This document shows, piece by piece, positions 1 to 64,000 of a stretch of DNA of 64,000 nucleotides. The notes below the pieces were generated by a model. The model saw nothing but the letters and a program-made list of their open reading frames with translations. It had not been told where the DNA came from and ran no database searches. The stretch spans positions 28,793 through 92,792 of the forward strand of contig JBFWWP010000020.1 of assembly GCA_050246115.1 (NCBI GenBank), written 5' to 3'. A program made the translations under genes and the position numbers. Origin of the DNA: Planctomycetota bacterium (lineage in GTDB: Bacteria; Planctomycetota; UBA8108; UBA1146; JAJFFE01). Each line of letters begins with the position of its first letter. Within the stretch, counting starts at the first letter, position 1.

Positions 1-993
1 CTCGCGCGCCGGAGTGTCCGGCAGATCGAACTTCAAGCCCTGCTCCAGGACGTCGTCGCTACTCGTCGAAATGAAGCGCACCTGAACCTGGACGAGAGGT
101 TGCTCGACGTCCACGTTCTCGATCAGGCGCTCCATCTCGATCAGCCGCGGCTCGACGTCCTTGACGATCAAGGTGTTCGTCGCGACGTCGAAGTCCATCT
201 CGCCGTCCTCGGACAGCGCTTTCTTCAGCGCCCGGAGCAGAGTGAACTCCTCCTCGAGCGCGACTTTCCCAGAGCCTTGTCGGTCGATGGTCTGTTTCTC
301 GACGTCGGCGATGATCGCCTCGTAGCGTTCCGGTGGCCGCACGTGCCGCAGCCGGAAAACCCGCGTCAGCAGGTTCTTCTTCAGCGTCTCCGCCCGCACG
401 ACTCGAATGATGTCGGTTACCCCTTCCGACTCCTCGACGGTGACGTAGCCAGCAGTCTTGACGATCGTGTCGAGCGCGTCGCGCCACGGCACATCGCGCA
501 ACGACAGCGACACCTTGCCGGTGATGTCCTCGGCAATGACGATGTTGGCGCCGCTCTGCTTGGCGAGTAGGTCCAGCACGACCTTCAGATCCGCATCCTG
601 AAACTCGATGCTGATGGCTGGCGGTTGGCTGAAGCGAATCAGACGCGGGCTTTCGAACAGAATCTTGCAGTTCGCTTGACGCGCGATGACGCTCAACGCC
701 TGACGCCACTCGATCGAATCGAGCGAGATCGTCACCTTCTCGTTCACCTCGGGGTCGGCGACGATGTTGATGTCAACCTGGCGACCGATCCCTTGCAGGA
801 CCTCACGCAGGTCCTTGTCGCGCACGTCGATCGTGATGTACTCCAGAGTGTCCGCGCGTCGTGGACGACCTCCAGATACCAACGGGTCCTCTTGGGCAAC
901 CGCGGGATTCGCGCCACCCAAGTAGACGAACCCCGCAGCGAGGAACGCCAGGGCCAGACCCAACCTGCCCGAGGAACACACGTGGGCAAACAT
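1..993 (-). CDS. pilQ: Type IV pilus secretin PilQ, N-terminal part only. The gene runs off the window start, so the secretin core is not in the window.
   Basis: Minus-strand frame absent from the ORF track because it has no stop in the window. ATG is the complement of 991-993. The translation MFAHVCSSGRLGLALAFLAAGFVYLGGANPAVAQ has a signal peptide, followed by repeated ITIDVRDKDLREVLQGIGRQVDINIVADP / ISIEFQDADLKVVLDLLAKQSGANIVIAED blocks and VQVQVRFISTSSD, which is typical of PilQ N0/beta domains. It lies directly downstream of pilMNOP. Confidence 0.75.
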   Translation of the reverse strand, partial: MFAHVCSSGRLGLALAFLAAGFVYLGGANPAVAQEDPLVSGGRPRRADTLEYITIDVRDKDLREVLQGIGRQVDINIVADPEVNEKVTISLDSIEWRQALSVIARQANCKILFESPRLIRFSQPPAISIEFQDADLKVVLDLLAKQSGANIVIAEDITGKVSLSLRDVPWRDALDTIVKTAGYVTVEESEGVTDIIRVVRAETLKKNLLTRVFRLRHVRPPERYEAIIADVEKQTIDRQGSGKVALEEEFTLLRALKKALSEDGEMDFDVATNTLIVKDVEPRLIEMERLIENVDVEQPLVQVQVRFISTSSDDVLEQGLKFDLPDTPARE

Positions 994-1302
994 CCATACC
1001 TCCAAACACAACACGCTTCCGTTGAGGATGCGCCTACCGACTCTCGAGGAATCCAAAGTCGAAGCGCTGATCCTGCTATCGGGAAGATGCTCGCCGGACT
1101 GTAGGAGTTTGGCTCATGAGCCACCGCGCCGCGGCTGGGGGCGCGGCATGCGCTTGATTCGGGGCTCGTGGCGCCCGGAACGACAACGAGCTCGGCACGA
1201 GAGCCGCGGCTCCCGACCAAGCTCGTTCCGGTAAACTGCACCCGCTCCGCGGGGTCCTGCGCCCCACCTCCCGGTGCTGGCGCCGCCCGCTAGGCTCGCA
1301 AA

Positions 1303-2607
1303 TCAGTAGCGGCGGAAGACGAGAGGGATCTCCTCGCCTTTGTAGTTGAACATGATCTGGTTGCGCTCGATTCCGACCACGTACATGCTGTCGTACTTCT
1401 GTCCGACCCTCAGCACGCGATCGTTGAGGATCGCGATCGGCGACCCCTCGTGGTAGACAATGCCCTGAATCGCGAGCCCCTTCCCCGAGAACTCCTGGCG
1501 AATTTCGGCGCGCGTACGCCACTCTTGCCCGACCCGGAGCACGATATCCGCCACTTCGCGCGCCTCCGGATCCACGGCCAGCATGGAGTCCGCGATCTTC
1601 TTGATGTCCTTGTAGAGGATGTCGATCTGCGCGTAGTCCTCGTTGCGAAACACGCGGCGCATCTCGTCAACGATCCCCTGAGCCTCGCCATAGTAGTACT
1701 TCAGGCGAATCTCCTTGATGCGCGACTCGATCTGCTCCTTCTGATCGACGATCTTGCGGAACTCGCCCGCAAACGCGGGAATCGTGATCTTCTCTTCGTG
1801 CGCGATGTACTCGTTCAACTCCTTGAACGCTTCCATCGCCCGTTCCTCGTCCTCCCGGCTCAGGAAGATCTCGATGCGGATCAGACAGCGGTTGGCCGCG
1901 GTGAGCACCTCCTGCTGCTTCTCCTTCGACCACCGGTTCGCGCCGAGATCCTCTCCGCTTTCGGAGTCCTCTCCGGTCGGCCTTCGGAACCGCGTCGTCA
2001 TCGGGTCGCGCTTGTCGTCCAGGTCGAGCTGGTACTTTTCGAGCTGCAGCCCGAGCTTCACGAACTCGGTGTCACTGCGGAAGGTCTCCAACCGCTTCGA
2101 CTCCCGCGCCGCACGCATCAGGTTCAAGCCGTTCTCCGCGGCCTTTCTGAGATGCTCCAGCGCCTTATCCCGCCGCCCTTCAGCAATGTGCGTCTCGGCG
2201 ATGAGGAGGTGAGCCACGGCCAGGTTTCCACCGAGATCGATGAAGTCTTGGAACTTGCGGCGCGCCTCGTCGAAGTTGCTGCTCTCGGCGAACAGCACCC
2301 CCAGCGAGATGTGGTAGTCACTCTCGTAGGGGTCCAACGTCACCAGTTCCTTGAGATTGTTCACGGCCAATCGCCCGCGGGATTGGTTCAAGTTCCTGAG
2401 CGCCTGGCGCTCCAGGTCCTTGATGCGTCGATCCGCCTCCTGCGGCGTCCCGAGGAAGATGTCGCCCGGGTCCTCGGCCGGCGCCGACGGCTCCTGAGCG
2501 GTCGCAACAGAAGAGCCCAACCCCAAGACCCACACGAGGGCGACGAGTCGTCCAACCCTCGTCCAGGCGGCTCTGTTCGGGCAGCGTCCAAGCATGGTGT
2601 GATTCAC
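1303..2607 (-). CDS. PilP-like pilus assembly protein with an N-terminal signal peptide and a TPR-like middle region
   Basis: 434 aa. It has a signal peptide (LVALVWVLGLGSSVATAQE). The C-terminus GLAIQGIVYHEGSPIAILNDRVLRVGQKYDSMYVVGIERNQIMFNYKGEEIPLVF matches the PilP beta-domain pattern. It occupies the pilP position between pilO and pilQ, with a 4-nt overlap with pilO. Confidence 0.55.
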   Translation of the reverse strand: MNHTMLGRCPNRAAWTRVGRLVALVWVLGLGSSVATAQEPSAPAEDPGDIFLGTPQEADRRIKDLERQALRNLNQSRGRLAVNNLKELVTLDPYESDYHISLGVLFAESSNFDEARRKFQDFIDLGGNLAVAHLLIAETHIAEGRRDKALEHLRKAAENGLNLMRAARESKRLETFRSDTEFVKLGLQLEKYQLDLDDKRDPMTTRFRRPTGEDSESGEDLGANRWSKEKQQEVLTAANRCLIRIEIFLSREDEERAMEAFKELNEYIAHEEKITIPAFAGEFRKIVDQKEQIESRIKEIRLKYYYGEAQGIVDEMRRVFRNEDYAQIDILYKDIKKIADSMLAVDPEAREVADIVLRVGQEWRTRAEIRQEFSGKGLAIQGIVYHEGSPIAILNDRVLRVGQKYDSMYVVGIERNQIMFNYKGEEIPLVFRRY

Positions 2608-3257
2608 TTCCTAGGCGTTCCGCTCTCGGGGGTCGCACTGACAACGGGGCGAGCGTAGGTGTACGTCGAGATCACGAGCTCGATGGTCTTGCGTGAGTTC
2701 TCGGCCAGGCGAATCTCTTCGCCACCTTCTCCCCGCCCGGTCTTGCCCGTCGGCGCGATCTTCATCTCGACGATCTCGAGGAACCGGGTGTGGTTCTCGA
2801 CACGATTCACGAAGCGCACGAAGTCCAGGTAGGTGCCTTCGAGCTGGAAACGATACTTGTGTTGCTCGAAGTTGACCCGTGCAGCCTCGGGAGCCCCCTT
2901 TTTCTTCGCGACGAACTTCTTCTCTACGGGTGCCCCGTTGACGATCACGAGGCTCGTGTCCTGGATGAACTGCTCGATGTCTTCCAGGAAGGCATCCAGG
3001 CTTACCTCGGCCTCCGTCGGCAAGATCTCGGCATAGTCCTCGATGATCTGCGCGAGTTCCTCCGACTCCTTGCGGAGCTTCGGGATCATCGCGATCTTGG
3101 CTTGCGCTTCTGCCTCCTCTTGGTCGAGCTTGATGCGGGTCTCTTTGAGCTCGGTTCGCTTCCGCAAGCAGGAGTACGCAAAGAGTCCTTCGCCCAGGAT
3201 CGCCACAGCGAACACGACGATCACGACCACGAACTGCTGTTTCTCGGTCAATCGCAT
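2604..3257 (-). CDS. pilO: Type IV pilus assembly protein PilO
   Basis: 217 aa with a single N-terminal TM helix (FVVVIVVFAVAILG) followed by a coiled-coil and a periplasmic domain. Position is between pilN and the pilP-like gene. Confidence 0.65.
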   Translation of the reverse strand: MRLTEKQQFVVVIVVFAVAILGEGLFAYSCLRKRTELKETRIKLDQEEAEAQAKIAMIPKLRKESEELAQIIEDYAEILPTEAEVSLDAFLEDIEQFIQDTSLVIVNGAPVEKKFVAKKKGAPEAARVNFEQHKYRFQLEGTYLDFVRFVNRVENHTRFLEIVEMKIAPTGKTGRGEGGEEIRLAENSRKTIELVISTYTYARPVVSATPESGTPRK

Positions 3258-3267
3258 GCGAACACCC

Positions 3268-3984
3268 TTACTTCTTGCTCTTCTTCTTCTTGACCGGCTT
3301 CGGCTCTTCCTTCGCCACGGGTTTCTCGTACCGAGCCTTCAGCTGAAGCTCGAGGACGAACCGCAGGAAGTCCCCTTGGTATGGAGCCTCGAGGTTGACT
3401 CGAGACCATGACGGGTCGGCAATCGCGACGAAGTCGCTGAAGAAGTTGTCCGGCAGAGCGGAGATGTCTACGAGGTTCTTGTAGAAGGCTCGCTCACCGG
3501 TCAGCGCCTTGCGGTACTCGGTCAGTGCCGTCAACTCGGCGCCTTCGGCAAAGCACGTGAGGGTGAGCCGGCCGCCAGTCTGCAGCTTGTTAGCCTCCCA
3601 CTTGTAGTCCGCACGGTCGAGTGTCTCCATCGCCATCTCGGTGATCAGAATCCCCTCGGGGGTCCGCTCGATCAGTTGGTCGAGCTTCGGCGCGAGCAGT
3701 ACGCGGCGCTCTTTGATCTCCAGGATGGCGGTTTCCCGTTCCTTGTAGAACCGGATGTCTTCGTTGATGCGATCGACCTCCTGGGCGTTCTCCTTCGCGA
3801 TGTTGACATCGACTTGGCGCCGGTTCTTGTCGTCCTCGAGGGAACGTACGCTGAACCACAGCCAGAGCACAGCCACACCGAGCAACATGGTGGCAACGAT
3901 GCCACCGATGAGCGTCAGGAACAGCGCCTTTGGCGTTCCTGCTGCGCGTTGCAGTTCGGGGGGGAGCAGGTTGATTCTGATCAC
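3268..3984 (-). CDS. pilN: Type IV pilus assembly protein PilN
   Basis: Starts MIRINLLPPELQ, the canonical PilN N-terminus, then a TM helix and a coiled-coil. Lies immediately downstream of pilM. Confidence 0.8.
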   Translation of the reverse strand: MIRINLLPPELQRAAGTPKALFLTLIGGIVATMLLGVAVLWLWFSVRSLEDDKNRRQVDVNIAKENAQEVDRINEDIRFYKERETAILEIKERRVLLAPKLDQLIERTPEGILITEMAMETLDRADYKWEANKLQTGGRLTLTCFAEGAELTALTEYRKALTGERAFYKNLVDISALPDNFFSDFVAIADPSWSRVNLEAPYQGDFLRFVLELQLKARYEKPVAKEEPKPVKKKKSKK

Positions 3985-4038
3985 GGCTCGAACGACCTTT
4001 CGGAAAGCTGCTGGAGGGTCGAACCCACCATGAGAAAA

Positions 4039-5076
4039 CTACTGGCTATCAAGCAACCGAGCGCCGAGGCCGACGGCGATCGGCAACTGGCTTGCATGCG
4101 CACGCAACTCCTCGACGTCGATCTTCTCTCCGCGTAGCTCGAGGTGCTCGGTGGGATCCCAGACGGTTGCCTTCAGGTCGAACACCCGCTCGAACGCCAT
4201 CTGCAGCCCCGGGGTCTGCACCGCCCCGCCCGACAAGAAGACCTCCGCGACCTCACGGTCGAACTGGTTCTCGAAGTAGTCGAACGACAGGTGGATCTCG
4301 TTGGCCAGGTCATCGAGGACTGGCAGCATCGCGTCCTCGAGCTCGCTCTCCCGGCCCTGAGGGTTGCGCTTCAGTTCCTCGGCTTCGTTTCGCTCCACGT
4401 GGAGTTGCCGGCTGATCGCCTCCGACAGGTCATCTCCAGCGAGGTAGATCTCCCGGGAGAAGTAGGACGTGCTCCCCTTGAGAATGCTCACGGTGGTCTT
4501 GGTGGCACCGACGTCGATCAGCGCGACGACGCGATCGTCATCTTCGACGCGCGGACTGTTCCGGCTCCGTAGTTCGTAGGCGTTGGTCAAGGCGAAGGTA
4601 TCGATGTCGATGGCAACCGGTTGCAGGCCCATTTCCTGGATCAAGTTGACATGCTCTTGCAGCAGCGACTTCTTGGCCGCCACCAGGAGCACCTTCATTT
4701 CGCGCTCCGTGTCTCCATCGCCGTCGAGATCTTCCAGCTTCTGGCCGTCGATCGCGACTTCGTCGACGTCGAACGGGATGTACTTGTCGGCCTCGTAGCG
4801 CAGCGCCCCCTTGAGCTCGCTCTCGTCCATGTGCGGCAAGTTGACGTACCGCACGATCACCGAGCGCCCCGATACTGCGGTACAGACGCGGCGAGTCTTG
4901 ATCGACGCGCGCTCCAGAACTTCCAGAACGGCGGTCGCGGTCTGCTCTGGTGACTGAATCCGAGCGTGACCGAATCCCGTGATCTTCAGGCTGTCCCCAA
5001 CCTGCGTCAGCTCGACGGCCTTGACCTCGCTGCTGCCGATGTCGAGGCCGACGACGGACTTCCTTCTGTTGAACAT
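4039..5076 (-). CDS. pilM: Type IV pilus assembly ATPase-fold protein PilM
   Basis: MFNRRKSVVGLDIGSSEVKAVEL (actin-like/FtsA-fold PilM signature). Start moved to the internal ATG (complement of 5074-5076), because the 13 upstream codons are non-conserved. Confidence 0.8.
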   Translation of the reverse strand: MFNRRKSVVGLDIGSSEVKAVELTQVGDSLKITGFGHARIQSPEQTATAVLEVLERASIKTRRVCTAVSGRSVIVRYVNLPHMDESELKGALRYEADKYIPFDVDEVAIDGQKLEDLDGDGDTEREMKVLLVAAKKSLLQEHVNLIQEMGLQPVAIDIDTFALTNAYELRSRNSPRVEDDDRVVALIDVGATKTTVSILKGSTSYFSREIYLAGDDLSEAISRQLHVERNEAEELKRNPQGRESELEDAMLPVLDDLANEIHLSFDYFENQFDREVAEVFLSGGAVQTPGLQMAFERVFDLKATVWDPTEHLELRGEKIDVEELRAHASQLPIAVGLGARLLDSQ

Positions 5077-5421
5077 GGGCCGGGGCTTTCTAGGTGGGAC
5101 GCACCCGTCGCACACCAGAGACCGAAGATTTCGACTGACTTACGGTGCTGGGCCTTTGGCTCCGAGTCACTCACGAAGCACGGCGCCCCAGGCGCACAGC
5201 GACCTTGCCCACGCCTCGTGATCGATCCGGGCTAGGAAGAATACCCGGCGCTGTCAAAAAGCGTCAAATCGGGGCCGCGGGCAACGAGGAGAGGGGCGAC
5301 CCCGCCGGCTGCGCGCGGGTCGACTGCCGTAGCGACGGGTTGTGTCAGGTTACCGGAAGGTTGCGACAGGGCGGTGTCGGAAGCGGGTCCCGAAGCGAGC
5401 TCGGAAAACGTTCGCTCCGGC

Positions 5422-7170
5422 CTACCGCGACTCGATGCTCGGTAGCTTCTCGGCCATCCAAGCGCGGAGTTCGCGGTCGATCGAGATGCGGTCGGGGTGT
5501 GCGAGGCATCGCAATGCGAGTTCACGGCTCTCGAACACCCGGATCGCGCGGATGACTTGCTTTACCTCGGGAATGGTCGTCGGGCTGACGCTCAGGTTGC
5601 GAAAGCCCAGTCCCACGAGCAAGGGAATGTAGAACGGCTCGGAAGCCATCTCGCCGCACACGGAGACCGGGATCCCGGCACGCTCTCCGGCGGCGCGCAC
5701 CGCCGCCAGGAGCCGCAGCACCGCCGGGTGCGCGGAGTCATAGAGAGCTGCCACGTGCTCGTTGCCCCGGTCGACGGCCAAGGTGTACTGCGTCAAGTCA
5801 TTCGTGCCGACGGAGAAGAAGTCGGCCTTGGCCGCCAAGGCATCGGCGATCAGCGCTGCCGACGGCAGCTCGACCATGATACCGATCCGAATGTCCTCGT
5901 CGAAGGTGACGCCTTCCTCTCGTAGCTCCAACTTGGCTTGGTCGATCATGGTGCGGGCGCGCTCGAGTTCGTCGACCGAGCCCACCATCGGTAGCATGAT
6001 GCGCACCGTGCCCAAGGCGGAGGCGCGCAAAATGGCCCGCAGTTGCGCGTGAAACAGCTCCGGGTGGGAGAAGCAGTAGCGCAACGAACGACAGCCGAGA
6101 AACGGATTCTCCTCGGCCGCCATGTCGAGGTCGTCGGTTCCCTTGTCCGCTCCCAGGTCAAGGGTGCGGAAGACTACCGGCCGATCACCGACGTCCTTGA
6201 GAACCGCGCGGTAGTGCTGAAAGTGCCCCTCTTCGCCGGTACGCGGATTGGCCAGGTGGATGAACTCGGTGCGGTACAGCCCGATTCCAGCGGCCCCCAA
6301 GCTGCACGCGGTGTGAACCTCCTTGGGCAGTTCGACGTTGGCGTGAATCTCGATGCCGTAGCCATCCATGGTCTCGGATGGCAACGCGCCCTCCTTCCGG
6401 AGGCGGCGTGCAACCTTGGCCCGATCCGCAACTTTCGACTGATAGGTCGCGAGCGTCCGGGAGTCGGGGTTCATCAGGACGACGCCGCGAAATCCATCGA
6501 TGATCAACAGGTCGCCGCCCACTGCGGAAGTCGAGATGTTCTCGAGACCGACGACGGCTGGAATGCCTAGCGCCTTCGCAATGATCGCCGTGTGGGAAGT
6601 CTTCCCTCCCACGTCGGTCGCAAAGCCCTTGACCCGGCTCGGGTCGAGCTTCGCGGTCTGCGCGGGGGTGAGATTCCGCGCCACGATGACGACCTCACGC
6701 TCGAGGTTCTCCAGGGTTTCGATGCGGGAGCCGAGGAGCGTGCTGAGAATCAGCCGCTCGATGTCGTAGAGGTCATGGATCCGCTCGGAGATGATCTGCG
6801 AGTCCATGCTGGCGAACTTCTTGATGTACTTGTTGATGACTCGAGAGACGGCGTGCTCCGCGGTGAACTGATTCTCACGGATGCCCGCGAGAATGCCGTT
6901 ACGCATCACTGGATCGCTGAGCAGCGTCCGGTGGATCTCTAGGATCTGGGTGTTGATCTGGAGCTTCGGGCCCAGTCGGTCGATCTCGACTTCGAGACGC
7001 CGCTCTGCCTGCTTGACGCCCTCCTCGAAACGCAGCACTTCTTCTTCGACGTGTTCCTTCTCGACGAAGCGCTGTGGGATGCGAATTTCCTCGGTGTCGA
7101 GGATGAAGGCTTCGCCGATGACGATACCGGGAGATACTGCGATCCCCTTCTTCATCTCCACGGACGGCAT
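5422..7170 (-). CDS. ptsI: Phosphoenolpyruvate-protein phosphotransferase (PTS Enzyme I)
   Basis: MPSVEMKKGIAVSPGIVIGEAF is the EI N-terminus. Also has GGKTSHTAIIAKALGIPAVVG (phospho-His region) and a C-terminal PEP-utilising domain with CGEMA. The ORF-track start at 7329 is an unconserved upstream extension; the start is set at the ATG complementary to 7168-7170. Confidence 0.85.
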   Translation of the reverse strand: MPSVEMKKGIAVSPGIVIGEAFILDTEEIRIPQRFVEKEHVEEEVLRFEEGVKQAERRLEVEIDRLGPKLQINTQILEIHRTLLSDPVMRNGILAGIRENQFTAEHAVSRVINKYIKKFASMDSQIISERIHDLYDIERLILSTLLGSRIETLENLEREVVIVARNLTPAQTAKLDPSRVKGFATDVGGKTSHTAIIAKALGIPAVVGLENISTSAVGGDLLIIDGFRGVVLMNPDSRTLATYQSKVADRAKVARRLRKEGALPSETMDGYGIEIHANVELPKEVHTACSLGAAGIGLYRTEFIHLANPRTGEEGHFQHYRAVLKDVGDRPVVFRTLDLGADKGTDDLDMAAEENPFLGCRSLRYCFSHPELFHAQLRAILRASALGTVRIMLPMVGSVDELERARTMIDQAKLELREEGVTFDEDIRIGIMVELPSAALIADALAAKADFFSVGTNDLTQYTLAVDRGNEHVAALYDSAHPAVLRLLAAVRAAGERAGIPVSVCGEMASEPFYIPLLVGLGFRNLSVSPTTIPEVKQVIRAIRVFESRELALRCLAHPDRISIDRELRAWMAEKLPSIESR

Positions 7171-7325
7171 CCTCTCGCACCGCGAGGACACGTCGAACCG
7201 ATGCACGCCCTTCAGGTGACTCGGGCTAGTCCGAACCCGTGGGCAGTGCTTGGGTCCAAGTGCTCGCAACTCGGGAATCCGGCGTACACACCGCCGACTC
7301 GGCCTTCGACCGGGGGTGTGCCCCG

Positions 7326-7634
7326 TCAAACTCCATGGAAGTCCGCGCGCACCAGTGCTTCGAGTGCGTGCAGCGCCTTTTCGGCGTCCTTACCGACGAC
7401 CCGGACGACGATCTCGTGCCCCTTCTCCGCCCCCAAGGTCATGATGCCGAGCACGCTCTTGCCGTTGACCTCATTGTCCGCCGAATCCCCGCGAGACAAG
7501 AAGACGTCGGAGGCGAACCTTTGGGCGATCTCGACGAACTTCGTGGACGCTCGAGCATGGAGGCCATGCTGGTTGGTGACGAGCAGCCTCTTCACGATCT
7601 CCACATCGACACCGATTCCTTGCCCGCTGCTCAC
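7326..7634 (-). CDS. ptsH: Phosphocarrier protein HPr/NPr
   Basis: 102 aa with TNQHGLHARAS (active-site His15 region) and GKSVLGIMTLGAEKGHEI (Ser46 region). Overlaps ptsI by 4 nt. Confidence 0.8.
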   Translation of the reverse strand: MSSGQGIGVDVEIVKRLLVTNQHGLHARASTKFVEIAQRFASDVFLSRGDSADNEVNGKSVLGIMTLGAEKGHEIVVRVVGKDAEKALHALEALVRADFHGV

Positions 7635-8632
7635 ACCCTACAAAGGAACGTATCATGGATCAGGCTCGCCAGTTTGACCGAACTATGCCGAATCGGTCCC
7701 GCTCCCGGATCGAGCAGATCCCCCGTCACGACTTCTACTTCACGCATCGCGAGGTCTGCAACCCCGCCACGAACCGGAATCGCACCGTCACGCGAGTAGC
7801 GTTCGAGCCGCTCGGCATCGATCTCCCCAGCGTGCAGCACCACGGCCGAGACGAACTGGCAGCGGGCGTGACGCTCGAGCGCGTCGACGTGCTCGAGGAG
7901 CGACATGCCGCTGGTCTCTCCCGGCTGCGTCATGATGTTGGCGATGTAGACCTTCGGACACGGATTCGCCAGCACCCGTTCACGAACCCCGGGAACCAAC
8001 AGGTTCGGGATCACGCTCGTGAAGAGGCTGCCGGGCCCGAACAACATGATGTCGGCCTCGACGAGGGCCTGGGCGACATCGTCGGCAACCGGGCCGACCC
8101 GGGGCCGGATCTCGACGCGATCGATCGGCAAGCCCGCGGCACCGATCTGCACCTCCCCCGTCGACTTGTCCCCACCCGGGTGGTGCGCGATCAGCGTGAC
8201 CTTGGTGCCGGTCGCCGGCAGCACTTTCCCCCGCACCTTGAGCAGTCGGTTCAGTTCGCGGATCGCGAGGTCGAAGCTGCCGGTCACACGAGTGAGCACG
8301 GTGATGAACAGATTGCCGAAGCTGTGCCCGCGCAGATCGGATTCCTCGAAGCGGTAGTCGAGAGCCTGAGCCAGCAGCGGCTCGGCCTCGGCGAGCGCCA
8401 ACAGGCAGCTGCGGATGTCGCCGGGCGGCACCATGTCGAAGTCCTTGCGGAGCCGACCCGAGGACCCTCCATTGTCCGTCACGGTCACGATTGCCGTCAG
8501 CTGCCCGGGGTACTGCTTGAGCCCCGACAACAGGCACGACATCCCGGTGCCTCCGCCGAAGGCAACCACCCGTGGGCCTTCCGGTCGGGGCAAGGCAGTC
8601 CCCTTGGCACCTGACTCAGGCCGGCTCGGCAT
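7631..8632 (-). CDS. yvcK: YvcK/CofD-family gluconeogenesis factor (UPF0052)
   Basis: VVAFGGGTGMSCLLSGLK...LTAIVTVTDNGGSSGRLRKDF...PPGDIRSCLLALA is a YvcK/CofD hallmark. Confidence 0.8.
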   Translation of the reverse strand: MPSRPESGAKGTALPRPEGPRVVAFGGGTGMSCLLSGLKQYPGQLTAIVTVTDNGGSSGRLRKDFDMVPPGDIRSCLLALAEAEPLLAQALDYRFEESDLRGHSFGNLFITVLTRVTGSFDLAIRELNRLLKVRGKVLPATGTKVTLIAHHPGGDKSTGEVQIGAAGLPIDRVEIRPRVGPVADDVAQALVEADIMLFGPGSLFTSVIPNLLVPGVRERVLANPCPKVYIANIMTQPGETSGMSLLEHVDALERHARCQFVSAVVLHAGEIDAERLERYSRDGAIPVRGGVADLAMREVEVVTGDLLDPGAGPIRHSSVKLASLIHDTFLCRV

Positions 8633-9104
8633 CGACTTCTTCGAAGATCTGCTGCAGGTTGGTGAGCGACTCTTCGCGGATGAGGTGCTGCATCGTGTTA
8701 CGGTCGCGCCCCAGCAGCACGACCCTCTTCATGAGTTGAATGTGCTCGGCCTCCGCCCCCGGCGGCGTCAGGATGAGGAAGAAGACGTGGGAGCGTTCAC
8801 CGTCGATCGCCCCGTAGTCGATGCCGCTACGCGAGCGGCCGAAGACGGCGCAAATGCGCGACACGTAGTGGCACGCCTTCATGTGCGGAACCGCCAGCCC
8901 GCGACCGATGCCGGTACTGGCTTCGCGCTCGCGGGCAACGATCGCCCGCGCTATCGAGTCTTGGGCACTCGCGTCGAGTCCCACGTCCGCGGCGAGCGTC
9001 TGCACCAACTCGGCGATCACGCGATCCCGCGTCGTGGCCTTGAGGTCGTTGATTCGCAGCGAGCTGCCGATCAGCCCGCAAAGAGAGACGGTGCGTGGCG
9101 TCAC
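8616..9104 (-). CDS. ptsN: PTS EIIA type-2 domain protein (PtsN-like, EIIA-Ntr)
   Basis: 162 aa with GIGRGLAVPHMK (EIIA-2 active-site His motif). Positioned between hpf and yvcK, as in rpoN-hpf-ptsN loci. Confidence 0.7.
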   Translation of the reverse strand: MTPRTVSLCGLIGSSLRINDLKATTRDRVIAELVQTLAADVGLDASAQDSIARAIVAREREASTGIGRGLAVPHMKACHYVSRICAVFGRSRSGIDYGAIDGERSHVFFLILTPPGAEAEHIQLMKRVVLLGRDRNTMQHLIREESLTNLQQIFEEVDAEPA

Positions 9105-9487
9105 TGGGGGAATTCCGTTCGATCGACGACATCCTGGTAAGAGTCGAGGTCGTCACCGGACCGATCCATGCGGCCAGTCGGTTCGGGCGTACTGCCGCGG
9201 TGCCCGCGCAGTCGTTCCTTGTGGCGGGTCACCGCATTCTCAGCCTTGTCGACGACCAAGTCTACTGCGGCTCGGAGTTGATCGTGGTCGACGTGGCAAA
9301 CGATGGTTTCGCCCCTGACGATGGACAGAATCGCTTCCGCGCGCATCCGCTGCCCCTCCGGCCCGAGGACGACCTCGAGCTTCTGGATCCCGTCGAAGTA
9401 GCGGACCAGCTTCTCCACCTTGCGCTCGACATACTCCCGGTCGACGCTGGAGAGTTCGAACCCGCGAGCGGTGACGACTGTGTTCAT
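9101..9487 (-). CDS. hpf: Ribosome hibernation promoting factor (HPF/RaiA family)
   Basis: MNTVVTARGFELSSVDREYVERKVEKLVRYFDGIQKLEVVL...AAVDLVVDKAENAVTRHKERL matches HPF. The track ORF (9820) has a 111-aa Arg-rich upstream extension judged spurious; the start is the ATG complementary to 9485-9487. Confidence 0.75.
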   Translation of the reverse strand: MNTVVTARGFELSSVDREYVERKVEKLVRYFDGIQKLEVVLGPEGQRMRAEAILSIVRGETIVCHVDHDQLRAAVDLVVDKAENAVTRHKERLRGHRGSTPEPTGRMDRSGDDLDSYQDVVDRTEFPQ

Positions 9488-9862
9488 ACGCGCCTCTTTC
9501 GAGCTGAGATCCACGCCTGTTGCGCCCCCCGAACGAGAGCGCCGTTTGTCCGGCCCGCAGCCCTCGGGTGCCGGGGTTACCCCCGGCGAGCCTCGGCACC
9601 GTTTCCGTCGTTGTCTGACAGCATCTTCGGTCACACCGACGGTTCCAGTGTCCGAATCCCGGAGGATTTGTCTGCGCCGCAGGGTCAGAATCGGCAGCCT
9701 CGAAACCAGAGCGGCCACCTGTCCGTAGCGGCCGGCCACCCGCGCGTCGTAGCCCCTTCCGTGGGTCATAGCACAACGCCCCGGTCTGGCCAAGGAGAGT
9801 TGCCCTGGGGCAAGTCGCAACGGCTGGCTCGAGAGCGGGTTACTGCTTGGATCGAGTAGCGG

Positions 9863-10645
9863 TCAGGCGCACGGCGGGCGATCCGCGAGCGCGCAGCACG
9901 AGGTGTCCGGGTAGGCGACTTCCATCAGATGCAGCCCCTGCGGCGGCGCCGTCGGCCCTCCGAGAGTCCGATCCTGGGTCGCCAGCATCTCGTCGACCAC
10001 GCCCGGGTCCAGTCGTCCGCGGCCGACATCGACCAGAGTGCCCACGAGGTTGCGAACCATCTTGTACAGGAACCCGGTACCGATGACTTGGAAGAAGGGG
10101 CCCTCTTCGCCGGGGAGCCACTTCGCGACTCGGATCTCGCGCACCGTGTCATCCGGCTCGTCCTTGGACCGATTCCGAAAGCCGGCGAAGTCGAAACGAC
10201 CGACGACACGCAGCGCCGCTCGATTCATGAGCTCGAGGTCCAGGGCCCCACGATGCCACCAAGCCCACCGACGTCCGAAGACCGGCGGGCGCGGGCCCGA
10301 AGCAAGTCGGTAGAGGTACCGTTTCTCGGTCGCCAGGAAGCGCGGATGAAACGCCTCGGTCACTTCCTGGCAAGACACCAGCCCCATGTCGGCGGGAACA
10401 CGGGCGGCAATGGCCCGAGTCAGTGCCTCCGCGGTGAGTTCGGTCTCGAGCGCGATCCGCGCACACTGGCCGCGCGCATGAACGCCGGCGTCCGTTCGCG
10501 AAGCCCCCAGCGTCTCGATCGAACCGCGGCTGAGCGGAGCCAGCGCGGTGCGCAGGCAGCCCTCGACGGTGCGCGTACCATCCTGGTCCTGCCAACCATG
10601 GAAGTCGGTACCGTCGTACTCGAGCACCAGGCGAAAGTAGCGCAA
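9863..10645 (-). CDS. truA: tRNA pseudouridine(38-40) synthase TruA
   Basis: MRYFRLVLEYDGTDFHGWQ...RTDAGVHA (catalytic Asp motif), at TruA length. Confidence 0.85.
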   Translation of the reverse strand: MRYFRLVLEYDGTDFHGWQDQDGTRTVEGCLRTALAPLSRGSIETLGASRTDAGVHARGQCARIALETELTAEALTRAIAARVPADMGLVSCQEVTEAFHPRFLATEKRYLYRLASGPRPPVFGRRWAWWHRGALDLELMNRAALRVVGRFDFAGFRNRSKDEPDDTVREIRVAKWLPGEEGPFFQVIGTGFLYKMVRNLVGTLVDVGRGRLDPGVVDEMLATQDRTLGGPTAPPQGLHLMEVAYPDTSCCALADRPPCA

Positions 10646-10715
10646 GGCGATCGCTCCTTCAGTGTCGCTGGAGTCTGCGCGCGGCTGACCCGGCGTGAGC
10701 CGAGGGACGCCCGGC

Positions 10716-11711
10716 TCACGAACTCGGGGACGAAGTCGTTCGTTGGCGAAAGACCTCGGCGATCTGCACCGCGTTGAGGGCCGCCCCCTTCAACAACTGG
10801 TCGCCCACGATCCAGAACTGGAGCACCGTCGGGGACGGCTGTCGCAAGCGTCCGATCCGTACCTGGGTCTCGCCGGCGAGCGGACGCGGGGTCGGCGGCT
10901 GCATCGGATCGTCCACGAGTTCGAGGCCGGGCGCGGCGACCAGACGCGAGCGCGCCGCCGTCAGCTCGATCGGTGAGTCGAAGAGCAGCGTCACGGCCTC
11001 CGAATGACAACGCTCGACCGGCACCCGAACGCAGGTCGCAAACACGTCGAGGTCCGGATCACCCAGGATCTTACGGGATTCGAGAATGATCTTGCGCTCC
11101 TCGGTGGTGTTGCCGTGCTCCTCGATGCCCCCGATCAATGGAAACAGGTTCGCTTCGATGGGAAACGGGAACGGGTTGCCGGCCTCGAATGCGCCGCCAC
11201 TACGTTCCCTTCGGAGCGCCTCCAACCCGGCACGTCCAGCCCCCGATACCGCTTGATAGGTCGACACGACGGTCCGAAAGCGTCCGAGAGCGCGGAGAGG
11301 GTGGAGTGCCAGCACGAGGATGATGGTCGAGCAGTTCGGGTTGGCGACCACACCCGGTCCGCGGGGAACATCGTCGGCATTGATCTCGGGCACGACCAAC
11401 GGCACCTCTGGCTCGAGCCGAAAGGCGCTCGAGTTGTCGACCGCAAGCGCACCTCGAGCGACGAACTGCGGCGCCCACTCGCGGGCCACTGCCCCGCCCG
11501 CCGAGAACAGCACTACGTCGAACTCCTCTAGCGTCGCCATCGACAAGGGCCGCACGGCAAGCTCGCCGTCACGGAAAGGAACTCGGGAGCCTGCCGACCG
11601 CGACGAACCGAAGGCCACCGGCAGCTCGTCGCCGAGGGGGCTGCGGCCGAGACACTCGAGCATCACCCTGCCGACCACTCCACTCGCGCCGACGACCGCT
11701 ACCCGCGTCAT
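10716..11711 (-). CDS. asd: Aspartate-semialdehyde dehydrogenase
   Basis: MTRVAVVGASGVVG (Rossmann), NPNCSTI (active-site Cys) and FDSPIELTAA; about 331 aa from the internal ATG (complement of 11709-11711). Confidence 0.85.
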   Translation of the reverse strand: MTRVAVVGASGVVGRVMLECLGRSPLGDELPVAFGSSRSAGSRVPFRDGELAVRPLSMATLEEFDVVLFSAGGAVAREWAPQFVARGALAVDNSSAFRLEPEVPLVVPEINADDVPRGPGVVANPNCSTIILVLALHPLRALGRFRTVVSTYQAVSGAGRAGLEALRRERSGGAFEAGNPFPFPIEANLFPLIGGIEEHGNTTEERKIILESRKILGDPDLDVFATCVRVPVERCHSEAVTLLFDSPIELTAARSRLVAAPGLELVDDPMQPPTPRPLAGETQVRIGRLRQPSPTVLQFWIVGDQLLKGAALNAVQIAEVFRQRTTSSPSS

Positions 11712-11929
11712 TGCTTCTTCGCCTTTCGCCGAGCCAGGAACCAAGTCAGGAAGGGAAGCCCCACCAGCACCACCGTGACGGTCAGCAACAGGAGCGCCTC
11801 GTGCATTCCTAGGTTGAACAGCATGTCGCTCCGGTCTCAGTCACCCATGGGTTGGCGTCGCTGGCGAGGTGCAACCGCAAGGCTTCGATTCGCGGGCCGC
11901 GCGCACCGGAGCCATCGATGCGCGCCCCG

Positions 11930-11959
11930 GTCCGCTTCGGTCCGCTTCGGTCCGCTTCA
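11930..11959. repeat. Perfect tandem direct repeat, gtccgcttcg x3, in the thrS-asd intergenic region
   Basis: Read directly: g tccgcttcg g tccgcttcg g tccgcttca g. Confidence 0.8.
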
Positions 11960-11983
11960 GACTGCCATCTCCCGACAGCTCAC

Positions 11984-12011
11984 GCCGTCACGGAGTCAAG
12001 CCGTCACGGAG
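11984..12011. repeat. Tandem direct repeat gccgtcacggag(tcaa) x2, about 25 bp downstream of the first repeat
   Basis: gccgtcacggagtcaagccgtcacggag read directly. It sits between the thrS stop and the asd start, so it could be a terminator or operator. Confidence 0.7.
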
Positions 12012-12035
12012 CATGGAATCACCCGCTGCGCGGAA

Positions 12036-14102
12036 TCACGAAGACCCGGCTGCGAACGAGGCGTCGAGGCGCCGTTCCCGCACTTCGGTGACGATGCGCT
12101 CGAAGAACTCCTCGAACGGTATCGCTCCGAGGTCCCCCACCCCTCGCTGCCGAACCGCGACGGTTCCGGCTTCCTCGTCGCGCCCTCCGACGATCAGCAT
12201 GTAGGGCAAGCGCGCATCGGCAGCCACCTTGATCTTGGCGGCCACACGGTCAGCACTCCGATCGAGCGTGGCCCGCAAGCCAGCTCCACGCAAGCGCGCG
12301 AGCAGTCGCTCGCCGTAGCCCGCGAACTGCTCGGTGATGGGGAGCACGCGTACCTGCTCCGGGGCCAACCATACCGGGAACGCGCCTTCGAAGTGTTCAA
12401 TCAAGATGCCAACGAAACGCTCGAACGAGCCGAACGGAGCGCGGTGGATCATCACCGGTCGGTGCGACCGGTTGTCGGCGCCGGTGTAGCTGAGGTCGAA
12501 GCGTTCCGGCAGGTTGTAGTCGACCTGAATGGTCCCCAACTGCCACTCTCGCCCGACCACGTCACGGGCTACGAAGTCGATCTTGGGGCCGTAGAACGCC
12601 GCTTCGCCGGCCTCCTCACTGAAAGGTACCCCCAGCCCAGCGACGGCCGTGCGGCAAGCAGCCTCGGCTCGATCCCAGAGTTCGGGCCGCCCGATGTACT
12701 TCGATCCGTCGGGGTCACGCAGCCCGACGCGGACGCGGTAGTCGCGCAAGCCCAAGGTGGTGAGCACCAACTTCACGAGTGCCAGGCACCCGACGAGTTC
12801 GGGGCCCACCTGCTCTTCGGTGCAAAACAGGTGAGCGTCGTCCTGGGTGAAGCCCCGTACGCGGGTCATGCCATGAACTTCGCCGGACTGCTCCCAGCGG
12901 TAAACGGTTCCGAACTCCGCGAGTCGAACCGGCAGGTCGCGATAACTTCGTGGTTCGGAGGCGTAGATCTTCACGTGGTGCGGGCAGTTCATCGGCTTGA
13001 GCAAGTAGCCCGTGACCTCGCCGCCCGCGAGGCGATTGGCGAGTTCGGCGCAGCTACAATTCTCGGCGGCCAGCCGTTCCATCTCTTCGTTCTCGACGAT
13101 CGGCGGATACTGACTCTCACGATAGTAAGGGTAGTGACCGCTGGTGCGGTAGAGGCCGAGCTTGCCGATGTGGGGTGTGTAGACCGAGCGGTAGTCTTGC
13201 TTGACCAGCTCGGCTCGAATGAACTCCTCGAGTTCACGACGCACCACGGCGCCGTTTGGAGTCCACAGGATCAACCCCTGCCCCACCGCATCGTCGATGT
13301 GAAACAGATTCAGCTTGCGCCCCAGGACTCGATGGTCGCGCTTACGCGCCTCCTCGATCAGGTTGAGGTGCTCGGCGAGCTGCTTGGGGGTGGCAAAGGC
13401 GGTGCCGTAGACGCGAGTCAGTGAATCCGAAGCGGCGTCCCCGTGCCAATAGGACGATGCGAGGCTCATTACCTTGAACGCACCAATGCGCCCGGTGCTC
13501 GGTACGTGAGGGCCACGGCACAGGTCTTCCCAGTGGCGACCGGGCTCGCCGGTCGCATACCACGACAGCTCCTCCGAGCCCGCGGCACGAGCCCGCTCGG
13601 CGTTGTCGATCTTGTACTTGCTGCCTTCGCTCCGGAGCTTCTTCAGCCCTTCGTCGTACGGCAACTCGTAGCGCGTGAATGCGCGATCCTCCGCGATGAT
13701 CTGCTGCATCTCGCGCTCGATGGCCTCGAAGTCCCGCGAACTCAGCGGGCGTGCCTCGGGCAGAGCGATGTCGTAGTAGAAGCCGTTCTCGACCGGCGGC
13801 CCATAAACGAGCTGCGCCTCGGGCACCAGCCGTTGAATCGCCTCCGCCATGACGTGGGCGCAGCTGTGCCGCATGAGGTAGAGCGCGTCTTCGTGCGCGG
13901 GCTGCTCCCCGCGGGGAGCGGTTATGATCTGCAGACTCGCATCCTGCGAGATCACGCGCTGAAGGTCGACGAGTTCGCCGTCGACACGCCCGCCCAGGGC
14001 CGCCTTGGCAAGGCCCGCACCGATGTCCTGCGCGACTTCGGCGACCCGAATCGGTCCTGGATACTCCCGAACGCTGCCGTCGGGCAAAGTGATACGCGGC
14101 AT
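12036..14102 (-). CDS. thrS: Threonine--tRNA ligase
   Basis: 688 aa with an N-terminal TGS domain (MPRITLPDGSVREY), a second additional domain (HSCAHVMAEA), class II synthetase motifs and a C-terminal anticodon-binding domain. Confidence 0.9.
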   Translation of the reverse strand: MPRITLPDGSVREYPGPIRVAEVAQDIGAGLAKAALGGRVDGELVDLQRVISQDASLQIITAPRGEQPAHEDALYLMRHSCAHVMAEAIQRLVPEAQLVYGPPVENGFYYDIALPEARPLSSRDFEAIEREMQQIIAEDRAFTRYELPYDEGLKKLRSEGSKYKIDNAERARAAGSEELSWYATGEPGRHWEDLCRGPHVPSTGRIGAFKVMSLASSYWHGDAASDSLTRVYGTAFATPKQLAEHLNLIEEARKRDHRVLGRKLNLFHIDDAVGQGLILWTPNGAVVRRELEEFIRAELVKQDYRSVYTPHIGKLGLYRTSGHYPYYRESQYPPIVENEEMERLAAENCSCAELANRLAGGEVTGYLLKPMNCPHHVKIYASEPRSYRDLPVRLAEFGTVYRWEQSGEVHGMTRVRGFTQDDAHLFCTEEQVGPELVGCLALVKLVLTTLGLRDYRVRVGLRDPDGSKYIGRPELWDRAEAACRTAVAGLGVPFSEEAGEAAFYGPKIDFVARDVVGREWQLGTIQVDYNLPERFDLSYTGADNRSHRPVMIHRAPFGSFERFVGILIEHFEGAFPVWLAPEQVRVLPITEQFAGYGERLLARLRGAGLRATLDRSADRVAAKIKVAADARLPYMLIVGGRDEEAGTVAVRQRGVGDLGAIPFEEFFERIVTEVRERRLDASFAAGSS

Positions 14103-14557
14103 GATCGATTTCCTTCGAGTGTCGACCGAAACCAGCTCGGCGGGGCTGGTCGAAAGGCCGCGATCTTAGTAGGCGGGTCCGCGAGTTCACACCCATTTCG
14201 GGACTGGTGGGCGACCACGATCTCCCCCGTCCCCCGCGTGTCGCCGTTCGACGACGACCACGGCTCCGCCGCGGGCGCTCCCTACGGGGCCAACGCTCGT
14301 CGCGTACCGGAGCCTCCCGGCGACCGCAACGCGCGTAGCCGCCGGGGTGCCGGGGTCCGCCGCCACAAACTCTCTGGCCGCAGTCGCGTCGCGGTGAGAA
14401 GATCGGCGGCGCTGTCGTCCTCTCGGGAATCCGAGCCGTGGAACAGGGTCCACGACTCGTCGGTTGGACCGGTGGAGCCGTCCTTCGAAGCGCGCGAGCC
14501 GGGTCGCGATCGTCCCGAAAAAGAACCTCGTCCCGAGTGACCACCGGGGAGCGATCC

Positions 14558-15874
14558 ATGTCCGAGGCTCGTGTCGCGCCCCCGTCCCCGCCCCCCGGAG
14601 ACTACGATCCACGGCTGTGCATTCTGCACGCCGACATGGACGCCTTCTTCGCCGCGGTCGAAGTGCTCGACGATCCGACCCTGCGCGGCGTACCGTTGAT
14701 CATTGGTCATCCCGGCGCGCGCGGGGTCGTGTCCACGGCCTCCTACGAGGCGCGTCGCTTCGGGGTCCATTCGGCCATGCCGTCGGTCGAGGCCATGCGG
14801 CGTTGCCCGCACGCCGTGTGGCGGGCGCCGCGAGTTTCCCGCTACGCTGAGTTGTCGGCTCAGATCCGCAGTATCTTCCACCGTTACACACCCTTGGTAG
14901 AACCCTTGTCGCTCGACGAGGCCTTCCTCGATGTCGCGGGATCGCTCCGGCTCTTCGGGGGTGCGATCGCGATCGCGCAGGGCCTCCAACAAACGATCGC
15001 GCACGACACCGGTGGCTTGACGGTGTCGGTCGGGGTGGCGACCAACAAGTTCCTCGCCAAGCTCGCGAGCGACATGCAGAAACCCGCGGGCCTCACGGTC
15101 ATCGACCCCGACCGAGCGGCCGAGCAAATCGCCCCACTCCCGGTGCGCCGACTGTGGGGAGTGGGCGAGAAGAGCGCGGCGCGGCTCCACGAGATCGGCG
15201 TCCGAACCATCGGCGAGGTCGCGCGAGTGGGCGAATCCTACCTGCGACGCTCACTCGGCGAAGCCGCCGGCCGGCATCTCTTCGCGCTCGCCCACGGCCG
15301 CGACTCGCGCACTGTCGATACCGAGCACGAAGCCAAGTCGATCTCCACCGAGTCGACGTTCGCTGTGGACCTTCACGACGCCGGGGAGATTCGCAACTTC
15401 CTGTTCGAGGCCGCGGACACCGTGGCCGAGGCGCTACGGAAGGCACGCCTCCTCGCGCGCACGGTACAGCTCAAGGTCCGGACCGGCTCGTTTCGTACCC
15501 TGACTCGGGCGCACACGCTGCCGCAACCCACCAATCTGCCGCAGATCCTGCACCAAGCCGCGCTCGAACTCCTCGAAAGTCGGGTCGACCTCGCGGGCGA
15601 GGGCGTGCGGCTGCTCGGATTGGGCGCCAAGGGCCTCATCGAGGACGAGTGCGCGGTCCAAGCCGATCTCTTCGCGAGCGAAGCGGCCGAGCTCGACCGG
15701 AAGACCGCGCAAGTGAGCGATCGCGTGAAGGCCGCACTCGGCCGCGACGCGATCACGCGGGCGCGACTGATGCGTCGCCACGCACCCGGTGAGGGAGCAG
15801 CCTCGGAGAACCGCCCGGGCCGCGACGACCCCGGCCGAGTCCGGCGACGGGACCTCGGGCACGAGGCACCGTGA
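14558..15874 (+). CDS. dinB: DNA polymerase IV (Y-family)
   Basis: ILHADMDAFFAAVE...SIDEAFLD...GVGEKSAARL (HhH) are Y-family signatures. Start placed at the internal ATG 14558; the upstream 40 codons are unconserved. Confidence 0.85.
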   Translation: MSEARVAPPSPPPGDYDPRLCILHADMDAFFAAVEVLDDPTLRGVPLIIGHPGARGVVSTASYEARRFGVHSAMPSVEAMRRCPHAVWRAPRVSRYAELSAQIRSIFHRYTPLVEPLSLDEAFLDVAGSLRLFGGAIAIAQGLQQTIAHDTGGLTVSVGVATNKFLAKLASDMQKPAGLTVIDPDRAAEQIAPLPVRRLWGVGEKSAARLHEIGVRTIGEVARVGESYLRRSLGEAAGRHLFALAHGRDSRTVDTEHEAKSISTESTFAVDLHDAGEIRNFLFEAADTVAEALRKARLLARTVQLKVRTGSFRTLTRAHTLPQPTNLPQILHQAALELLESRVDLAGEGVRLLGLGAKGLIEDECAVQADLFASEAAELDRKTAQVSDRVKAALGRDAITRARLMRRHAPGEGAASENRPGRDDPGRVRRRDLGHEAP

Positions 15875-15975
15875 AGCGTGCTTCGCGCAGCGTCGAGTGT
15901 TGCTCGTTCGGACTCTTCACCGTCGCCCACCTCCCCGCCAGAGCACGAGACCCGAGGAGCGGCGCGACGGGAGCG

Positions 15976-17340
15976 TCAGTCAGCGAGGATGCGCAGGATG
16001 TGATCGCGGATCGCGACGGCCGTCCGCGGGCTGCCGGGGCTGCCCCGTGCGGAGTCGATGAAGATCGGTCCACGATCCGGATCAGTCGGTAGGCGTCCAT
16101 GGGATCCGCGCACGATCGTCGGGTCGGTGCCAACGACGTCCATGAGATAGCGGAACCCGAGCCGCTTCTTGACGAGGTTCTTCACCACACGCAGGCCTGG
16201 GAACCGCAGGCTCGGGTCGAGGAACAACTCGGTCGGGTCGTAGCCCGGCTTGCGGTGAATGTCGACGGTATTGGCGAAGTCGGGCCGGCGGGCGTCATCC
16301 AACCAATAGTGATAGGCGAACCAGCACCCCGGTTCGCTCACGAGCACCAGTTCCCCGGAGCGCTCGTGATCGATACCGACCGGCGCCTGCTCGCGCCGAT
16401 CGAAGATATCCGCGACTCCGGGGAGCTGTTGGAGAGCGCTGCGCACCCGCACGACGTCGCGGGGATCCCGCACGTAGACATGGGCGACCTGGTGGTCGGC
16501 CACGGCGAAGGCCACGGACGCGCCTGCATCCAGCAGCTGACCATGGCTCCGTTCCTGGAGCCGCAGGAACCCGCGTTCTGCCAAGAACCGGTTGACGAAG
16601 ATCGGCGTCGTCACCGATTCGATGCCGTACTCCGAGAGGACGAGCACCCGCGCTCCGCGTGCGCGCGCCGCATCGATCAAGCGCCCCGCCTCGATGTCGA
16701 GCGCGCGCACGGCCTCGCGCGACGCCGGCGCCTCGGGCCCGAAACGCTGGTGGTCGTAATCGAGGTGCGGCAGGTAGGCGAGTACGAGCGTGGGGTCGAA
16801 GCGTTCGATGACGCGGAGCGTCGCGTCGGCGATCCAACGCGTCGACCGAATGTCCGCGCCCGGGCCCCAGAAATGAAACAACGGGAACGGTCCGAGTTCG
16901 GCTTCGAGTTCCGCATGCAGCGGTGCCGGCTCCGAGTAGAGGCCGGGCCGCTTGAGGCCGTTCGCGTGATACTCGGGTCGGGGCGTGACACTGAAGTCGA
17001 CCGCCGCATACATGTTGTACCACCAGAACATCTTTGCACAGGTGAACCGGGGGTCGCGCGCGCGCGCGGTCTCGTAGAGTTTCTCGCCCTGGATCAGGGC
17101 GTTGGACTGCCGCCAGAGAAAGACCTCGGCAAGGTCGCGGAAGTACCAGCCGTTGGCAACGATCCCGTGCTCGCGCGGCAGGCGACCGGTGAGCCAGGTC
17201 GCTTGCACCGTGCAGGTCACTGCCGGAAACACCGTTGCCAGCGCGCCAAGCTCACCCGCATCCGCGAGCGAGCGCAGATTCGGCGCGTCGACGAGATCGC
17301 AGGGACGCAGTCCTACGGCGTCGATGACGAGCAGCTTCAC
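15976..17340 (-). CDS. Alkaline-phosphatase superfamily protein (type I phosphodiesterase / nucleotide pyrophosphatase-like)
   Basis: 454 aa, has the DYDHQ motif and matches the overall AP-superfamily metalloenzyme pattern. GTG start, overlapping the dus stop as GTGA. Confidence 0.6.
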   Translation of the reverse strand: MKLLVIDAVGLRPCDLVDAPNLRSLADAGELGALATVFPAVTCTVQATWLTGRLPREHGIVANGWYFRDLAEVFLWRQSNALIQGEKLYETARARDPRFTCAKMFWWYNMYAAVDFSVTPRPEYHANGLKRPGLYSEPAPLHAELEAELGPFPLFHFWGPGADIRSTRWIADATLRVIERFDPTLVLAYLPHLDYDHQRFGPEAPASREAVRALDIEAGRLIDAARARGARVLVLSEYGIESVTTPIFVNRFLAERGFLRLQERSHGQLLDAGASVAFAVADHQVAHVYVRDPRDVVRVRSALQQLPGVADIFDRREQAPVGIDHERSGELVLVSEPGCWFAYHYWLDDARRPDFANTVDIHRKPGYDPTELFLDPSLRFPGLRVVKNLVKKRLGFRYLMDVVGTDPTIVRGSHGRLPTDPDRGPIFIDSARGSPGSPRTAVAIRDHILRILAD

Positions 17341-18530
17341 TCGGCCGCCTCGGCCGCACAGGTCTCGGCGTACTCGACGCCGCCGTCGCCGAACGGAGTC
17401 GTGTCGCCGCTGTGGGCGACGTCAGGAAAGGTCTCCGACACGATGCGCCGGAAGTCGTCGGCGTCGCGCGCGAGGGCGATCCGAGCCCGGAACGCGCGTG
17501 CTCCGCGCACTCCAGCCAGGTAGCGGCAAGCGAACTTCCGCATGCGGATCGTGCCAGCGGGGTCACCCTCGAGATCGACCACGGCAGCGTGGTGCGCGAG
17601 TAGTTGCTCACGCTGCTCGAGCAAGCTGGGGGCACGGGGTGCTGCCTCGCCACGGAGCGCCGCCGTGATCTCGCGAAACACCCATGGCCGCGTCAAAGCA
17701 GCACGCGCGACCATGACGCCCGCCGCGCCAGACAAGCGCAGTGCCCGCATTGCGCTCGGCGCGTCGACGATGTCCCCGTTGGCAATGACGGGCACGTCGA
17801 CGGCCGCCACGACTTCACCGATCAAGTCGAACCGGCTCGGCGTTCCGTAGCCTTCGCCCGCCGTGCGCCCATGCACCGTGATCGCCACTGCACCGTTGGC
17901 TGCGGCCTGGCGGGCAACCGCCGTCGCCGTTCGACAGTTCGCCGACGGACCCAATCGGATCTTCGCGGTCACCGGAATGCCGCCCGCGCCGCGCACCGTC
18001 GCGGCGACCATGCGTCCCACGGTCTCGGGATCACGCAGAAGCTTGGCCCCAGCCCCTTGCTTCCCCATGATTCGCTGCTTGGGGCAGCCGAAGTTCAAGT
18101 CGATGACGGCGACGCCGTAGTCGCGCAACCGTCGGGCACCCTCCTCGACCATGGCGGGCTCCCGATCCCACAGCTGCACCCCCAGCGGCCCGGGCTCGGT
18201 TCTCACCCCGTGCAGTCGCTCGGGCTCGGTTTGCTGTCCTTGCACCCACCCGCCCGCCGAGACCATCTCGGTGTAGATCAACCCGCAACCGCCAAAGTCG
18301 CGGACCAACCGCCGAAACACGAGGTCGGTAAAGCCTGCGATGGGCGCCGAAATCACCGGGGTAGCGAGTGCCAGCGACCCGATGTGTAACGGCGGCGACT
18401 CGCGCGTGGGGAGCACCCCGGCCTCTGCACCCGGAGGTACATCGCGCTCGACCCGAGATTCGATCACCGCACCCACCGTCTTCCACTGGCTACGCTTCTT
18501 CTCGACGCCCTGGACTCCGCCTCGCGACAA
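17337..18530 (-). CDS. dus: tRNA-dihydrouridine synthase
   Basis: SAPIAGFTDLVFRRL...LNFGCPKQRIMGKQGAGAKLL...VTAKIRLG is the Dus TIM-barrel. The true start may be an internal non-ATG codon, since about 50 N-terminal residues are unconserved. Confidence 0.75.
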   Translation of the reverse strand: MSRGGVQGVEKKRSQWKTVGAVIESRVERDVPPGAEAGVLPTRESPPLHIGSLALATPVISAPIAGFTDLVFRRLVRDFGGCGLIYTEMVSAGGWVQGQQTEPERLHGVRTEPGPLGVQLWDREPAMVEEGARRLRDYGVAVIDLNFGCPKQRIMGKQGAGAKLLRDPETVGRMVAATVRGAGGIPVTAKIRLGPSANCRTATAVARQAAANGAVAITVHGRTAGEGYGTPSRFDLIGEVVAAVDVPVIANGDIVDAPSAMRALRLSGAAGVMVARAALTRPWVFREITAALRGEAAPRAPSLLEQREQLLAHHAAVVDLEGDPAGTIRMRKFACRYLAGVRGARAFRARIALARDADDFRRIVSETFPDVAHSGDTTPFGDGGVEYAETCAAEAAE

Positions 18531-18736
18531 AGTCGGAAGCTGGCGACCCGCTCTACGGCTCGGGTACTCACTCGTCCGGTCCCATAGTAGACGCGTATCG
18601 CGAGCCGATCAACGCGGAGCGATCGACGCGGGCCGAGCCCCTGCGCCGGCCACCGCCACAGCCACAGCCTCGCCCCCAATCCGGGGGCAGGCTGCGTGAG
18701 TCCAGACTGAACCCGCCACGGCGCCCTGCACCCTCT

Positions 18737-18772
18737 CCGGGGCAGATCCTCTCGCCGGGGCAGATCCTCTCG
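18737..18772. repeat. Perfect 18-bp tandem duplication, ccggggcagatcctctcg x2
   Basis: Read directly in the roughly 800 bp non-coding stretch downstream of dus. Confidence 0.8.
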
Positions 18773-18846
18773 TGTCACCCATGTGATCGGAAAATCGGTT
18801 ACCTATGGTTCCGGAATGGACCCATGTTCACCCCACCCCCCCGCCA

Positions 18847-18862
18847 CGCCCCTCGAGGGGCG
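18847..18862. repeat. Perfect 16-bp palindrome cgcccctcgaggggcg
   Basis: Self-complementary, read directly. Possible protein-binding site or REP-like hairpin. Confidence 0.7.
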
Positions 18863-19027
18863 GGGCGCGAACCTCCTCGAGCTTGGGGGCTACATGCAAC
18901 TGGGCGATGGAACGACAATCGACTGGCCAGCGACTAGTGCTCCGGAGGAGCATGCCGTGTCCGCGATCGCGAGCCTTGGATGCGAGGGGCGTGCGCCCTG
19001 TCCATGAGATTCTTGGATGGTCCGCAG

Positions 19028-19045
19028 TGTCTGCGCGCGCAGACA
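19028..19045. repeat. Perfect 18-bp palindrome tgtctgcgcgcgcagaca
   Basis: Self-complementary, read directly, in the non-coding region upstream of the HNH gene. Confidence 0.7.
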
Positions 19046-19282
19046 GTCCGACGATGCGATGGGCGTAGCGCTCGCGAGATCGTCTTCGGTTCGCACGAAG
19101 CGAAACGACACGCGTTGACGGGTCGTCGACGATGGCACGGCGGTGTCGCCCGCGCGCGTGCGAAGTGCGCCACGTCGAGGCTCGTTGAGCGAGCCCGCGC
19201 TGCAGGTCGCGAAGCACCCTTCTCCTGTCCGATGGACCGCGGCGGGACGCGATGCACATTATTGCGCAGAACCACCTTTTCG

Positions 19283-19312
19283 TTGCATTCTGGTGTATTC
19301 TGCGTTATGCTC
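19283..19312 (+). promoter_or_regulatory. Candidate sigma70-type promoter TTGCAT-N18-TATGCT upstream of the HNH endonuclease gene
   Basis: Locally AT-richer sequence ccttttcgTTGCATtctggtgtattctgcgtTATGCTcttg, a near-consensus -35/-10 pair in otherwise GC-rich DNA. Confidence 0.35.
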
Positions 19313-19331
19313 TTGTTCCTGCCCAAGTGCT

Positions 19332-19360
19332 CGAGAGGAGTATTCCCGAGAGGAGTATTC
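19332..19360 (+). repeat. Tandem duplication cgagaggagtattc x2; each copy contains a Shine-Dalgarno-like GAGGAG
   Basis: Read directly. The second copy ends 1 nt before the proposed TTG start of the HNH gene (the spacer between GAGGAG and TTG is the 6-nt tattct). Confidence 0.7.
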
Positions 19361-19361
19361 T

Positions 19362-21092
19362 TTGTCTTACTCGAAGACCTTCCATCCGCGCCCATTCTCG
19401 GCCCACTTCGTGGGAGCTTCCGTGTTCGCTCGCGTTCGTGATCGGGGTGCTGCGACAGGGAACATCCGCGCTACGTTCTCTACGCAAGGGGGTGGCCAGG
19501 ACTTCGTCGTGGGTGAGAGTTCGGTCGCCTACGGAGCGGGCACCAAGGGGACGAGGAAGGGTCGCGAGGAGATCGCGCCCGTGGACGATCACGGCGTGAT
19601 CGAAGCAAGCACGGTGCACGAGCGGCTTCGGTCGTTGCTGGCGCTCGGGAACGAGGTGCGGCTCGAGTTTCTCGATGCGCTGCGGAGCTTGCACGATGAC
19701 CGACTGTGCTTCGAGCTCGGGTACTCGAGCTTCCACCAGTACTGCGATCGGGAGCTGGGGATCGCGAAGAGTACGGCTTATGAGTATCTGAAGGTCGGGA
19801 AGGCCTTGGCGGACTTGCCGGGGCTGCGGGGGATGTTCGCGAGTGGCGACCTGTCGTGGGATCAGGTGCGGCACGCGGCGCGGGTGGCTACGCCGGAGAC
19901 CGAGACGGCCTGGATCGAGCTGGCGTGGGAACTTCCCGTCAGCGAGTTCTTGGCCGAAGTTCGCGATGCTCTTCGCAACGGGCGAGCGGCACCGCGCGAG
20001 AAGCGAAACGGACTGCCGAATCTCGTCACCAAGCTGTCGATCGAGGTGACGCTCGAGGAGAAGGAGCGTGTGCGGACAGCGTTCGCGCTCGTGGCAGAGG
20101 CGCTTGGAGAGGAGGCGCTCGGGGAGAACGAGCCGCAGGGCGACGGCGACGCGCGCCCGACGCTGCTCCGTTGGGCGGATGCGGTTCTCGCTGGGAGGAT
20201 CCCGCTCTCAGCAGGACCGGCAGGTGACGCGGGACGGCGAACTCGACCCGCGCAGGCCATCGTCTATCACTCGTGCCGCGAGTGTCGCACCGCCTCGGTC
20301 CAGACCGAGGACGGTCTCGTGAGCGTGGAGCCCGATCGCATCGCCAGACTGTCTGCGGTCGCGGACACCGTGGACATCTCGACCGGGGCCGTCCCATCCG
20401 GGGGCAACTCAATCGAAGACACATCGACGAGAGTCATCTCAACCGGAGTCAACTCCATCGGCGACGCCTCGTCAGAGAAGGGATCGCCAACCGACAAGGA
20501 AGCCGACACCCCACTTCCCGATGGGCTTCTGGATGCGCCCAACTCGGCTGCGCTATCGCGCAAGGTGATCCTGCGCGACGGGGCACGGTGCGCGAACCCG
20601 GCTTGCGGGTCGAAACGCCGACTGCACGCGCATCACATCATCTTCCGGGCTCGCGGAGGCCGCACTGTGCTCGCGAACGAGGTCGCGGTGTGTGATCGTT
20701 GCCACGCACTGATCCACGCGGATCGGCTCGAGGTGTCGGGCACTATCGACGGTGGCCTCGAGTGGAGACCTCGGCCCTGGAGCGACGCGACGCGGCTTCG
20801 ATGCGCTCGTGAGCTCGGTGAGCGGTTGCGGTCGCTGGTGGGCGAAGTCCATGGACCGGGCCAAGTGGGCCGCGAGCCGTCCCGGTCTTCCATGCTCCGC
20901 GACCCGGTGTCCACGAACGCAGACACGCAGCGCGTCGAAGCTCTCGCGCAGGGTCTGATTCGCCTCGGTTACCGGAAGTCGGAAGCGGTCGCGAGAATCG
21001 AGCACGCACTCGCGCGGCTCGCCGAGGGGGGCTCCAGCACGGACGACGGGGAGGTCCTGCGCCTCGCCATCTGCGTGGGGTCTGGCGCATGA
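19362..21092 (+). CDS. DUF222-type HNH endonuclease (13E12-repeat-family-like), with a C-terminal RuvA-domain-III-like tail
   Basis: ELGYSSFHQYCDRELGIAKSTAYEYLKVGKAL is DUF222-like. CANPACGSKRRLHAHHIIFRARGGRTVLANEVAVCDRCHALIH is an HNH motif. The start is uncertain: the track ORF begins at 19143 but runs through the tandem repeat, so an in-frame TTG at 19362 preceded by GAGGAG is proposed. Confidence 0.6.
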   Translation: MSYSKTFHPRPFSAHFVGASVFARVRDRGAATGNIRATFSTQGGGQDFVVGESSVAYGAGTKGTRKGREEIAPVDDHGVIEASTVHERLRSLLALGNEVRLEFLDALRSLHDDRLCFELGYSSFHQYCDRELGIAKSTAYEYLKVGKALADLPGLRGMFASGDLSWDQVRHAARVATPETETAWIELAWELPVSEFLAEVRDALRNGRAAPREKRNGLPNLVTKLSIEVTLEEKERVRTAFALVAEALGEEALGENEPQGDGDARPTLLRWADAVLAGRIPLSAGPAGDAGRRTRPAQAIVYHSCRECRTASVQTEDGLVSVEPDRIARLSAVADTVDISTGAVPSGGNSIEDTSTRVISTGVNSIGDASSEKGSPTDKEADTPLPDGLLDAPNSAALSRKVILRDGARCANPACGSKRRLHAHHIIFRARGGRTVLANEVAVCDRCHALIHADRLEVSGTIDGGLEWRPRPWSDATRLRCARELGERLRSLVGEVHGPGQVGREPSRSSMLRDPVSTNADTQRVEALAQGLIRLGYRKSEAVARIEHALARLAEGGSSTDDGEVLRLAICVGSGA

Positions 21093-21191
21093 GACCGACA
21101 GCCCGGCTTCAAGTACATGCTCTACGTGCCGATCAACCCGGTCGCCGCCGGGCTCGTTCGGCGCGCCAACGATTGGCCCGAAAGCAAAGTG
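21093..21191 (+). pseudogene. C-terminal remnant of an IS200-like / REP-associated tyrosine transposase (COG1943 family)
   Basis: The frame opens right after the HNH stop: DRQPGFKYMLYVPINPVAAGLVRRANDWPES resembles the conserved transposase C-terminus (Y-I-x-x-NPV-x-x-G-x-V ... DWP-x-S). No N-terminal part was found. Confidence 0.35.
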
Positions 21192-21530
21192 CTACCCCAC
21201 GAGATCGGCAACGCGTCGGGAAGGTCAGCCGACCGGACCTCTTCTTCGACTCGAACGGAGAGTGCCGGAAGCGGCGGAACTCCAGACGCCACTCCCCGCA
21301 TCCAAGGGATGTCGGCACCAATACCGTGATCCCGCAGTCGCGGTTCGCCTATCCCAAGGGCGGCGAACCCCGACCCTGCATGAAACCCGCGACTCGCAAC
21401 CTCGAATCGAGCAAGGCGCTGCCACAGGTGGCAGAGAACGGCTGTGGCACGGACGGCGTGAATCCCGCGCCTACCGATCTCGCGGGGCGAAGGGCATGAA
21501 CTGACGGCGAAGAGCGTCAGCTACAAGCCC

Positions 21531-23183
21531 TCAAGGGCAGAATGACGTCCGGCACGGAAGGTCCTCGCCGAGTGGAGCGGCGTCGCACTCGGGGAACGGC
21601 GGTTGGCCCGGGGGGCTTCCCATGAAGAACAGGTACTGCAGCAGACACACGGCGTCGGTCATGCTGACCGCGCCGTCGACGTCGAAGTCGTTCTGCGCCG
21701 CGCAAGGCGAGGTCTCCCCGCTGTACAGGTACTCGAGAATCGCCATGGCGTCGGCCATGTCCACCAGACCGCTCCGGTTCGCGTCGCCGCGCAGGTAGTG
21801 TCGCCGCGGGAGGTTCCCGGTGTGATAGAAACCTGCCTTATGGGCATCGTGGCCGATCATCCCCCACTCCACTCGTGGCACACCGGGGCCGGGGTTCTCG
21901 ACATCCCAAGCGTGCAGATTCCCCTGGTGACCGACGATGACCTCTAAGTCGTTGTCCCCATCGAGGTCCGCAATCGCGAGGGTACGCGGGGGGAATTGGG
22001 ACCATGACGGAAACACTTTGGGCCAACCGGGGAGTTCGTTCATGGACAGGTCGAGGAGATGGATTTGCTCCAGGTTGCCAGCGACGTTTGTACTCCAGGC
22101 GGCGATCTCGGCGAGGCCATCACCGTTGAAGTCAGCGACCGCGACGGCCATATAGAACGCGTACTCGTCTGTGGACGATGTCTGTGCCATGATGCCCACG
22201 CCCAGCTTCCACACCGTGATCTCGAACCCAGCCGAAACGACCTCGAGGCTACCGTCCGAGTCCACGTCGGCTATCGCCAACGGTACATTGGGCGACGCAT
22301 CTGCGAAATAGGAACCGGCAAATGCGGTCCCGTCGCGATTCATGACGAAGACGTGCGCGAAGTTTCCGACGATTTCGGAAGTCAGGTCTCCGTCCAAGTC
22401 CGCAATAGCAGGATTCGCAGCGATCTCCGGGCCCCCCAACCCCGGCGGAAACGCCGGCCACCCGGGTCGCGTGGTCCCATCGCCGTTCAACACAAACACC
22501 GGACCGGGAACCCAGGTCCCTTGATATCCCGAGAAGCTCACGACGATCTCATTCGTACCATCGAACTCTAAGTCACCGACCGCGACGCCCACGATTCCGT
22601 AGATCGGCGAGAGTTCCTCGAACACTCGCGGAAAGCCTGGGTGGTACTGACCATCGCCGCCGTAAACGAACAAGATTCCGTGGAGTTGAGAGCCGTCGCC
22701 AACGAGAATCTCCAAGTCGCCGTCGTTGTCGATGTCACCCAGACAAAGCTGACGGACGGCAGACCCGGGCGCGTCTACCTCCACGGGCCAGCCTGGCTTG
22801 AGCTGGCCATCACAGGTCACCGCGTAGACCGTCTTGTCCGTCGACCGGCGCCCCTCGAACACCACGTCGAGTTCGCCGTCACCGTCGATGTCGCCCACCA
22901 GGGGGGGAAGGTATGCTCCCCCTATCTCCTGCGGCGACGTGGGAAGAACGAACGGCCAGCCGGGCAGGACGTTACCTTGTCCATCGACCGCGACGATGTT
23001 GCCACCCCTCGAGACCACGATGTCGGGGAGTCCGTTGCCCGAGAGATCGGCAACCAACAGCTTGTTGAAGGGCCCGGAGGTGGTCGCTAGCGGGAATCCC
23101 GTCTGGGGATCCGACGCAAGGAGGCCGTGCACGGAGAGGCTGGCCGCTGAGACCGCGGCCAGCAGAGTCGCTCGAACGCTCAT
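21531..23183 (-). CDS. Secreted FG-GAP/VCBS-repeat beta-propeller protein with a C-terminal tandem dockerin-like module
   Basis: Signal peptide MSVRATLLAAVSAASLSVHG. Many GDxDGDGxxD/ADxDGD repeats (FG-GAP-like). The C-terminus RGDANRSGLVDMADAMAILEYLYSG...NDFDVDGAVSMTDAVCLLQYLFFMG is two dockerin type-I-like calcium loops plus helices, followed by a Cys-rich tail ending FCP. Confidence 0.7.
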   Translation of the reverse strand: MSVRATLLAAVSAASLSVHGLLASDPQTGFPLATTSGPFNKLLVADLSGNGLPDIVVSRGGNIVAVDGQGNVLPGWPFVLPTSPQEIGGAYLPPLVGDIDGDGELDVVFEGRRSTDKTVYAVTCDGQLKPGWPVEVDAPGSAVRQLCLGDIDNDGDLEILVGDGSQLHGILFVYGGDGQYHPGFPRVFEELSPIYGIVGVAVGDLEFDGTNEIVVSFSGYQGTWVPGPVFVLNGDGTTRPGWPAFPPGLGGPEIAANPAIADLDGDLTSEIVGNFAHVFVMNRDGTAFAGSYFADASPNVPLAIADVDSDGSLEVVSAGFEITVWKLGVGIMAQTSSTDEYAFYMAVAVADFNGDGLAEIAAWSTNVAGNLEQIHLLDLSMNELPGWPKVFPSWSQFPPRTLAIADLDGDNDLEVIVGHQGNLHAWDVENPGPGVPRVEWGMIGHDAHKAGFYHTGNLPRRHYLRGDANRSGLVDMADAMAILEYLYSGETSPCAAQNDFDVDGAVSMTDAVCLLQYLFFMGSPPGQPPFPECDAAPLGEDLPCRTSFCP

Positions 23184-24022
23184 GGGCACCCCGCCCCGGC
23201 GGCCACACAGTCGAGCGCGTCCGCGGTTGGATCGAATCCACAAATCGTCGGTCCAGGGGCTGGAGGCGGTGAGCCCGGCGGAGAACCGAACAGAAAACCG
23301 AGCAGGTACACCGAGTCCGCGATGTTGATGTCGCCAAGGTCGTTCGTGTCGGCAGCGTCGCGACACAGGAACGTGCATGGCGGAGCCGGTGGGACGGGAG
23401 GAAACAACACGCAGAGAATGAACACCACGTCCGCAACGTTGACGGCTGCGTCCAGATTCGCATCGCCTCTCTTGAAGTCACCGTCAAGCCGCTCGTCCGC
23501 GCCGCGGTCTACAACGCCCGATTGGACCCGCGGCTCTCGGTCGACGTCCAAGTCGAAAGGCGCAAACACTGCCCAGCCGGGGGCCGGATTCTGGCCGGTG
23601 TTCGCAGCGGTCGAGCTTGCCCCGAGGTGTGGGTTGTCGTCAGGAGGCACAGGATAGAAGATGCTCGCGGTTGGGGGGTTCGGATTGTTCGTGGCCACCC
23701 CACCGAACAGGTCGAGGCTAAGGGGACACCCTCCGGGAAATTCGTCCTTGGCGTGCGAGTACTGAAGAGGTGTCGTCACTGGACCCGTCCCGGTGCAGCA
23801 GGCCAGCCACTCCGTGAACGAAAGTGCAAACGGGCTGAGATTGTTCGACACTACGTTGTTGGTGGCGCGCCACTGCACATAGCCGGACGCCTCAGAGTGA
23901 AACGCGCCCACTATGTGACTGCGCGTATGTGTGTGACTGCGCGATTCGATCGCCTTCGGCTCTGTGAGCTTAGCGACCTCAAAGCCGACTTCGCAAGCTC
24001 CGTCTCTTGGAATCCGTTTCAT
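23180..24022 (-). CDS. Hypothetical protein with the same C-terminal tandem dockerin-like module
   Basis: 280 aa. C-terminus KRGDANLDAAVNVADVVFILCVLF...CRDAADTNDLGDINIADSVYLLGFLFGSPPGSPPPAPGPTICGFDPTADALDCVAAGAGCP. Overlaps the FG-GAP gene start by 4 nt (ATGA). No obvious signal peptide from the annotated start, so the start is uncertain. Confidence 0.5.
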   Translation of the reverse strand: MKRIPRDGACEVGFEVAKLTEPKAIESRSHTHTRSHIVGAFHSEASGYVQWRATNNVVSNNLSPFALSFTEWLACCTGTGPVTTPLQYSHAKDEFPGGCPLSLDLFGGVATNNPNPPTASIFYPVPPDDNPHLGASSTAANTGQNPAPGWAVFAPFDLDVDREPRVQSGVVDRGADERLDGDFKRGDANLDAAVNVADVVFILCVLFPPVPPAPPCTFLCRDAADTNDLGDINIADSVYLLGFLFGSPPGSPPPAPGPTICGFDPTADALDCVAAGAGCP

Positions 24023-24448
24023 GCGCCGGAAGTGGATCCACGACCACCGCTTGGGTCGGAAGGCGACAAAGGCCCCCCGGCCCGAGAGTCATCTCGACGA
24101 CCTAACCTACAGTAGCGGCCACGGCCCGCACCCTCGCAAGCCGACTCGAGTTGGAGCGACACTCAACAAGCTCACCCCGTTGGACGGGCGCGTTGCACGT
24201 CCACATCGCCCATGAGACGCACTGGATGTTTGCACGGACGGACTTCTCCGAGCGGATCCAACTCGGTATCAGCAGCGAGGCGATCGAGCGCCTTCGGCGG
24301 GTCGTCGCGAGCCCGGGGACCGAACGCTAAGGCGCCAGCGAGGTTCGAGCCGAGGAATGCCACGGCCCGATCGGGCACTCGCGGAGAGTTTTCCGGATCA
24401 CCCGCTTGTTCGGACCCAATGTCGACGAGGCCGAGATCCCGGTCCCCG

Positions 24449-24498
24449 ATCAGCCCGGTCTCCAATCAGCCCGGTCTCCCCGATTAGCCCGTCTCTCC
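24449..24498. repeat. Degenerate tandem repeat atcagcccggtctcc x2, plus a third diverged unit
   Basis: Read directly. It lies immediately 3' of the stop of the SEC-C-motif gene. Confidence 0.6.
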
Positions 24499-24499
24499 G

Positions 24500-25396
24500 T
24501 CAGCTCGCAGCCTGGCAGCACTTCTTGAACTTCTTGCCGCTGCCACACGAGCAGGGGTCGTTGCGACCGGGTGCGCGGCCGGGCTTCGCGGCAACGCGCA
24601 TACCGTTCGCTGACGCCGAGGGCTGCGCGGCAACCGGGCCGCTATAGTGCCTTTGCCGCGACGCACGATAGATGCGGCGAATCACTTCGTGACGACGCGC
24701 TGCCTCCTCGAAGAACTCCGGGACCTGCGCCTCGACCGCAGCGACGACTTGGTTGGCCTCCCGCGAAATCGGATCGTGTTGTGTGTCGAACCAACGGCGT
24801 GCCTCATAGTCGGCGCACAGGCTCAACATCACGTCGCCAGTGGCGGTGTCGACGAGTCCGACCCTCACCTCGGTACAAGCGCACCCGATCAAACCGCAAT
24901 AGTGCTCGATTACGATCAGGGACTTGCTTTCGAAGTCTACCGACGCCGCCATCGCGAACGGAAACACCGAGTAGTAGTCGATCGTCTCGCGCGTCTGTTC
25001 CATCTGCTCGAACGGAAAGCGAATGAACGTCTGGTCCGGGTCGACCTCCGCAATTGCGACGCGTTTCGCCCCCAGAAACCGAGACCGCAACGAGTTCCAC
25101 TGATCGGCACTGAGAGCTCCAGCAAACCACTCCCCAAACTCCGCTCGCCGCGCCGCGTGCTTCTCATCCGCCTCGCGGGCCACGTAAGACATCTCGAAGG
25201 GATCCACCTGAATCCCGATCCCCGACGCCGTCCGCAACCGTTCGCTCGCCGCAGATGATGCCGACTGCACGAGTATGCTTATCGTCGTGCACTCACAGAT
25301 CGCGCTCGCACACGCGCTCAATTCGCACAGATACTCCTCGGGGCCGTCGTCGGTCGAGATCACGAACGGCACCTTCGGGCGTGCACTCGAGTCCAA
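24500..25396 (-). CDS. SEC-C-motif (zinc-binding) domain protein, YecA-like
   Basis: C-terminus NDPCSCGSGKKFKKCCQ is a SecA-C-like metal-binding motif. Confidence 0.6.
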   Translation of the reverse strand: MDSSARPKVPFVISTDDGPEEYLCELSACASAICECTTISILVQSASSAASERLRTASGIGIQVDPFEMSYVAREADEKHAARRAEFGEWFAGALSADQWNSLRSRFLGAKRVAIAEVDPDQTFIRFPFEQMEQTRETIDYYSVFPFAMAASVDFESKSLIVIEHYCGLIGCACTEVRVGLVDTATGDVMLSLCADYEARRWFDTQHDPISREANQVVAAVEAQVPEFFEEAARRHEVIRRIYRASRQRHYSGPVAAQPSASANGMRVAAKPGRAPGRNDPCSCGSGKKFKKCCQAAS

Positions 25397-25772
25397 GAGT
25401 CTCCCTCGATTCGGTCAAATTGGAGGCCTCACCCAGAGGACGCTGTCGGTGGGCGCGGCGCCCATGACATCGTCTTCGTTCCTGCGTTGCCGATCCGGAC
25501 GCCGCCCGTCGTGCAGGTGAGGCGTGGTCTCGATTCGACCCGCGGCGACTGGATCGGTTATAAAGGATCCAACCTTCGCGGCCCATACCGGAAGGCGTCC
25601 GACATCCGCTCGTGGCGGTTCGTATCCCGTCGACGGAAGCCTCTGCGTAGAATCCCGGACCGCAGATCCCCGCCTGGCCGCGAAGCTGCCCAGCCGGCTT
25701 CCTGGGACGTTCACGGGCGGATCGGCGGCCAGCGCGGACCCGGACTCGGACTTGGACTTCGGAAGGGGTGAG

Positions 25773-26027
25773 ATGGCGGAGCCTATCGATCCGTTGATTC
25801 TTGATCTCCTCGAGTGGATCGGACCGTCGCGGCGCGCCTACTCCGAGGTCATGGAGGCATGGCGCACGTCGTGTCCGCGGCTATCGGTGTGGGAGCAAGC
25901 CAGTGCGCGTGGGTTTCTCGAGCGACACCACGAGCCGCCCGCGGCGCCCACGGTGTCGGTCACCGAGGTCGGGCGAGCGTTCGTTCGAGACCATCGCCCA
26001 CCCGGGTTCGATGGCGAGGAAGGGTAG
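25773..26027 (+). CDS. Small hypothetical protein (84 aa)
   Basis: Good RBS GGAAGGGGTGAG directly upstream of ATG 25773. Has no Arg-rich composition. Product MAEPIDPLILDLLEWIGPSRRAY... Confidence 0.35.
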   Translation: MAEPIDPLILDLLEWIGPSRRAYSEVMEAWRTSCPRLSVWEQASARGFLERHHEPPAAPTVSVTEVGRAFVRDHRPPGFDGEEG

Positions 26028-26091
26028 GCAGCTCATGAGAGTTCGAACCTTCGAGGGATGAGGCCAACAGGCCAACCGAAGGAGCAGCAGT

Positions 26092-26283
26092 ATGACGTCG
26101 ACCTCCGCGATGGTGAACCGCGCGCTTCGGGTGAGCGTCACTCCGGTGCTTCGCGAGGCCGGGTTTACGAAGATCGACGCCCGCAACGGCTGGCGCTGGC
26201 TCGACAAAGTCGTTTGGGTGTTCAACGTTCGTAGCGTGAGGGGGCTGCCTTGGCCAGCTGCACGCTCCCAACGGCCGAGCTGA
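26092..26283 (+). CDS. Short ORF resembling the N-terminus of a DUF4304-like protein (possible gene fragment)
   Basis: AAGGAG sits 8 nt upstream of the ATG. VTPVLREAGFTKIDARNGWRWLDKVVWVFNVRS resembles the start of that family, but the ORF stops after 63 aa. Confidence 0.25.
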   Translation: MTSTSAMVNRALRVSVTPVLREAGFTKIDARNGWRWLDKVVWVFNVRSVRGLPWPAARSQRPS

Positions 26284-26385
26284 CGTCGAGTCTCGCGCAA
26301 AGAGCGTCGGCTTCGTCAGCACAACAGCGTGGCTACCGAAGCGGTGTGTCCGCTGATCGTCGCTCTCAGAAGCCTCGGGAGGACT

Positions 26386-27804
26386 TTAGTCGCTGGGGTC
26401 GTCGAGCAGGTCTTGGAAGTCGATACCGCGTTCGCGTTCGAGGCGCTTCTCCATCGCGAAGGCGTAGCGTTCGGTGACGTACCTTCGGTAGAGGTCTTCG
26501 TAGCAGCTGACTTCGAGAACGGGGCGAAGGTTGTGAATGCGGTCGAGGAGGAAGCGCTGTTCGGCGGACCCCAGGTAGGACAGGGCGTGGGTGAAGAGGT
26601 TGCCAAGAGCGCAGAGAAGGAGCGCCGGGTTGTTGATCAGATGAACTCGAGAGACGAGGTCCTCGAACCCAACGCGAAGGGCGTCGTCGTCCACGAGCAG
26701 AATGTAGGTCTCGAGCAGAAGCAGTCGAGAGCGTGCCTCCATGCAGTTTCGCTCTTGCGCTTCGTCGAGTAGCTTGCGGATGAAGATCAGCGCCGAGCGG
26801 TGATCGCCTTCGTAGAGGCAGAAGTGAACCTGCGCGATCTTGGCGTCGAGCGCGCCGGGGTAGTGCGGGGGGTCACAGGCTTCGAAGGAGGTCTGCGCCT
26901 GTTGGATCAGTCCGAGGCCGGCATCGAAGCGCCCCTCCTGCACGTGCAGCTCACCCTCGTACAGTTGCGCGTAGGCGGACTGGATGGCGAACCGGTCGCG
27001 CTCGCGGCTCAGAAACGGCCTCGCCTCGGTGAGTTCCTTCCACGCAAGCTGGGTTTGCTTGAGATCAATCGCACACTTGCAAGCGTTCAGGTGCGATCGC
27101 ACCAAGAAGTGAGTGTCTGCGATCGCCTCGGCGCGCGCACGCGAGTCGGGATTCGCGTTGACCTTCAGTGCTTCCTGGTACTGCCCGCTCGCCCAGTAGA
27201 GGTTCGCGACCTGCAGCGTAAGGCTGAGTTCCAGGGAGAAGCCCGAAGCGGCACTTCGGCACAGACCCTGATGGAGGTAGCGTGCAGCCTGCTCGAAGTG
27301 GCCTAGTCGTCGAAACACAAGACCTAGGTTTCTCAACGTGAGACACTGAACGAACTGCCGCAATGTCGGCGACCCGGGAGCATGCTCTGAGGCCTCCATG
27401 CATTCTGCAAGCAAAGGAACTGCTTCCGTACCGCGACCCGCAAGCGCCAATGAGTAGCCGATGGCGGAACGGAGGAGAACCACTCCCAAGTCTGGTTCAC
27501 CGTCGAGCCAACGCTCCAGCGCGCGCAGGTCGTTCAGCCGTGGATCGCCGCTCCAACGGAGGTAGGAAAACAGAAGCAGCGCATAGAGGTCCGGCACTCG
27601 GGATCGAAAGTCGCGCAGTGCCGCGCCTACTGCATCGACGGAGTCGTGCCTGAGAACAATGTCGATCTGCGTGAACAATTCAGAGGCAGAGTCATCCCGG
27701 TGGGAGCCGTGGCGGTGGAGTGCATCTCGGGCGCACTCCAGACTCGCAGACGCGAAGAAAGCCTGGAACAACCAAGCTCGATCGGGGTCCGCTGGATTGA
27801 CCAT
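26386..27804 (-). CDS. Cytoplasmic tetratricopeptide-repeat (TPR) protein, hypothetical regulator
   Basis: 472 aa with repeated TPR-like helical pairs (for example LGLVFRRLGHFEQAARYLHQGL, ANLYWASGQYQEALKV) and no signal peptide. Confidence 0.55.
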   Translation of the reverse strand: MVNPADPDRAWLFQAFFASASLECARDALHRHGSHRDDSASELFTQIDIVLRHDSVDAVGAALRDFRSRVPDLYALLLFSYLRWSGDPRLNDLRALERWLDGEPDLGVVLLRSAIGYSLALAGRGTEAVPLLAECMEASEHAPGSPTLRQFVQCLTLRNLGLVFRRLGHFEQAARYLHQGLCRSAASGFSLELSLTLQVANLYWASGQYQEALKVNANPDSRARAEAIADTHFLVRSHLNACKCAIDLKQTQLAWKELTEARPFLSRERDRFAIQSAYAQLYEGELHVQEGRFDAGLGLIQQAQTSFEACDPPHYPGALDAKIAQVHFCLYEGDHRSALIFIRKLLDEAQERNCMEARSRLLLLETYILLVDDDALRVGFEDLVSRVHLINNPALLLCALGNLFTHALSYLGSAEQRFLLDRIHNLRPVLEVSCYEDLYRRYVTERYAFAMEKRLERERGIDFQDLLDDPSD

Positions 27805-27825
27805 GCTTGCCTCCTTCCCTCCGCG

Positions 27826-28470
27826 CTACTCGACTGCCACGTTGGAAAGCACACCCGCGGTGCAGTCGGCGCCGATGACGACCTTCGGAGTTCCTTCGCC
27901 TCCGAAGAACAGCTCCAGTCGATAATGGGTGACTCGTTGCGTTCCCGATGAGCGCACTACTCGAAGCCCCGTGAGCTTGCGCATAGACATCTCCGCCGCA
28001 CACGGTTGAGCGATCGCGGCTGGCGGGTGCGACAGAACGGTTGCAATCATCTCGAGCCCCACCGAGTCAGGCACCACGTGCCCCTTCACGTGAACCGCGG
28101 CAGAAGCGTTGGCTCGGACATAAGTGGTCGCTGCGAGTCCGGAGCCGCTGGGTTGAAAGTGGACCCACGACCAAGTGAGAGCGCCGACCGACAAACTACC
28201 GAAGTAGATCTTGTCGCCCGCGGGAGACTCGAAGAAGAGATTGAACGAAAGCTGGTCTACAACTCCACCAGCGGCCAGTAGCGGGTCAATCTGTGTACGA
28301 AGCTCGGGGCTGGACAAGGAGGCACTCAGAGCATCGAGATCGGCAAAATCCCGAGCAAGCACCGCCCCGACGACATCCCCCCCATCGGTCTGTGCCCAGC
28401 CCACGTCGCGCAGCACGCCCAGTGCCGCGAGCGTGAGTAACACGGCCACCAGTTTCCGAGAAGTCGACAT
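27826..28470 (-). CDS. Secreted hypothetical protein
   Basis: Internal ATG gives MSTSRKLVAVLLTLAALGVLRDVGWAQ, a signal peptide. Lies immediately upstream of the TPR gene on the same strand. Confidence 0.45.
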   Translation of the reverse strand: MSTSRKLVAVLLTLAALGVLRDVGWAQTDGGDVVGAVLARDFADLDALSASLSSPELRTQIDPLLAAGGVVDQLSFNLFFESPAGDKIYFGSLSVGALTWSWVHFQPSGSGLAATTYVRANASAAVHVKGHVVPDSVGLEMIATVLSHPPAAIAQPCAAEMSMRKLTGLRVVRSSGTQRVTHYRLELFFGGEGTPKVVIGADCTAGVLSNVAVE

Positions 28471-28938
28471 GATTGCCTCCTCCGGTCTCTGCGGCGGGTA
28501 CTCGACCATTCACGAAGGGATCCGGCCCTTACGGATCCAGGAACATGAAGCTAGGGCGCGGCGGACCACGCATCAAGCTTCCTGCAAGAAATGAGTACCG
28601 CGCCATCCCCCGGCGACCCCATTCGGGGGTCGCTCGTCCGCATCCGGACACCCGGTCCGGTCCCCGCGGACTCCTTGACCACGGCCGGGGATTGTAGTCG
28701 CACGCGAGGGTCTCCGGAAGAGGGGCCGGGGCCGCAGAACCGCTGGCGTCGCGGGGATCGGGTTCCGACCGGGACAGCGCGCCATCCAGGCCAGGAGGCT
28801 GTCGGGAGGTGACCGCCCTTCTCGGTCTGTACACGAACCGACGATCGCTTCACCCGAGGACGCTCGCCTTCGGCGCTGCTCTCTTCTGGAGGCGCCGAGC
28901 GCGAACTCGAGTTGCTTGTCAATGAGCTTGCCTTGGGC

Positions 28939-30468
28939 CTAGTCGACCAGCATGCCACCGCGCGGGGAGTGGAGGTCGAATGCATCGAGCACATGACGCT
29001 CTTCGATGGTGCGGTGAGTTTCGGTGTCGGCAATGGTCCGCGCCAACCGCAGTACCCGCGTGATCGCGCGGGTCGATAGATCGAGTTCGTCCACCGTGGC
29101 CGCGAGCAGCTTGCTCGCCGGGACCGCCAGCGGAGCCCAAACCTCGCGGTCAGACCAGGGCAGAAAGCGGCTCGGCGCACGGCGCTCGGCTCGGCGAAAC
29201 TCGGTCGCGACTTGAACGATCTGTCGCAGGGCTGCTGTACTGAGTGGCTCGCGCCCCGCCTTCGGTCCACTGGCCAAGAGTTCGGCGCCGGTCGCCGATT
29301 GGATCTCGAGACGCAGGTCGATGCGATCGAGCAGGGGGCCGGAGATGCGTTCCTGATAACGTCGAACTTTGTCCGGCGAGCAGTGACAAGGCTTGCGCGC
29401 ACTCCGATGGTTCCCACAGGGACACGGGTTCATGGCCGCCACCAGCAGGAAGGTCGCCGGGAAGGTGAGCGTGGACCGCGCTCGCGCGATGGTGATCGCG
29501 CCTTCCTCGACCGGCTCCCGCAATGCCTCGAGGGAGCGGCGCGGAAACTCCGGGAGCTCATCGAGGAACAGGACACCGCGGTGAGCGAGTGTGATCTCGC
29601 CCGGCCGTGGAATCGGACCGCCCCCCACGAGTCCCGCCCACGACACCGTGTGATGGGGAGCGCGGAATGGACGACTCCGAACCAGCCCCGCACCGCGCTT
29701 CGCCCCCGCCGCCGACTGAATCTGAGTCACCTCGAGCACTTCTGCTGGGGTGAGGGGCGCGAGCAGGTTCGGCAGACGTCGCGCGAGCAGCGTCTTGCCG
29801 GCACCCGGCGGCCCGATCAGCAGCACGTTGTGACGCCCGGCGGCCGCGAGGGCGAGCGCGCGCTTTGCCCGCTCCTGACCGACCACCTCTGCGAAGTCGA
29901 CCTGCGGCCCAGTCTCGACCGGGTCCTCGACGGGTACGTTCGTGACCGCGGGCGCTTGCCCCGCGAGAACCGCCGCCGCGTGGCGTAAGTTTCGAACGCC
30001 CAAGCAAGAGATCCGCGGCACCACCTGCGCCTCGGCGAGCACGGCCTCGGGCAACAACACCCGTTCGACCCCTTCCGCTCGCAACGCCATGACCGTGCCG
30101 AGGGTCCCGAGGCCAGGGCGGATGCTGCTATCGAGCGACAACTCGCCGAGCACGCCCCAGATGCCGGGATCACGGGCGCGAACCTGACCGCTCGCCATGA
30201 GGATCCCGAGCGCAATCGGTAAGTCGAATGCCGGCCCTTCCTTCTCCCACCCGGCCGGTGCGAGGTTGACCGTGATGCGATGTCGGTCGGGAAAGGCGAA
30301 GCCGGCGTTGCCGATCGCGGCGCGAATGCGTTCGCGGCTGTCCCGAATGCCTTTTCCCGGCAACCCGCTGATGACGAACGTGTAGATTCCCGGGGTCAAG
30401 TCGACCTCGATCTCGACGGCACGGCCGCCGATTCCGAAGACATCGCCAGAGACCATGCGTACGACCAA
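28939..30468 (-). CDS. comM: Mg-chelatase-like AAA+ ATPase YifB/ComM
   Basis: N-terminal Lon-like domain (ITVNLAPAGWEKEGPAFDLPIALGIL), Walker A LLIGPPGAGKTLLARRL and a C-terminal Mg-chelatase ChlI-like region. Confidence 0.85.
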   Translation of the reverse strand: MVVRMVSGDVFGIGGRAVEIEVDLTPGIYTFVISGLPGKGIRDSRERIRAAIGNAGFAFPDRHRITVNLAPAGWEKEGPAFDLPIALGILMASGQVRARDPGIWGVLGELSLDSSIRPGLGTLGTVMALRAEGVERVLLPEAVLAEAQVVPRISCLGVRNLRHAAAVLAGQAPAVTNVPVEDPVETGPQVDFAEVVGQERAKRALALAAAGRHNVLLIGPPGAGKTLLARRLPNLLAPLTPAEVLEVTQIQSAAGAKRGAGLVRSRPFRAPHHTVSWAGLVGGGPIPRPGEITLAHRGVLFLDELPEFPRRSLEALREPVEEGAITIARARSTLTFPATFLLVAAMNPCPCGNHRSARKPCHCSPDKVRRYQERISGPLLDRIDLRLEIQSATGAELLASGPKAGREPLSTAALRQIVQVATEFRRAERRAPSRFLPWSDREVWAPLAVPASKLLAATVDELDLSTRAITRVLRLARTIADTETHRTIEERHVLDAFDLHSPRGGMLVD

Positions 30469-30674
30469 GGGGGTGTCCCCTCTCCGAGCGCGGAGAAGCG
30501 ACGTTCGTCAGGCAGGTCCGAGTACCTTACCCGAGCCGGGCGCCCGAGAGCGATCGGAAATGAGCCACGCGCCGTGAACCGAGGCGTCCTGGCAGCTCTG
30601 CGGGAGCGGTGTTATGATCCGACGACTGGCGCCTTTGGGCGTCACCCCACGGACCTGTTGGAGGAGCCGACCCC

Positions 30675-33029
30675 ATGCGCCACGACTCCCGTTTCTGGAC
30701 GACGATCGCAATCGCTGCCTGGCTCTGGCTAGGGGCCCTGCCGAACCTGCACGCCCAAGCCGAAGTCGCCGGAGCCGCCGACCTTGCGGAACGAGTGGCA
30801 CAGATCGTCGAGCGCTACGGCCGCGGCGATCTCAGCCGCGCCTGGCAAGGCTCGCGAGCCCTCGAAGAACTCGGCCCCGAGGTGGTCCCCTTCGTCGCCG
30901 GCCTGCTCGAGCGGGATGCGGTGCCCCTGGTGCTCCTCAGCGCCAAGACGCTCATCGCCCTCGGGGAGGTCGACGGCGTCGACGACGCCCTCCGACGGGT
31001 GGCCGCGAACAACGCCGCGACCATCGAACAGCGCGCCGCCGCCCTCGACCTGCTCGAGAACTTCCCCAGCGCGAAGACCGAGAAGCTCCTGCGCGACCTC
31101 TTGAACAGCGACGAGGGCTTTGACCCTCACCTCCGTATCACGGCCGCTCGTACCTTGTTCAGCGTGTCGGGGACCGCCCGATCCGACGACGACGGCGCTC
31201 CGCGCCAAGCGGGGCAGGATCGGCGCCTGGCGCGCGAGCGCCTGATCCCGCTCCTCGAGGTCGACGACCCGCGGGCGCAGGCTGCGGCCGCGCTGGCCCT
31301 CGGTGGGATGGGTTACGTCGAGGCGCGTGTCAAAGAGATCCTGTCGAGCCTCGAACTCGAGCCGACCGCGGAGGGTGCCCAGGCGCGATTGATCCTGCAC
31401 AACGAGATACTCATGACGAAGCTCGAGCGGCTCCTCGATCAGGGAGTTGGTGCCGGCACCGCCGAACAGAACCGCCACATCGAAAAGCTCGCGCTGCAGC
31501 TCGAGGAGCGCGATCAGAGTATCGCCAGCCTGCGGCAACAGCTCAGTCAGCAGACCAGCTATGCCGCCAATCCGGTGATCACGGCGCTGCTGCAGATGAT
31601 CGAACGGCTCTATGTCGATCCCGACCGCGTCGACAAGAAGCAGCTGATCGTCGAGGCCGCGAAAGGGATGGTGGGCAGCCTCGACCCGTTCTCCTCCTTC
31701 ATGGACCCTCGTGATACCAAGCAGTTCTACGAGGGGATCTCGGGCGAGTACGCCGGCATCGGCGCACAGGTCGCCAAGGACCCTGATGATGACACGTTGC
31801 TCATCCTGCGCCCGATCTACAACGGGCCGGCGTACATGGCCGACATCCTGACCGATGACAAGATCATCGAAGTCGAAGGAGTGACGACGAAGGGACTGAC
31901 CCTCGAAGAAATCGTGCAGTACCTGAAGGGCGAGCCGAATACGCCGGTACACATGAAGGTCTATCGTCGAGGTTGGCGTGAACCCCGCGAGAAGACGGTA
32001 TTACGGCGGCTCATCCACATCGACTCGGTCCACGCCACCATGCTCCCAGACCACATTGGCTACCTCAAGCTCACCCAGTTCGGTGACCGAGCCGTCGAAG
32101 AATTCGATCTGGCCATGGACAAACTCCTGGCCAGCGGCATGAAAGCGCTGATCCTGGATCTCCGCAACAACCCAGGGGGTTACCTGCAGGCGGCCGTGTC
32201 CATCGTGGACAGCCTCGTCGACGAAGACCCGCGGCCCATCGTGACCCAGCGCAGTCATTCGCCCTTGACCGAGCCGAGTTCCAAGCACACGACACCCGGC
32301 TGGAGAGGTGACTTTCCGATCGTCGTGCTCGTGAACCGCTCGAGTGCGAGCGCTGCGGAGATCGTCTCCGGTGCGCTCAAGGACTTCGGACGGGCAACGA
32401 TCGTCGGCGAACGGAGCTTCGGCAAGGGCAGCGTGCAGCGCCTCCTGGAACTGCCGAACGAGGTGAATGAGCTACTCGGGGGCGAGTCCACCCTGCGTCT
32501 GACCGTGCAGTACTACTACCTCCCCTCGGGGCGTTCCATCCACACGCGCCGCGATCCGAACGGTCGCGTGCTCGAGGACGGTGGTGTGCAACCCGACATC
32601 GTGGTGACCCCACCCGAGGTCGCCCTCTGGCGGCTCGAAGCCGTCGCGAAGCTCCAGGACAAGAACGCGTTCAACGAGTACCTGGACCGCTTCTACGAAG
32701 GGAACCAGCCGCTGTTCGCACGCGTGGCCGAGTTGGGAGACGACGGCCTGACTTCCGTCTACCCCGAGTTCGATGACTTCTTCGGTGAGCGCAACGAGTT
32801 CCACGCCGAGCCAGGTGACATCCGCGCCCGACTTCGTGAAGTCATCCGCCGCCGGGTCGAGGACGCCAGGGGCGAGCAGTTCGCGTGCGACTTCCCGGAA
32901 GACCGCCAGCTTCAGCGTGCGATCCTGGTGGCTCTGGAGAAACTCGGCCAGCCCCCTGCGAACCCGCGCTACGCTCCGTTCGCCAAGGCTTTCGACGAAG
33001 TCGAGAAAGTCAAGGACGCGGAGTTCTAG
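30675..33029 (+). CDS. Secreted S41-family C-terminal processing protease (Ctp/Prc-like) with an N-terminal helical-repeat extension
   Basis: Signal peptide. A PDZ-like region, then the S41 catalytic block ALILDLRNNPGGYL...VVLVNRSSASAAEIVSGALKDFGRATIVGERSFGKGSVQ (Ser/Lys dyad region). Confidence 0.8.
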   Translation: MRHDSRFWTTIAIAAWLWLGALPNLHAQAEVAGAADLAERVAQIVERYGRGDLSRAWQGSRALEELGPEVVPFVAGLLERDAVPLVLLSAKTLIALGEVDGVDDALRRVAANNAATIEQRAAALDLLENFPSAKTEKLLRDLLNSDEGFDPHLRITAARTLFSVSGTARSDDDGAPRQAGQDRRLARERLIPLLEVDDPRAQAAAALALGGMGYVEARVKEILSSLELEPTAEGAQARLILHNEILMTKLERLLDQGVGAGTAEQNRHIEKLALQLEERDQSIASLRQQLSQQTSYAANPVITALLQMIERLYVDPDRVDKKQLIVEAAKGMVGSLDPFSSFMDPRDTKQFYEGISGEYAGIGAQVAKDPDDDTLLILRPIYNGPAYMADILTDDKIIEVEGVTTKGLTLEEIVQYLKGEPNTPVHMKVYRRGWREPREKTVLRRLIHIDSVHATMLPDHIGYLKLTQFGDRAVEEFDLAMDKLLASGMKALILDLRNNPGGYLQAAVSIVDSLVDEDPRPIVTQRSHSPLTEPSSKHTTPGWRGDFPIVVLVNRSSASAAEIVSGALKDFGRATIVGERSFGKGSVQRLLELPNEVNELLGGESTLRLTVQYYYLPSGRSIHTRRDPNGRVLEDGGVQPDIVVTPPEVALWRLEAVAKLQDKNAFNEYLDRFYEGNQPLFARVAELGDDGLTSVYPEFDDFFGERNEFHAEPGDIRARLREVIRRRVEDARGEQFACDFPEDRQLQRAILVALEKLGQPPANPRYAPFAKAFDEVEKVKDAEF

Positions 33030-33085
33030 CGGTCCGCTCCACCGGCACAGAGAGTCGATGACGGTTCGACCGCAAACAAGGAATC

Positions 33086-33886
33086 ATGGACCGCCTCGCG
33101 CAACTCGAGCATCAGAGCGTCTACATCTTGCGCGAGGCGTTTGCCCGGCTCGAGCGCCTTGCCATGCTCTGGTCGATCGGCAAGGACTCGACCGTGCTCC
33201 TCTGGTTGGCCCGCAAGGCCTTCGGTGGGCACGTGCCCTTCCCGCTCGTCCACATCGACACATCGTTCAAGATCCCAGAGATGATCGCGTATCGCGATCG
33301 CATGGTCGCCGAGTGGCAGCTCGATCTGCGGGTGGTCCGTAACGAGAGCGCGCTCGCCGCCGGTATGAACCATGAGCGCGGCCGGGTCACCTGCTGCCAT
33401 GCCCTGAAGACCCAGCCACTCGAAGGACTGCTGCGTGACGGCGGCTACCGCGGTCTCATCGTCGGCGTGCGCAAGGACGAGCAGCAGACTCGAGCCAAGG
33501 AACGTACGATCTCACTCCGTGGGGCCGACCTTTCCTGGGCCGCGCATGATCAGGCACCCGAGCTGTGGGGACAGTTCAATACCGACCTCACACCCGGCAC
33601 GCACGCGCGCGTGCACCCGCTCCTCGATTGGACCGAAATCAACGTCTGGGAGTACATCGAGCGCGAGTCCATTCCGGTGTTGGGCCTATACTTCGCTCGC
33701 AACGGACATCGCTACCGCAGCCTGGGTTGTGCGCCTTGCACGGCCCCGGTCGCCTCGCGCGCCGAGACGGTGGAGCAGGTCATTGCCGAGTTGCGAGACT
33801 CGCGAGCGTCCGAACGCGACGGTCGGGCGCAGGATTTGGAAACCGAAGACGCGTTCGAGCGGCTGCGCCGCGACGGGTACCTGTGA
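33086..33886 (+). CDS. cysD: Sulfate adenylyltransferase subunit 2
   Basis: [21 protein letters not shown] is the PAPS-reductase-like PP-loop. Typical CysD length. Confidence 0.9.
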
Positions 33887-35781
33887 TGGACCTCACGTCG
33901 AAGCCAAGTGCTCAAGCCGAGTCGCTCCTGCGCGTCGTCGTCGTCGGCCACGTGGACCACGGCAAGTCGACGCTCATCGGCCGCCTCCTCCGCGACCTCG
34001 ATCAGCTCTCCGAGAAACGACGACGACAGATCGAGGAATCGTCGCAGCGACGGGGCATGCGGACGGAGTGGGCGTTCGCCCTGGACGCACTCCAAGCGGA
34101 GCGCGATCAACTGATCACGATCGACGTCGCCCAGGTGCAACTCCGCACCGAGCGTCGAACCTACTGCCTGTGCGACGCACCGGGCCACAAGGAGTTCCTC
34201 AAGAACATGGTCACGGGCGCCGCTGCGGCCGACGCGGCGCTCCTGGTGATCGACGCCGAACTCGGCGTGGAGGAACAGACCCGACGGCACGCTCACTTGC
34301 TGCAGCTTCTGGGTGTCCGTCAAGTCGGCGTCATCGCGAACAAGATGGACCGGGTGCATTTCGAGGAGTCGCGGTTCGTCGCGCTCGGCGACGACTGGCA
34401 GCGCTACGCTCGCCAACTCGGACTCGCCGCCATAGGGCTCGTCCCCGCGAGCGCTCTCGAAGGCGACAATCTCGTCCGTTCGAGCCCGCGGATGCCCTGG
34501 CATCATGGCCCGACAGTGGTGCAACTACTCGACCTGTTCGAAGCCACCGCTCCACCCGAGGACCGTCCCCTGCGCCTCCCACTGCAGGGCATCTACAAGT
34601 TCGACTCGCGACGACTGCTGGTCGGACGCATCGAAAGTGGTGTGCTCACGGTCGGCGACCGAGTGCTGTTTTCGCCCTGCAACAAGATCGCGACCGTGGC
34701 TTCGCTCGAGCACTTTCCTGAGCGCGCCGCGGACCGCGCGGTGGCCGGCGAGTCGATCGCCTTCACGCTCGAGGAGCCGACCTTCGTCGAACGCGGGGAA
34801 GTCGTTTCGCACGTCGAACGCAGCCCTTTCGAGACCAACGTCTTCGATGCGCAGCTGTTCTGGTTCGGAGCCGAGCCCCTCGCGGTTGGAGCGCGCGTGC
34901 GGCTGCGAGTGAACACCAAGGAGGTCGAGGCCTGGATCGAGCGCATCCACCATCGAATCGACCCAGAGACGCTCGCGCCGCGGGCGACGACTTCGACGAT
35001 CGCCCCGCACGATGTGGCGCGAGTCACTTTGCGGACCCGCGGTCCCATTGCGGTCGACAACCACGACGAGAACCCACAAACGGGGCGCGTGGTGCTGGTG
35101 GCGAACGGTCGCATTGGCGGCGGCGGACTCGTCGACGTGCGCGCTTACTCGGCGCAGCGCCCGCGGGCAGCCGAAATCAAGAGCGCGGAGATTCGCTGGT
35201 CGGAATCGACCGTGACCCGCGAACAGCGTTTCGCGCGCAACCGTCACCGCGGTGCCGTCATTTGGTTGACCGGCCTCTCCGGCAGTGGCAAATCGACTAT
35301 CGCCCAGGCGCTTCAGGAGCGCCTGTTTCGCAGCGGCTGCCAAACCTATGTCCTCGACGGCGACAACGTTCGACACGGGCTCAACCGCAACCTCGGGTTC
35401 TCCCCCGATGACCGCGCCGAGAACATCCGGCGCATCGGCGAAGTCGCCAAGCTGTTCGCGGACGCGGGCACGCTCGTCATCACCGCGTTCATCTCCCCGT
35501 ATCGCGCCGACCGTGAACTCGCCCGCTCTCTCTTGGGGGCGAATGAGTTCTTCGAGGTGTACGTCCGCTGCCCCATCGAAGTTTGCGAGGAGCGCGACCC
35601 GAAGCAGCTCTACCGCAAGGCGCGCGCGGGCGAGATTCGCTCCTTCACCGGGATCGACGCTCCGTACGAGACCCCCGAGACCCCAGACCTCATCGTCGAC
35701 ACCCACGAGCACTCGGTCGATCGCTGCGTGGACGCCGTTCTCGAGCGTCTGAGTGGTGCTCGCGTCTTCGACGTGCGTTGA
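33886..35781 (+). CDS. cysNC: Bifunctional sulfate adenylyltransferase subunit 1 / adenylylsulfate kinase (CysN/CysC fusion)
   Basis: GTPase motifs [22 protein letters not shown] and NKMD, followed by the APS kinase P-loop [11 protein letters not shown]. The ATG overlaps the cysD stop (tgATGg). Confidence 0.9.
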
Positions 35782-35952
35782 GACGGGGTCACGGTCGCAC
35801 GTGACCGCGCGAGTTTCGATCCAGGGACCACCACGCCCGGCCGCCGGCCGCGCCCCGACCCCGGCTCAGGCAGCGCGAACGGACCGCCCCCTCCTCGGGT
35901 GCGACTCCGCGAATACCTCCCCCTGACCCGGGGCATGCGGTACCCTCGGGCC

Positions 35953-36489
35953 ATGAGCAACCCGTTCGCCCCGTATGAACTGAGCCCGTTCGAAGACGCG
36001 AGGGATCGTGCCGGCGAGATCGACTTGCTGACCCGCTGCTATGCCGAGTACGGGCAGGTCATCGAACTGGACACCCTCGATGAAGACCTCTTCGAGATCG
36101 AGCGCCGCTACTGCCCGCCAGCGAGCGCTTTCTGGGTGCTTCGCGACGGCCCACGCCTCGTGGGTTCGGTCGCGGTCAAGGGGATCGACGGCTCCACCGC
36201 TGAACTCAAACGAGTCTTCCTCGATGCCGCCCTGCGCGGTCGCGGGCTCGGTAAGGCCTTGTCGCGCTGGGCCATCGACTGGGCCCGCGACGCCGGCTAC
36301 ACCCGCCTCGACATCTGGTCGGACGTGCTCTACGAAACCGCTCACCGACTCTACCTGGGCCTCGGCGCCCACGACACCGGCGAAACGCGCGAGTTGGGCG
36401 GTCGCAACCACGTGTTCGAACGCGGCTTCGTCCTCGACCTCGGGGGGCCACCGCCCCCGGGTCGCCAACTCCCCGAAGGAACGCCATGA
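35953..36489 (+). CDS. GNAT-family N-acetyltransferase
   Basis: RVFLDAALRGRGLGKALSRWAIDWARDAGY is acetyl-CoA binding motif A. Confidence 0.6.
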   Translation: MSNPFAPYELSPFEDARDRAGEIDLLTRCYAEYGQVIELDTLDEDLFEIERRYCPPASAFWVLRDGPRLVGSVAVKGIDGSTAELKRVFLDAALRGRGLGKALSRWAIDWARDAGYTRLDIWSDVLYETAHRLYLGLGAHDTGETRELGGRNHVFERGFVLDLGGPPPPGRQLPEGTP

Positions 36490-36800
36490 ACGTCGCAAAC
36501 CCCCTCCCGCTCGTCGTCCTGCTCGGCGTCGTTCTCCTCGGTCCAGGCTGTACCGATCCCACGCCCCCAAAGCTCGCCGTCCCCAAAGAGGTGACGCTGC
36601 ACGTCGACGGCATGAGCTGCGCGGAGAACTGCGCGCCGCGCGTGAAACTGCTGCTCGAAGCAGTCCCGGGAGTGGCTGCGGTCGCCGTCGACTTCGAGGC
36701 CAAGACCGCGGTGTGCACCCTCGACCGCGACATCGGGATCGAGTCGATCATCGGCGCCCTACCCCCGCCCTTCACCGCCCGCGTCGAAAGCCCCCGTTGA
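36486..36800 (+). CDS. Heavy-metal-associated (HMA) domain lipoprotein
   Basis: Signal peptide with Cys (VVLLGPGC), then LHVDGMSCAENCAPRVKLLLEAVPGVAAVAVDF, an HMA fold with a CxxxC variant. ATG overlaps the preceding stop (ATGA). Confidence 0.5.
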   Translation: MNVANPLPLVVLLGVVLLGPGCTDPTPPKLAVPKEVTLHVDGMSCAENCAPRVKLLLEAVPGVAAVAVDFEAKTAVCTLDRDIGIESIIGALPPPFTARVESPR

Positions 36801-36875
36801 GCCGGGAACGCTCGCTCGGGCTGCTCGAAAGTACACTCGATTGGGGACTTGATTGGGGACGGGTCCCGGGTCCCC

Positions 36876-37979
36876 CTACCGCACCTTCAGCAACAGTGCA
36901 ATCAGCACCGACGTGAGCACGGCCTGGAGGATCATGAAGCGCACCAACACTTGGGTATTGGACCAGTTCCACTTGCCGCGGCAATGGTCGTGAAGGGGAA
37001 AGCGAACGCTGCGGAAGATGCCAATGCGGAAGAAGCGCAAGAGCGCGATCTTGAGCAGACCGGTGCCGCCATTCACGAGCACAACCGCAGCGACGACGAG
37101 GATCAGTGCTGGGTTCCCGGAGGCGAGCACGAACACGCCGAGCAGGAGTCCGAGCGGACGCGAACCCGCGTCGCCCATGAGAAACTCGCTGGGGCTCGCG
37201 TTGTACCAGAGATACCCCAGGAGCACTCCGGACAGGGTGAACGCCATGATGCCCCAGTCCGCGCCCTCGCGGTACCACGGCACCAAGAGGTAGCGTGCGA
37301 CGTCTTGGTGTCCTACCACCATGGTGAGGACTCCGCCGAGGCACAAGAAGGCGAGAAGGAGCAGGCTACCGGACAGCCCGTCGACTCCATCGGTGCAGTT
37401 GGTCGCGTTGATGGAGATCCACAGGAGCGCGGTCGCCATCGGCAGATACAGCCCGGGTCCGACGGTCACTGCGGCCTTGTACACGGGTAACCACAACTCG
37501 ACCGACTCGCCGCCCGAGAGCGCCCACGCCGTGGCGAAAGCGATGCCCAAATCTGCGGCGGCCTTCGAGTAGTCGCTCCAAGCGAGCTTGGCACGATCAT
37601 CGAGATAGCCCGCCCACATCGCGAGCAAAGCGCAGCCCAGGACCGCGGTGTAAGTCCACGAGACCGGTGTAACGAGCAGGGCGGCGATCCCGTAGAGTGG
37701 CATGAAGATCACGCCGACACCGGTAGGCTTCCCCTGACTCGCGGCCGCACCCACGGCATAAGGGCGTCCTCGATCCGTGGGCAGCCGACGCACCCAGCGG
37801 GGGAGCCACCACCAGACGCAAACTGCCGTCAGCGCCAGACCGGCGATCGCGAGGACCAGCCGCGAAGACAGGAGTCGATACGGTCCGTCTCCGAAGTGGC
37901 GAACGAGGAGTCCGCCGAGCCAATAGAGCATCGTAGCACTCGCGATCCGAAGGGCGGTTTGGAGGCGGCGAGGCGGCAT
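36876..37979 (-). CDS. Polyprenyl-phosphate N-acetylhexosamine-1-phosphate transferase family protein (MraY/WecA-like, GT4)
   Basis: Multi-TM. NATNCTDGVDGL and FPLHDHCRGKWNWSNTQVLVRF resemble MraY/WecA conserved loops. It is not in a dcw cluster context. Start uncertain (internal ATG chosen). Confidence 0.6.
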   Translation of the reverse strand: MPPRRLQTALRIASATMLYWLGGLLVRHFGDGPYRLLSSRLVLAIAGLALTAVCVWWWLPRWVRRLPTDRGRPYAVGAAASQGKPTGVGVIFMPLYGIAALLVTPVSWTYTAVLGCALLAMWAGYLDDRAKLAWSDYSKAAADLGIAFATAWALSGGESVELWLPVYKAAVTVGPGLYLPMATALLWISINATNCTDGVDGLSGSLLLLAFLCLGGVLTMVVGHQDVARYLLVPWYREGADWGIMAFTLSGVLLGYLWYNASPSEFLMGDAGSRPLGLLLGVFVLASGNPALILVVAAVVLVNGGTGLLKIALLRFFRIGIFRSVRFPLHDHCRGKWNWSNTQVLVRFMILQAVLTSVLIALLLKVR

Positions 37980-38180
37980 GATAGCGGACCGCGCAAGCGA
38001 AAGTACCGGGCCGTCCAAGAAGTGAAGCGGCCGGCTCGAGGGAAACTCGGGCCGGCCGCTTGACGAGCGTCGTAGTCGAACTTCGATCACACGCGGGAGC
38101 GAGCGCGGCGAGGGCCTTCCCCCTCACGTGCCATGAGGCCTATTGGCCCCGCGTCGTCCCGATCGGGGTGGTTTCGACTC

Positions 38181-40157
38181 CTATGGACACGCGTTGAACG
38201 AAGCACAATCCAAAGCGTCACCGGACGTCGGATCGACGCCACAGCCAGGGTGTGGCGGTGACGGCGGCACGGTCGTCGCGCCAAAGAGAGCACTCAGGAC
38301 GCAGATCGCGTCGGCGATGTTCAGCGTCCCGTCGTCGTTGCAATCGCAAGCATCCTCGCACGCAAGGGTGATCGGCATGCCCGACGGGAACAGGAAGCTC
38401 AGTAGGGAGATCGCGTCGGCGATGTTGAAGCTCGCGTCGGCGTTGCAGTTCCCGCGAACGAACTGTTGCGCTCCGGTGCCAGGCACGAACACCACGTCGA
38501 CGAGTTCCTCCATGAGCGTTCCGAAGTGCGGCGCCTGGATGTCCTTGAGCGGCGTGGTTCCGTCGCCCTCGAAGACCCAGCCCTTGTCGTCGACGATCGA
38601 CCGCCACGCGCGACGATGGATCAAGCGCGCACGGAACGTCACGTCTCCACCGACGGCGGGACCCGAGAAAGTGTAGTTCGTGGTATCGGTTGCGCCGGCG
38701 GGGATCCGCGTGTTGAAGCGCTCGGCGACGGCATCCGTGAACGGGATCGGGCCGTTGCCGCCGGCGTCCTCGATCAAGCGCCCGTAGATCTTACCCGGCA
38801 AGCCCGCCCAGTGGCCGGTCGCAGGATCTCCCACGCCGGCCTCGGGTCGAAGCACTTGCGAGGTCGCGTGGGCGAGGGCCTGACCATTGCCGACTTGGAT
38901 CGCTTCGACGATCAGGATCACGTTGCGCAGGCTGATCCCCGTGGGGACGTCGTGACCCGCCTTGTCATTCACGATACTGACCTGGACTTGGGCATCGGTT
39001 CCGACCACGTTCACCGACATCGTCATCGTCACCGCGTTCTCGAGGAACGTCGGCGTGGTGCCATGGATCTCGTGGGAGCGGATCTGACCGGCGATTCGCG
39101 GCACCGGGACGATGATACAGCCGTCGTTGGTTGCCGCCGGCATGTGGCAGTCCGCGCAGGTGGCGTAGGTGGGCGACATCGGGTTGCCGAAAGCGGATGC
39201 TTGCCACTCCGAGTAGGTCGTCTGCCCCGGGAAGCTGCCCGCCTCCGTGAAGTCACCGTCCTGGTCCGGGTCGCTGTTGTACTCATGGCATACGGAGCAG
39301 GTCTCGAACCGGATGTCGGGATTGTAGGACGGGTACATGGCGAGGGGATCGATGAAGTCCACGTCTCCGAGCGGACCGTACATCACTTGTTGGGTATTGA
39401 CCCCAGCCTCCACCGGACGGGTGACGATCACAGCGCCCGGGTAGAACCCGGTGGCCTTGGGCTCCAAGACATCCGCGGTCTTGTGACACATCTCGCACGA
39501 GACGCTCGCGAGGGAGTCGGTGGTCGGAGTGTTGATGTCCTGGAGTGCGGTAAAGGGAGCGTTCAGCCACTTCTGCGGCTGGTGGCACGACGCACACTCG
39601 CCCTCCGGGAAGGTCGCTGCGTGAATCGAGTCTTGCGTGTAGACGAAGCCGCCCATGCCGCCCGGCGTGCCGGTACCGTTGTACAAGTCATAGACCCATT
39701 GGTTGATCCCCGTGATGCTCATCGGGGTCGGGTTGGCCGAGTTGATATCGCCGTACTGAGCGAACTGATCGGCGTGGCAGAAGCCGCACTGAAGGTTCGC
39801 TCGCCACGTGTAGTTCGGGTCGTTGGCGAAGGTGTTGACGGGAGTCAGGTTGAAGTCCTGCGTGGCCGGTGTGGTCACGGTGTTCGGGACCAAGACCGGA
39901 GCTCCGTTGCTGTGGTAGTAACCGCGCTGCGCCGCCACCACCACGAGGTCCACACCCGACACGCTCAAGGTGTAGGCACCGGCGGCGTCTGTCGTGGTGC
40001 GCTGATCGGTTCCTTGGAGCGTCACGATGGCGCCCTGGATCGGCAACAAGGTGTTGGCGTCTCGCACGACACCGGACACCTGGCCCCATGAGGGGCTGGC
40101 CAGCATGGCGAGGCACGCGAGTGTGCCCAAAACGATCGAAGAATGGCGAACGAGCAT
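38181..40157 (-). CDS. Secreted pentaheme c-type cytochrome with an N-terminal CarbopepD_reg_2-like domain and a C-terminal tandem dockerin-like module
   Basis: Signal peptide. Five CxxCH motifs (CGFCH, CASCH, CEMCH, CSVCH, CADCH). C-terminus RGNCNADASFNIADAISLLSFLF...CDCNDDGTLNIADAICVLSALFG...PGCGVDPTSGDALDCASFNACP. Confidence 0.75.
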   Translation of the reverse strand: MLVRHSSIVLGTLACLAMLASPSWGQVSGVVRDANTLLPIQGAIVTLQGTDQRTTTDAAGAYTLSVSGVDLVVVAAQRGYYHSNGAPVLVPNTVTTPATQDFNLTPVNTFANDPNYTWRANLQCGFCHADQFAQYGDINSANPTPMSITGINQWVYDLYNGTGTPGGMGGFVYTQDSIHAATFPEGECASCHQPQKWLNAPFTALQDINTPTTDSLASVSCEMCHKTADVLEPKATGFYPGAVIVTRPVEAGVNTQQVMYGPLGDVDFIDPLAMYPSYNPDIRFETCSVCHEYNSDPDQDGDFTEAGSFPGQTTYSEWQASAFGNPMSPTYATCADCHMPAATNDGCIIVPVPRIAGQIRSHEIHGTTPTFLENAVTMTMSVNVVGTDAQVQVSIVNDKAGHDVPTGISLRNVILIVEAIQVGNGQALAHATSQVLRPEAGVGDPATGHWAGLPGKIYGRLIEDAGGNGPIPFTDAVAERFNTRIPAGATDTTNYTFSGPAVGGDVTFRARLIHRRAWRSIVDDKGWVFEGDGTTPLKDIQAPHFGTLMEELVDVVFVPGTGAQQFVRGNCNADASFNIADAISLLSFLFPSGMPITLACEDACDCNDDGTLNIADAICVLSALFGATTVPPSPPHPGCGVDPTSGDALDCASFNACP

Positions 40158-40584
40158 GAGGTTCCTTCCTGCCGGGACTCACCCTCCGGAGTCGCCACCC
40201 AAGGCGACCCGCGGTCGGAGGAGGTCGATTCCCATCCCGGATCGGGCCGGCGGCAACGGTAGCACCGCGACTCCCGTCGCCGAGCCCGGCAAGACCTTGA
40301 TTTTGGGAAAAGTTTCGACCCTAGATTTCCCCGCAGTATAGCAGCTAGGCCCCGGTTCCGATCCAGAGCCTTTCCGAAAACGACGGCACGGTCGCCGCTG
40401 CCACGTGAACGACCCCCAGCGTGACGGGCCCGGGAATTGCCGGGCGCCTCCGGGTCTTCGTCCCGGTGCATTGGCTATGGAGAACCGTGAAGCCGGCGCC
40501 TACAATCGGCGCCCGGGCGGGACCCGCGAAGACCGACCCTCAGCCGCTCAACTGCGCCGGCGGGGCCAATATGAGAGAAGAAAC

Positions 40585-42165
40585 ATGTTGCATGACCTAC
40601 GTCGCCGCACCGCGAGGGTGGGCATTCGATTCGGCTTGGCGCTGGGGATCGTGTCCGCCGCCGCGATCACCGTATTCGCGGGCCCACGGGAACTCGCAAC
40701 CGGAACCGAGAACGGAGCGGTGCTGGCCCACCCCACCACGGAGCTCGAACTCCACCGGTGGCTGGTCGACCAGATGGCGCGAGTGCCCGCGAACGATGAG
40801 ATCCCTCGGATCACTCGGGAAGAACTGCCGCGCTTCCACAAACTCGTGGACGATGCGATCGCCGGCGGCGAGTACTTCGTCCAGAACTTCCCGACCAGCC
40901 CCGCACGACCCGCAGTCGGGGCCATCTTGGGGCGGCTGTTGATTCTCAATCACACGCGCTATGTCGTGAACCTGGACAATCAATACCAAGAGGACACCGG
41001 CGAGCGCATGGCCCCGGAGCTGCTCGAGACCCTGAGCCGCGAGTACCTCGACCGCATCGAGACCCTCGTGCGAGATGCCTTGGCCGAAAGCTGCCGGGTC
41101 ACTGGGCTCCTCGAGGGAGTGCGGGGCGACACGTGCGTGCTCCAGCAGGCGCCTCTGGAGGCCGCGAAGGCCTTCGCGGCCTCCCTCGCCGTCTATCCCG
41201 AGAACCCGAACGCCGACTTCGTCGACGCGACACGAATCGACGCCCTGGTGCGCGGCGAGGCCTTCGAAGTCGGGGCAACCGAAGCTCGAGCCTACCTCGA
41301 GCAACGACCGCGCTCACCTTACTTGGCGGACGTGTTCTTCATGCTCCACAAGAGCCTGCGCCACTCCGGTCGCCTCAACGAAGGGCTCGAGGCCTGGAAG
41401 AAGTGGGGGCCGATCCTGCGCGCCATCGGCAACGGCGAGCCCGTCGACTTGGGTGGCGGCCCGTGGACCGTCCCGGAGGGGGCGCGCGCGGCTTTCCGGC
41501 GCTACGCTGACCGCGAGTCGTTCTACCTCGGCTTCTACGAGTTCGCCTTGGGCAAGCTCGATAGCGCGGTGCAGCACCTCGAAACGTTCTTGGACTTGGT
41601 GAACTCCAAAGAAGCCGCGGGCGAGGCCGTGGACCCATCGACGAGGGTCTACTGGCAGTTCCAGGCGATCCCCATGCTGCACATCGTCACGGCTCTGGTC
41701 GGGCGACCTGCGCCGACCCTGAACCCCACGCACTGGCTGGTTCCACCGGACGAGAACGTCGGGCCCGGGCGTGTTTCCTTGGTCTTGTTCTGCCCGTCCA
41801 CACCCAAGAACAATCGACAGATCGACTTCTTTCCGCGTCTCGCCAAGATCGCCGGCGATCACTGGGCGGAGGGTCTGCGCGTGTACTGGATCGCGGACAT
41901 GCGGCTTTCCAAGGAACGCACGTTGAGTCGCTTCGAGGACGAGGGCCTGGCGCTGATCGAGAAGCTCGATCTGAACTACCCCCTTGGCCTCGATGCGGGC
42001 CCCGACATCGCGGTGCACCGCGCCTACGGGTTGGACTCCACCGGGACAGCCCACCTTTACGCGGTGGATCGTCAGGGTCGGGCGACCTGGTACTTGATCG
42101 ACCCGACCGAGCGCGATGAGGGTCTGATCCGACGGGTCGTCGAGCGGCTATTGAAGGACGGCTAA
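40585..42165 (+). CDS. Secreted hypothetical protein with a C-terminal thioredoxin-fold (redoxin/peroxiredoxin-like, single-Cys) domain
   Basis: ATG 40585 gives MLHDLRRRTARVGIRFGLALGIVSAAAITVFA (signal). C-terminal VSLVLFCPSTP...LYAVDRQGRATWYL resembles an AhpC/TSA-TlpA-like fold without a CxxC. Confidence 0.5.
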   Translation: MLHDLRRRTARVGIRFGLALGIVSAAAITVFAGPRELATGTENGAVLAHPTTELELHRWLVDQMARVPANDEIPRITREELPRFHKLVDDAIAGGEYFVQNFPTSPARPAVGAILGRLLILNHTRYVVNLDNQYQEDTGERMAPELLETLSREYLDRIETLVRDALAESCRVTGLLEGVRGDTCVLQQAPLEAAKAFAASLAVYPENPNADFVDATRIDALVRGEAFEVGATEARAYLEQRPRSPYLADVFFMLHKSLRHSGRLNEGLEAWKKWGPILRAIGNGEPVDLGGGPWTVPEGARAAFRRYADRESFYLGFYEFALGKLDSAVQHLETFLDLVNSKEAAGEAVDPSTRVYWQFQAIPMLHIVTALVGRPAPTLNPTHWLVPPDENVGPGRVSLVLFCPSTPKNNRQIDFFPRLAKIAGDHWAEGLRVYWIADMRLSKERTLSRFEDEGLALIEKLDLNYPLGLDAGPDIAVHRAYGLDSTGTAHLYAVDRQGRATWYLIDPTERDEGLIRRVVERLLKDG

Positions 42166-42230
42166 CCGCGGGTCCGGCAGCCAACGCGTGCCGCGCTCGC
42201 TCGTCGGTCGACGTTCCACGAAGGGCCACT

Positions 42231-42587
42231 ATGCAGTTCGAACGCCATGTCTTCGTGTGCACGAGCGGCAAGGTCTGCCCGCGCCAAGGGGCGGAGACGG
42301 TGCACTCCGAGTTGCGCGGGCTCGTCGCGAGCGCCGGTCTCAAGGACCGAGTTCGCGTCAACAAGTGTGGCTGCCTCGGGCAGTGTGGTTACGGCCCCAT
42401 CGTCGTCACTTATCCGGAGGGCACTTGGTACGCGGGGGTGCTCCCGAGCGACGTCGAGGAGATCTTTGCGACGCACCTCGTGGGCGGGTTGCCCGTCGAT
42501 CGACTCCGGTATCGCCCCCCCGGCAGCGGCGTGCAGATCTGCCCGCCCGGTGAAGAGGTCATAGTCCCCGCCCCGAGCGTGACCTGA
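42231..42587 (+). CDS. Thioredoxin-like [2Fe-2S] ferredoxin family protein
   Basis: HVFVCTSGKVCPRQGAE...VNKCGCLGQCGYGPIVVTYPEGTWY is the four-Cys pattern of the NuoE-like 2Fe-2S ferredoxin fold. Confidence 0.65.
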   Translation: MQFERHVFVCTSGKVCPRQGAETVHSELRGLVASAGLKDRVRVNKCGCLGQCGYGPIVVTYPEGTWYAGVLPSDVEEIFATHLVGGLPVDRLRYRPPGSGVQICPPGEEVIVPAPSVT

Positions 42588-42768
42588 ACCGATAACTCCG
42601 TCCTCGGTTGGGCCTTGCGCTCCGCGGGTGGGAGCCTACCGGGGATCCCCGCCGGCCCCGTGTTTCGTCAATTTCGGGGTGTAGGCTTGTGTTCGCCACC
42701 CAGGGTGTGGATATTCCTTCCCTTTTCTCGGACCAACACGTCTACCGTCTCTACTGGGAGTCTTCGCG

Positions 42769-44859
<2,091 letters not shown>

Positions 44860-45178
44860 GTCGGGACTCATCCATGAAGCTCTTCGCTGCGAGAGTCCTG
44901 AAATCGCGCTCTGGCCATGACTCGGGGCGCGAGTTCGACCAGAGCCGGCGTGGTTCGGGTGTTCGACGTTCGAGTTCGGTCTCGACGGAGCAACCGGGAC
45001 CGGGGTTGCGCGTGCACGGCCGAGCGGGCGTGGCCGATTCGCTGTCCGCGACCGGCTCGACCACCCGATGTCGGCGCGCACTCGTGGACTTTCGCAGCCG
45101 TGTTCGATTCAATGTTGAACAGTGGCAGGGCGGCAGGCTGGTGAGCCTCCCGCGCGCATCCCAGAAAGCAGCGCAACG

Positions 45179-45877
45179 ATGAAATTGAACGACTCCAACC
45201 GACCCATGCGGGTCCTCGAGAAGGTGCTCCAGGGAGGCCTGGGCAGCGGGAACCTCGGGGTCGTGATGTCCCGGCGCGGCACCGGCAAGATGGCCGTCCT
45301 GACGTCCATTGCGCTCGACAACGCCATGGATGGCCGCGGCACCCTCCACGTCGCCATCGGCGAGTCCGTCGCCGACGTGCGCGCGTACCACGACGAAGTG
45401 CTCGCGGAGATCTTGTCCAGCATCGGGGTGACGAACAAGCTCGAGGTCACTTCGGGCATCGAACGTAGCAAGCAGATCTACACCTTCCGCGACGGGAAGT
45501 TCACTTTGCGGCGACTTCGAGAGACCCTCGACTTCCTCCGCGGTGGGCCCGAGTTTGCGCCGACCCTCATCGAACTCCAAGGGTGGCCCGACTTCGATAC
45601 CGTGACCGCGGACGAACTTGGCGAACTCCGGAAAATCGCCCGCGACTACCAGAGCGAGATCTGGTTGGCCGCCCACACGCACCGTGACGGCGACGTGAGT
45701 GGCTCGGGAGTTCCGGAGAGCGTCGCGCGCCACTTGGACCAAATCGAAGTTCTGATCGCGCTCGACCCCGTCGGCGAACACGTCAAGATCAACGTCGTCA
45801 AGGCCCACGGTCGCCCGGTTCCGGGCAACGTCCACCTCGAGTTGGACCCCAACACGATGCTGATCCGCTGGCGGTAG
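45179..45877 (+). CDS. KaiC/RecA-fold domain protein with a degenerate Walker A
   Basis: LEKVLQGGLGSGNLGVVMSRRGTGKMAVL resembles the KaiC/RadA N-terminal region, but the P-loop is GTGKM (Lys followed by Met rather than Ser/Thr). Confidence 0.45.
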   Translation: MKLNDSNRPMRVLEKVLQGGLGSGNLGVVMSRRGTGKMAVLTSIALDNAMDGRGTLHVAIGESVADVRAYHDEVLAEILSSIGVTNKLEVTSGIERSKQIYTFRDGKFTLRRLRETLDFLRGGPEFAPTLIELQGWPDFDTVTADELGELRKIARDYQSEIWLAAHTHRDGDVSGSGVPESVARHLDQIEVLIALDPVGEHVKINVVKAHGRPVPGNVHLELDPNTMLIRWR

Positions 45878-46055
45878 CGTCCCGGGGTCGTCGCCAACGA
45901 CTCCGGCCTGGCGGATTGTGAATCTCTCGCGGAGCGCGTGACCTACGGCGAAGGCTTTCGGGGGCTCTCGAAGGCGCTCTCGTCGTGGACGTAACTCACA
46001 AGCCTGCGCAGCCCACGTCAGCGCATCTCAAACTCCACTCGCCCGCTGGCACGGT

Positions 46056-47714
46056 TCACTGCGCGGCCACGCGGTCCACCAGGGCTCGATCGCCCATGAC
46101 GCCCACGGTCTGTTGGTACAGCGCCAGCCCCCGCTGCCCCCCCAGTTCGGCGCCGCCGCCGGCCCGCCCTGGCCCCCCGTGGAGCATCTGCGGAAGCGCT
46201 ACCCCAGAACCCGGGGCTTGGTCGGCGCCCTTCTCCGAGCCCAGGTAGACTCGGCCGGTGGTGGCCCCGCCGGCACGGAGGTAGCTCGCGATCCAACCGG
46301 CGTCATCCGAGTAGAGCGACGTCACCAGGGTTCCTTGGCTCGCCCCGACGTCTGCGGCCGCCGTGCCCGCGTCGCCATCGTACCCGAGCAGCGTGGCCAC
46401 CGGGCCGAAGACCTCGAGTTCGTGAACCACGCCGGCACCTGCGGAGGCCTCGCGGCGCAACAGGGTGGGGCCAAAGAAGTAGCCCGTACCGGGAGCCGCG
46501 CCGAGTCCATTCACGCGCTCCCCGGTTCCAAGCACGAGCGTGGCCGCGGCGCGCAGACGCTCGACACCGTGCACTGCGGCGTCGAGTTGCTCGCGGGTGG
46601 CCAACGGGCCCATGGTCACCGACGGCTCCGCCGGGTTCCCGACGACCACCCGGGAGAGTCGCTCCGTGAGCTCCCGTTGGATCTCGTCGAGGCGTTCGCG
46701 AGGGGCGAAAATGCGTCTCACCGCCGTGCACTTCTGCCCGGACTTCTGCGTCAGCTCGCGCTCCACATCGCGGTAGAAGAGCGCCAGCGTCTCCGACCCC
46801 TCCTCCACGTCGGGCGCCAGCACGGCAGCGTTCAGGCTGTCGGCCTCCACGTTCACCGCAACGCCTTGGCGAAGGAGGTTGCGGTGCTCGCGAATCCGCA
46901 GCGCAGTGTCCGCCGAGCCCGTGAACGCCACCACGTCCTGGCCTTGAAGGTGATCGAAGGCATCGCCCAGCGAGCCGCACACCAACGACAGCGAGCCGCG
47001 CGGCAAGATGCCCGCCTCGACCACGATCTCCACGCAGCGCTCGGTGAGCCACGCCGTGCTGGTCGCCGGCTTGGTCAGAACCGGCACACCGGCCAAGAGC
47101 GCGCAGGCAGCCTTCTCCGCGAATCCCCAGCAAGGGAAGTTGAACGCGTTGATGTGGATCGCGACGCCTCGCTTGGGGAGTCGCAGGTGTTGCCCCCAAG
47201 AACGGGCCGATCGTCCGAGTTGAACGCCGTCGCCGTCGAGTTGCCACACGCCGTCGCCCAGATCCTTACCCAACGACGCATAGTAGTAGAGGGTCCCAGT
47301 GGCGCCATCGAGGTCGAACTTGGCGTCCTTTCGGGTGGTGCCGCACGTCGCGAGCGACAGCTCGATGAGTTCGTCGCGGCGTTCGTGCAGCGCCTTCGAC
47401 ATGGCCGCCAGGAGCCCTGCACGTTCCGGGATGGTAAGGCTCCGAAGCGCCTCTCCGCCGGTCGTCCGGGCAAAGGCGAGCGCTGCGCCGAAGTCCAGTC
47501 CCGAACTCGACGCCTGGGCAATCGGTTCCTCGGTGCAGGGGTTGATCAAGGGTCGGAAACCGGCCTCGGCCTGCCACCAGCGTCCTTCCACGAAACAACG
47601 CAGGGTTCTCACGGAGAGCCTCCAATCAGCGTGACGAAGCGAAACGGCGCGAACCGCGCGTGCGCGGCTTCCGCGACGCCCCCGATTCTGACCCGAAGTC
47701 CCGAGAGAAAGCAC
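46056..47714 (-). CDS. Aldehyde dehydrogenase family protein, PaaZ/PaaN N-terminal-domain-like
   Basis: FVEGRWWQ...[11 protein letters not shown]...[31 protein letters not shown] matches the ALDH architecture. The true start is probably an internal non-ATG codon near 47640. Confidence 0.65.
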
Positions 47715-47862
47715 CCCAAGATGGAACCTGGCCCAAGGCCGTAGAGGAACGGTCGGCGACGGCCCCCCCGGGCTCCCGGCCCCCGAAGGCGGGGAGCCGG
47801 TTGGAGGCGTCGCGGATCCTGCGACCTCGCCGCCGCGATTCGCCGACCGGAGACCTTAGAGA

Positions 47863-48050
47863 CCTTAGGAGTCGCCCAAGAATAACTTCACCCTCTTGCT
47901 CGTCGCTTCGGGCCATCTTCGACCGATCCGAAAACCTCGTAATCCTCACCGGAACTAAGGCTACGCCTCCGGTTTCGAGCTTTCCGGATCGGCCGAATCT
48001 GACCCAAATCGACGGCAAGATGTCGAAGTTATCGTGGGCGACTCCTTAGG
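47863..48050 (+). mobile_element. MITE-like element, copy A (188 bp, about 27-bp terminal inverted repeats CCTTAGGAGTCGCCCAAGAATAACTTC / GAAGTTATCGTGGGCGACTCCTTAGG)
   Basis: Three near-identical copies in the window (this one, plus 50369-50557 and 51264-51451 in the opposite orientation). Termini are inverted repeats, and internal imperfect inverted repeats (gaccgatccgaaaacc...ggtttcgagctttccggatcggcc) make most of the element a long hairpin. Confidence 0.75.
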
Positions 48051-50085
48051 GCGCCTGACAGGCTCCCAACGAATCCAACGTGGGGTCGAGGCCGGCGCCG
48101 GGGAACGGATACGGCGGCGTGGCACCGTTCGTGAAGAGGTAACTGAGCGCGTAGATCGCGTCTCCGATGTTGACGCTGCTGTCGTCGTTCACGTCCGCCG
48201 CGTCGGGGCAGGTGGGCGCTGCACCGCCCGCGAACAGGAAGGTCAAGATCGCAATGGCGTCCGCGATGTCGATCGAGCCGGTGCGGTTCGCGTCTCCGCG
48301 CAGGAACTCGACCTGCCCAGGAGCGACGATCGTCACGCGCCCGTGCAGCGGGAACGGTGCGATGCTCGGACCCAACGACGGGGAGAAGATCGTGTTGAGC
48401 GGCGGCGAACCGAGACCATCGACGAAGCGGATCTCGGTCGTCGTCCCGACGGCCAAGCCGGGAACGACATCGTACTCCAGTCCGGCCAGCATTTGGTTTG
48501 CGCTCGGCGGGAACGTGCGGAAGTCGAACGGGGACGTGGTATCCAGAATGATCCCGGCCACGATGTTCGAATCGGCTCCGCTCCCGCCGTACTCGATGTC
48601 GACGAACTCGGGCGCGAGGGACTGGGTGATCGATCCCTGCAACGTGAGTTCGCTCAAGGCCAAAATGTTGGCGTCGTAGCCGATACCGACCTGGAACCCT
48701 TGGATCGGCTCGGGGTGCGAGGCGAAGATCGGGTGAATGACCCCCACCTCGCCGGCCACCAGCTGAATGCGCGGCAGTTTGATCGAGTTGGCCGGGATGC
48801 TTCCGCTCACATACGAAGCGCGGACTCGGTTACCGGTCCCGCCGGGTCCGGTGACCGTCAAGGTGACCGTGAACGGTCCCGGCTCGACGTACAAGTGCGT
48901 GGGTGCCAACTCGGTCGACGTGCTGCCGTCACCAAAGTCCCAGAGGACAGTGTCGAACACGCTGGCGATGCTGGGCGTAAAAGCGACGGAGAGCGGAAGC
49001 ATTCCGGAAGTCGGCGAACCCACGAAATCGACCGTTGGGGGCGGTACCTCGTTCATGTAGAAGACTGCCCCGAACGCCACGAACGCGACATGGATGTAGT
49101 CCAAGGAGTCCATACTGACGCTCGGCTGCGCCGCAACGCTCAGGAACGGGGTCAGGCTCGATACGGTCCAAACAGCGCCGGCATCCAACTCGTGGAGCCG
49201 AATCTGCCCCCCTTTTGCGAACACCAACGCGGCGTGCCCGCTCTGCCCGGCGGCAATCTGCGGGTTACCCGCGGGCCCAGCGTCGCGCAACTCGGGCGCG
49301 GTGTACACACCGGCTGCCGAGCGGCGAACGTAGCGAATCGCGGAGCCGTCGAGAAAGGCCACGTGCACCGAGCCGGCACTGTCCACGTCGAGGTCGAGCG
49401 TGCCCGTCCCCGCCGTCAGGGTGGCGATGGTTTCTTCGGCGCCGACCGTAGTCCCATCGAAGGTACGTCCGAACAGAGTTCCCGACCGCACATAGCCGAT
49501 GAACGAGACGCCACCCCCGAGAGCCGCCAACGCCGGGCTCGCGCCACTGCCGATCAGGACCGTGGCGCCACCGTTGCGAACTGCGAGGATCTCGGCCGGA
49601 GCGGCGCCGACTTGCTGCTCCCACACGATGTCGATCGCGCCCTGCTCATTCACTTGGACCACGGGGTTACGGTCATCGATGCCATCATTCGTCGTGATCG
49701 CCTGGGCCGAGCTGAATTGTCCACCGTTGTTGTTGCGGTAGAGCACTTCCAAACCCATGGCACCGGGTTCGACCGACAACTCGTCATACACCACGTGCAG
49801 CAGAAACGAAGATCCGACCGCGAGCCGACCACGACCGATGGGCTGAGGGGTCGCCGCGACCGGCAGCTGCTGGCCGAACCCGAAGAGAGTACTGGCGAGG
49901 AAAAGGTCGTCGCCGTCGCCGAACAGGATGGCGACGGTGTCGTTGGTACCGACCTGCAGGTCCGGCGCGGAGAAACCACCGCTCGAAGAGGCTTGAATGG
50001 GTTGGTTGAAACTCTGAGCCGACAACTCGGTCGCGCCGCACACCAACAACACGACGCACACCCACCGGCAGGAAATTCCCGACAT
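48046..50085 (-). CDS. Secreted multidomain protein with PKD, cohesin-like and C-terminal tandem dockerin-like domains
   Basis: Signal peptide MSGISCRWVCVVLLVCGATELSAQS. PKD domain (VLWDFGDGSTSTELAPTHLYVEPGPFTVTLTVTGPGG). Cohesin-like segment (IQLVAGEVGVIHPIFASHPEPIQGFQVGIGYDANILALSELTLQGS ... QMLAGLEYDVVPGLAVGTTTEIRFVDG). C-terminus RGDANRTGSIDIADAIAILTFLF...DVNDDSSVNIGDAIYALSYLF. The stop codon lies inside the MITE copy A inverted repeat. Confidence 0.7.
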   Translation of the reverse strand: MSGISCRWVCVVLLVCGATELSAQSFNQPIQASSSGGFSAPDLQVGTNDTVAILFGDGDDLFLASTLFGFGQQLPVAATPQPIGRGRLAVGSSFLLHVVYDELSVEPGAMGLEVLYRNNNGGQFSSAQAITTNDGIDDRNPVVQVNEQGAIDIVWEQQVGAAPAEILAVRNGGATVLIGSGASPALAALGGGVSFIGYVRSGTLFGRTFDGTTVGAEETIATLTAGTGTLDLDVDSAGSVHVAFLDGSAIRYVRRSAAGVYTAPELRDAGPAGNPQIAAGQSGHAALVFAKGGQIRLHELDAGAVWTVSSLTPFLSVAAQPSVSMDSLDYIHVAFVAFGAVFYMNEVPPPTVDFVGSPTSGMLPLSVAFTPSIASVFDTVLWDFGDGSTSTELAPTHLYVEPGPFTVTLTVTGPGGTGNRVRASYVSGSIPANSIKLPRIQLVAGEVGVIHPIFASHPEPIQGFQVGIGYDANILALSELTLQGSITQSLAPEFVDIEYGGSGADSNIVAGIILDTTSPFDFRTFPPSANQMLAGLEYDVVPGLAVGTTTEIRFVDGLGSPPLNTIFSPSLGPSIAPFPLHGRVTIVAPGQVEFLRGDANRTGSIDIADAIAILTFLFAGGAAPTCPDAADVNDDSSVNIGDAIYALSYLFTNGATPPYPFPGAGLDPTLDSLGACQAP

Positions 50086-50368
50086 GCGGCGCTCCCTCGC
50101 GCGAGTAGTACTCGCGAATAACCGCTGACCCAGAATTCAGAACGCGACGTTAAGAAAGCGAGCCGGAGGCCTACCCGTCCCAGGCGAACGGACGCCGCTC
50201 GGCGGCGCACGGAACCGGGGCCTCGATCCAGAACCAAACTGGCTCCGATGAAACCAGGAAAGCCAGAATTTCCAAGCTCAATCGGGCGCTCGTCGACCCT
50301 GAGTTGCGATAGATCAAGTCCGGGCGACGTAGAGGCCCGCGTTCCCGTGCTCAACTCGTCGAACGGGC

Positions 50369-50557
50369 CCTTAGGAGTCGCCCAAGAATGACTTCGACAT
50401 CTTGCCGTCGATTTGGGTCAGATTTGGCCGATCCGGAAAGCTCGAAACCGGAGGCGTAGCCTTAGTTCCGGTGAGGATTTCGAGGTTTTCGGATCGGTCG
50501 AAGATGGCCCGAAGCGACGAGCAAGAGGGTGAAGCTATTCTTGGGCGACTCCTTAGG
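50369..50557 (-). mobile_element. MITE-like element, copy B (189 bp; reverse orientation relative to copy A)
   Basis: Near-identical reverse complement of copy A, read directly. Followed by a partial extra agtcgccc. Confidence 0.75.
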
Positions 50558-50599
50558 AGTCGCCCGCCCTCGAGAGCCCTTGGGAAGAACCTAGGTCCT

Positions 50600-51181
50600 T
50601 CAGGTCCCGGTGCGCGCGCGGCCCAGCAACTCGGTGGTATCGGGGACCGAATCGGCGTGGTCTCCGCGCTCGAGGCGGCGGACGAGGATCGCCTCCGCTT
50701 CGCGGCTCGCTCCGCCTGCGACGAGCGCGCGCGCGAACTCGAGTTCGATCTCGGCGACGTTCCGGTCAGCGACTCCCCAGGCGCCCCGCGCGAGATCGTA
50801 GGCACGGCGCAACGATTCGGCGGCAGCGCCCCAGTCGCCGCGGACGAGGAGGCGTCGACCCAGTGAAGCCCTGGCAGCGACCTCGGACGCCACGTCGGGA
50901 AAGCCCTGGTGATCGAATCCGTGGACCCGAGCGCGCTCGAAGTCTGCGTCCGAGAGCGCGTCGAAGACCGGGTCCTCCGACTCCGCGAGTCCCTGCATCT
51001 GGGCGAAGCGCAGCTGCTCTTGCGCCGCCCGAAACTGGGCGCGCTCCGCTTCGACGTCGGCATTCCTACGAGCCGACGAGAGCCACGCGACCCCAGTCAA
51101 GGATGCAAGCAAACAGAAACCGCACACGAACAGAGCGATGAGAGCGCTCGCTGGCGGTCCAGTCCTGACATCGTCGGCCAC
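50600..51181 (-). CDS. Hypothetical membrane-anchored protein
   Basis: 193 aa with an N-terminal TM helix (LIALFVCGFCLLASLTGVAWL) then a helical/TPR-like region. Flanked on both sides by MITE copies B and C. Confidence 0.35.
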   Translation of the reverse strand: MADDVRTGPPASALIALFVCGFCLLASLTGVAWLSSARRNADVEAERAQFRAAQEQLRFAQMQGLAESEDPVFDALSDADFERARVHGFDHQGFPDVASEVAARASLGRRLLVRGDWGAAAESLRRAYDLARGAWGVADRNVAEIELEFARALVAGGASREAEAILVRRLERGDHADSVPDTTELLGRARTGT

Positions 51182-51263
51182 TGCCTCACCTCCTTCTCCC
51201 CTTGGGTTCCACGGAAACGGTCGTGAACGCCCCCCCGGCTCCGCCAGCGCCCGAGTGCGAAGC

Positions 51264-51451
51264 TCTTAGGAGTCGCCCAAGAATGACTTCGACATCTTGC
51301 CGTCGATTTGGGTCAGATTCGGCCGATCCGGAAAGCTCGGAACCGGAGGCGTAGCCTTAGTTCCGGTGAGGATTTCGAGGTTTTCGGATCGGTCGAAGAT
51401 GGCCCGAAGCGACGAGCAAGAGGGTGAAGTTATTCTTGGGCGACTCCTTAG
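51264..51451 (-). mobile_element. MITE-like element, copy C (188 bp; same orientation as copy B)
   Basis: Near-identical to copy B, read directly. Its end is 1 nt from the stop codon of the downstream lipoprotein gene. Confidence 0.75.
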
Positions 51452-51452
51452 A

Positions 51453-52958
51453 TCAAGGCCCCCTGGCGGGCCCTGCCTCGGGCAACAGCGGAAAGTCGAA
51501 GTCGAAGAGCATCGTGTCGCGCGACGGCTCCGGGCCATCCGGGCCGTCGATGCCGTAAGTGGCGCGCAATCGCAGCGAGAAACTACCGGTCACCTGTAGA
51601 ACCGTCGTTCCGTCTTCGCCGACGATGAGTTCGAAGAACGCTGTCGCGCTCAGCGGAACGGGCGTATCCCGCAGGACGAATTGCCCGTCGAGCGTAGCAC
51701 GGGCTTGCACGCCGAACTGCAGCGGGTCGTTCGTGAACGTTCCCTCGAACCAGGCCCGCGGGAAGCGTTCGGCGTCGAGCAGCGTCGGACCGCGGATATG
51801 CTGATCCAGATCGGGGTGCCCCATGGTGACCGACGAGACCGGCACGTCGAAGCGACACCAGCCGGTTCGCAGCTCGGGCGACCGAAACTCGAGCGTGCCC
51901 GACGCCCCCTTGGCGGCCCCGGAGTAATGATCGAGCGGCGGCGCAAAACGAAACAGTACCCGCGGGTCATCATTCCTCTCCGCCTCCACCGTTCGCCATA
52001 CCGCCCCAACCGTGGAGTCTGGATCGGGCGTCGCTGCTCCCGAAACCGGGCGGGCCAGCGCGGGTAGCGGCAAACCGATCTCTTCCCAAGTCTTCAGCGG
52101 GACGTCGGCAGGGACGGGGTCGAAGGCGTCGCCGATGTCCGAGTTCGCGATCTGCCGCACCAGTTCCTCTTCGAGCAGCCGCGCGGCACTCGCGAGCACC
52201 CGCTCCCGCTCTTCCCAGCGCCCCCGCAGCGGATCGCCGCGATTGCTGAACACCGGCGTGTGGCAGTGGAACTGAGAGAACAGCTCGGTCGTGACGAACA
52301 GCTCTCCTTCGGGAGAACGATACGGATGGAAATCCATGTAGAACGCTCGGTCGGAGCGGCCGAGACGCGCGGGCTCGGAGCGACGAAAGCGGCTGAAGGC
52401 GCCCTCGATCGCGCGACGTGCAGACTGAGCGAACTCGAAGCGGACATCGTCGCCGCTCCCGGCGACCGAGGTCGCCCCCGTGAGCGGCGTGATCTTGATC
52501 GGCACCACGACCTGCATGCGACCGACTCGCCATACGGGTGCGTCGGGTAGTTCGAGAAACTGGTCGCTTTGGGGCACCCGCCGGAAGGTGCGTACGAAGT
52601 TCTCGAGGCGGTCGACGTCGAGGTAGCGGCCTTGATAGACCGCTCGACCACGGGCGTTGACGAACGCGATCAGCGGTGTGAGCGCGACCTCGGCCGGAGC
52701 GCCCTCGGTGACCGAGATCACGCGCATAGGGATCCCCGCGTAGGCCGCGAAGAGCTCGATCTCCAAGAGGTCGTTCGCCTCGAAGCGCCGCGCCAGATCC
52801 GAGCGCTGCGGCTGAACGAACACGACGAGGGTCTCCGGCGGGACGGCCTCGGCCGCACCCGCGCGCCCCGCTCCATCGTCGTCGCGGGTCTCCCGTTGAC
52901 AACCCCATACCAACAGCAGCAACCCCAGGGCCACCGCTCGGTTCGTCTTCGCGCGCAA
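51453..52958 (-). CDS. Hypothetical lipoprotein with a C-terminal YceI-like domain
   Basis: Proposed TTG start (complement of 52956-52958) preceded by GAGGAGG-N5, giving MRAKTNRAVALGLLLLVWGC (lipobox). C-terminal region TLEFRSPELRTGW...ATLDGQFVLRDTPVPLSATAFFEL is YceI-like. The track start at 53141 adds an Arg-rich unconserved extension. Confidence 0.55.
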   Translation of the reverse strand: MRAKTNRAVALGLLLLVWGCQRETRDDDGAGRAGAAEAVPPETLVVFVQPQRSDLARRFEANDLLEIELFAAYAGIPMRVISVTEGAPAEVALTPLIAFVNARGRAVYQGRYLDVDRLENFVRTFRRVPQSDQFLELPDAPVWRVGRMQVVVPIKITPLTGATSVAGSGDDVRFEFAQSARRAIEGAFSRFRRSEPARLGRSDRAFYMDFHPYRSPEGELFVTTELFSQFHCHTPVFSNRGDPLRGRWEERERVLASAARLLEEELVRQIANSDIGDAFDPVPADVPLKTWEEIGLPLPALARPVSGAATPDPDSTVGAVWRTVEAERNDDPRVLFRFAPPLDHYSGAAKGASGTLEFRSPELRTGWCRFDVPVSSVTMGHPDLDQHIRGPTLLDAERFPRAWFEGTFTNDPLQFGVQARATLDGQFVLRDTPVPLSATAFFELIVGEDGTTVLQVTGSFSLRLRATYGIDGPDGPEPSRDTMLFDFDFPLLPEAGPARGP

Positions 52959-53294
52959 CGGTTCCTCCTCGCCTCTCCGTGATCGCGCTCGGCTATCGCG
53001 CGCCACCGGCAGGGTAGCCCAGGTTCGGCGGCGGCACCACGGGTCGCGCGGGATCGGTCGGTCGGTTACATTGAGTCGGGTCGGGGGCCCGCACGATCCC
53101 CGCGAGTCCGCATTGCGGCCCTCGGCGACAGCGGAAACCACCCGCCACGCCCCCAGGTGAAACGGCGTTCGTGCGGCACTCGGTTCCGGGCGACGGAACG
53201 GCGCGTCGCCGCTGCTTCGCGGGAAGTCGTCCTCCCTGGCATTCGCGCCGGGCGCTCGTGATCGAAGGATTCAGGCCAAGTTCCAGGAGTCGGC

Positions 53295-54440
53295 ATGCTG
53301 CCCCCCCGAAAACCAACCCGTGCCGTGAAGATCGGGTCCGTTACCATCGGCGGCGGCCAGCCGATCGCCGTGCAGAGTATGTGCGCGACCTCCACGAAGG
53401 ACGTGCCCGCCACCCTCGCCCAGATTCGACACTTGGTCGCGGCTGGCGCAGACATCCTGCGGCTCGCCGTGGACAACCCCCGGGACGCGGAAGCGTTGGC
53501 GGAGATCCGACCGCAGACCCAAGCCAACCTCGTCGTCGATCTGCAAGAGAACTACCGGCTGGCCGCCCGGGTGGCCCCGTTCGTCGACAAGATCCGGTAC
53601 AACCCAGGCCACCTCTATCACCACGAGCGCGAAAAGCCCTGGCAGGACAAGGTGCGCTTCATCGTGGATCAAGCCGTGGCGCACGACTGCGCGTTGCGAG
53701 TCGGCGTGAACTGCGGTTCGGTCGACCCCGCGAAGAAGGCCACCCACGACCCGCACGACTCGATCGGCCCGATGCTCGAGAGCGCGCTGGAACACTGTGC
53801 GCTCCTCGACGACCTGGGTTTCACCCGCTACTGCGTATCGCTCAAGGACTCGGATCCCGACAAAGTCATCGCCGCCAACATGCGTTTCGCCGCCGCGCGC
53901 CCGGAGGTGCCGCTCCATCTCGGGGTCACGGAAGCGGGCCTGCCCCCGGACGGCGTACTGAAGACCCGAATCGCCTTCGAGCAGTTGATCGGTCAAGGAA
54001 TCGGCGACACGATCCGGGTTTCCTTGACGGTGCCCAATTCCCGCAAGCACGAAGAGATCGAGGCGGGCCGCCAGATTCTCGCCGACATCGCGAGCGGGCG
54101 AGTCCGGACCGTAGTCCGCTTCGATCGCGAACGTCTCAACATCATCAGCTGCCCGAGCTGTTCGCGCGTCGAGAATCAGGCCTTCGTCGAGTTGGCCCAG
54201 GACGTCAAGGAACTCACGCGCTATGCCGAGCAACACGCCATCACGATCGCGATCATGGGTTGTCGCGTGAACGGACCCGGGGAAACGGACGACGCCGACC
54301 TCGGCTTGTGGTGCGCACCGACGTTCGTCAACCTGAAGCGAGGCACCGAAGCCCTCGGAGCATTTCCGTACGACCAAATCCTGCCGCGACTCAAGGACGA
54401 GTTGGACCGCATCATCGCGACCAAGGGGGTAGCTCGTTGA
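53295..54440 (+). CDS. ispG: 4-hydroxy-3-methylbut-2-en-1-yl diphosphate synthase (flavodoxin) IspG
   Basis: [19 protein letters not shown]...[10 protein letters not shown]...[10 protein letters not shown] are GcpE motifs. Confidence 0.9.
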
Positions 54441-54480
54441 CTCGGGTATCCCGTGACCTTGAAGCTCCGGACTCCGAATC

Positions 54481-55632
54481 TCACCCGCGAACTTGCGCGT
54501 AGGCCCAATCGATCCAAGGGAAGAGTGCCTGCAGGTCGGCGCGCTCGACGGTGGCTCCACCCCACAACCGCAATCCCGGCGGCGCGTCGCGGTAGGAAGC
54601 GATGTCGAACCCGGCCCCTTCCGCCTCGAGCAGTGAGGTGAGTTTCTTGACCACTGCTGCCTGATTCTCGACGCTCTGCGCGCAGAACCATGGATCGGTC
54701 AGACGCAAGCAGATCGACGTGCAAGAACGCACCGCGGGGTCGCGCGCCAGAAACTCGATCCAGGGCGTCCGCTCGACCCACTCGGCAACCGCCGCAAGGT
54801 TCGCCTCGCTGCGCTCGATCAAGGCCGGGGCGCCGCCGATCTCTTCCGCCCAACTCAAACTGTCGAGTACGTCCTCGACGCACAGCATCGACGGAGTGTT
54901 GATGGTGTCGCCCTTGAAGATGGCTTCGTCGAGTTTGCCCTTCTTGACCATGCGGAAGATCTTCGGCATCGGCCAAGTAGGTGTATGGCTCTCGAGACGC
55001 TCCACGGCACGTGGTCCGAGCGCGATCATGCCGTGCTGCGCCTCGCCACCCAACACCTTCTGCCAGGAGTAGGTGATCACGTCGAGCTTGCGCCAGGGCA
55101 TCCGCATGGAGAAGACCGCGGAAGTCGCGTCACAAATGGTCAGCCCTTGCCGACCGTCGGAGATCCAGTCCCCGTGCGGAACCCTCACCCCGGACGTCGT
55201 GCCATTCCAGGTGAAGACGAGATCCCGTTGCGGGTCGTACTGGGCGAGATCCGGCAGCTCCCCGTAGTCGGCCTCCAGAACCTGCACCGCGGGGAGTTCG
55301 AGTTCCTTCAGGATGTCGGTGACCCACTCTCGGCCGAAGGCTTCCCAGCCCGCCACGGCGACGCCCCGCGGTCCCAGCAGAGACCACATCGCCATCTCGA
55401 CGGCACCCGTGTCGGAAGCAGCAACGATTCCCAGTTTGTAGTCGTCGGGGAGCCCCAAGAGCGCGTGCGACCGTTCAATGACCTCGGCCAGCTTGCGACG
55501 GCCATCCTTGGAACGGTGCGAACGACCGACCAGCGCCTGATCGAGAACCCCAGGGTTCCAACCGCGGCGTTTGGCGCAGGGGCCCGATGAGAAGCACGGA
55601 TTGTTCGGCTTGATCGTGGGTTTGATGCTCAT
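54481..55632 (-). CDS. serC: Phosphoserine aminotransferase (long, actinobacterial-type SerC)
   Basis: Internal ATG (complement of 55630-55632) gives [25 protein letters not shown]..., a class V aminotransferase. The upstream 152 codons of the track ORF are Arg-rich and spurious. Confidence 0.8.
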
Positions 55633-55750
55633 GGCGCGAGGATATTGCCCGTCGCCGGGGTTGCCCAGCGAATCCAGGTCGACGGCCGCAGCCGTTTTCC
55701 GTCTTGCGCGCCACGAGTCCGGCCTGCTAAGGCATGAGCGCCGCCGTCGG

Positions 55751-57340
55751 GTGACTTGGCGCACTCCGAGGCGCCTACCCAGAGGTCGGGGCGTTGGAGT
55801 TCCCTGTTGGACTTCATTTCTCGCCCCAGCGACAGGAGCCGCCCTGGACGAAGTCCCCAACACCCGCGTCCGCCTCCGCAACCGACTACCGGTCCGTCGG
55901 GACGGGGACTTCGTATTGTATTGGATGGTCGCGAACCGGCGGCTCGGCTGGAACTTCGCGCTGCAACGCGCGGTCGAGTGGTGCCGTGAACTCGACCGAC
56001 CGCTGATCATCCTGGAGGCCCTGCGATGCGGATACCCCTGGGCCAGCCCCCGCCTCCACCGCTTCGTTCTCGACGGTATGCAATGCAACCGGAGCGCCTG
56101 CGCCGGGTCTTCGGTCCGTTACTATCCGTACGTGGAGCCCGTGCTCGACGCGGGCAAAGGCCTCCTCGAAGCGCTGGCCCAAGATGCTTGCGTCGTCGTA
56201 ACCGATGACTTCCCGTGCTTCATCGTTCCCGCCATGACCCGCGCCGCCGCCGAACGGGTTCCCGTGCGACTCGAGGACGTCGACTCCAACGGTCTGCTAC
56301 CCATGCGCTCGACGGAGCAGGTGTTTCCGACGGCGTATGCCCTGCGCAGATTCCTGCAGAAGCACCTCGCGGAGCACCTGGCTGCCCCGCCGGCCGAGAA
56401 TCCGCTCGGCCCCCTGAAACGACGCGGCATGGCGACGCTCCCGCGTGAGGTCGAGCGCCGCTGGCCGGAGGCGTCGGATGAACTCCTCGCGGGAAGCCCG
56501 GCCGCGCTCGCCGCACTGCCTCTCGACCACAGCGTCCCGGTGACCTCGACGCGCGGCGGTGCGGACGCCGCTGCGCGCGCGATGACCGAGTTCCTCGACC
56601 ACCGGCTCAGCCGCTATGCCGAAGACCGCAATCAACCGGAGCGAGCGGTCACGAGTGAGCTGTCCCCGTACCTCCACTTTGGACATGTGTCGGTGCACCA
56701 AGTCGTCGACGAGGTGCTGGCGCGCGAGGAGTGGTCGATCGAAGACCTCCCCGCGACGGGCAACGGCTCACGAGCTGGGTGGTGGCAGGTCGGTGAGAAC
56801 GCCGAGGGCTTCCTCGACGAACTCGTCACTTGGCGAGAACTGGGGTTCAACCTGTGCGCGCACCGAGACGACTACGCGCGCTACGAGTCGCTCCCGGACT
56901 GGGCTCAGAAAACGCTCGACGAACATGCGAGTGACCCTCGCGAACCCAGCTACGACCTGGAGCAGTTCGACCGCGCAGCGACCCACGACGAACTTTGGAA
57001 CGCGGCCCAGACCCAACTGGTGCGGGAGGGACGAATCCACAACTATCTTCGCATGCTATGGGGCAAGAAGATCCTCGAGTGGAGCCGGACGCCCAGGGAC
57101 GCCCTGGCGACCATGATCGAGCTCAACAACCGTTACGCCCTCGACGGCCGCAACCCCAACTCCTACAGCGGGATCTTCTGGGTGCTCGGCCGCTATGACC
57201 GGCCCTGGGGACCGGAGCGCAAGGTGTTCGGGAAGATCCGTTACATGTCGTCGGAGAACACCGCGCGCAAGGTCAGCCTCCGGGGTTACCTCGAGCGCTA
57301 CTCGAGCGCGGCGGCGCGTGGCTGCCTCGACTTCGGTTGA
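55751..57340 (+). CDS. phr: Deoxyribodipyrimidine photolyase (class II CPD photolyase-like)
   Basis: [21 protein letters not shown] (N-terminal), [10 protein letters not shown], and a C-terminal FAD-binding region [18 protein letters not shown]...[29 protein letters not shown]. Start uncertain; an in-frame GTG at 55751 is proposed. Confidence 0.75.
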
Positions 57341-57595
57341 AGTTCCGGTCCTCCCGCGCCCGGTCCAGGACCAACCCGCCCCCCGGGCGCTCCTCAGGGA
57401 GCTGAATCCGGGGCGCCCGGGACCACGAACCTTCCCGGGAACCCGCCGGCGAGCCGCCACTTGCGCCTCGACAAACGGCCCGCCACACCCGACGCTCCCG
57501 GCGGCAGGTGCGATGGGGGAGTTCCCGTGCGACCTGAACCCTGAGCCGAACCCAGGCCGAGCGCACCCCGCGACCGGCGAGAGCGGAAAGCAACC

Positions 57596-58552
57596 ATGCA
57601 CCCCGATCCCCCCGCTCCGGCGACCCGCCTCCAGAGGTTCTGGCGCCCGCTCGCGAGCTTCTTCGACGGCAGGGCCGACGAAAACGCGACCCTCGACCCG
57701 TCGATCGCGGACCGTGTGGACTGGATCCGCATCCTCCCGTTCTTGGGAGTCCACGTGTTGTGCCTCGGGGTCGTTTGGGTGGGTTGGAGTGCGACCGCAG
57801 TAGCCGTGGCCGTCGGCCTGTATGCGGTACGGATGTTCGCCATCACGGCGTTCTATCACCGCTACTTCTCGCACCGCAGCTTCAAAACCTCGCGTCACGT
57901 GCAGTTCCTCGGCGCGCTCCTCGCCAACATGGCCGGCCAACGTGGCCCGCTCTGGTGGGCGGCACACCACCGACATCACCATCGTCACTCCGACACACCG
58001 GCGGATGCCCACTCTCCTCGCGAACGCGGCTTCTGGTGGAGCCATGTGTTCTGGTTCACCTGCCGCCGAAACTTTCGTACGCGCTGGGAACTCGTGCGCG
58101 ACCTCGCGAAGTTCCGGGAGCTCCGCTTCCTCGACCGTTTCGACTGGATCGCCCCGAGCCTGCTGGCGCTCGGGCTCTACGCGATCGGCGTGGGGCTCGA
58201 AGCCTGGGCTCCCACGCTCGGTACCAGCGGACTCCAGTTGCTCGTCTGGGGCTTTGGCGTGTCGACCGTCGCGGTGTTCCACGCCACCTGTACGATCAAC
58301 TCGCTGGGGCATCTCTTTGGCCGCCAACGCTACGCAACCCAAGACGAGAGCCGCAACAGCGCCCTGCTCGCGTTCCTCACTCTGGGCGAGGGATGGCACA
58401 ACAATCACCACCACTACCCGGCCGCGACCCGCCAAGGTTTCTACTGGTGGGAGATCGACCTCACGTACTACGTGCTCCGCGGGCTCGCTTCACTCGGCGT
58501 CGTTCGCGAGCTGAGGCCCGTCCCGGAGCGGGTGCGAGCGCAGCGACCATGA
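57596..58552 (+). CDS. Membrane fatty-acid desaturase (acyl-CoA/acyl-lipid delta-9-type, three His boxes)
   Basis: His boxes HRYFSHRS, HHRHHHRHSD and HNNHHHYP, with multiple TM helices. Confidence 0.8.
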   Translation: MHPDPPAPATRLQRFWRPLASFFDGRADENATLDPSIADRVDWIRILPFLGVHVLCLGVVWVGWSATAVAVAVGLYAVRMFAITAFYHRYFSHRSFKTSRHVQFLGALLANMAGQRGPLWWAAHHRHHHRHSDTPADAHSPRERGFWWSHVFWFTCRRNFRTRWELVRDLAKFRELRFLDRFDWIAPSLLALGLYAIGVGLEAWAPTLGTSGLQLLVWGFGVSTVAVFHATCTINSLGHLFGRQRYATQDESRNSALLAFLTLGEGWHNNHHHYPAATRQGFYWWEIDLTYYVLRGLASLGVVRELRPVPERVRAQRP

Positions 58553-59796
58553 GAATCGCCGTCGTTGGTTCCGGCATTTCGGGCCTGGTCTGCGCCTACC
58601 TCCTCAGCCGGCGGCACGAGGTCCAGGTCTTCGAAGCGCAGGACACCCTTGGTGGCCACACCCATACCGTGGCGGTCGAGCACGCCGGCCAAGAGTACGC
58701 CATCGACACTGGCTTCATCGTCTACAACGAAACCAACTACCCCAACTTCACCCGCTTGCTGAATGAGCTCGCCGTACCCACCCAAGCGACCGAGATGAGC
58801 TTCAGCGTCCGCAGCGAGCGGCACAACCTCGAGTACAACGGTGCCTCCCTCACGACGCTCTTCGCCCAGCGGCGTAACCTCGTGCGTGTCGGCTTCTGGC
58901 GCATGCTTCGCGACATTCTGCGATTCTATCGGTCGGCTCGGTCGCTCTTGTCCACTGCCGATGAGACACTCACCCTCATCGATTACCTGCAGGGTCAGGG
59001 TTATTCGCGTGAGTTCATCGACTGGCACATTCTGCCCATGGGCGCAGCCATCTGGTCGACCGATCTCGTCGGGACGGGACAGTTCCCGCTCGTGACCTTC
59101 CTCCGCTTCTTCGAGCGCCATGGCTTCCTTCGCGTCAGCGGTCGTCCGCAGTGGCGCACGATCGTTGGCGGATCTTCGACTTACGTGCGCGCACTGATGC
59201 CGCGCATCGGCCGAATCCACACCCGGCGACCGGTCGCTCGGATCCGTCGCCAAGCCGAGGGGGTCGACCTCGTCACCGTCGCTGGGGACCACTCGCACTT
59301 CGACGCCGTGGTACTCGCGACGCACTCCGATCAGGCCCTCCCCCTGCTCGCCGACGCGACACCGGCCGAGCGCGAGATCCTCGGATCCATGAGTTACCAA
59401 CAGAACGAAGTCGTCCTCCACACCGACACTCGCCTGCTTCCCCGGAGTCGCCGGGCTTGGGCCAGCTGGAACTATCACCTGACCGAATCCAATCGCGGCC
59501 TACCCACGGTCACCTACAACATGAACCTGCTACAGCGTCTGACCGCACCGGTAACCTTCTGCGTGACCCTCAATCGAAGCGACGCGATCGACCCGGAGAA
59601 GGTGATTCGAACCCTCCAAGTGCATCACCCCCGCTTCGATCGAACCGCGGTTGCTGCGCGCAAACGTCACGCCGAGATCAATGGGCGCGCGAATACCTAC
59701 TACTGCGGCGCCTACTGGGGCGACGGTTTCCACGAGGACGGCGTCAACAGCGCCCTCGCGGTGTGCCGGCACTTCGGAGAGGAACTCAGCCCGTGA
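58549..59796 (+). CDS. NAD(P)/FAD-dependent oxidoreductase (amine-oxidase-like)
   Basis: MRIAVVGSGISGLVCAYLL is an N-terminal dinucleotide-binding motif. ATG overlaps the desaturase stop (ATGA). Confidence 0.8.
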   Translation: MRIAVVGSGISGLVCAYLLSRRHEVQVFEAQDTLGGHTHTVAVEHAGQEYAIDTGFIVYNETNYPNFTRLLNELAVPTQATEMSFSVRSERHNLEYNGASLTTLFAQRRNLVRVGFWRMLRDILRFYRSARSLLSTADETLTLIDYLQGQGYSREFIDWHILPMGAAIWSTDLVGTGQFPLVTFLRFFERHGFLRVSGRPQWRTIVGGSSTYVRALMPRIGRIHTRRPVARIRRQAEGVDLVTVAGDHSHFDAVVLATHSDQALPLLADATPAEREILGSMSYQQNEVVLHTDTRLLPRSRRAWASWNYHLTESNRGLPTVTYNMNLLQRLTAPVTFCVTLNRSDAIDPEKVIRTLQVHHPRFDRTAVAARKRHAEINGRANTYYCGAYWGDGFHEDGVNSALAVCRHFGEELSP

Positions 59797-60578
59797 AATC
59801 ATGCCTCTATGAAGGCCAGGTTCGCCACCGCCGATTCGGCCCGGTGGCGCACGACTTCACGGCGCGCGTGCTGCTGTTCTACGTGGACCTCGCGGAAGTA
59901 GACGCTGGCCTGCTCCCGTGGATCAACACCGAGCGGCGCTGGGCCCCGTTTCGCCTGCTGCGCGCGGATCATGTCGGCGGTCCCGCCGAGGCGCTCGAGG
60001 AGTCGATTCGGACGCTCGTCGCGAAACGTACCGGACGCCACCCCACCGGACCGATTCGCTTGCTCACGCACCTACGCTGTTTCGGTCACTGCTTCAATCC
60101 CGTGAGCTTCTTCTACGTCTTCAGTGCCGATGATCGGACGGTCGAGACCATCGTCGCCGAGGTCAGCAACACACCTTGGCGCGAACGCCACCTCTACCTC
60201 GTGACCCCCACGGCCGACTCGACCGGGAGCCGTCTGCGAGAACGTTTCCCCAAGGAGTTCCACGTCTCGCCGTTCATGGGGATGGACCTCGAGTACGACT
60301 GGAGCTTCTCCGCACCCGGCCGGCGCCTGGCAGCACACTTCGTCAACTTGGAGGCTGGGACGCCACTCTTCGATGCGACCTTGTCGCTCACCCGCAAACC
60401 CTGTTCACGCCGCACCCTGCTCAGCGCCATGGTGCGCTACCCGTTCTTGTCGCAGCGGGTACTGTTGGCCATCTACTGGCAGGCGTTCCGCCTGTGGTGG
60501 AAGAAGGCGCCCTTCTTTCCCCACCCCAAACATCGCCAACCCAACCCTTTACCGGATCCCGATGGGAGAGCCGCATGA
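59793..60578 (+). CDS. DUF1365-family protein
   Basis: VKSCLYEGQVRHRRFGPVAHDFTARVLLFYVDL is the typical DUF1365 N-terminus. GTG overlaps the preceding stop (GTGA). Confidence 0.7.
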   Translation: MKSCLYEGQVRHRRFGPVAHDFTARVLLFYVDLAEVDAGLLPWINTERRWAPFRLLRADHVGGPAEALEESIRTLVAKRTGRHPTGPIRLLTHLRCFGHCFNPVSFFYVFSADDRTVETIVAEVSNTPWRERHLYLVTPTADSTGSRLRERFPKEFHVSPFMGMDLEYDWSFSAPGRRLAAHFVNLEAGTPLFDATLSLTRKPCSRRTLLSAMVRYPFLSQRVLLAIYWQAFRLWWKKAPFFPHPKHRQPNPLPDPDGRAA

Positions 60579-61915
60579 GTGCACCGTCGTCGCCACCTAC
60601 GACTTCACCCATCCACTCCTCGCGCCGGGTGTCGTGGCGCCATCAGCTCGCGCGGCGAGCGCTCTTCGAGCGGCTGGCCCACCTCGAACACGGCGAGCTC
60701 ACCTTCCACGAGGGCGGCCACACGTGGACTTTCGGGCGCCGTACGCGGGACCTCGACGTGAGCGCCCACGTATTCGTCGAACGTCCGGAGCTCTACTCGC
60801 GCCTCGCGCTCGGGGGCACCGTCGGCGCCGCCGAGGCCTTCATGGCCGGGTGGTGGCGCACGCCCCACTTGGTCGAACTGGTGCGAATCCTGGTGCGCAA
60901 TCGCCGAGTGCTGGTCGGACTCGATGGGGGCCTGGCGCGCGTCACGAGCCCACTTCTCAAGTTCGGACACTGGTTGCGTGCCAACACGCGCCGCGGCAGC
61001 CGCCGCAACATCGCGGCGCACTACGACCTGGGCAACGACCTCTACGCCCTGTTCTTGGACGACACCTGGATGTACTCGTGCGGATTCTTCGAAGACGACA
61101 CGAACGACTTGCGCGCCGCTTCGATCGCCAAGAACGAACGGATCTGCGTCAAGCTGGCCCTGGGCCCCCAGCACCATGTCCTGGACATCGGCGGGGGCTG
61201 GGGAGGATTCGCCCTGCACGCAGCGACTCGCTTCGGCTGCAAGGTCACCATGACGACCATCAGCCAGCAACAGCACGAGCTGGCTTGCGAACGCGTACGG
61301 CGCGCGGGCCTCGAGCAACGCATCACGGTCCTCAACGCGGACTATCGGGATCTACGCGGCACTTTCGACCGCGTTGTCTCGATCGAGATGATCGAGGCGG
61401 TCGGGCATTCGTTCCACGACGCGTACTTTCGTTGCATCGGCGATCGCTTGACGGCGGACGGAATGGCCCTCGTCCAAGCGATCACCGTCAGTGACCAGCA
61501 CTACGACGAGGTGCGCACCGGAGTGGACTTCATCAAGCGCTACATCTTCCCCGGAAGCTGCCTGCCATCCGTGCGCCGAATGCTGGACTGCGCGGGCCGG
61601 GTGTCCGACCTGCGGCTGTTTCACCTCGAAGACCTTACCCCCCACTACGCCCTGACCCTGGCCCATTGGCGACGTCGCTTCGTGGCCGCACACGAAGCCG
61701 TGCGCGCCCTGGGCCATGGCGAGGACTTCGCGCGGATGTGGGAGTTCTACCTCGCATACTGCGAAGGAGGCTTCGCCGAGCGCTTTACTGGGCTGGCACA
61801 GTTGGTGTTCACCAAGCCCAGCTGCCCGCGTTCCCCGATTGCTCCACCGACGCGAGAGCTGGCCGGCTTGCGCCAGCCCGGTGCGCCCCCCGCGGTAGTC
61901 CGGGAACACGCATGA
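60575..61915 (+). CDS. cfa: Cyclopropane-fatty-acyl-phospholipid synthase family SAM-dependent methyltransferase
   Basis: AHYDLGNDLYALFLDDTWMYSCGFF...VLDIGGGWGGFALHAA (SAM motif I)...YFRCIGDRLTADGMAL. ATG overlaps the DUF1365 stop. Confidence 0.85.
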   Translation: MSAPSSPPTTSPIHSSRRVSWRHQLARRALFERLAHLEHGELTFHEGGHTWTFGRRTRDLDVSAHVFVERPELYSRLALGGTVGAAEAFMAGWWRTPHLVELVRILVRNRRVLVGLDGGLARVTSPLLKFGHWLRANTRRGSRRNIAAHYDLGNDLYALFLDDTWMYSCGFFEDDTNDLRAASIAKNERICVKLALGPQHHVLDIGGGWGGFALHAATRFGCKVTMTTISQQQHELACERVRRAGLEQRITVLNADYRDLRGTFDRVVSIEMIEAVGHSFHDAYFRCIGDRLTADGMALVQAITVSDQHYDEVRTGVDFIKRYIFPGSCLPSVRRMLDCAGRVSDLRLFHLEDLTPHYALTLAHWRRRFVAAHEAVRALGHGEDFARMWEFYLAYCEGGFAERFTGLAQLVFTKPSCPRSPIAPPTRELAGLRQPGAPPAVVREHA

Positions 61916-62448
61916 AGATCGTGAACTTCGTCTCGTTCCAGATCGGATGGTTCGCGTGCGTCCTCGGGTCCGCCTACGGCCAGCCCGTGGTCGGTGTCGT
62001 GATTGCATTCGCGTTGATCGCGTTGCACTTCGGCCTGGCCGGCGACCGCCGGGCAGAGTCGGTGGTCGTGATCGCCGCGACGGCCCTCGGCTGGGTCGCC
62101 GAATCGCTGTACCACCGCTTCGGACTCACGACCTTCGACGCGAACGGTCCGTGGCTGGCGACGTGCCCCCTCTGGATGGTCATGATCTGGGCGCTCTTCG
62201 GCACGACGCTAAACTCATCGCTAGAGTGGCTGCAATCGCGACGGTGGCTTGCCGCGGCGTTCGGCGCCGGGAGCGGTCCGCTCGCGTACTTCGGCGGCGA
62301 GCGGCTCGGCGCGCTGCGGCTGAGCGACGACCGTGTAGCGGCGACTCTCGCCATCGCGACCACCTACACGATCGCGCTGCCCGTGCTGCTCACCTTGGCG
62401 AATCGCGTCCGTCAGCAACCCATGGCCGGACCAGGAGGGCGCCCATGA
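61912..62448 (+). CDS. DUF2878-family small membrane protein
   Basis: MKIVNFVSFQIGWFACVLGSAYGQP..., four predicted TM helices. ATG overlaps the cfa stop. Confidence 0.6.
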   Translation: MKIVNFVSFQIGWFACVLGSAYGQPVVGVVIAFALIALHFGLAGDRRAESVVVIAATALGWVAESLYHRFGLTTFDANGPWLATCPLWMVMIWALFGTTLNSSLEWLQSRRWLAAAFGAGSGPLAYFGGERLGALRLSDDRVAATLAIATTYTIALPVLLTLANRVRQQPMAGPGGRP

Positions 62449-63239
62449 GTGGTCCCGTCCTCACCGGCATCCTTGGGGTGATTGGCGGCATGATTGCCGT
62501 CATGACCGTCCTGTGGGTGGTTCAGTGTCGAACCCGGAACGCGGGCTGGGTGGATGTCGGCTGGGCCGCGGGCCTCGCAGCGGCCGCAACGTTCTACGCG
62601 AACTGGTTCGATGGCGACCCCACGCGCCGTGCTCTCATGGGGTTCTTGGGTACCTTGTGGGGCGCGAGGCTCGCGCTCCACCTCGCACGGCGAGTCGCTG
62701 CCGAACCCGAGGATGGACGCTATCGCCGCATGCGGGAGTACTGGGCCGGTACCGCGGACCGCAACTTCCTGTGGTTCTTCCTTGCCCAGGCGCTCCTCGT
62801 GGCGCTGTTCTCGCTCCCGTTCCTGGTGTGCGCGCGGGCGGACACCGCACTGGCCCCCGGCTGGCAAGTCGCCGCGATCGTGGTCTGGCTCACCGCGGTC
62901 GGCGGTGAGTCGATCGCCGACTGGCAACTCGCCCGCTTCCGCGCCAACCCCGCGAATCGCGGTCGCACCTGCAGGCAGGGACTCTGGCGCACGAGCCGCC
63001 ACCCCAACTACTTCTTCGAGTGGCTGCATTGGTGGAGCTACGTGCTACTCGCGATCGGTGCCCCCGGCGCGTGGCTCACCCTCCTCGGGCCGGTCCTGAT
63101 GTTCGCATTCCTCTACCGGGTGACCGGCATCCCCTACACCGAGCAGCAAGCGCTGGCGAGTCGCGGGGACGACTATCGCGACTATCAACGCACGACCAGC
63201 GCCTTCTTCCCCTGGTTCCCGAAGGGAGACGCGAAGTGA
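62445..63239 (+). CDS. DUF1295-family membrane protein (steroid 5-alpha-reductase / ICMT-like fold)
   Basis: Multi-TM, with GLWRTSRHPNYFFEWLHWWSYVLLA, the typical DUF1295/ICMT C-terminal motif. ATG overlaps the preceding stop. Confidence 0.65.
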   Translation: MSGPVLTGILGVIGGMIAVMTVLWVVQCRTRNAGWVDVGWAAGLAAAATFYANWFDGDPTRRALMGFLGTLWGARLALHLARRVAAEPEDGRYRRMREYWAGTADRNFLWFFLAQALLVALFSLPFLVCARADTALAPGWQVAAIVVWLTAVGGESIADWQLARFRANPANRGRTCRQGLWRTSRHPNYFFEWLHWWSYVLLAIGAPGAWLTLLGPVLMFAFLYRVTGIPYTEQQALASRGDDYRDYQRTTSAFFPWFPKGDAK

Positions 63240-64000
63240 ATCTCGGCCTCCGCCTCGCCGAGCGCGGCTACGTACCGGACCGCCTGGTGCGCTATGGCAT
63301 TCGACACTTGCTCCGGCGCCGACTCCGCGAGGAACGCCTGCGCAACCGTGAAGCGCTGCTTCGCGAGTTCCGCGCGAGCCCGGTGGCGGTCGCGACTCAC
63401 GCTGCGAACGAACAGCACTATGAACTCCCGGCCGCCTTCTTCGAACTCGTCTTGGGTCCGCACCTGAAGTACTCGAGCGCGTGGTGGGACGATACGACGG
63501 CGAATCTGGAGGACGCCGAAGCGGCAATGCTGCGGCTCACGTGCGACCGCGCGATGCTCCGGGACGGCCAACAGATCCTGGAGCTCGGGTGCGGCTGGGG
63601 ATCCTTGACCCGTTGGATGGCCCGACACTATCCCCGGAGCCAGATCACCGCAGTCTCGAACTCGCACTCGCAACGAGCGTTCATCGAAGCGCGGCTGGCG
63701 GCGGAGAATCTCGGCAACGTCCGTGTGATCACGGCCGACGCGAACGTCTTCAGGCCGGACCAGAGATTCGACCGAGTGGTGTCGGTCGAAATGTTCGAGC
63801 ATCTCCGAAACCCCGAACTGCTGCTACGCCGGATTGCGGACTGGCTGCTCCCCGCAGGTCGCCTCTTCGTTCACGTCTTCTGCCACCGGAACCTCACGTA
63901 CCTGTTCGGGACTCAGGCCGACGACGATTGGATGGGGCGCCACTTCTTCACCGGCGGGATGATGCCCAGTCGCGACTTGTACCCGGCCCTCGATCATCCG
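63236..64000 (+). CDS. Second CFA-synthase-like SAM-dependent methyltransferase, 3' end beyond the window
   Basis: GTG 63236 overlaps the preceding stop (GTGA). HAANEQHYELPAAFFELVLGPHLKYSSAWW...ILELGCGWGSLTRWMA (SAM motif I)...FDRVVSVEMFEH. No stop before the window end. Confidence 0.75.
   Translation, partial: MNLGLRLAERGYVPDRLVRYGIRHLLRRRLREERLRNREALLREFRASPVAVATHAANEQHYELPAAFFELVLGPHLKYSSAWWDDTTANLEDAEAAMLRLTCDRAMLRDGQQILELGCGWGSLTRWMARHYPRSQITAVSNSHSQRAFIEARLAAENLGNVRVITADANVFRPDQRFDRVVSVEMFEHLRNPELLLRRIADWLLPAGRLFVHVFCHRNLTYLFGTQADDDWMGRHFFTGGMMPSRDLYPALDHP

Follow-up and report, generated by a model that had tools for sequence, protein, structure and literature searches.

Positions 18812–21092 of the window, by which we mean the whole 64,000-nucleotide stretch of planctomycetotal DNA analysed here, are probably a copy of an apparently selfish repeat that carries an intact DUF222/REP13E12-like HNH endonuclease gene and abuts a dead fragment of a Y1 transposase gene. 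The locus is ordinary mobile-DNA debris within a larger lineage-specific insert and does not represent a new system.

The segment between dus and comM

In seven related Planctomycetota MAGs, synteny comparison shows that fewer than about 300 bp separate the end of the comM orthologue from dus. The whole dus–comM segment of the window (18531–28938, that is 18.5–28.9 kb) is missing from these relatives. This agrees with the view of the first-pass annotation that the DNA next to dus is accessory. The boundary proposed there, an islet ending at the FG-GAP gene, does not hold. Since comM lies directly beside dus in the seven relatives, the accessory segment measures about 10.4 kb and includes the FG-GAP gene. 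By Pfam, it comprises the HNH repeat, the Y1 remnant, an FG-GAP/dockerin gene (21531–23378), a SEC-C-motif gene (24500–25396), a TPR gene (26386–27804) and hypothetical genes, with the HNH repeat and the Y1 remnant forming the dus-proximal edge. The nearest relatives are far off, with Dus identities of 65–70%, so that little can be concluded from the 10.4-kb difference on the age of the segment or the number of steps in which it arose. Unique intergenic DNA upstream of dus (18531–18811), which contains an 18-bp tandem duplication at 18733–18768, lies outside the HNH repeat and matches no paralogous locus.

Copies and ends of the HNH repeat

The HNH repeat (18812–21092, + strand, 2.3 kb) consists of a leader and the HNH gene and is shortened at both ends compared to its paralogs. 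It is multi-copy in this genome: at least seven copies or fragments are found on at least five contigs of the same Planctomycetota MAG (GCA_050250155.1), five of them at contig ends. Several of the contig breaks in the MAG are caused by these repeats. Four copies are 86–90% identical to the window copy, namely L002 9458–11752, L002 15244–16299 (at a contig end, compared over 15377–16299), L003 1–1270 (at a contig start, over 1–1220) and L097 5323–7170 (at a contig end, over 5456–7153). Two more copies or fragments lie at L002 1798–2289 and 6652–7004, and further partial HNH products are present in the protein cluster listing. The paralogous protein P0002, encoded on a different contig of this assembly, is 88% identical to the HNH protein of the window, P0001. 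The neighbourhoods of the copies differ and include T2SSE/HEAT genes, a Tc-toxin gene and dus.

At least 120 bp to the left of the boundary of the window copy are common to four paralogs, and these shared left flanks contain PT-HINT gene fragments. The left end of the common unit varies by copy, lying at the boundary seen in the window copy, 120 bp further or at least 680 bp further. Among the compared HNH copies we could detect no terminal inverted repeats, no target-site duplication and no fixed ends, and a generic insertion sequence or transposon was rejected on these grounds. With variable left ends and neither of these transposition hallmarks, the copies could be plain segmental duplications instead of a self-moving element. 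No pair of empty and filled alleles was found for the HNH unit alone.

The leader of the HNH gene

The first-pass annotation had described about 800 bp without convincing coding sequence, and we confirm this for 18531–19361 (831 bp, or 894 bp counted from the PGAP dus start at 18467), where there is no annotated gene, no Pfam match on ORFs and no Rfam or tRNA match. The part of it that belongs to the repeat is a 550-bp non-coding leader (18812–19361, + strand) in which indels among paralogs break every frame and no Pfam match occurs. It contains palindromes at 18842–18867 and, with the sequence TGTCTGCGCGCGCAGACA, at 19028–19045. It also holds the first arm (19020–19136) of a 120-nt inverted repeat. 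The second arm lies within the coding region, in a CxxC or zinc-ribbon-like segment (20256–20375, + strand), and is 74–79% identical in blastn to the reverse complement of the first. This inverted repeat is kept in all paralogs and missing in distant homologues.

An AT-richer block at 19240–19400 (+ strand), noted earlier, is indeed present, with 52% GC versus 65% for the window. Inside this block, TTGCAT (19283) and TATGCT (19306–19311) are separated by 17 nt and not by 18 nt as first read. The motif is conserved in three paralogs. As a promoter of the gene's own, however, it is unremarkable, matching 7 of 12 consensus positions and failing a promoter scan. The duplicated 14-mer CGAGAGGAGTATTC is found at 19332 and 19347 as described; it is part of a 15-bp tandem duplication (19332–19361) that carries GAGGAG immediately 5' of the TTG start. 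This duplication is private to the window copy, and two paralogs have a single unit.

The HNH protein and its family

The HNH gene (19362–21092, + strand) is intact, starts with TTG and encodes 576 aa, which match the NCBI product 'HNH endonuclease' at 100%. From 19362 on there are no indels among paralogs. Of the 577–649 aa range given originally, the 649-aa reading is contradicted by paralog indels upstream of this TTG, and the annotated product has 576 aa. The comparison of base composition with the host suggested by the first-pass annotation does not set the gene apart, as its GC and GC3 match those of host genes. Against a paralog, dN/dS is 0.42 overall, 0.14 in the helix-turn-helix domain, 0.11 in the HNH domain and 0.85, that is near neutral, in the linker. 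The helix-turn-helix and HNH domains are thus under purifying selection.

The N-terminal domain (residues 80–250, 19599–20111, + strand) is a ParB-like helix-turn-helix domain that is predicted to bind DNA and is homologous to DUF222. In full length, P0001 is modelled poorly by AF2 (mean pLDDT 52), with pLDDT of 76–93 over residues 80–215, and Foldseek relates the N-terminal domain to ParB and Noc with a probability of 0.96–0.99. A long low-complexity linker is also present in P0001. The HNH nuclease domain (residues 401–470, 20562–20771, + strand), already recognized in the first reading, matches Pfam PF01844 with E 1.4e-6 and 28.8 bits versus a cut-off of 21.4, and this model also matches 43 of 44 relatives. 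P0001 has the catalytic His/Asn/His as well as all four zinc-binding Cys. Its full set of HNH residues, C410, C415, H424, H425, N439, C444, C447, H448 and H452, is invariant or nearly so in the family, with C410, C415, H425, N439, C444 and H448 listed as invariant.

Membership in DUF222 is found at the level of profiles and not by the Pfam model, which gives no match of PF02720 to P0001 at E<=1. The same model matches 9 of the 44 relatives directly (best E 1.2e-9). The family profile A7 aligns to the DUF222+HNH protein P0014 in hhalign with a probability of 99.65% and E 3.9e-25 (315 columns, residues 83–459), and phmmer connects P0001 to DUF222-bearing proteins with E values of 1.6e-14 to 5.5e-7. 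These comparisons support P0001 as a predicted HNH endonuclease of the DUF222 superfamily. The family comprises at least 393 clusters at 50% identity (representatives at E<=1e-30). Its distant members are single genes among housekeeping genes, and most of them (P0006–P0011) are located on short contigs or near contig ends.

The last approximately 60 residues of P0001 form a predicted three-helix domain similar to RuvA domain III (20907–21077, + strand), as indicated by Pfam, hhalign and AF2/Foldseek. In RuvA, a protein of Holliday junctions, domain III (PF07499) is the part that binds RuvB, and its sequence pattern LxxLGY/F..E(A) recurs in the tail. On the tail alone RuvA_C scores E 0.0037 and 18.1 bits, below the Pfam cut-off of 24 bits, and three of the 44 relatives match at E<=0.01 (best 2.9e-6). 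Alignment of the tail to RuvA domain III by hhalign has a probability of 79%. A tail-only AF2 model reaches pLDDT 84.4, and its top 11 Foldseek matches in the PDB are all RuvA, with TM scores of 0.57–0.70 and rmsd of 1.7–2.6 Å; the weak E values of these matches (0.6–2) are due to the shortness of the domain. In contrast to RuvA, the protein combines this domain with an HNH nuclease and has no RuvA domains I and II. The tail is kept in about 40 of the best 150 family clusters. While the resemblance to RuvA seen by the first-pass annotation is therefore borne out, the tail is not an unusual addition: judged by sequence, the putative RuvA-III-like domain is a conserved feature across the family.

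The Y1 transposase remnant

Downstream of the HNH gene lies an internal piece of a Y1 transposase gene of the IS200-like/RAYT type (21105–21412, + strand; tblastn E 9.5e-18). It covers the region of the catalytic-Tyr motif and part of a C-terminal extension, and lacks the HUH motif and the 3' end of the gene. The peptide KYMLYVPINPVAAGLVRRANDWPES, encoded at 21111–21185, follows directly on the TGA at 21090–21092 and shares its frame with the HNH ORF. NCBIfam REP_Tyr_transpos (NF047646) matches window positions 21093–21209 with E 4.2e-4 over profile positions 123–144 of 146, and the fragment is 83–86% identical at the DNA level to a paralogous Y1 gene. That paralogue matches NF047646 positions 11–144 with E 1e-14 when its frameshift is repaired. 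Compared to L002 3922–4319, the window fragment has lost 1 nt at three places and 94 bp at another, and has a 1-nt insertion. The similarity to COG1943/RAYT proposed originally is thus correct, but the remnant is longer than was thought, internal to the gene and frameshifted. It is a pseudogene. Intact copies exist elsewhere in the genome, where the first reading had suggested looking for them: two genes of 303 aa are located in 98.4% identical 1.53-kb units in L096.

The remnant shares with the IS200/IS605 Y1/RAYT group (COG1943; PF01797, NF047646) the catalytic-Tyr motif region (KYMLYVPINPVAAGLV..DWP), and its paralogues, which sources name RayT or transposase, carry the HUH motif (NHLHIIV) that the dead window copy lacks. 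The family differs from this group in its length of about 300 aa with a C-terminal extension of about 150 aa. It also occurs here as multi-copy 1.5-kb units, similar to an insertion sequence, and not as a single RAYT gene with REP arrays. We could not detect clear hairpins at the ends of the intact Y1 units, and GCCCCTCGAGGGGC, the one palindrome checked as a REP candidate, is not repeated within the window.

Discussion

DUF222/HNH repeats of the REP13E12 type have been known since 1999. Similar to those of Mycobacterium tuberculosis and other Actinobacteria, the repeat described here is a multi-copy, single-ORF element that combines a helical, DUF222-homologous domain of DNA-binding type at the N-terminus with an HNH domain at the C-terminus, and its copies recombine and become truncated. 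It differs in its Planctomycetota host, in escaping the Pfam DUF222 model, in the long low-complexity linker and RuvA-III-like tail, and in having no evident role as a prophage attachment site and no phage matches. The mycobacterial repeats are among the most often gene-converted loci, and no function or transposition mechanism has been defined for them (PMC13061034, PMC10589994). Matches of P0001 to PHROG are limited to the HNH motif. The same motif accounts for a match to the NCBIfam model of IscB (29.8 bits versus a cut-off of 175, E 3.2e-7). IscB was rejected, as P0001 has a helix-turn-helix domain in place of RuvC, and for the HEARO/omega RNA there is no Rfam match even at E<=1.

The junction between the HNH repeat and the Y1 remnant was first read as an HNH cassette inserted into the transposase gene. 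In its strongest form, this would be a site-specific insertion into an IS200-like gene that displaced the 5' two-thirds of it, as a homing endonuclease gene does. We regard such an event as unlikely. It would explain that Y1 homology begins 13 nt past the stop codon of the HNH gene, with orientation and frame unchanged, and that HNH and Y1 sequences occur in this order, 0–1.3 kb apart, at two other places (L002 1798–4485 and 9338–13661). The HNH repeat, however, is itself short at the junction: 48 of the 50 nt past the stop codon are common to L002b and L003, and the window diverges immediately after the TGA. The Y1 sequence lacks both its 5' and 3' parts, and tblastn finds no 5' piece on the other, left side of the HNH unit or elsewhere in the window. 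The other Y1 fragment in L002 is cut at a different point (L002 13068, corresponding to 4234), the two intact Y1 units have no HNH gene within 6 kb, and distant members of the HNH family have no Y1 neighbour. Given that both repeats are truncated where they meet, the junction is better explained by a deletion or illegitimate join than by a clean insertion of HNH into Y1. We infer that the junction stems from deletion or illegitimate recombination between neighbouring mobile elements.

How the HNH unit reached its different places is a more speculative matter. Free-standing HNH homing endonuclease genes, such as those of the phage I-HmuI type, spread by double-strand-break repair, and the HNH unit may spread in a similar way. 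The helix-turn-helix domain would select a DNA site, the HNH domain would cut it, and recombinational repair or gene conversion, with a filled copy as template, would bring the gene together with flanks of variable length to its new location; a possible docking partner of the RuvA-III-like tail is RuvB. Features shared with such genes are the combination of HNH with a separate, here predicted, DNA-binding domain, the single gene without transposase, the multiple copies and the ends that vary with co-converted flanks. In contrast to them, the unit has no intron or intein around it (Rfam gives no intron match), no empty-site allele was seen, and P0001 has no known target site. A further step would be to regard the family with ParB-like, HNH and RuvA-III-like domains as a distinct class of autonomous mobile genes, in which the nuclease cuts a chosen site and the tail recruits the RuvB motor of the host, whose branch migration would lengthen the conversion tracts that carry the PT-HINT flanks to new places. 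This has a slim chance of being correct; if true, the element would drive the shuffling of polymorphic-toxin cassettes.

Two readings without a selfish gene have to be weighed against an apparently selfish repeat. The HNH protein could be a domesticated host factor, a RuvB-linked repair or recombination nuclease or a regulator, whose copies reflect passive duplication of toxin-cassette arrays. Purifying selection on its domains, the host-like base composition and GC3, the conserved tail and the PT-HINT gene fragments in the left flanks common to four copies are all compatible with this. We nevertheless consider it improbable, with seven or more copies or fragments scattered over five or more contigs in neighbourhoods as different as T2SSE/HEAT genes, a Tc-toxin gene and dus, with the gene missing at the syntenic locus of seven relatives, and with members in other phyla that are likewise multi-copy and break contigs. 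We consider it highly improbable that the gene is part of a polymorphic-toxin system, where it would serve as a toxin module with nuclease activity or shuffle PT-HINT cassettes. The HNH units in L002 and L097 each lie head-to-head with a PT-HINT gene fragment, the unit in L003 is located upstream of an SpvB/TcdB toxin gene, and L002 contains a Tox-HNH-EHHH fragment. But the HNH gene is on the opposite strand with a start of its own, and its protein begins with a helix-turn-helix domain instead of a pretoxin or secretion domain. Neither an immunity-like partner nor a remnant of PT-HINT is present in the window, distant homologues stand alone between housekeeping genes, and PADLOC gives no system match beyond the HNH motif.

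The value of an apparently selfish repeat next to a dead transposase lies mainly in annotation: what is seen here is a collection of mobile-element debris on the margin of a variable region of 10 kb. Its wider interest is modest. DUF222/HNH repeats of the REP13E12 type extend to Planctomycetota and to metagenome bins of Chloroflexota type, and the RuvA-III-like tail predicted in many members offers a concrete hypothesis, the recruitment of RuvB, for how these repeats may interact with host recombination.

Genomic setting

The HNH gene is encoded on the plus strand between two minus-strand genes, dus (17337-18467/18530), from which a gap separates it, and an FG-GAP/dockerin gene (21531-23378). 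Next to dus lies a phosphodiesterase gene, also on the minus strand (15976-17340). Window positions 17001-24000 are 100% identical to contig JBFWPE010000036.1 of assembly GCA_050250155.1, and the product of the HNH gene is also on record from a second assembly of the organism. The contig stops at window position ~26886, inside a TPR gene (26386-27804), while the window runs on.

A Dus-based scan of species-representative genomes yielded seven Planctomycetota MAGs with a Dus protein 65-70% identical. In all seven, the orthologue of 28939-30468, a comM/YifB-type Mg chelatase gene, is found within ~50-300 bp before dus, the orthologue of 30618-33026 lies beyond comM, and the phosphodiesterase side is conserved too. 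No HNH, Y1 transposase or FG-GAP matches were detected within 10 kb in these MAGs. The absence of HNH and Y1 sequences from the locus in 7/7 relatives supports the accessory status proposed in the first-pass annotation. Its proposed check, whether dus is directly followed by the FG-GAP gene in relatives, turned out negative, as comM adjoins dus in every case. Approximately 10.4 kb (18.5-28.9 kb) are therefore lineage-specific. This segment contains the HNH and Y1 pieces as well as FG-GAP/dockerin, SEC-C-motif, TPR and hypothetical genes, and the contig end at ~26886 represents an assembly break inside it, which may be caused by another repeat or by strain variation. Att-like direct repeats bordering the segment were not found, its flanks sharing just chance 8-10-mers. 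Because the relatives are distant, the age and number of insertion steps cannot be set. The comM (28939-30468) and dus (17337-18530) genes, adjacent and co-directional in the seven relatives, are 10.4 kb apart here, so that dus is cut off from any upstream signals it has in common with comM in those genomes.

Copies and ends of the HNH repeat

The leader and gene (18812-21092) recur by blastn with 86-90% identity at four other places in the same MAG: at 9458-11752 and 15377-16299 of locus L002, the latter running into the contig end, at 1-1220 of locus L003 (contig start) and at 5456-7153 of locus L097 (contig end). Internal fragments are located at L002 1798-2289 and 6652-7004, and additional partial HNH products occur among the cluster members. 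P0002, a paralogue 88% identical to the window protein P0001, sits on a different contig of the same assembly. Comparison of the window copy with P0002 gives dN/dS values of 0.14 in the helix-turn-helix (HTH) domain, 0.11 in the HNH domain and 0.85 in the low-complexity linker, so the proteins encoded by the copies are under constraint. The HNH gene does not stand out from host genes in GC or GC3. JGI metagenomes held no further close copies, only distant relatives. Distant family members of 45-66% identity, found in Anaerolineae-type and other bins, are single genes amid housekeeping genes. They frequently lie at the end of a contig or on a short one, and several copies occur in one metagenome.

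Leftward of the window boundary at 18812, four paralogous copies have 120 bp or more in common, and three of those four ~680 bp or more. The ~680-bp flank extends into a PT-HINT toxin gene encoded on the opposite strand and takes in its 5' part; beside the window copy, no PT-HINT remnant was found. Past the stop codon, one of the L002 copies (L002b) and the L003 copy agree in 48/50 nt, whereas the window diverges directly after its TGA at 21092. It follows from these flank comparisons that, next to its paralogues, the window copy is cut short on either side and that the repeat family has no fixed left end. Neither terminal inverted repeats nor target duplications were seen for the HNH repeat.

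A 120-nt inverted repeat pairs leader positions 19020-19136 with coding positions 20256-20375 at 74-79% identity. It is present in all paralogues and missing from distant homologues, which rules it out as a feature of the HNH family. Its centre is the palindrome TGTCTGCG-N2-CGCAGACA at 19028, with degenerate copies at 20350 and 20908. The palindrome at the left end, the one checked for a REP array, has no further copies within the window.

Across all 16.3 kb of locus L002 (JBFWPE010000028.1), orphan PT-HINT polymorphic-toxin cassettes form a rearranged minus-strand array, which also includes a Tox-HNH-EHHH fragment as well as small candidate immunity genes. Three copies or fragments of the HNH repeat, one internal fragment and two Y1 pieces are interspersed in the array, and many segments are duplicated with 85-99% identity. 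A separate MITE-like intergenic repeat of 187-189 bp, with copies 93-97% identical, occurs three times in the window, at 47864-48049 (-), 50370-50556 (+) and 51263-51451 (+), and once on another contig of the MAG (L097 548-736). Long inverted repeats (TAGGAGTCGCCCAAGAAT...ATTCTTGGGCGACTCCTA) form its termini, with TTA/TA on their flanks.

Leader and upstream DNA

The first-pass annotation described a gene-free stretch, and indeed PGAP annotates nothing from dus to the HNH gene. Five ORFs of the 18.5-19.4 kb region have no Pfam matches and neither strand shows protein-level similarity to the HNH family, excluding a hidden protein gene by both measures. A non-coding RNA was likewise rejected, as Rfam gave no matches at the gathering threshold over the whole window or at E<=1 over 18300-21700, and an ARAGORN tRNA/tmRNA scan gave none either. 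The leader has no nucleotide similarity to distant lineages, so conservation at that depth is also dismissed. The AT-richer block is real, with 52% GC at 19240-19400 against 65% for the window. Within it, the hexamers TTGCAT (19283) and TATGCT (19306) are present, with a spacer of 17 nt rather than the 18 nt first given. Only 7/12 positions agree with the sigma-70 consensus, which is why a promoter scan did not report the site; the scan for sigma-70 promoters and intrinsic terminators returned none. The duplicated 14-mer exists as well (19332, 19347) and is better described as a 15-bp tandem duplication, private to the window copy as judged from an alignment of three paralogous copies. An 18-bp tandem duplication (CTCTCCGGGGCAGATCCT / CTCGCCGGGGCAGATCCT) lies at 18733-18768, in the unique stretch that separates dus from the HNH repeat.

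The HNH protein

In the alignment of paralogous copies, all indels (1-2 nt) fall upstream of TTG 19362. The longer reading of 649 aa, which starts at GTG 19143, is thus unconserved, and the supported product is the NCBI-annotated 576-aa P0001. With regard to its assignment as a DUF222+HNH protein, HNH is the sole Pfam match (E 1.4e-6, above the cut-off), DUF222 going undetected even at E<=1. Matches of P0001 to DUF222-bearing proteins are found by phmmer (E 1.6e-14 to 5.5e-7), Pfam DUF222 matches 9/44 family members directly, and, with 99.65% probability, 315 columns of the family profile align to a bona fide DUF222+HNH protein, a span that takes in the N-terminal domain and reaches to the end of the HNH domain. 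At the level of sequence profiles, homology to DUF222 is clear. The HNH domain retains a complete set of catalytic and zinc-binding residues. An AlphaFold model of the full-length protein (mean pLDDT 52) is usable for the N-terminal domain only, being good for residues 80-215, which Foldseek matches to the ParB/Noc helix-turn-helix region with a probability of 0.96-0.99; residues 1-79 are predicted to be disordered. With 393 cluster representatives at E<=1e-30, rising to 4,695 at E<=1e-10, the family is large.

Likeness of the C-terminal tail to RuvA domain III is well supported by agreement of Pfam, hhalign and a structure model. The tail alone matches Pfam RuvA_C with E 0.0037, below the Pfam cut-off (2.9e-6 in one relative), and its hhalign probability for a RuvA domain III chain is 79%. 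Modelled separately, it forms three helices (pLDDT 84.4), and RuvA accounts for each of the 11 best PDB matches (TM 0.57-0.70, rmsd 1.7-2.6 A). The tail is kept across the HNH family, so it is not the unusual local addition it had been taken for.

Transposase remnant and junction

The frame beyond the HNH stop codon translates to DRQPGFKYMLYVPINPVAAGLVRRANDWPES, and its proposed similarity to a transposase is confirmed. Positions 21105-21412 align to L002 3922-4319 with 83-86% identity, interrupted by three 1-nt deletions, one 1-nt insertion and a 94-bp deletion; tblastn gives E 9.5e-18; and the window peptide alone matches positions 123-144 of 146 of NCBIfam REP_Tyr_transpos (E 4.2e-4). The L002 paralogue is split into two ORFs with HUH (NHLHIIV) and Tyr motifs present, which when joined match REP_Tyr_transpos with E 1e-14. 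Family members are proteins of ~298 aa named RayT or transposase in their sources. The remnant is a pseudogene of the IS200/RAYT Y1 family. It is a remnant as first described, though not a C-terminal one: the fragment is internal to the Y1 unit and lacks the left end, the HUH-encoding part and the 3' end. Intact transposases do exist in the genome, as two 303-aa genes on contig JBFWPE010000007.1, in 1.53-kb units that are 98.4% identical and 4 kb apart (locus L096, 1753-3274 and 5729-7260). These units adjoin another FG-GAP gene, and a gene for a reverse transcriptase of the group II intron type (RVT_1 + GIIM) is located nearby at L096 10901-11533. Together, the Y1 units and the reverse transcriptase gene suggest an active mobile-element load.

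The direct apposition of the two elements had been read as insertion of the HNH cassette into a transposase gene, or displacement of most of that gene. Against this, the HNH and Y1 repeats are each cut short at their junction, no 5' Y1 piece is found left of the HNH unit, the second Y1 fragment of L002 has a different truncation point, and the intact Y1 units have no HNH gene nearby. Site-specific HNH insertion is disfavoured for these reasons. At two places in L002, Y1 sequence lies 1.1-1.3 kb downstream of an HNH copy and in the same orientation. The simplest history we infer is that the HNH and Y1 elements once lay near each other and that a deletion or illegitimate join took out the intervening DNA.

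Relation to known elements and biological meaning

The closest known kind of element is the REP13E12/DUF222-HNH repeat family. In mycobacteria, these repeats are multi-copy, often gene-converted and without defined function (PMC13061034; PMC10589994), and DUF222 is listed as an unknown accessory domain of HNH enzymes (PMC3592412). In contrast to mycobacterial REP13E12, the window element is a divergent superfamily member from another phylum with a RuvA-III-like tail. Phage or plasmid origin was rejected: phage searches gave no match, plasmid searches gave weak HNH-motif matches only, and PHROG matches are limited to the HNH motif. A defence system is similarly excluded, the sole PADLOC match being that of the HNH motif to DpdF. 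IscB is excluded because the match is confined to the HNH motif, the window element lacking both a RuvC domain and a HEARO RNA.

Anatomy and analogy suggest how the HNH gene would spread. The HTH domain would recognise a site and the HNH domain would cleave it, and repair-mediated copying, possibly helped by RuvB, would carry the gene along with variable flanks. The finding is real but ordinary, an intact copy of a selfish-looking HNH gene beside transposase debris, on the margin of a variable region.

Follow-up and report, generated by a model that had tools for sequence, protein, structure and literature searches.

A Pfam-silent cohesin joined to a dockerin in a propeller-bearing protein of a planctomycete

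What might a protein that combines a cohesin with a dockerin do in a planctomycete? Cohesin and dockerin are the plug-and-socket modules that build cellulosomes. Few known connectors between proteins are as tight as a cohesin-dockerin pair, and such pairs are widely used in synthetic biology. To our knowledge, cohesin-dockerin biology outside cellulolytic Firmicutes is almost entirely hypothetical; non-cellulosomal cohesins and dockerins were reportedly surveyed by Peer et al. in 2009. The gene considered here lies on the minus strand of a 64,000-nucleotide stretch of DNA (the whole stretch analysed, hereafter the window), where one ATG-to-stop reading frame in the ORF list spans exactly 48046..50085, with 679 codons and a TAA stop at 48046-48048. 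Its GC3 of 0.81 is like that of the real genes of the window. The 679-aa product is identical to a GenBank entry (P0001, 'MAG: PKD domain-containing protein [Planctomycetota bacterium]'), and PKD is the only domain that Pfam and GenBank annotate in it.

The protein has a modular architecture, in which a signal peptide, a sialidase-like β-propeller, a PKD domain, a diverged type-I-like cohesin, a linker of ~4 residues, a two-repeat dockerin and a Cys-containing extension follow one another. A sequence-only reading of this locus had placed a PKD domain, a cohesin-like domain and a dockerin-like tail in one protein, and Pfam, profiles and predicted fold bear this out. The Sec-type signal peptide (aa 1-23, MSGISCRWVCVVLLVCGATELSA, followed by Gln24; 50017..50085, minus strand) was recognised by eye from Arg7, a hydrophobic core and small residues preceding Gln24; it is the least conserved segment, with a mean identity of 23%, and has a pLDDT <50 in the AF2 model. 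The PKD domain (aa 349-431; 48793..49041, minus strand) matches PF18911 (46.5 bits, E 3.9e-12) and PF00801 (38.2 bits, E 1.4e-9) over aa 350-421, and its WDFGDG motif is invariant among orthologues. Full-length orthologues, seven in number, are 33-73% identical to the 679-aa protein. Among orthologues, the dockerin with its extension is under the strongest purifying selection (mean identity 59-62%), and the cohesin (42%) is more conserved than the propeller (34%).

How secure is the cohesin? The segment in question (aa 432-589; 48319..48792, minus strand) comprises nine main β-strands with an insert between β8 and β9, and the peptide quoted by the sequence-only reading, IQLVAGEVGVIHPIFASHPEPIQGFQVGIGYDANILALSELTLQGS, corresponds to aa 440-485 of the protein. 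PF00963 (gathering score 24.1 bits) gave no match when sought in the whole protein at E<=10 or in the isolated domain at E<=1, so that by gathering score the window sequence falls outside that family, and direct Pfam and NCBIfam scans of the protein found no cohesin. The sequence-only reading had proposed the PF00963 search as a check and had named the lack of a cohesin HMM hit as grounds for abandoning the assignment, and, taken literally, this is the outcome. With the curated HMMs giving no match, it is family profiles and predicted structure that carry the assignment. A profile of eight orthologues reached PDB cohesins at E 0.25-0.34 only, which is not significant, and the match turned significant once 46 distant domains joined it. 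The 54-sequence family profile matched the PDB sequences 3l8q_A (1.2e-4), 4uyp_A (2.3e-4) and 5lxv_A (3.4e-4), with cohesins accounting for 17 of its 19 PDB matches, and hhalign aligned the family to three bona fide PF00963 domains with 91% probability (E 1e-6). PF00963 itself matches 12 of the 54 homologous domains of the family (best E 4.4e-6), and a relative with four copies (P0121) scores 26.3 bits. The AF2 model of the segment reached a pLDDT of 97 and forms a nine-stranded jelly-roll β-sandwich, distinguishable from generic Ig/FN3 folds; searched with Foldseek, its top 50 matches were all cohesins (best E 3.3e-7). Structure prediction, another of the checks proposed, returned a cohesin fold, and the type I pattern that had been read from raw sequence, where Pfam sees only PKD, agrees with a fold nearest type I cohesins. 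On these profiles and models, aa 432-589 is a cohesin homologous to experimentally defined cohesins, and the resemblance lies far beyond chance.

The domain belongs to a family of 1033 clusters at 50% identity that is essentially restricted to Planctomycetota and of which most members escape Pfam. A word-index homology search with the isolated 161-aa domain gave no match, the protein itself included, one with the full-length protein was dominated by PKD-repeat proteins, and the family was recovered by an exhaustive search of representatives. Its proteins carry one to five cohesin copies in tandem. Among the best 150 family representatives, a dockerin accompanies the cohesin in 142 and stands at the extreme C-terminus in 140, and the dockerin begins 0-6 residues past the last cohesin strand. 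For scaffoldins, it is unusual that cohesin and dockerin are fused so near-obligately and almost directly; this would fit a cohesin fold that acts as the structural partner of its dockerin. One gene cluster (L005) has a scaffoldin-type arrangement, in which a dockerin-only gene is followed by genes for three cohesins plus dockerin, two plus dockerin, again two plus dockerin, and one plus dockerin. Within the family, conservation is strongest in β3 (GF), in a PPFDGR loop that joins β6 to β7 and in a GLGxPPxxNxF insert that separates β8 from β9, and is not clearly focused on strands 8-3-6-5. This loop-centred conservation implies that the binding surface of these cohesins may differ from the classical 8-3-6-5 one.

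The dockerin core (aa 594-653; 48127..48306, minus strand) consists of two F-hand repeats, each a Ca2+ loop followed by a helix. Loop 1, D598-D609 (DANRTGSIDIAD), reads D598-A-N-R-T-G-S-I-D-I-A-D609, and loop 2, D631-D642 (DVNDDSSVNIGD), reads D631-V-N-D-D-S-S-V-N-I-G-D642. Both match the regular expression for dockerin loops and repeat the 12-residue EF-hand-like pattern of D or N at positions 1, 3, 5, 9 and 12, with Thr at position 5 of loop 1, which makes them putative Ca2+ loops. The helices were placed at 607-618 and 640-651 by the full-length AF2 model, at low confidence (dockerin pLDDT <50). Dockerin_1 (PF00404) scores 19.4 bits (E 0.0012) on aa 597-643, under its gathering score of 22.9 bits, and homologous tails exceed that cut-off (P0124, 24.9 bits; P0126, 23.0 bits; L009, 31.2 bits). 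A profile of eight orthologous tails matched 23 PDB chains, all of them dockerins, the best being 2y3n_B (4.2e-5), 4uyp_B (9.9e-5) and 1daq_A (4e-4). The conserved extension that closes the protein (aa 654-679, GATPPYPFPGAGLDPTLDSLGACQAP; 48049..48126, minus strand) is the most conserved segment, with 62% mean identity and the invariant Cys676 near its end. Residues invariant in eight orthologues are P657, Y659, P660, F661, P662, G665, D667, P668, D671, L673 and C676, together with C626 of the inter-repeat linker. Cys626 and Cys676 are the sole cysteines of the mature protein and are likely to form a disulfide.

If the cohesin were to receive dockerins, which ones might they be? Three further proteins of the window, a cytochrome among them, had been proposed to carry dockerins, and all three are real, with 60.8-83.8 bits in the tail HMM. 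One is a secreted cytochrome with a signal peptide and five CXXCH motifs (gene 38181..40157), in which Pfam finds MtrC/MtrF domain II/IV and CarboxypepD_reg; its tail at 38202..38471 (minus strand) scores 83.8 bits (E 3.8e-25) over profile positions 2-88 and makes it a candidate partner. The tail of a roughly 280-aa protein (gene 23180..24022; tail 23201..23476, minus strand, from the tail HMM and tail alignment) scores 74.2 bits (E 3.7e-22), and that of an FG-GAP β-propeller protein (gene 21531..about 23183; tail 21549..21800, minus strand, from the tail HMM) 60.8 bits (E 5.7e-18), the latter protein also exceeding the Dockerin_1 cut-off (25.1 bits) and matching FG-GAP_3 at 111 bits. All four window tails share the C-terminal extension. 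The positions that we take to govern type I dockerin recognition are 10/11, 17/18 and 22 of each repeat; these are alike in both repeats of the target tail and resemble one another across the four window tails (at 10/11: IA/IG, IA/IA, VA/IA and MA/MT). Such likeness is compatible with a specificity common to the tails and with dual-mode binding. A second cohesin of this family was sought in the window and not found, and with four tails to one cohesin, dockerins are in excess of cohesins there, as they are in cellulosomes.

The tail is found at the end of many further proteins that have no cohesin; in related MAGs, a small cargo census drawn from their loci lists among these β-helix, lamin-tail, CotH, NHL-propeller and C10-peptidase proteins; we count this diverse non-carbohydrate cargo in favour of a network that assembles in trans. 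Nearly all matches of a homology search with the tail profile were short contig-end fragments, and a related-locus scan with alignment A1 was driven by PKD and dockerin motifs, most of its 80 loci being irrelevant PKD proteins.

About half of the protein is taken up by a β-propeller with a sialidase-like fold and without a Pfam family (aa 24-348; 49042..50016, minus strand), identified by AF2 (pLDDT about 85-94, about 26 β-strands) and Foldseek. Among the best PDB matches were GH33 sialidases (1eut, E 4e-13), integrin α propellers and an archaeal S-layer protein with a YVTN propeller and PKD (1l0q, E 1e-11); at 11-14% identity, these matches denote similarity of fold only. A BNR or sialidase Pfam match was sought in the 679-aa protein and not found. 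Measured against the hallmarks of GH33 (a catalytic Arg triad, a nucleophilic Tyr/Glu pair and Asp-box repeats), the propeller does not qualify: R200 is its only Arg that is invariant in eight orthologues, which leaves the triad unconserved, and we rejected a catalytic sialidase for want of this triad and of a BNR match. Because the propeller occupies half of the protein, we regard the latter as a cargo-bearing cohesin-plus-dockerin type, like R. bromii Amy4, and not as a pure adaptor scaffoldin. The sequence-only reading, which had seen an adaptor scaffoldin of cellulosomal architecture, was right in joining a cohesin and a dockerin in one polypeptide and overlooked the propeller. The surroundings of the gene are not cellulosomal: no glycoside hydrolase or CBM family was found in the 21 window proteins scanned, the window neighbours of the gene are housekeeping genes, and neither dockerin-bearing carbohydrate-active cargo nor a cellulolytic setting was found there. 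An Rfam scan of the window gave no match. Inverted repeats of 170 nt, 97% identical, bracket the gene; a mobile cassette was nevertheless rejected, as the same housekeeping neighbourhood, without the repeat, surrounds the gene in genomes whose orthologues are 43-52% identical. The gene is vertically inherited within this conserved neighbourhood.

How might these modules act together? We consider it fairly probable that the protein is exported and takes part, through cohesin-dockerin contacts in trans, in a non-cellulolytic network of the 'planctosome' type, in which the propeller is the head. We envision a scenario whereby, after Sec export, the 8-3-6-5 sheet of the cohesin would bind a dockerin tail of the same family in a Ca2+-dependent manner. 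A second copy of the protein might supply that dockerin, giving daisy chains like those of R. bromii Amy4, or it might be supplied by cargo that bears a tail, for example the five-haem cytochrome; the protein's own dockerin would plug into a free cohesin of multi-cohesin proteins whose genes lie elsewhere in such genomes. The outcome would be a chained protein network at the cell surface or outside the cell, with the propeller as a functional head for ligand or glycan binding, or possibly an enzyme, and the PKD domain as a spacer. The linker of ~4 residues argues for contacts between molecules and against the dockerin folding back onto its own cohesin. Conceivably, this arrangement extends across the phylum: a cohesin family of at least about 1000 clusters, with a disulfide-clasped dockerin on nearly each unit that would make the unit itself dockable, might polymerise into open-ended surface networks that tether multihaem cytochromes, proteases, β-helix and lamin-tail proteins, and so form a self-propagating 'planctosome' that includes a conduit for extracellular electron transfer, put together by cohesin-dockerin contacts. 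We hold this extension to be doubtful; were it true, it would account for the orphan dockerins whose excess in planctomycete genomes has long been noted.

Alternatively, the cohesin-fold module may receive no dockerin at all and be a fixed structural partner of the adjacent one, analogous to the X-module in the X-Doc dyads of types II and III. The tail would then bind a canonical cohesin elsewhere, an envelope component or a glycan, and the pair would serve mainly as a module for surface retention or sorting. The co-occurrence of about 95% and the start of the dockerin right after the last cohesin strand speak for this proposal, as does the position of the conserved residues in family-specific loops and not in the classical binding strands. 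The tail also resembles a sorting domain in standing nearly always at the extreme C-terminus with its conserved Cys-containing extension. Nor was an anchoring scaffoldin found among the tail-less family representatives: a dockerin-less, membrane- or wall-anchored cohesin protein was sought in these eight of the 150 without success, and four of them, upon inspection, look truncated or frameshifted, with three others stopping inside the cohesin domain. We judge a purely structural role of the cohesin unlikely.

A further possibility is that assembly is exclusively homotypic, such that the cohesin takes only its own dockerin type, head-to-tail chains or closed oligomers display the propeller, and the cytochrome and other cargo are not recruited. 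As a self-polymerising unit would demand, nearly all cohesin proteins of the family also carry a dockerin; experiments on R. bromii have shown that the Amy4 cohesin can take up the dockerin located on the same polypeptide and multimerise, and the short linker here disfavours intramolecular closure and favours contacts in trans. However, the tails of dockerin-only proteins score 61-84 bits with the HMM of the orthologue tails, have the same extension and are similar in their presumed recognition residues, so that discrimination against them is not evident, and proteins with up to five cohesins, clustered beside dockerin-only genes, suggest several partners. We therefore think an exclusively homotypic assembly quite improbable. 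That aa 432-589 are a generic Ig- or fibronectin-like spacer with a chance likeness to cohesins would agree with the missing PF00963 match and the insignificant eight-orthologue profile, but the searches by fold and by profile have already refuted it, and it seems to us barely credible.

Given the preferred reading of contacts in trans, the gene product probably links surface proteins in a non-cellulolytic bacterium. A large planctomycete cohesin family has been overlooked by standard annotation, in which Pfam and GenBank see only 'PKD'; its cohesin is nearly always fused to a distinctive Cys-containing dockerin, and dockerins of one type tag exoproteins of very different kinds, a multihaem cytochrome among them. 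Should the predicted binding prove real, the modules would provide a concrete, testable parts list for a planctomycete surface interactome and, for protein engineers, a cohesin-dockerin pair that is new and orthogonal. Otherwise, the cohesin fold would have been recruited as a module that supports a dockerin.

Non-cellulosomal cohesin-dockerin systems are already described in the 'planctosome', in ANME archaea and in R. bromii Amy4, and how does the present protein compare with these and with cellulosomes? From type I cellulosomal cohesins (A. cellulolyticus ScaC Coh3, 4uyp_A; C. thermocellum OlpA, 3ul4_A; CipA Coh2, 1ohz_A), the window cohesin differs in its identity of 13-22%, its lack of a PF00963 match, ~20 additional residues, its own PPFDGR and GLGxPPxxNxF loops and a Gram-negative planctomycete host without cellulolytic context. 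Adaptor scaffoldins such as A. cellulolyticus ScaB combine one or more cohesins with a dockerin (PMC11557425, PMC4959524). Like these, the window protein is secreted and unites a cohesin with a C-terminal dockerin, and relatives with two to five cohesins and one dockerin occur in gene clusters; unlike these, half of it is a functional-looking propeller, its cohesin-dockerin linker has only ~4 residues, and there is no sign here of two distinct cohesin/dockerin specificities or of an anchoring scaffoldin. In ANME archaea, scaffoldin-like proteins carry one dockerin and up to five cohesins, and the text consulted does not state a dockerin on cytochromes (PMC9012536), whereas the five-haem cytochrome of the window bears one. 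These archaeal systems, including the A. fulgidus cohesin 2xdh, belong to another domain of life and have no detectable close sequence relationship to the present family.

A further precedent is the 'planctosome' hypothesis, which proposes extracellular cohesin/dockerin complexes in the freshwater Planctomycetes Nemodlikiaceae, with an adaptor comprising a dockerin and a cohesin, and with participation of lamin-tail-domain proteins (Andrei et al., 2019, PMC6461901). Consistent with this, lamin-tail-domain proteins bear the present dockerin tail in related MAGs. In the 'planctosome' model, the modules can be detected with Pfam, the adaptor is of an N-terminal dockerin-HYR-cohesin type and the cargo consists of peptidases, whereas the present family is mostly Pfam-silent, has a C-terminal Cys-containing dockerin and is accompanied by cytochrome, FG-GAP and β-helix cargo; both the model and the network envisioned here are computational hypotheses only. 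An experimental parallel in design is Amy4 of the R. bromii amylosome, whose cohesin was shown to bind the dockerins of other proteins as well as its own (PMC4611034). Amy4 differs in being a Firmicute GH13 amylase with canonical, Pfam-detectable modules, and it has a known sortase-anchored partner, Sca2; both proteins are secreted and unite a single cohesin with a C-terminal dockerin and a catalytic or functional module.

By its sequence profiles and predicted models, the gene at window 48046..50085 on the minus strand encodes a secreted protein of modular build, whose cohesin and dockerin are both genuine. It is a single ORF (ATG start, 679 codons, TAA stop) with a GC3 of 0.81 and a codon bias in line with the real genes in the window, which has 65% GC. 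A database protein from assembly GCA_050250155.1, annotated simply as PKD domain-containing, is identical to its product, and seven full-length orthologues (33-73% identity) all stem from other uncultured Planctomycetota. Every structural statement on the protein refers to predicted models.

Is the middle segment truly a cohesin? The sequence-only reading, citing a peptide that corresponds to aa 440-485, had proposed so and had named a missing cohesin HMM match as grounds for abandoning the idea. PF00963 does not match the protein at all, and the profile built from just the eight orthologous segments finds cohesins in the PDB at no better than E 0.25-0.34. Since these results would count against the proposal on its own terms, we made a wider search. 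Exhaustive HMMER searching with the eight-orthologue profile gave 1033 cluster representatives at a cut-off of E<=1e-3, of which 100 also pass E<=1e-30. The profile of an alignment of 54 diverse copies of the segment (A3) has 19 PDB matches, 17 of which are cohesins (3l8q_A, E 1.2e-4; 4uyp_A, 2.3e-4, 119 positions aligned; 5lxv_A, 3.4e-4). PF00963 itself is matched by 12 of the 54 copies (best E 4.4e-6), a four-copy relative (P0121) exceeds its gathering score (26.3 vs 24.1 bits), and hhalign places the family with three true PF00963 domains of unrelated PKD proteins at 91% probability and E 1e-6. AlphaFold2 with A3 modelled aa 432-592 at pLDDT 97.0 and pTM 0.90, and the top 50 PDB matches of this model in Foldseek were cohesins without exception (best 5nrm_A, E 3.3e-7, TM 0.72/0.81). 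The assignment thus holds by family profile and predicted fold, but not by direct Pfam match. Compared with classical cohesins, the domain is ~20 residues longer, and the motifs that it conserves most strongly are peculiar to its family: PEF ahead of β5, D..PPFDGR..PPG between β6 and β7 and, between β8 and β9, GLGxPPxxNxF....G.S..P.

The dockerin-like tail proposed earlier is borne out as well. Pfam Dockerin_1 stays below its cut-off of 22.9 on the target (19.4 bits, E 0.0012); the profile of eight orthologous tails matches 23 PDB chains, every one a dockerin (best 2y3n_B, 4.2e-5; 4uyp_B, 9.9e-5; 1daq_A, 4e-4). Two 12-residue Ca2+ loops, D598-D609 (DANRTGSIDIAD) and D631-D642 (DVNDDSSVNIGD), are each followed by a helix, predicted at low confidence. 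Past the canonical ~60-residue dockerin lies a 26-residue extension, PPYPFPxxGLDPTxDxLxxC, the most conserved part of the whole protein. Only two cysteines are present once the signal peptide is removed, C626 in the linker between the repeats and C676, and all eight orthologues keep them; we infer from this that they form a disulfide clasp.

The N-terminal half adds to the earlier layout of PKD, cohesin and dockerin, which stands except that it did not mention a β-propeller at aa 24-348 (pLDDT about 85-94, about 26 predicted strands). Residues 1-23, as read from the sequence, look like a Sec signal, with Arg7, a hydrophobic core VCVVLLVCG and then LSA|Q; this segment is the least conserved of the protein (pLDDT <50). 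In the PDB, the propeller comes closest to GH33 sialidases (1eut, E 4e-13), to integrin α propellers and to 1l0q, the YVTN-propeller and PKD unit of an archaeal S-layer protein. No Pfam family matched aa 24-348, and only one arginine in it is invariant among the eight orthologues; we therefore dropped a sialidase identity and treat the propeller as a sialidase-like fold, with no activity assigned. The PKD domain (aa 349-431) is a clear Pfam match (PF18911, E 3.9e-12; PF00801, E 1.4e-9).

The wider family was surveyed in the best 150 of the 1033 representatives. There, proteins carry one cohesin copy in 57 cases, two in 50, three in 31, four in 11 and five in 1; the tail dockerin accompanies the cohesin in 142/150 and sits at the extreme C-terminus in 140/150. 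Among the eight dockerin-less representatives, four that were inspected look truncated or frameshifted and three others stop inside a cohesin domain. The gap from the last cohesin strand to the dockerin is 0-6 residues, some relatives are dockerin-cohesin-dockerin proteins (loci L006, L008, L027), and the propeller-PKD-cohesin-dockerin architecture is kept in many clusters ~680 aa long. Almost all cohesin- or tail-bearing loci are labelled Planctomycetota. At L005:82-8225 (JAPOLY010000008.1, MAG 'bacterium bin129'), five genes in a row on one strand have the tail dockerin, in the order dockerin-only (704 aa), 3xCoh+Doc, 2xCoh+Doc, 2xCoh+Doc and 1xCoh+Doc, a gene cluster of scaffoldin type that lies outside the cellulolytic Firmicutes. 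Another locus, L017, has six dockerin-tail genes in a row. The tail also ends lamin-tail, CotH, right-handed β-helix, NHL-propeller and C10 peptidase plus inhibitor I69 proteins on Planctomycetota MAG contigs (L014, L016, L009, L030), which indicates a broad, non-carbohydrate putative cargo repertoire.

Within the window, the tail HMM matches four proteins, the target (150.6 bits) and the three further dockerin proteins noticed before, all on the minus strand. One is a secreted 658-aa cytochrome (38181..40157, 83.8 bits) with an N-terminal CarboxypepD_reg domain, an MtrC/MtrF domain II/IV match, five CXXCH motifs and a Cys-rich dockerin tail; a dockerin tag on a multihaem cytochrome is unusual. 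The others are a ~280-aa protein of unassigned function (23180..24022, 74.2 bits) and an FG-GAP β-propeller protein (21531..about 23183, 60.8 bits), whose true start is probably Met66 of the ORF as listed, the first residue of a signal peptide. These two genes adjoin each other (21531-24022), next to a plus-strand 649-aa ORF (19143-21092) for which Pfam gives nothing but an HNH endonuclease motif at ~aa 488-526. The window holds one cohesin of the target's family, and a scan of 21 window proteins gave no canonical cohesin and no glycoside hydrolase. Housekeeping genes, some on each strand, surround the target (IspG, a YceI protein, aldehyde dehydrogenase, EF-G). Genomes with 52% and 43% identical orthologues keep this gene order, with the CarboxypepD_reg cytochrome again downstream; the target is thus a stable chromosomal gene, outside any operon with its presumed partners. 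In locus L085 a CarboxypepD_reg/cytochrome gene holds the syntenic position. Flanking this neighbourhood are two conserved ORFs without a Pfam family at 50600-51181 (193 aa) and 45122-45877 (251 aa), with counterparts of similar size (215 aa; 231-232 aa) at the same positions in L084 and L085.

A near-perfect palindromic element of ~190 nt occurs in three copies, at least 95% identical (47862-48050, 50368-50558, 51263-51453), each directly 3' of a minus-strand gene. Two inverted copies flank the target, whose TAA stop falls within the terminal repeat. The element folds as one long hairpin (ΔG -127.7 kcal/mol, z -12.5), has no Rfam match and was not found at the orthologous loci; in eight metagenome contigs only its ~35-nt terminal repeat recurs. 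Probably this is an intergenic element of MITE/REP-like kind, with a possible role in terminating transcription or stabilising mRNA.

How might the protein act? In its lineage, the same dockerin tags many exoproteins and the same cohesin forms tandem arrays. We envision, with moderate confidence in the scheme as a whole, that the target cohesin would bind family tails in trans and Ca2+-dependently, while its own tail would insert into the cohesin of another family member. The outcome would be an extracellular network, branched or in chains, on which the propeller is presented and in which cargo such as the cytochrome can be brought together. We favour this because dockerins outnumber cohesins, because the two repeats, and likewise the four window tails, are similar at the presumed recognition positions, and because conservation is higher in the dockerin and, less so, in the cohesin than in the propeller. 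A fold-back of the tail onto its own cohesin face is unlikely given the ~4-residue linker. Among systems studied by experiment, R. bromii Amy4 comes nearest: its cohesin binds not only the dockerin of Amy4 itself but also those of other proteins (PMC4611034). Alternatively, the cohesin fold may only prop the dockerin, like an X-module, leaving the tail to bind something else. Such a role would suit the near-obligate fusion, the centring of conservation on loops and the lack of an identified anchor, but it sits poorly with tandem cohesins and with the many tails on proteins without a cohesin, and we hold it to be unlikely. Purely homotypic chaining appears slightly less probable still. A generic Ig-like spacer is refuted by the fold and profile data and deserves hardly any credence.

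Cohesin/dockerin pairing outside cellulosomes is an established concept, exemplified by the A. fulgidus modules and the R. bromii amylosome. ANME archaea are described as having scaffoldin-like proteins in which a dockerin is combined with as many as five cohesins (PMC9012536), and the 'planctosome' hypothesis offers a Planctomycetes-specific precedent for cohesin/dockerin systems (PMC6461901). With non-cellulosomal systems and the 'planctosome' already described, the finding is not categorically new. Set against those accounts, four features are new: a large, mostly Pfam-silent cohesin lineage, its almost invariable fusion to an extended, Cys-containing dockerin, a conserved propeller-PKD-cohesin-dockerin architecture, and the presence of the same dockerin on a multihaem cytochrome.

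Follow-up and report, generated by a model that had tools for sequence, protein, structure and literature searches.

Hairpin-forming MITEs of 100-200 bp are known from several bacteria, among them the Correia elements of Neisseria, the enterobacterial ERIC/IRU elements and the pneumococcal RUP elements. All of these combine terminal inverted repeats with a nearly palindromic sequence, lie in intergenic positions beside genes and are often co-transcribed. Correia and RUP are linked to TA or other duplications and to other transposase families. REP/BIME repeats are mobilised by RAYT proteins (IS200/IS605-like), measure 20-40 nt, lack such terminal inverted repeats and make no duplication. For the ISAzo13 family of insertion sequences (ISs) and for Zator, its relative in eukaryotes, duplications of 3 bp are reported (PMC10045372).

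Within the window, the whole 64,000-nt stretch of planctomycete DNA analysed here, lies an element that resembles Correia, ERIC/IRU and RUP in its size, terminal inverted repeats, near-palindromy and intergenic siting. In contrast to them, it sits at C-TNA-G with a 3-bp duplication and has ISAzo13-type ends, and there is no sequence relationship. With REP/BIME it shares the character of a repeated extragenic palindrome located past gene ends; that identity is ruled out by a unit of 179 nt with terminal inverted repeats, by the 3-bp duplication and by ends of a DDE-type IS. The element is a genuine MITE, of an ordinary kind that implies no new mechanism. Its three copies very probably represent three independent insertions of one MITE, moved in trans by an ISAzo13-family transposase at C-TNA-G.

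Three copies of one element with sharp ends

The original prediction had placed three copies of a repeat here, more than 90 % identical by eye. All three are present (Table 1), and their 178/179-nt cores are 96.6-98.3 % identical in pairwise comparison. Together they span 3.6 kb, copies 2 and 3 as direct repeats and copy 1 inverted. In alignment the flanks of the three copies are unrelated, and similarity ends exactly at GGAGTC/GACTCC. The true ends of the element are GGAGTC...GACTCC, where the inverted repeat is perfect over 16 bases and matches at 21 of 22. The terminal inverted repeats first described were correct as repeats but not in their length of 27 bp, the ends given (CCTTAGG...CCTTAGG) having taken in duplicated host bases. 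A scan of the window for GGAGTCGCCCAAGAAT, the 16-mer at the terminus, with at most three mismatches gave seven matches against 0.68 expected, and six of the seven are the element ends. The 16-mer is perfect at five of these six; the degenerate end, on the PKD-gene side of copy 1, reads GGAGTCGCCCACGATA, with three mismatches.

The GC content of the element is 56 %, versus 65 % for the host. Its coding capacity is limited to repeat-generated ORFs that extend into the flanks. These ORFs, of 90-230 aa and on both strands, had been recognised from the outset as shared and spurious; they are by-products of the repeat, and the encoded peptides, searched as a six-frame concatenated query against 5.8 billion proteins, have no homologue. 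Two short-read contigs, L016 and L017, break within element copies. Abutting copy 2 is an orphan stretch, GGAGTCGCCC, equal to the initial 10 nt of an element end; it is probably what remains of an older copy, the junction of which was used as a target. Parallel cases are seen at L004 and L006, two of the IS-end loci described below.

Table 1. Element copies, target-site duplications (TSDs) and neighbouring genes, in positions of the window
Feature	Position	Strand	Basis
MITE copy 1 core, 178 nt	47868..48045	-	repeat comparison, end scan
MITE copy 2 core, 179 nt, both 16-nt ends perfect	50374..50552	+	repeat comparison, end scan
MITE copy 3 core, 179 nt, both 16-nt ends perfect	51269..51447	+	repeat comparison, end scan
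Orphan GGAGTCGCCC, first 10 nt of element end, abutting copy 2	50556..50565	+	sequence
TSD TTA, copy 1, distal side	47865..47867	.	sequence
TSD TTA, copy 1, = minus-strand TAA stop of PKD/dockerin gene	48046..48048	.	sequence
TSD TTA, copy 2, left	50371..50373	.	sequence
TSD TTA, copy 2, right	50553..50555	.	sequence
TSD TTA, copy 3, left	51266..51268	.	sequence
TSD TTA, copy 3, right; 2 nt past TGA stop of YceI-domain gene	51448..51450	.	sequence
PKD-protein gene, weak dockerin match	48046..50085	-	domain search, ORF
Gene for 193-aa protein without Pfam match	50600..51181	-	ORF, domain search
YceI-domain protein gene	51453..53141	-	ORF, domain search

A 3-bp duplication in a rare pentamer

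The original prediction was wrong in stating that no clear target-site duplication is visible: a direct TTA repeat brackets all three copies, in the context C-TTA-G. Read in element orientation, the flanking triplets are TAA/TAA at copy 1 and TTA/TTA at copies 2 and 3. Because the inverted copy 1 has the same plus-strand triplet as the others, TTA belongs to the site and lies outside the inverted repeat; in these copies the middle base of the duplicated triplet has just two states, which makes this covariation argument weak by itself (1 in 8). At sites that are invariably CTNAG, duplications of 3 bp and of 5 bp yield identical sequence. Insertion would take place at T-N-A within C-TNA-G, with the three bases duplicated.

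CTWAG, the target pentamer, is very rare in the genome: 17 occurrences were counted against about 72 expected. Nine of the 17 lie in or at element copies, and a tenth, at 47855, directly abuts copy 1. The pentamer supplies stop codons on both strands. Since it is rare and stop-bearing in a genome of 65 % GC, usable sites are mostly gene ends and spacers, and this accounts for the position of all three copies, 0-47 nt past stop codons.

Insertion downstream of three co-directional genes

The three neighbouring genes are co-directional, and one copy lies downstream of each stop. The PKD gene has copy 1 beginning at its stop codon and copy 2 positioned 284 nt upstream of its start. This gene had been called a cohesin/dockerin gene; the domain search bears out a dockerin, as a weak match, beside a PKD domain, and saw no cohesin. 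Copy 1 is inserted in the TAA stop, which was rebuilt by the duplication. With its stop codon restored in this way the PKD protein keeps its end, and its C-terminus coincides with the ends of its orthologues. Copy 2 follows the stop of the 193-aa gene by 44 nt, counted to the TSD, or 47 nt, counted to the core. Copy 3 starts 2 nt past the stop of the YceI-domain gene, whose start codon is uncertain (the NCBI product has 501 aa).

Comparison of insertion sites, proposed in the original prediction as a check, could be made with relatives that keep the same gene order. In L018/L019, where the PKD protein is 73 % identical, and in L020, where it is 52 % identical, all three spacers lack the element. 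No near-identical strain was found with an exact empty site; absence was shown in the relatives at 73 % and 52 %. Judged by this synteny, the three copies are lineage-specific insertions.

The element ends match those of ISAzo13-family insertion sequences

A genome scan for TNA followed by GGAGTCGCCCAAGAAT returned at least 14 loci. At nine among the 14 matches listed (L001, L002, L004, L006, L007 and L011-L014), all in Marinacidobacterales and other Acidobacteria MAGs, the match is the end of one type of IS. Indeed, the 16-nt element end is identical to the end of 1.9-kb ISs found in Acidobacteriota MAGs and in JGI metagenome contigs. Full IS copies of 1917 bp with inverted ends lie at L006 (3737-5653) and L007 (5711-7627) and encode PF07592 (238 bits), and intact relatives score 362 bits against NCBIfam NF033519 (ISAzo13 family transposase, equivalog), for which the cut-off is 200. 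The L006 IS has TTA on both sides; the flanks of the L007 IS are TTA/TTT, which is a point against. A second IS species, of 73 % aa identity, is present on ten JGI contigs (L025-L034), with the identical 16-mer at its transposase-distal end and TTA or TAA at 20 of 20 ends. The left and right triplets of these contigs disagree in four of eight contexts, probably through chimeric assembly across a multi-copy IS, and only the invariant TWA flanks were used. In L031 and L034 the triplet TAA matches on both sides with C as the following base, a pattern that speaks for a duplication of 3 bp rather than 5 bp.

The MITE thus shares with these ISs the outermost 16 nt and TTA/TAA flanks in a C...G context, and at the transposase-distal end it matches them at 23 of the first 26 nt. 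Its duplication is of 3 bp, as reported for the ISAzo13 family (PMC10045372). It differs from them in being 179 bp long, without a gene and with an unrelated interior, and in carrying the GCCCAAGAAT version at both ends; at the orfA end of the ISs the sequence is GC(A/C)CAAAAAT. Host phyla also differ, Planctomycetota for the MITE and Acidobacteriota for the ISs. Similarity between MITE and IS ends after about 26-32 nt and, past nt 16, does not exceed that of shuffled controls. Since the subterminal similarity is not significant, the IS identified here is a relative of the mobiliser, not the parent. The same controls led us to drop the interior of the MITE as a relic of the transposase C-terminus, and the shared 'MSK' is no more than translated terminal inverted repeat.

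The original prediction regarded the mobilising family as unknown, a statement now superseded: judged from the sequence of the ends and from the duplication, the family is ISAzo13. Its core reading, a non-coding, non-autonomous MITE mobilised in trans, is supported. In the mechanism that we propose, an ISAzo13-family DDE transposase would recognise the ends GGAGTCGCCCAAGAAT and move the gene-less 179-bp MITE, so that mobilisation would have occurred in trans.

Searches for further copies and a transposase

No further copy was found in about 70 kb of host genome (the window, L023 and L035). The contig was extended by about 6 kb, 3.8 kb to the left and 2.4 kb to the right, and neither an extra copy nor a transposase was present there. 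A tblastn search of the window with the IS proteins as queries gave no ISAzo13 transposase (best E = 0.2). The central 22-mer of the element had no match in JGI metagenomes or viral contigs, blastn did not find the element in plasmids, and a scan of viral contigs for the terminal inverted repeats found none. The end pattern GGAGTCGCCCAAGAATRRCTTC occurred in metagenomes at one locus in two samples (L021/L022), as a match of 25 nt only, without a TNA flank and without further similarity; it is treated as chance or as a solo relic. Recent local activity, which had been read from the clustering, is plausible rather than proven, with 97-98 % identity and three copies in 3.6 kb versus none in the other ~66 kb. 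The location of the rare CTWAG sites also shapes the clustering. The element may still be active at present.

A long hairpin past gene ends

As predicted, the element is hairpin-forming. It is about 75 % self-complementary across its full length and folds end to end into one long hairpin, with a DNA hairpin energy of -71 kcal/mol (z = -13.6). The RNA fold, also proposed as a check, came to -95.6 to -117.5 kcal/mol, a range that covers the transcript sense in either orientation. A promoter scan found no sigma-70-like promoter attached to the full hairpin, and a terminator scan found no T-tract terminator after it. Insertion would place a predicted hairpin of about -100 kcal/mol in the 3' part of the transcript of the upstream gene, where it may have an effect.

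Discussion

Several other accounts of the three copies can be weighed against this evidence. The confinement of all known copies to 3.6 kb is what local segmental duplication or gene conversion would leave behind; similarity that stops at the GGAGTC/GACTCC ends, flanks that cannot be aligned, the inversion of copy 1 and a duplication proper to each copy make such an origin extremely improbable, and argue for transposition. A different mobilising family has to be considered because some IS5 or PIF/Harbinger-like families also duplicate TNA, so that a MITE of one of these could show the 3-bp TNA duplication in CTNAG context, its match to ISAzo13 ends being coincidental. The 16-mer with TNA stands, however, at an ISAzo13 IS boundary in nine among the 14 matches listed and again in the ten metagenome contigs of the second IS species, and these ends do not accompany any IS5-type gene; we consider this origin very unlikely. 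The very stable and statistically exceptional fold is also what a structured ncRNA gene family, or a set of cis-regulatory hairpins, would display in place of mobile DNA. A known structured RNA was the case that the original prediction had set against itself, and Rfam 15 gave no match at the gathering score in the whole window and none on the elements at E <= 1. Moreover, one copy is inverted relative to the flanking genes, the inverted repeats at the termini are perfect and accompanied by direct duplications of 3 bp, a transposase-encoding IS has identical ends, and syntenic relatives lack the element. An RNA family of this kind is highly improbable.

The remaining account concerns present function and is compatible with a MITE origin: the copies would be MITE-derived but now immobile, the hairpin being kept as a stabiliser of mRNA 3' ends or as a barrier to read-through. 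All copies lie 0-47 nt past the stops of same-strand genes, transcript-sense RNA of either orientation reaches fold energies of -95.6 to -117.5 kcal/mol, the surroundings yielded no transposase, and copy 1 has one degenerate end. On the other side, the full hairpin is without a T-tract terminator, relatives keep the same gene string without the element, the placement at gene ends is explained by target rarity alone, and 97-98 % identity points to recent spread rather than long retention. We think it rather unlikely that the copies now serve in this way. Insertion of an ISAzo13-mobilised MITE is the reading that we prefer.

The ISAzo13 family is among the least studied IS families, and no MITE derived from it is reported in the literature searched. 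With clear ends, a clear duplication of 3 bp and CTNAG as its defined target, the MITE offers this family a testable substrate. The same 16-nt end in Planctomycetota and Acidobacteriota, together with a GC content of 56 versus 65 %, would point to cross-phylum spread. Tentatively, it is possible that we have here the first MITE family tied to an ISAzo13-type element, steered to gene ends by C-TWA-G and spread between phyla. If this is true, an element can enter a TAA stop and regenerate it while adding a hairpin of about -100 kcal/mol to the 3' part of transcripts. The relevance of the finding lies mainly in annotation and in the cataloguing of mobile DNA: because the repeat gives rise to spurious ORFs on either strand and short-read assemblies break at it, masking it would improve the annotation of such MAGs. 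By inserting into a stop codon and having it rebuilt by the duplication, a transposon can settle in a compact, GC-rich genome and leave the genes undamaged.

Three copies of a hairpin-forming element

Reading of the sequence from 47700 to 51600 and a repeat search of the window both yield one element in three copies. Alignment shows sharp similarity boundaries and flanks that do not align with one another, so the three copies originally predicted at 47863-51451 are confirmed. Copies 2 and 3 share one orientation, opposite to that of copy 1, and the three cores are 96.6-98.3 % identical. Five of the six ends carry a perfect terminal 16-mer GGAGTCGCCCAAGAAT, and the end of copy 1 proximal to the PKD gene has three changes; the window contains 7 matches to this 16-mer at ≤3 mismatches against 0.68 expected. 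Sensitive blastn found no further copies in the window, degenerate ones included.

The element is, as had been predicted, largely hairpin-forming: it is ~75 % self-complementary from end to end, its two halves strongly resemble each other (z = 16), and the DNA folds into a single hairpin (-71 kcal/mol, z = -13.6). RNA folding in the same sense as the flanking genes, a check that the prediction had suggested, gave -95.6 to -117.5 kcal/mol across the three copies. The identical ORFs that it called spurious are real open frames, but only by virtue of the repeat being identical from copy to copy; a six-frame peptide query had no homologues among 5.8 billion proteins. One end of copies 2 and 3 (50371-50392 and 51266-51287) reads TAGGAG-N10-ATG, with a Shine-Dalgarno-like AGGAG ahead of an ATG that opens a 23-codon frame into the element. 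This start is probably a coincidence, because the related insertion sequences (ISs) lack the ATG.

Element copies, their gene contexts and related small elements (window coordinates unless a locus is named; TSD, target-site duplication)
Feature	Position	Description
MITE copy 1 core	47868-48045	178 nt, GGAGTC to GACTCC
MITE copy 2 core	50374-50552	179 nt, GGAGTC to GACTCC
MITE copy 3 core	51269-51447	179 nt, GGAGTC to GACTCC
Copy 1 proximal TSD	48046-48048	TAA stop codon of PKD gene
Copy 2 relative to 193-aa gene		downstream of TGA stop, TSD by 44 nt and core by 47 nt
Copy 3 relative to YceI gene		starts 2 nt after TGA stop
Orphan GGAGTCGCCC	50556-50565	directly after copy 2
~157-bp MITE-like element, Marinacidobacterales MAG	L006 3574-3733	ends GGGTTCGCGCAAAAATAAGTTCGC... 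and ...GAAGTTATTCTTGCGCGGGCCC
40-bp mini element	L004 1246-1297	only two inverted ends (GGGTCCGCCCAAGAAT-CGATAG-ATTTTTGCGCGGGCCC) between TTA triplets

ISAzo13-type ends and target-site duplication

On the plus strand, every copy lies in the context C-TTA-[GGAGTC...GACTCC]-TTA-G. Thus TTA is directly repeated at both sides of all three copies, where no clear TSD had been recognized. The pentamers at the two ends of each copy are direct repeats, not reverse complements (CTTAG...CTAAG), and the triplets in the element's own orientation are TAA/TAA for copy 1 and TTA/TTA for copies 2 and 3. Since the ends are directly repeated and the triplet changes with element orientation, the triplet is a property of the site and not of the element.

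Across 185,579 species-representative genomes, TNA followed by GGAGTCGCCCAAGAAT occurred at no fewer than 14 loci. Among the matches listed, nine carry a common IS end preceded by CTTA or CTAA, all in Candidatus Marinacidobacterales or other Acidobacteria MAGs; a tenth (L005) is a solo end preceded by CTGA, and the remaining four, isolated 16-19-nt matches in low-GC genomes, look like chance. Two Marinacidobacterales loci, L006 and L007, hold complete IS copies of 1917 bp that are 99.9 % identical, with inverted ends GGAGTCGCCCAAGAAT and GGAGTCGCACAAAAAT and ORFs matching PF07592 (ISAzo13-type DDE domain). P0121, an intact relative of 307 aa, reaches 362 bits (cut-off 200) with NF033519, the NCBIfam equivalog for 'ISAzo13 family transposase', and the ORF upstream covers the N-terminal part of that model. 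In a second IS species, found on ten JGI contigs (L025-L034), the transposase shares 73 % identity with that of the first, and the transposase-distal end carries the identical 16-mer. The mobilising family had been considered unknown; the ends and TNA flanks of the MITE match these ISAzo13-family ISs. The match is limited to the outer 26-32 nt (16/16, then 23/26), and from nt 17 on is no better than in shuffled controls, so the identified ISs are relatives of the mobiliser rather than the parent of the MITE. No matching transposase is present in the window or in 6 kb of contig extensions. PF07592 is named after Rhodopirellula; Planctomycetota thus commonly carry this family.

These ISs also bear on the length of the duplication. 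From the MITEs alone, a 3-bp TSD within CTNAG is indistinguishable from a 5-bp TSD of CTNAG, because both leave an identical sequence. The L006 IS is flanked by TTA/TTA and that of L007 by TTA/TTT, and the second species has TTA or TAA at 20 of 20 ends. In L031 and L034, TAA matches on both sides with C instead of G adjoining, and the outer bases in L028 and L030 likewise deviate from C/G. These departures favour a TSD of 3 bp, for which C...G would be preferred but not required. ISAzo13 and its eukaryotic relative Zator are both reported to make 3-bp duplications (PMC10045372); PMC5718144 likewise notes their relationship.

The Marinacidobacterales-type IS is truncated in L001, L002, L004, L011, L012 and L014 (after 1373, 1042, 83, 78, 250 and 1003 nt, respectively, counted from the transposase-distal end), and these Acidobacteriota genomes commonly contain decayed copies. 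ISs of this clade (L024 186-1888; L025 1710-3424; L007 5726-7531) have two ORFs with a 1-base overlap, orfA (259-293 aa) and orfB (307 aa), which jointly span the NCBIfam model of a single protein. About 30 nt upstream of their junction is an A8 run, and a programmed frameshift is possible. In the L006 and L007 copies, orfB is split as well. Left and right IS flanks are recombined among L025-L034 (L026 and L030, for example, have a common left flank but not right), probably through chimeric metagenome assembly at a multi-copy IS. In L025, L026, L029 and L033, the IS is immediately followed downstream by a gene for an IS110-family transposase.

Nested and tandem insertions

The orphan GGAGTCGCCC implies that the site read ...GGGCGACTCC-TAA-G before copy 2 inserted, and copy 2 would then have targeted the junction of an earlier element's end. 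This arrangement recurs in other loci: the L006 IS is located exactly at the TTA junction of the ~157-bp MITE-like element, and a truncated IS end in L004 adjoins the 40-bp element, which consists of two terminal inverted repeats (TIRs). An inserted end plus TNA-G would regenerate a C-TNA-G target, so tandem insertions would be expected. The right subterminal 13 nt of the L006 element (GAAGTTATTCTTG) are those of the window MITE. At 47855-47863, CCTTAGAGA directly precedes the copy 1 junction CCTTAGGAG as its near-duplicate, which may be either a native repeat or the footprint of a past excision.

Placement at gene ends in one lineage

Four minus-strand genes stand in a row, encoding a YceI-domain protein, a 193-aa protein, the PKD protein (weak dockerin match) and an aldehyde dehydrogenase, and each of their three spacers holds one copy. 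Copy 1 inserted into the PKD stop codon and its TSD rebuilt the stop; the C-terminus of the protein coincides with that of its orthologues (...CQAP vs ...PCAP). CTWAG occurs 17 times in the 64 kb against ~72 expected from base composition. Nine of these belong to the copies, each of which contributes its two junctions and its hairpin tip, and one more directly adjoins copy 1. CTWAG includes a stop codon on either strand (TAA and TAG, respectively) and is avoided in the coding DNA of this 65 % GC genome, so target choice alone directs the element to spacers and the ends of genes. The three copies lie within 3.6 kb, with none in the other ~66 kb read. This cluster fits the local hopping implied by the predicted recent local activity, but the location of suitable target sites could also explain it.

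CTWAG is otherwise found only at 14165, 21944, 22568, 23718, 23969, 24327 and 55727; five of these sites fall within 2.4 kb around 22-24 kb, a cluster that may indicate a stretch of different composition. Several genes share a 50-nt coding repeat (...GATCGCGTCGGCGATGTT...; 21637-21686, 38293-38342, 38398-38447 and 48143-48192), which in the PKD protein falls in the dockerin-like C-terminus, so the window encodes several proteins with this type of calcium-binding module.

NCBI annotates the PKD gene product as from a Planctomycetota MAG. The same locus in GCA_050250155.1 (contig JBFWPE010000051.1) is 99.93 % identical, with all three copies unchanged, and Logan short-read contigs (SRR27751815, SRR27751816) stop 30 nt into copy 2 and 48 nt into copy 1, the behaviour expected where a repeat begins. 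The prediction had also called for insertion sites to be compared in relatives. The order GcpE / YceI / ~194-aa gene / PKD is kept in two related lineages, L018/L019 and L020 (73 % and 52 % PKD protein identity), followed in L020 by aldehyde dehydrogenase, and their three orthologous spacers show no trace of the element. Measured against relatives at this distance, the three insertions are specific to the window lineage. JGI metagenomes, viral contigs and plasmids yielded no match to the element. In L020, the spacer orthologous to the copy 2 site has ~3 tandem 16-nt units (GGGTCCTTAGGCGTCT) at 5470-5570, each bearing the target motif CCTTAGG.

Alternative origins and significance

With its 3-bp TNA duplication and ISAzo13-type ends, the element is a genuine MITE. 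The unrelated flanks, together with the inversion, exclude segmental duplication. Against a known RNA family, Rfam gave no matches, one copy runs in the opposite direction relative to its neighbours, and the TIRs and duplication point to DNA transposition. Some IS5- or Harbinger-type families also duplicate TNA; such an origin is unlikely given the exact end on ISAzo13-encoding elements in at least 19 independent contigs. The MITE copies might now act on transcripts; the hairpin is followed by no T-tract terminator, and the relatives manage without the element.

The literature searched, where ISAzo13 comes up in just 13 papers, describes no MITE for this family. For the specialist in mobile DNA, these copies are a modestly useful record rather than a surprise.

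Follow-up and report, generated by a model that had tools for sequence, protein, structure and literature searches.

The most likely function of the operon that runs off the end of the 64-kb window (the whole stretch of DNA analysed, 64,000 nucleotides) is to convert common membrane fatty acids to methylated and furan forms. We consider it fairly probable that a class II photolyase gene and this operon of at least nine genes form a photo-oxidative-stress module, which would remodel phospholipid acyl chains via the furan fatty acid (FuFA) route and would make the Planctomycetota locus a more complete version of what has been described from other bacteria. In the proposed pathway, a delta-9-type desaturase would convert a saturated chain to a cis-monoene, from which a UfaM-type methylase (60575-61915) would produce a methyl-branched trans-olefin. 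A UfaD-like flavoenzyme would introduce a second, conjugated double bond, a UfaO-like DUF1365 protein would put in an oxygen atom from O2 so that the furan ring is closed, and a FufM-like methylase related to coclaurine N-methyltransferase (CNMT) would supply a second methyl group.

Locus layout and extent of the operon

The genes lie in the order photolyase (phr), a 256-bp gap, desaturase, FAD oxidoreductase, DUF1365, CMAS, DUF2878, DUF1295 and second methyltransferase. All six junctions between the lipid genes are 4-nt start/stop overlaps on the plus strand (58549 ATGA, 59793 GTGA, 60575 ATGA, 61912 ATGA, 62445 ATGA and 63236 GTGA), exactly where a sequence-only reading of this DNA had placed them. 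That reading took the overlaps to imply tight co-translation; such overlaps are the usual mark of an operon in GC-rich genomes, so here they are evidence of operon organisation only. A clear purine-rich Shine-Dalgarno-like stretch lies within about 20 nt upstream in at least four of the six junctions, and at junction 58549 the sole GGAG is about 22 nt upstream. GC3 (codon-position GC) is 0.79-0.85, equal to that of EF-G, IspG and SerC, indicating native composition.

The gene identities and order given in the same reading held, while its count of seven genes fell short. Contig L001, which is near-identical to the end of the window (2 mismatches in a 2,478-bp overlap), carries the operon further with a Chalcone_3 gene and then a DUF4345 gene, again with 4-nt overlaps. 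The lipid operon is thus at least nine genes long, joined by eight 4-nt overlaps. After DUF4345 a 120-bp gap is followed by an ECF sigma factor gene and an overlapping anti-sigma gene.

Sigma factor, promoter motif and photolyase

The sequence-only reading had pointed to an ECF sigma factor with a ChrR partner, and the sigma/anti-sigma pair just downstream of the operon bears out the first half of this expectation. The sigma factor, encoded just past the window end, is about equally related to SigK (4.5e-19) and to Rhodobacter sphaeroides RpoE (4.8e-17). The anti-sigma factor is RskA-like instead of ChrR-like: no HxxxCxxC motif was found in its available N-terminus, and at locus L056 the sigma orthologue (70% identical) is followed by an RskA_C anti-sigma factor that shares, in its N-terminus, 39% identity with the window-adjacent fragment. 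The regulator therefore resembles mycobacterial SigK-RskA more than RpoE-ChrR. Unlike mycobacterial SigK, the sigma factor scores under the NCBIfam SigK cut-off and contains no cysteines, so that the SigK redox disulfide is impossible here.

An exact GAATCC-N16-CGAA site at 57404..57429 on the plus strand, a motif of this sigma family, is the predicted promoter of the lipid operon. It lies in the 256-bp gap, 166 nt before the desaturase start, and is the single exact match in the window, with 0.22 expected anywhere in it. The motif was first spotted in the window itself, and its independent support is that from L023, L056 and metagenome loci. At L023, also from Planctomycetota, the same motif stands 4 nt before the desaturase match, and L056 has five copies against 0.05 expected. 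The 80 independently fetched sigma-homologue loci (526,570 bp) contain 22 copies of the motif where 1.9 are expected, and variants with other spacers occur 0-4 times; a weight matrix trained on independent metagenome loci alone ranked 57404..57429 first in the window. The sites in sigma-homologue loci precede sigma, fasciclin, phr and SRPBCC genes, with B12-binding genes also behind the motif in relatives of the sigma factor, and the sigma gene has its own conserved promoter-like element. At L056, the nearest relative on a long contig, the weight matrix found no high-scoring motif before the lipid operon, so membership of the operon in the regulon is not universal.

Transcription of the lipid operon would start at the GAATCC-N16-CGAA promoter, which the SigK-like ECF sigma factor would recognise unless restrained by its RskA-like membrane anti-sigma. 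No terminator was detected between the operon and the sigma genes, which suggests read-through into the latter and, as we propose, positive autoregulation comparable to that of the mycobacterial Rv0449c-sigK locus. We take Rv0449c, Rv0448c and Rv0446c to be amine oxidase, DUF1365 and DUF1295 proteins, respectively. The mycobacterial locus is described as encoding UfaA1 with two unknown proteins before it and one after it, then SigK and RskA, with autoregulation through the promoter of Rv0449c (PMC10540498, PMC7509140). The two loci (Rv0449c-Rv0444c in mycobacteria) share lipid genes including a CMAS-family member, UfaA1 in mycobacteria, followed by a sigma factor and an RskA-type anti-sigma; the photolyase, desaturase and CNMT-like methylase are extra in the window. 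The fasciclin-domain genes under the same motif in relatives of the window's sigma factor also recall MPT70 and MPT83 (mpt70/mpt83) of the SigK regulon.

Another known system that the locus resembles is the RpoE-ChrR (ECF11) singlet-oxygen regulon, which has phrB, cfaS/ufaM and RSP1087-1091 as its conserved core (PMC5507510, PMC6852236). In both, an ECF sigma factor appears to control a photolyase and FuFA genes, and the promoter architecture is the same, with elements that are alike (TGATCC-N16-CGTA there, GAATCC-N16-CGAA here). The systems differ in the anti-sigma factor and in the photolyase class, and relatives of the window's sigma factor further have the motif in front of fasciclin and B12-binding genes.

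The phr gene (55751..57340, plus strand) encodes a class II CPD photolyase of 529 aa (TIGR00591 phr2 in NCBIfam, 1.6e-109) that matches the solved class II photolyases 8oet and 2xry over its full length (~1e-67); a Pfam search of the protein gave no match. GTG 55751 is the sole in-frame start possible. The serC gene (54484-55632, minus strand; NCBIfam 3.5e-194) is divergent from phr, and the 118-bp intergenic region holds, 55 nt before the GTG start, a tentative candidate ECF-type promoter recognised by motif resemblance, a degenerate GAATCC-N17-CGTT (55670..55696, plus strand). This site is off consensus in spacer length (N17) and -10 element (CGTT), and its weight-matrix score is below threshold. 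A shared motif before phr and the desaturase gene, as envisaged in the sequence-only reading, is thus exact for the desaturase and present only as a degenerate copy for phr.

The phr gene is probably in the same regulon as the lipid operon, through a weaker site. It is possible, if doubtful, that the photolyase is merely a neighbour that is independently transcribed and not co-regulated. A photolyase is found near the lipid cluster in just 2 of 53 related loci, the operon is separated from phr by the 256-bp gap and has its own promoter-like site, and the defects of the phr site point the same way. Against this, the class II phr of L094, an orthologue with 50% identity, adjoins the gene for a homologous sigma factor and has an exact GAATCC-N16-CGAA located 65 nt ahead of its tblastn match, and the homologous RpoE-ChrR core regulon of alpha- and gammaproteobacteria includes a photolyase (PMC5507510). 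The earlier idea of a photo-oxidative-stress island gains support, with the corrections that the photolyase is of class II, whereas Rhodobacter PhrB is of class I, and that the adjacency is rare.

Enzymes of the proposed furan fatty acid route

The first lipid gene (57596..58552, plus strand) encodes a membrane fatty-acid desaturase of the delta-9 (stearoyl-CoA desaturase) type (PF00487 FA_desaturase, 7.7e-24). It has three His boxes (HRYFSH, HRHHH and HNNHH), every one of which aligns with those of its closest solved relatives, mouse and human SCD1 (3.7e-27), and a desaturase gene lies ahead of the UfaD homologue in 14-16 of the 53 loci. In place of a delta-11 monoene, the substrate here is probably a delta-9 one, and chain positions may differ from those of the known pathway.

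The next gene (58549..59796, plus strand) encodes a UfaD-like FAD-dependent acyl-chain desaturase of the amine-oxidase fold (PF01593 Amino_oxidase, 2.4e-27; NAD_binding_8), with LkcE as its closest solved relative (1.2e-37, full length). It lies immediately 5' of DUF1365 in 52 of 53 loci. The DUF1365 protein itself (59793..60578, plus strand; PF07103, 7.8e-75, full length) is the proposed O2-dependent furan-ring former, and UfaO (RSP1090/RPA2570) is the characterised DUF1365 protein (PMC7380195). The FAD oxidoreductase-DUF1365-CMAS trio is found in 49 of the 53 loci, which come from many phyla; the order of all seven genes is repeated in three of them. The order of the first two genes of the trio matches that at RSP1091/RPA2571, and the order of all three is that of RPA2571-2570-2569, the experimentally proven ufaD-ufaO-ufaM order of Rhodopseudomonas palustris (PMC7380195; Lemke et al. 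2020).

Gene position by itself cannot identify UfaM, since in R. sphaeroides RSP1089, the CMAS gene right after ufaO, is dispensable for FuFA synthesis and UfaM is encoded elsewhere (PMC7380195). The CMAS protein of the window (CMAS1; 60575..61915, plus strand; CMAS, 3.2e-79) shares the two-domain build of E. coli Cfa, including a Cfa-like N-terminal domain (6bqc, 2e-54; 34% identity), and keeps E239, I268 and Y317. At Cfa positions 236/240/266, however, it has E/A/Q (G236E, H240A, H266Q) where cyclopropane synthases have G/H/H, and 42 of 42 UfaO-linked orthologues share this signature. Position 266 is H in all seven solved cyclopropane synthases among the matches listed. The experimentally validated UfaM of Halomonas, which yields 11-methyl-12-octadecenoate, reads SVEMIEAVG and MLQAIT in these regions, and its Cfa paralogue reads SIGMFEHVG and FLHTIG; CMAS1 is 43-45% identical to the former and 27% to the latter. 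CMAS1 is thus predicted not to form cyclopropane rings and would release a methyl-branched olefin. The assignment of the FAD oxidoreductase-DUF1365-CFA synthase core to UfaM/UfaD/UfaO-type chemistry in the sequence-only reading agrees with both the families and this signature.

The second methyltransferase (63236..64000, plus strand; CMAS, 6.6e-32) is cut by the window end at residue 255; the whole protein has 346 aa (L001 1714-2754), and an NCBI protein of 100% identity is on record from a Planctomycetota MAG. Plant CNMTs are its closest solved relatives (6gkv, 3.6e-67, full length), whereas E. coli Cfa scores 8e-28. For FufM, which is the second methylase of the FuFA pathway, the closest plant homologue is reported to be CNMT-like, with 37.9% identity to AT4G33110, annotated 'coclaurine N-methyltransferase, putative'. 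The window protein falls in the CNMT-like branch of the CMAS family, to which FufM also appears to belong, and its assignment as FufM-like is indirect, drawn from two literature statements and the PDB ranking. The R. palustris FuFA pathway likewise has a second, distant CMAS-family methylase, FufM. These two kinds of methylase uphold the earlier suggestion of acyl modification beyond simple cyclopropanation.

DUF2878, DUF1295, DUF4345 and the chalcone-isomerase-like protein, which is secreted, are conserved accessories that may act in reducing double bonds and in binding or handling lipids. The DUF2878 integral membrane protein (61912..62448, plus strand; PF11086, 1.2e-38) has its equivalent position in L004, L015, L023 and L056, and in Vibrio cholerae a DUF2878 gene, VC1123, is among the genes of the PhrR (photolyase regulator) regulon (PMC12971978). 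The DUF1295 protein (62445..63239, plus strand; PF06966, 8.4e-73; Steroid_dh, 6.8e-7) matches ICMT 4a2n at 4.7e-5, and UsgR, a fungal protein resembling DUF1295, acts as an ene-reductase (PMC8597850). The window protein may be an ene-reductase or a membrane methyltransferase that works with the second methylase, whose gene adjoins its own in 14 loci, the pair often being separate from the core.

Unlike the FuFA pathway of Cereibacter (Rhodobacter) sphaeroides and R. palustris, all steps would be encoded here in a single translationally coupled operon, which adds the delta-9-type desaturase, DUF2878, DUF1295, Chalcone_3 and DUF4345 and lacks the SDR gene (RSP1087) of R. sphaeroides. The host is a member of the Planctomycetota.

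Alternative products and eukaryotic relatives

It is improbable, though worth weighing, that the products are not furans but fatty acids with mid-chain methyl branches, perhaps saturated or hydroxylated, made by tuberculostearic-acid-like chemistry. The methylases would then make methyl or methylene branches, saturation would be set by the reductase-like membrane protein DUF1295 and/or the flavoenzyme, and DUF1365 would serve some other purpose. CMAS1 shares G236E and H266Q with the non-cyclopropanating MmaA4, whose product is hydroxylated and methyl-branched; the validated Halomonas UfaM nevertheless has the same signature as CMAS1. DUF1295 belongs to a membrane superfamily of reductases and methyltransferases, consistent with the ene-reductase activity of its fungal relative, and its pairing with the CNMT-like methylase apart from the core would also suit such a product, as would the homologous mycobacterial sigK locus, which has UfaA1 and whose cited literature does not mention furan fatty acids (PMC7509140, PMC10540498). 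What argues for furans is the complete UfaD and UfaO pair, which 49 of 53 loci retain together with the methylase, and the finding that UfaM, UfaD and UfaO suffice for furan formation in both organisms tested (PMC7380195).

It is very improbable that CMAS1 is an ordinary cyclopropane fatty-acid synthase within a loose set of membrane-stress genes lacking a common pathway: both methylases are publicly annotated 'cyclopropane-fatty-acyl-phospholipid synthase family', and E. coli Cfa and the NCBIfam Cfa models are the closest solved relative and top matches of CMAS1, but those model scores are all far below curated cut-offs (258 bits versus 400-650), the bicarbonate-ligand His is Q in all 42 orthologues, and a single pathway is favoured by nine genes that are joined by eight overlaps and keep their order in different phyla.

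The families of the FuFA operon also recur in eukaryotes, among the SAK1-dependent singlet-oxygen acclimation genes of Chlamydomonas (PMC4067076) and the Arabidopsis lipid-droplet proteins UFAM/D1, UFAO1 and LIME1 (PMC10940516). Unlike the window operon, these genes are unlinked and differently regulated; the families co-induced by singlet oxygen or co-localised are CFA1, CFA2/CPLD27 (CNMT-like), DUF1365, DUF1295 and a fasciclin-like protein (PMC4067076, PMC10940516).

Gene content and extent of the operon

The sequence-only reading had placed a photolyase ahead of seven overlapping genes, and this layout was confirmed, with all six junctions within the plus-strand operon being 4-nt start/stop overlaps: ATGA at 58549, 60575, 61912 and 62445, and GTGA at 59793 and 63236. 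Such overlaps are a normal mark of operons in GC-rich genomes and are unremarkable alone. By Pfam, the genes encode in order an FA_desaturase protein (57596-58552, 7.7e-24), an Amino_oxidase-family FAD oxidoreductase (PF01593; 58549-59796, 2.4e-27), a DUF1365 protein (PF07103; 59793-60578, 7.8e-75), a first CMAS-family methylase, CMAS1 (60575-61915, 3.2e-79), a DUF2878 protein (61912-62448, 1.2e-38), a DUF1295 protein (62445-63239, 8.4e-73) and a second CMAS-family methylase (63236-64000, 6.6e-32) whose gene is cut by the window end. The gap between the photolyase gene, phr, and the desaturase gene is 256 bp.

The operon extends beyond the window edge. Logan contig L001, which differs from the window by 2 mismatches in 2,478 bp of overlap and of which L055 is a duplicate from another sequencing run, carries the full second methylase of 346 aa; the identical NCBI protein is assigned to a Planctomycetota MAG. 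Next come, joined once more by 4-nt overlaps, a Chalcone_3 gene (PF16036, 4.9e-31), whose product begins with what looks like a signal peptide, and a gene for a DUF4345 membrane protein. After a further 120-bp gap come a gene for a 213-aa ECF sigma factor and an ATGA-overlapping gene, of which 106 aa are present. No intrinsic terminators were found around phr and the desaturase gene, after the DUF4345 gene or between the operon and the sigma gene, and a standard scan found no sigma-70 promoters around phr and the desaturase gene or after the DUF4345 gene. A structured leader or riboswitch in the ~160-nt 5' UTR was discarded (fold z-score +0.46; no Rfam families in the window), as was horizontal transfer of the operon, whose codon-position GC equals that of housekeeping genes and marks it as native.

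The photolyase gene (55751-57340, plus strand) encodes 529 aa, with GTG at 55751 as the sole usable in-frame start. The NCBIfam class II model TIGR00591 matches it at 1.6e-109 with a score of 367, below the curated cut-off of 550, while models of other classes reach 4e-9 or weaker; solved class II photolyases in the PDB match at ~1e-67 across residues 50-519. The protein is thus predicted to be a class II photolyase rather than a class I, DASH or cryptochrome protein. It has no Pfam-A match at E <= 0.001, and annotation by Pfam only would overlook it. On the upstream side, serC (54484-55632, minus strand) is divergent from phr and ispG lies farther away; no regulator gene was found in this region.

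To assess conservation, the DUF1365 protein served as query against one genome per species; this recovered 53 loci, spread over Sumerlaeota, Acidobacteriota, Gemmatimonadota, Planctomycetota, Latescibacterota, Nitrospinota, Bdellovibrionota, Gammaproteobacteria and many Solirubrobacterales, the top identity to the window protein being only 54%. When the window proteins were mapped onto these loci, the order FAD oxidoreductase, DUF1365, CMAS was found in 49 of the 53. The FAD amine-oxidase-fold protein directly precedes the DUF1365 protein in 52, and a desaturase immediately precedes the core trio in 14. The second methylase and the DUF1295 protein each occur in 20 of the 53 loci (side by side in 14), and DUF2878 in four. 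The full seven-gene order is also present in L004 (Acidobacteriota), L015 (Ahniellaceae) and L023 (Planctomycetota). L056, which is a closer relative, encodes SRPBCC, FAD oxidoreductase, DUF1365, CMAS, DUF2878, DUF1295, CNMT-like methylase, Chalcone_3 and DUF4345 proteins, followed by a sigma factor, an RskA_C anti-sigma factor, a B12-binding protein and a fasciclin protein. A phr-like gene lies near the cluster in 2 of the 53 loci, so adjacency of the two is rare.

The methylases and the predicted furan fatty acid chemistry

The R. sphaeroides enzyme UfaM converts cis-vaccenate by methylation to 11-methyl-12-trans-18:1, UfaD (RSP1091) makes the 10t,12t diene, and the DUF1365 protein UfaO (RSP1090) uses O2 and forms the furan (PMC7380195). 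The adjacent R. palustris genes RPA2571-2570-2569 are necessary and sufficient for making furan fatty acids (FuFA) (PMC7380195), and the core of the window operon has the same gene order. Position is inadequate to identify UfaM, since the CMAS gene directly after ufaO in R. sphaeroides, RSP1089, occupies the same place and is dispensable (PMC7380195).

The alternative to be weighed for CMAS1 is a canonical cyclopropane synthase of the Cfa/CmaA type. When aligned to E. coli Cfa, CMAS1 retains E239, I268 and Y317, and at positions 236, 240 and 266 it carries E, A and Q where the E. coli enzyme has G, H and H, the first two within its SxGxFEH motif; we take H266 of E. coli Cfa to be one of the bicarbonate ligands. 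Among the alignments listed to solved enzymes, position 266 is H in the E. coli, L. acidophilus and A. aeolicus CFAS and in CmaA1, CmaA2, PcaA and MmaA2, while MmaA4, the sole non-cyclopropanating member, has E and Q. E236/A240/Q266 is common to all 42 UfaO-linked CMAS1 orthologues.

Comparison with a methylase of demonstrated activity points the same way. Halomonas ufaM expressed in E. coli yields 11-methyloctadec-12-enoate, and the encoded protein reads SVEMIEAVG and MLQAIT in the two relevant segments (PMC12089945 Table S1), where CMAS1 reads SIEMIEAVG and LVQAIT. The Halomonas Cfa paralogue from the same table reads SIGMFEHVG and FLHTIG, which is G/H/H as in E. coli Cfa. CMAS1 is 43-45% identical to Halomonas UfaM and 27% to its Cfa, values that come from fragmented alignments to OCR-damaged reference DNA. 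From the E/A/Q signature and the Halomonas UfaM comparison, 60575-61915 is predicted to encode a UfaM-type methylase, and the canonical cyclopropane synthase was rejected because the bicarbonate-site residues of E. coli Cfa are absent (Q266, E236, A240). With the E236/A240/Q266 signature (E. coli Cfa numbering), UfaM-type methylases linked to UfaO can be told apart from true cyclopropane synthases, two kinds of enzyme which public annotation alike labels "cyclopropane-fatty-acyl-phospholipid synthase".

Each catalytic step of the window pathway is likewise assigned by homology and should be read as predicted. The genes for the FAD amine-oxidase-fold protein, which is UfaD-like, and the UfaO-like DUF1365 protein share a 4-nt overlap. 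The desaturase motifs HRYFSH, HRHHH and HNNHH align with the three His boxes of mouse SCD1, of the patterns HxxxxH, HxxHH and HxxHH (3.7e-27), which identifies the protein as a predicted member of the SCD/delta-9 family. The product would then probably derive from a delta-9 monoene, and the ring position may therefore differ from that of 9M5. The DUF1295 protein is assigned to the steroid-reductase/ICMT membrane superfamily, and ene-reductase activity has been described in a DUF1295-like fungal protein (PMC8597850). Roles for the five conserved accessory proteins are putative.

The second methylase clearly belongs, by similarity, to another branch than CMAS1. Its best PDB matches are plant coclaurine N-methyltransferases (CNMT; 6gkv, 3.6e-67 over the full length), with Cfa at 8e-28. 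In R. palustris, FufM (RPA0924) attaches the second methyl group (PMC7380195); FufM is reportedly 37.9% identical to Arabidopsis AT4G33110/LIME1 (PMC10940516), itself annotated as a putative coclaurine N-methyltransferase (PMC3388832), and the singlet-oxygen-induced Chlamydomonas "CFA2" is listed as CPLD27, a coclaurine N-methyltransferase (PMC4067076). The CNMT-like character of the second methylase, the resemblance of FufM to AT4G33110 and the listing of Chlamydomonas CFA2 as CPLD27 form an indirect link that makes a FufM-type role for this enzyme likely. The FufM termini read from primers (N-terminal MSGLASL, C-terminal RLKPA; PMC7380195 supplement) had no match among the best 120 homologues listed. 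The deletion primers also point to an ATGA overlap between the end of RPA0923 and the fufM start (PMC7380195 supplement), the same arrangement as that of the window DUF1295 gene and the CNMT-like methylase gene (GTGA, 63236). An RPA0923 deletion was built, and no phenotype was reported for it (PMC7380195).

The ECF sigma factor and the GAATCC-N16-CGAA motif

A check for an ECF sigma/ChrR pair had been suggested for this locus. The sigma factor is present, downstream of the operon on L001, and the ChrR part did not hold. In the PDB, the sigma factor matches M. tuberculosis SigK (4nqw, 4.5e-19) and R. sphaeroides RpoE (4.8e-17) about equally. No NCBIfam sigma model reaches its curated cut-off on this protein, with 120.9 bits against 226 for PRK09646 (SigK) and 131 against 222 for the best model, PRK12519. 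Its 213 residues include no cysteine, whereas SigK has a redox-sensing cysteine pair (PMC7826278). The 106-aa N-terminal fragment of the anti-sigma factor had no PDB or Pfam match and lacks the HxxxCxxC (ZAS) motif of ChrR-type zinc anti-sigma factors, in which such an N-terminal domain is combined with a cupin. In L056, the sigma orthologue is 70% identical, and the anti-sigma orthologue, 39% identical over the N-terminus, carries RskA_C (PF10099); an RskA_C anti-sigma gene lies directly downstream of the sigma gene in most of 80 sigma-homologue loci. With no HxxxCxxC motif, and no TGATCC-N16-CGTA element upstream of phr, the desaturase gene or the sigma gene, ChrR-type regulation was rejected.

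The arrangement of operon, sigma and anti-sigma genes mirrors the mycobacterial sigK locus, which encodes two unknown proteins, UfaA1, another unknown protein, SigK and RskA (PMC10540498, PMC7509140). The sigK locus is autoregulated from the Rv0449c promoter and has a separate sigK promoter that is not SigK-dependent (PMC7509140, PMC10540498); other members of the SigK regulon are the fasciclin-fold proteins MPT70 and MPT83 (PMC7509140, PMC10540498). The sigma gene on L001 also has its own upstream element, at L001 3880-3915 (window-equivalent ~65402-65437), which is conserved at 2415-2450 of the homologous locus L057. This element reads TTGCGC-N17-TACAGT or TACATT, or alternatively CTTGCG-N16-CGTA, and is distinct from the regulon motif; it was missed by the standard scan because it agrees with the sigma-70 consensus at 8 of 12 positions.

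The regulon motif was first noticed by eye in the upstream regions of phr and the desaturase gene as GAATCC, 16-17 nt, then CG(A/T)(A/T). The exact form GAATCC-N16-CGAA has a single occurrence in the window, at 57404-57429, between phr and the desaturase gene (0.22 expected in 64 kb), and is present again just ahead of the desaturase gene in L023. L056 holds five exact motifs against 0.05 expected, all in intergenic positions by the gene calls; the ones that precede the sigma, B12-binding, fasciclin and hypothetical genes are oriented into the downstream gene. As an independent test, 80 metagenome loci were fetched with the sigma protein as sole query. These contained 22 motifs in 526,570 bp against 1.9 expected, while spacers of 12-15 and 17-21 nt gave 0-4 matches each. 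Seven of the sites precede the sigma gene and five precede fasciclin genes; others stand before an SRPBCC gene and a conserved hypothetical gene, and in L094 a motif stands 65 nt upstream of a class II phr orthologue. A weight matrix built from the 80 loci only ranked the window site and the L023 site each first in its own sequence; ahead of the L056 lipid operon it found no high-scoring motif. We infer that the downstream sigma factor reads GAATCC-N16-CGAA. As the ECF11 promoter reads TGATCC-N16-CGTA (PMC5507510), this would be a related but distinct specificity. Upstream of phr, a degenerate copy at 55670-55696 has an N17 spacer and CGTT, and its assignment as a regulon promoter is tentative.

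Motif sites precede genes for fasciclin-domain proteins, a B12-binding (CarH-type module) protein, an SRPBCC protein and a conserved 191-aa hypothetical protein at L056 12171-17679 and in L066, L076, L088, L094, L106 and L135. By analogy with mycobacterial MPT70/83, this points to a light-related regulon of which fasciclin proteins would be part. In L057, a relative with 73% identity, an exact motif at 806-831 lies inside the CNMT-like methylase coding region; it could serve the Chalcone_3 and DUF4345 genes as an internal promoter, or be due to chance.

A candidate photo-oxidative-stress module

The earlier interpretation of the locus as a photo-oxidative-stress membrane-remodelling island is supported and extended. 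The best-supported reading is a photo-oxidative-stress module in which a photolyase and a self-contained FuFA operon are placed under a SigK/RskA-like ECF sigma factor, the inducing signal presumably being photo-oxidative stress. This picture is weakened by the absence of a good motif at the L056 lipid operon, by the rarity of phr adjacency and by the indirect nature of the FufM link. The core finding is not new, since the chemistry of UfaM, UfaD, UfaO and FufM and its control by an ECF sigma factor are established in proteobacteria, and the same gene set answers to singlet oxygen even in Chlamydomonas (PMC4067076). What is new here is the phylum and the fuller gene set. A predicted complete route, with its own desaturase and FufM-like enzyme, is contained in a single operon with counterparts in Planctomycetota, Acidobacteriota and Gammaproteobacteria, and this packaging makes it a compact target for heterologous furan fatty acid production. 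The motif ties a SigK/RskA-type sigma factor to photolyase, fasciclin, B12-binding and FuFA genes, and bridges the Rhodobacter singlet-oxygen (RpoE-ChrR, ECF11) regulon and the mycobacterial SigK-RskA (ECF19-like) regulon.

A broader proposal, which we consider rather unlikely, is that DUF2878, DUF1295, the CNMT-like methylase, the secreted chalcone-isomerase-like protein and DUF4345 form an unrecognised extension of the pathway, and that the module, along with the photolyase, fasciclin and B12-binding genes, represents the ancestral light/singlet-oxygen regulon of the SigK/RskA clade. Such an extension may involve, for example, reduction, another methylation and the transfer of an oxidation-scavenging lipid to the periplasm or outer leaflet. 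If true, the signal for the M. tuberculosis SigK regulon, which has been described as unknown (PMC7509140), would be lipid photo-oxidation or peroxidation.

The window itself holds no homologues of the fasciclin, B12-binding or SRPBCC genes and no second sigma gene. Two near-motifs were noted on its plus strand. The site at 46892-46917 has a single mismatch and is covered by an aldehyde dehydrogenase gene on the opposite strand. The site at 50915-50941 has an N17 spacer and falls within a set of short overlapping ORFs that lies between palindromic repeats. Neither showed a plausible target downstream. The repeats belong to a 170-190-nt intergenic element present in three copies of 97-98% identity, at 47861-48032 (inverted), 50367-50556 and 51262-51451. 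Each copy forms a near-perfect long hairpin (MFE -122.8 kcal/mol, z = -11.5) that matched no Rfam family. The copies, which resemble palindromic repeats of the MITE or REP type, flank a PKD/dockerin protein gene and a 193-aa ORF.
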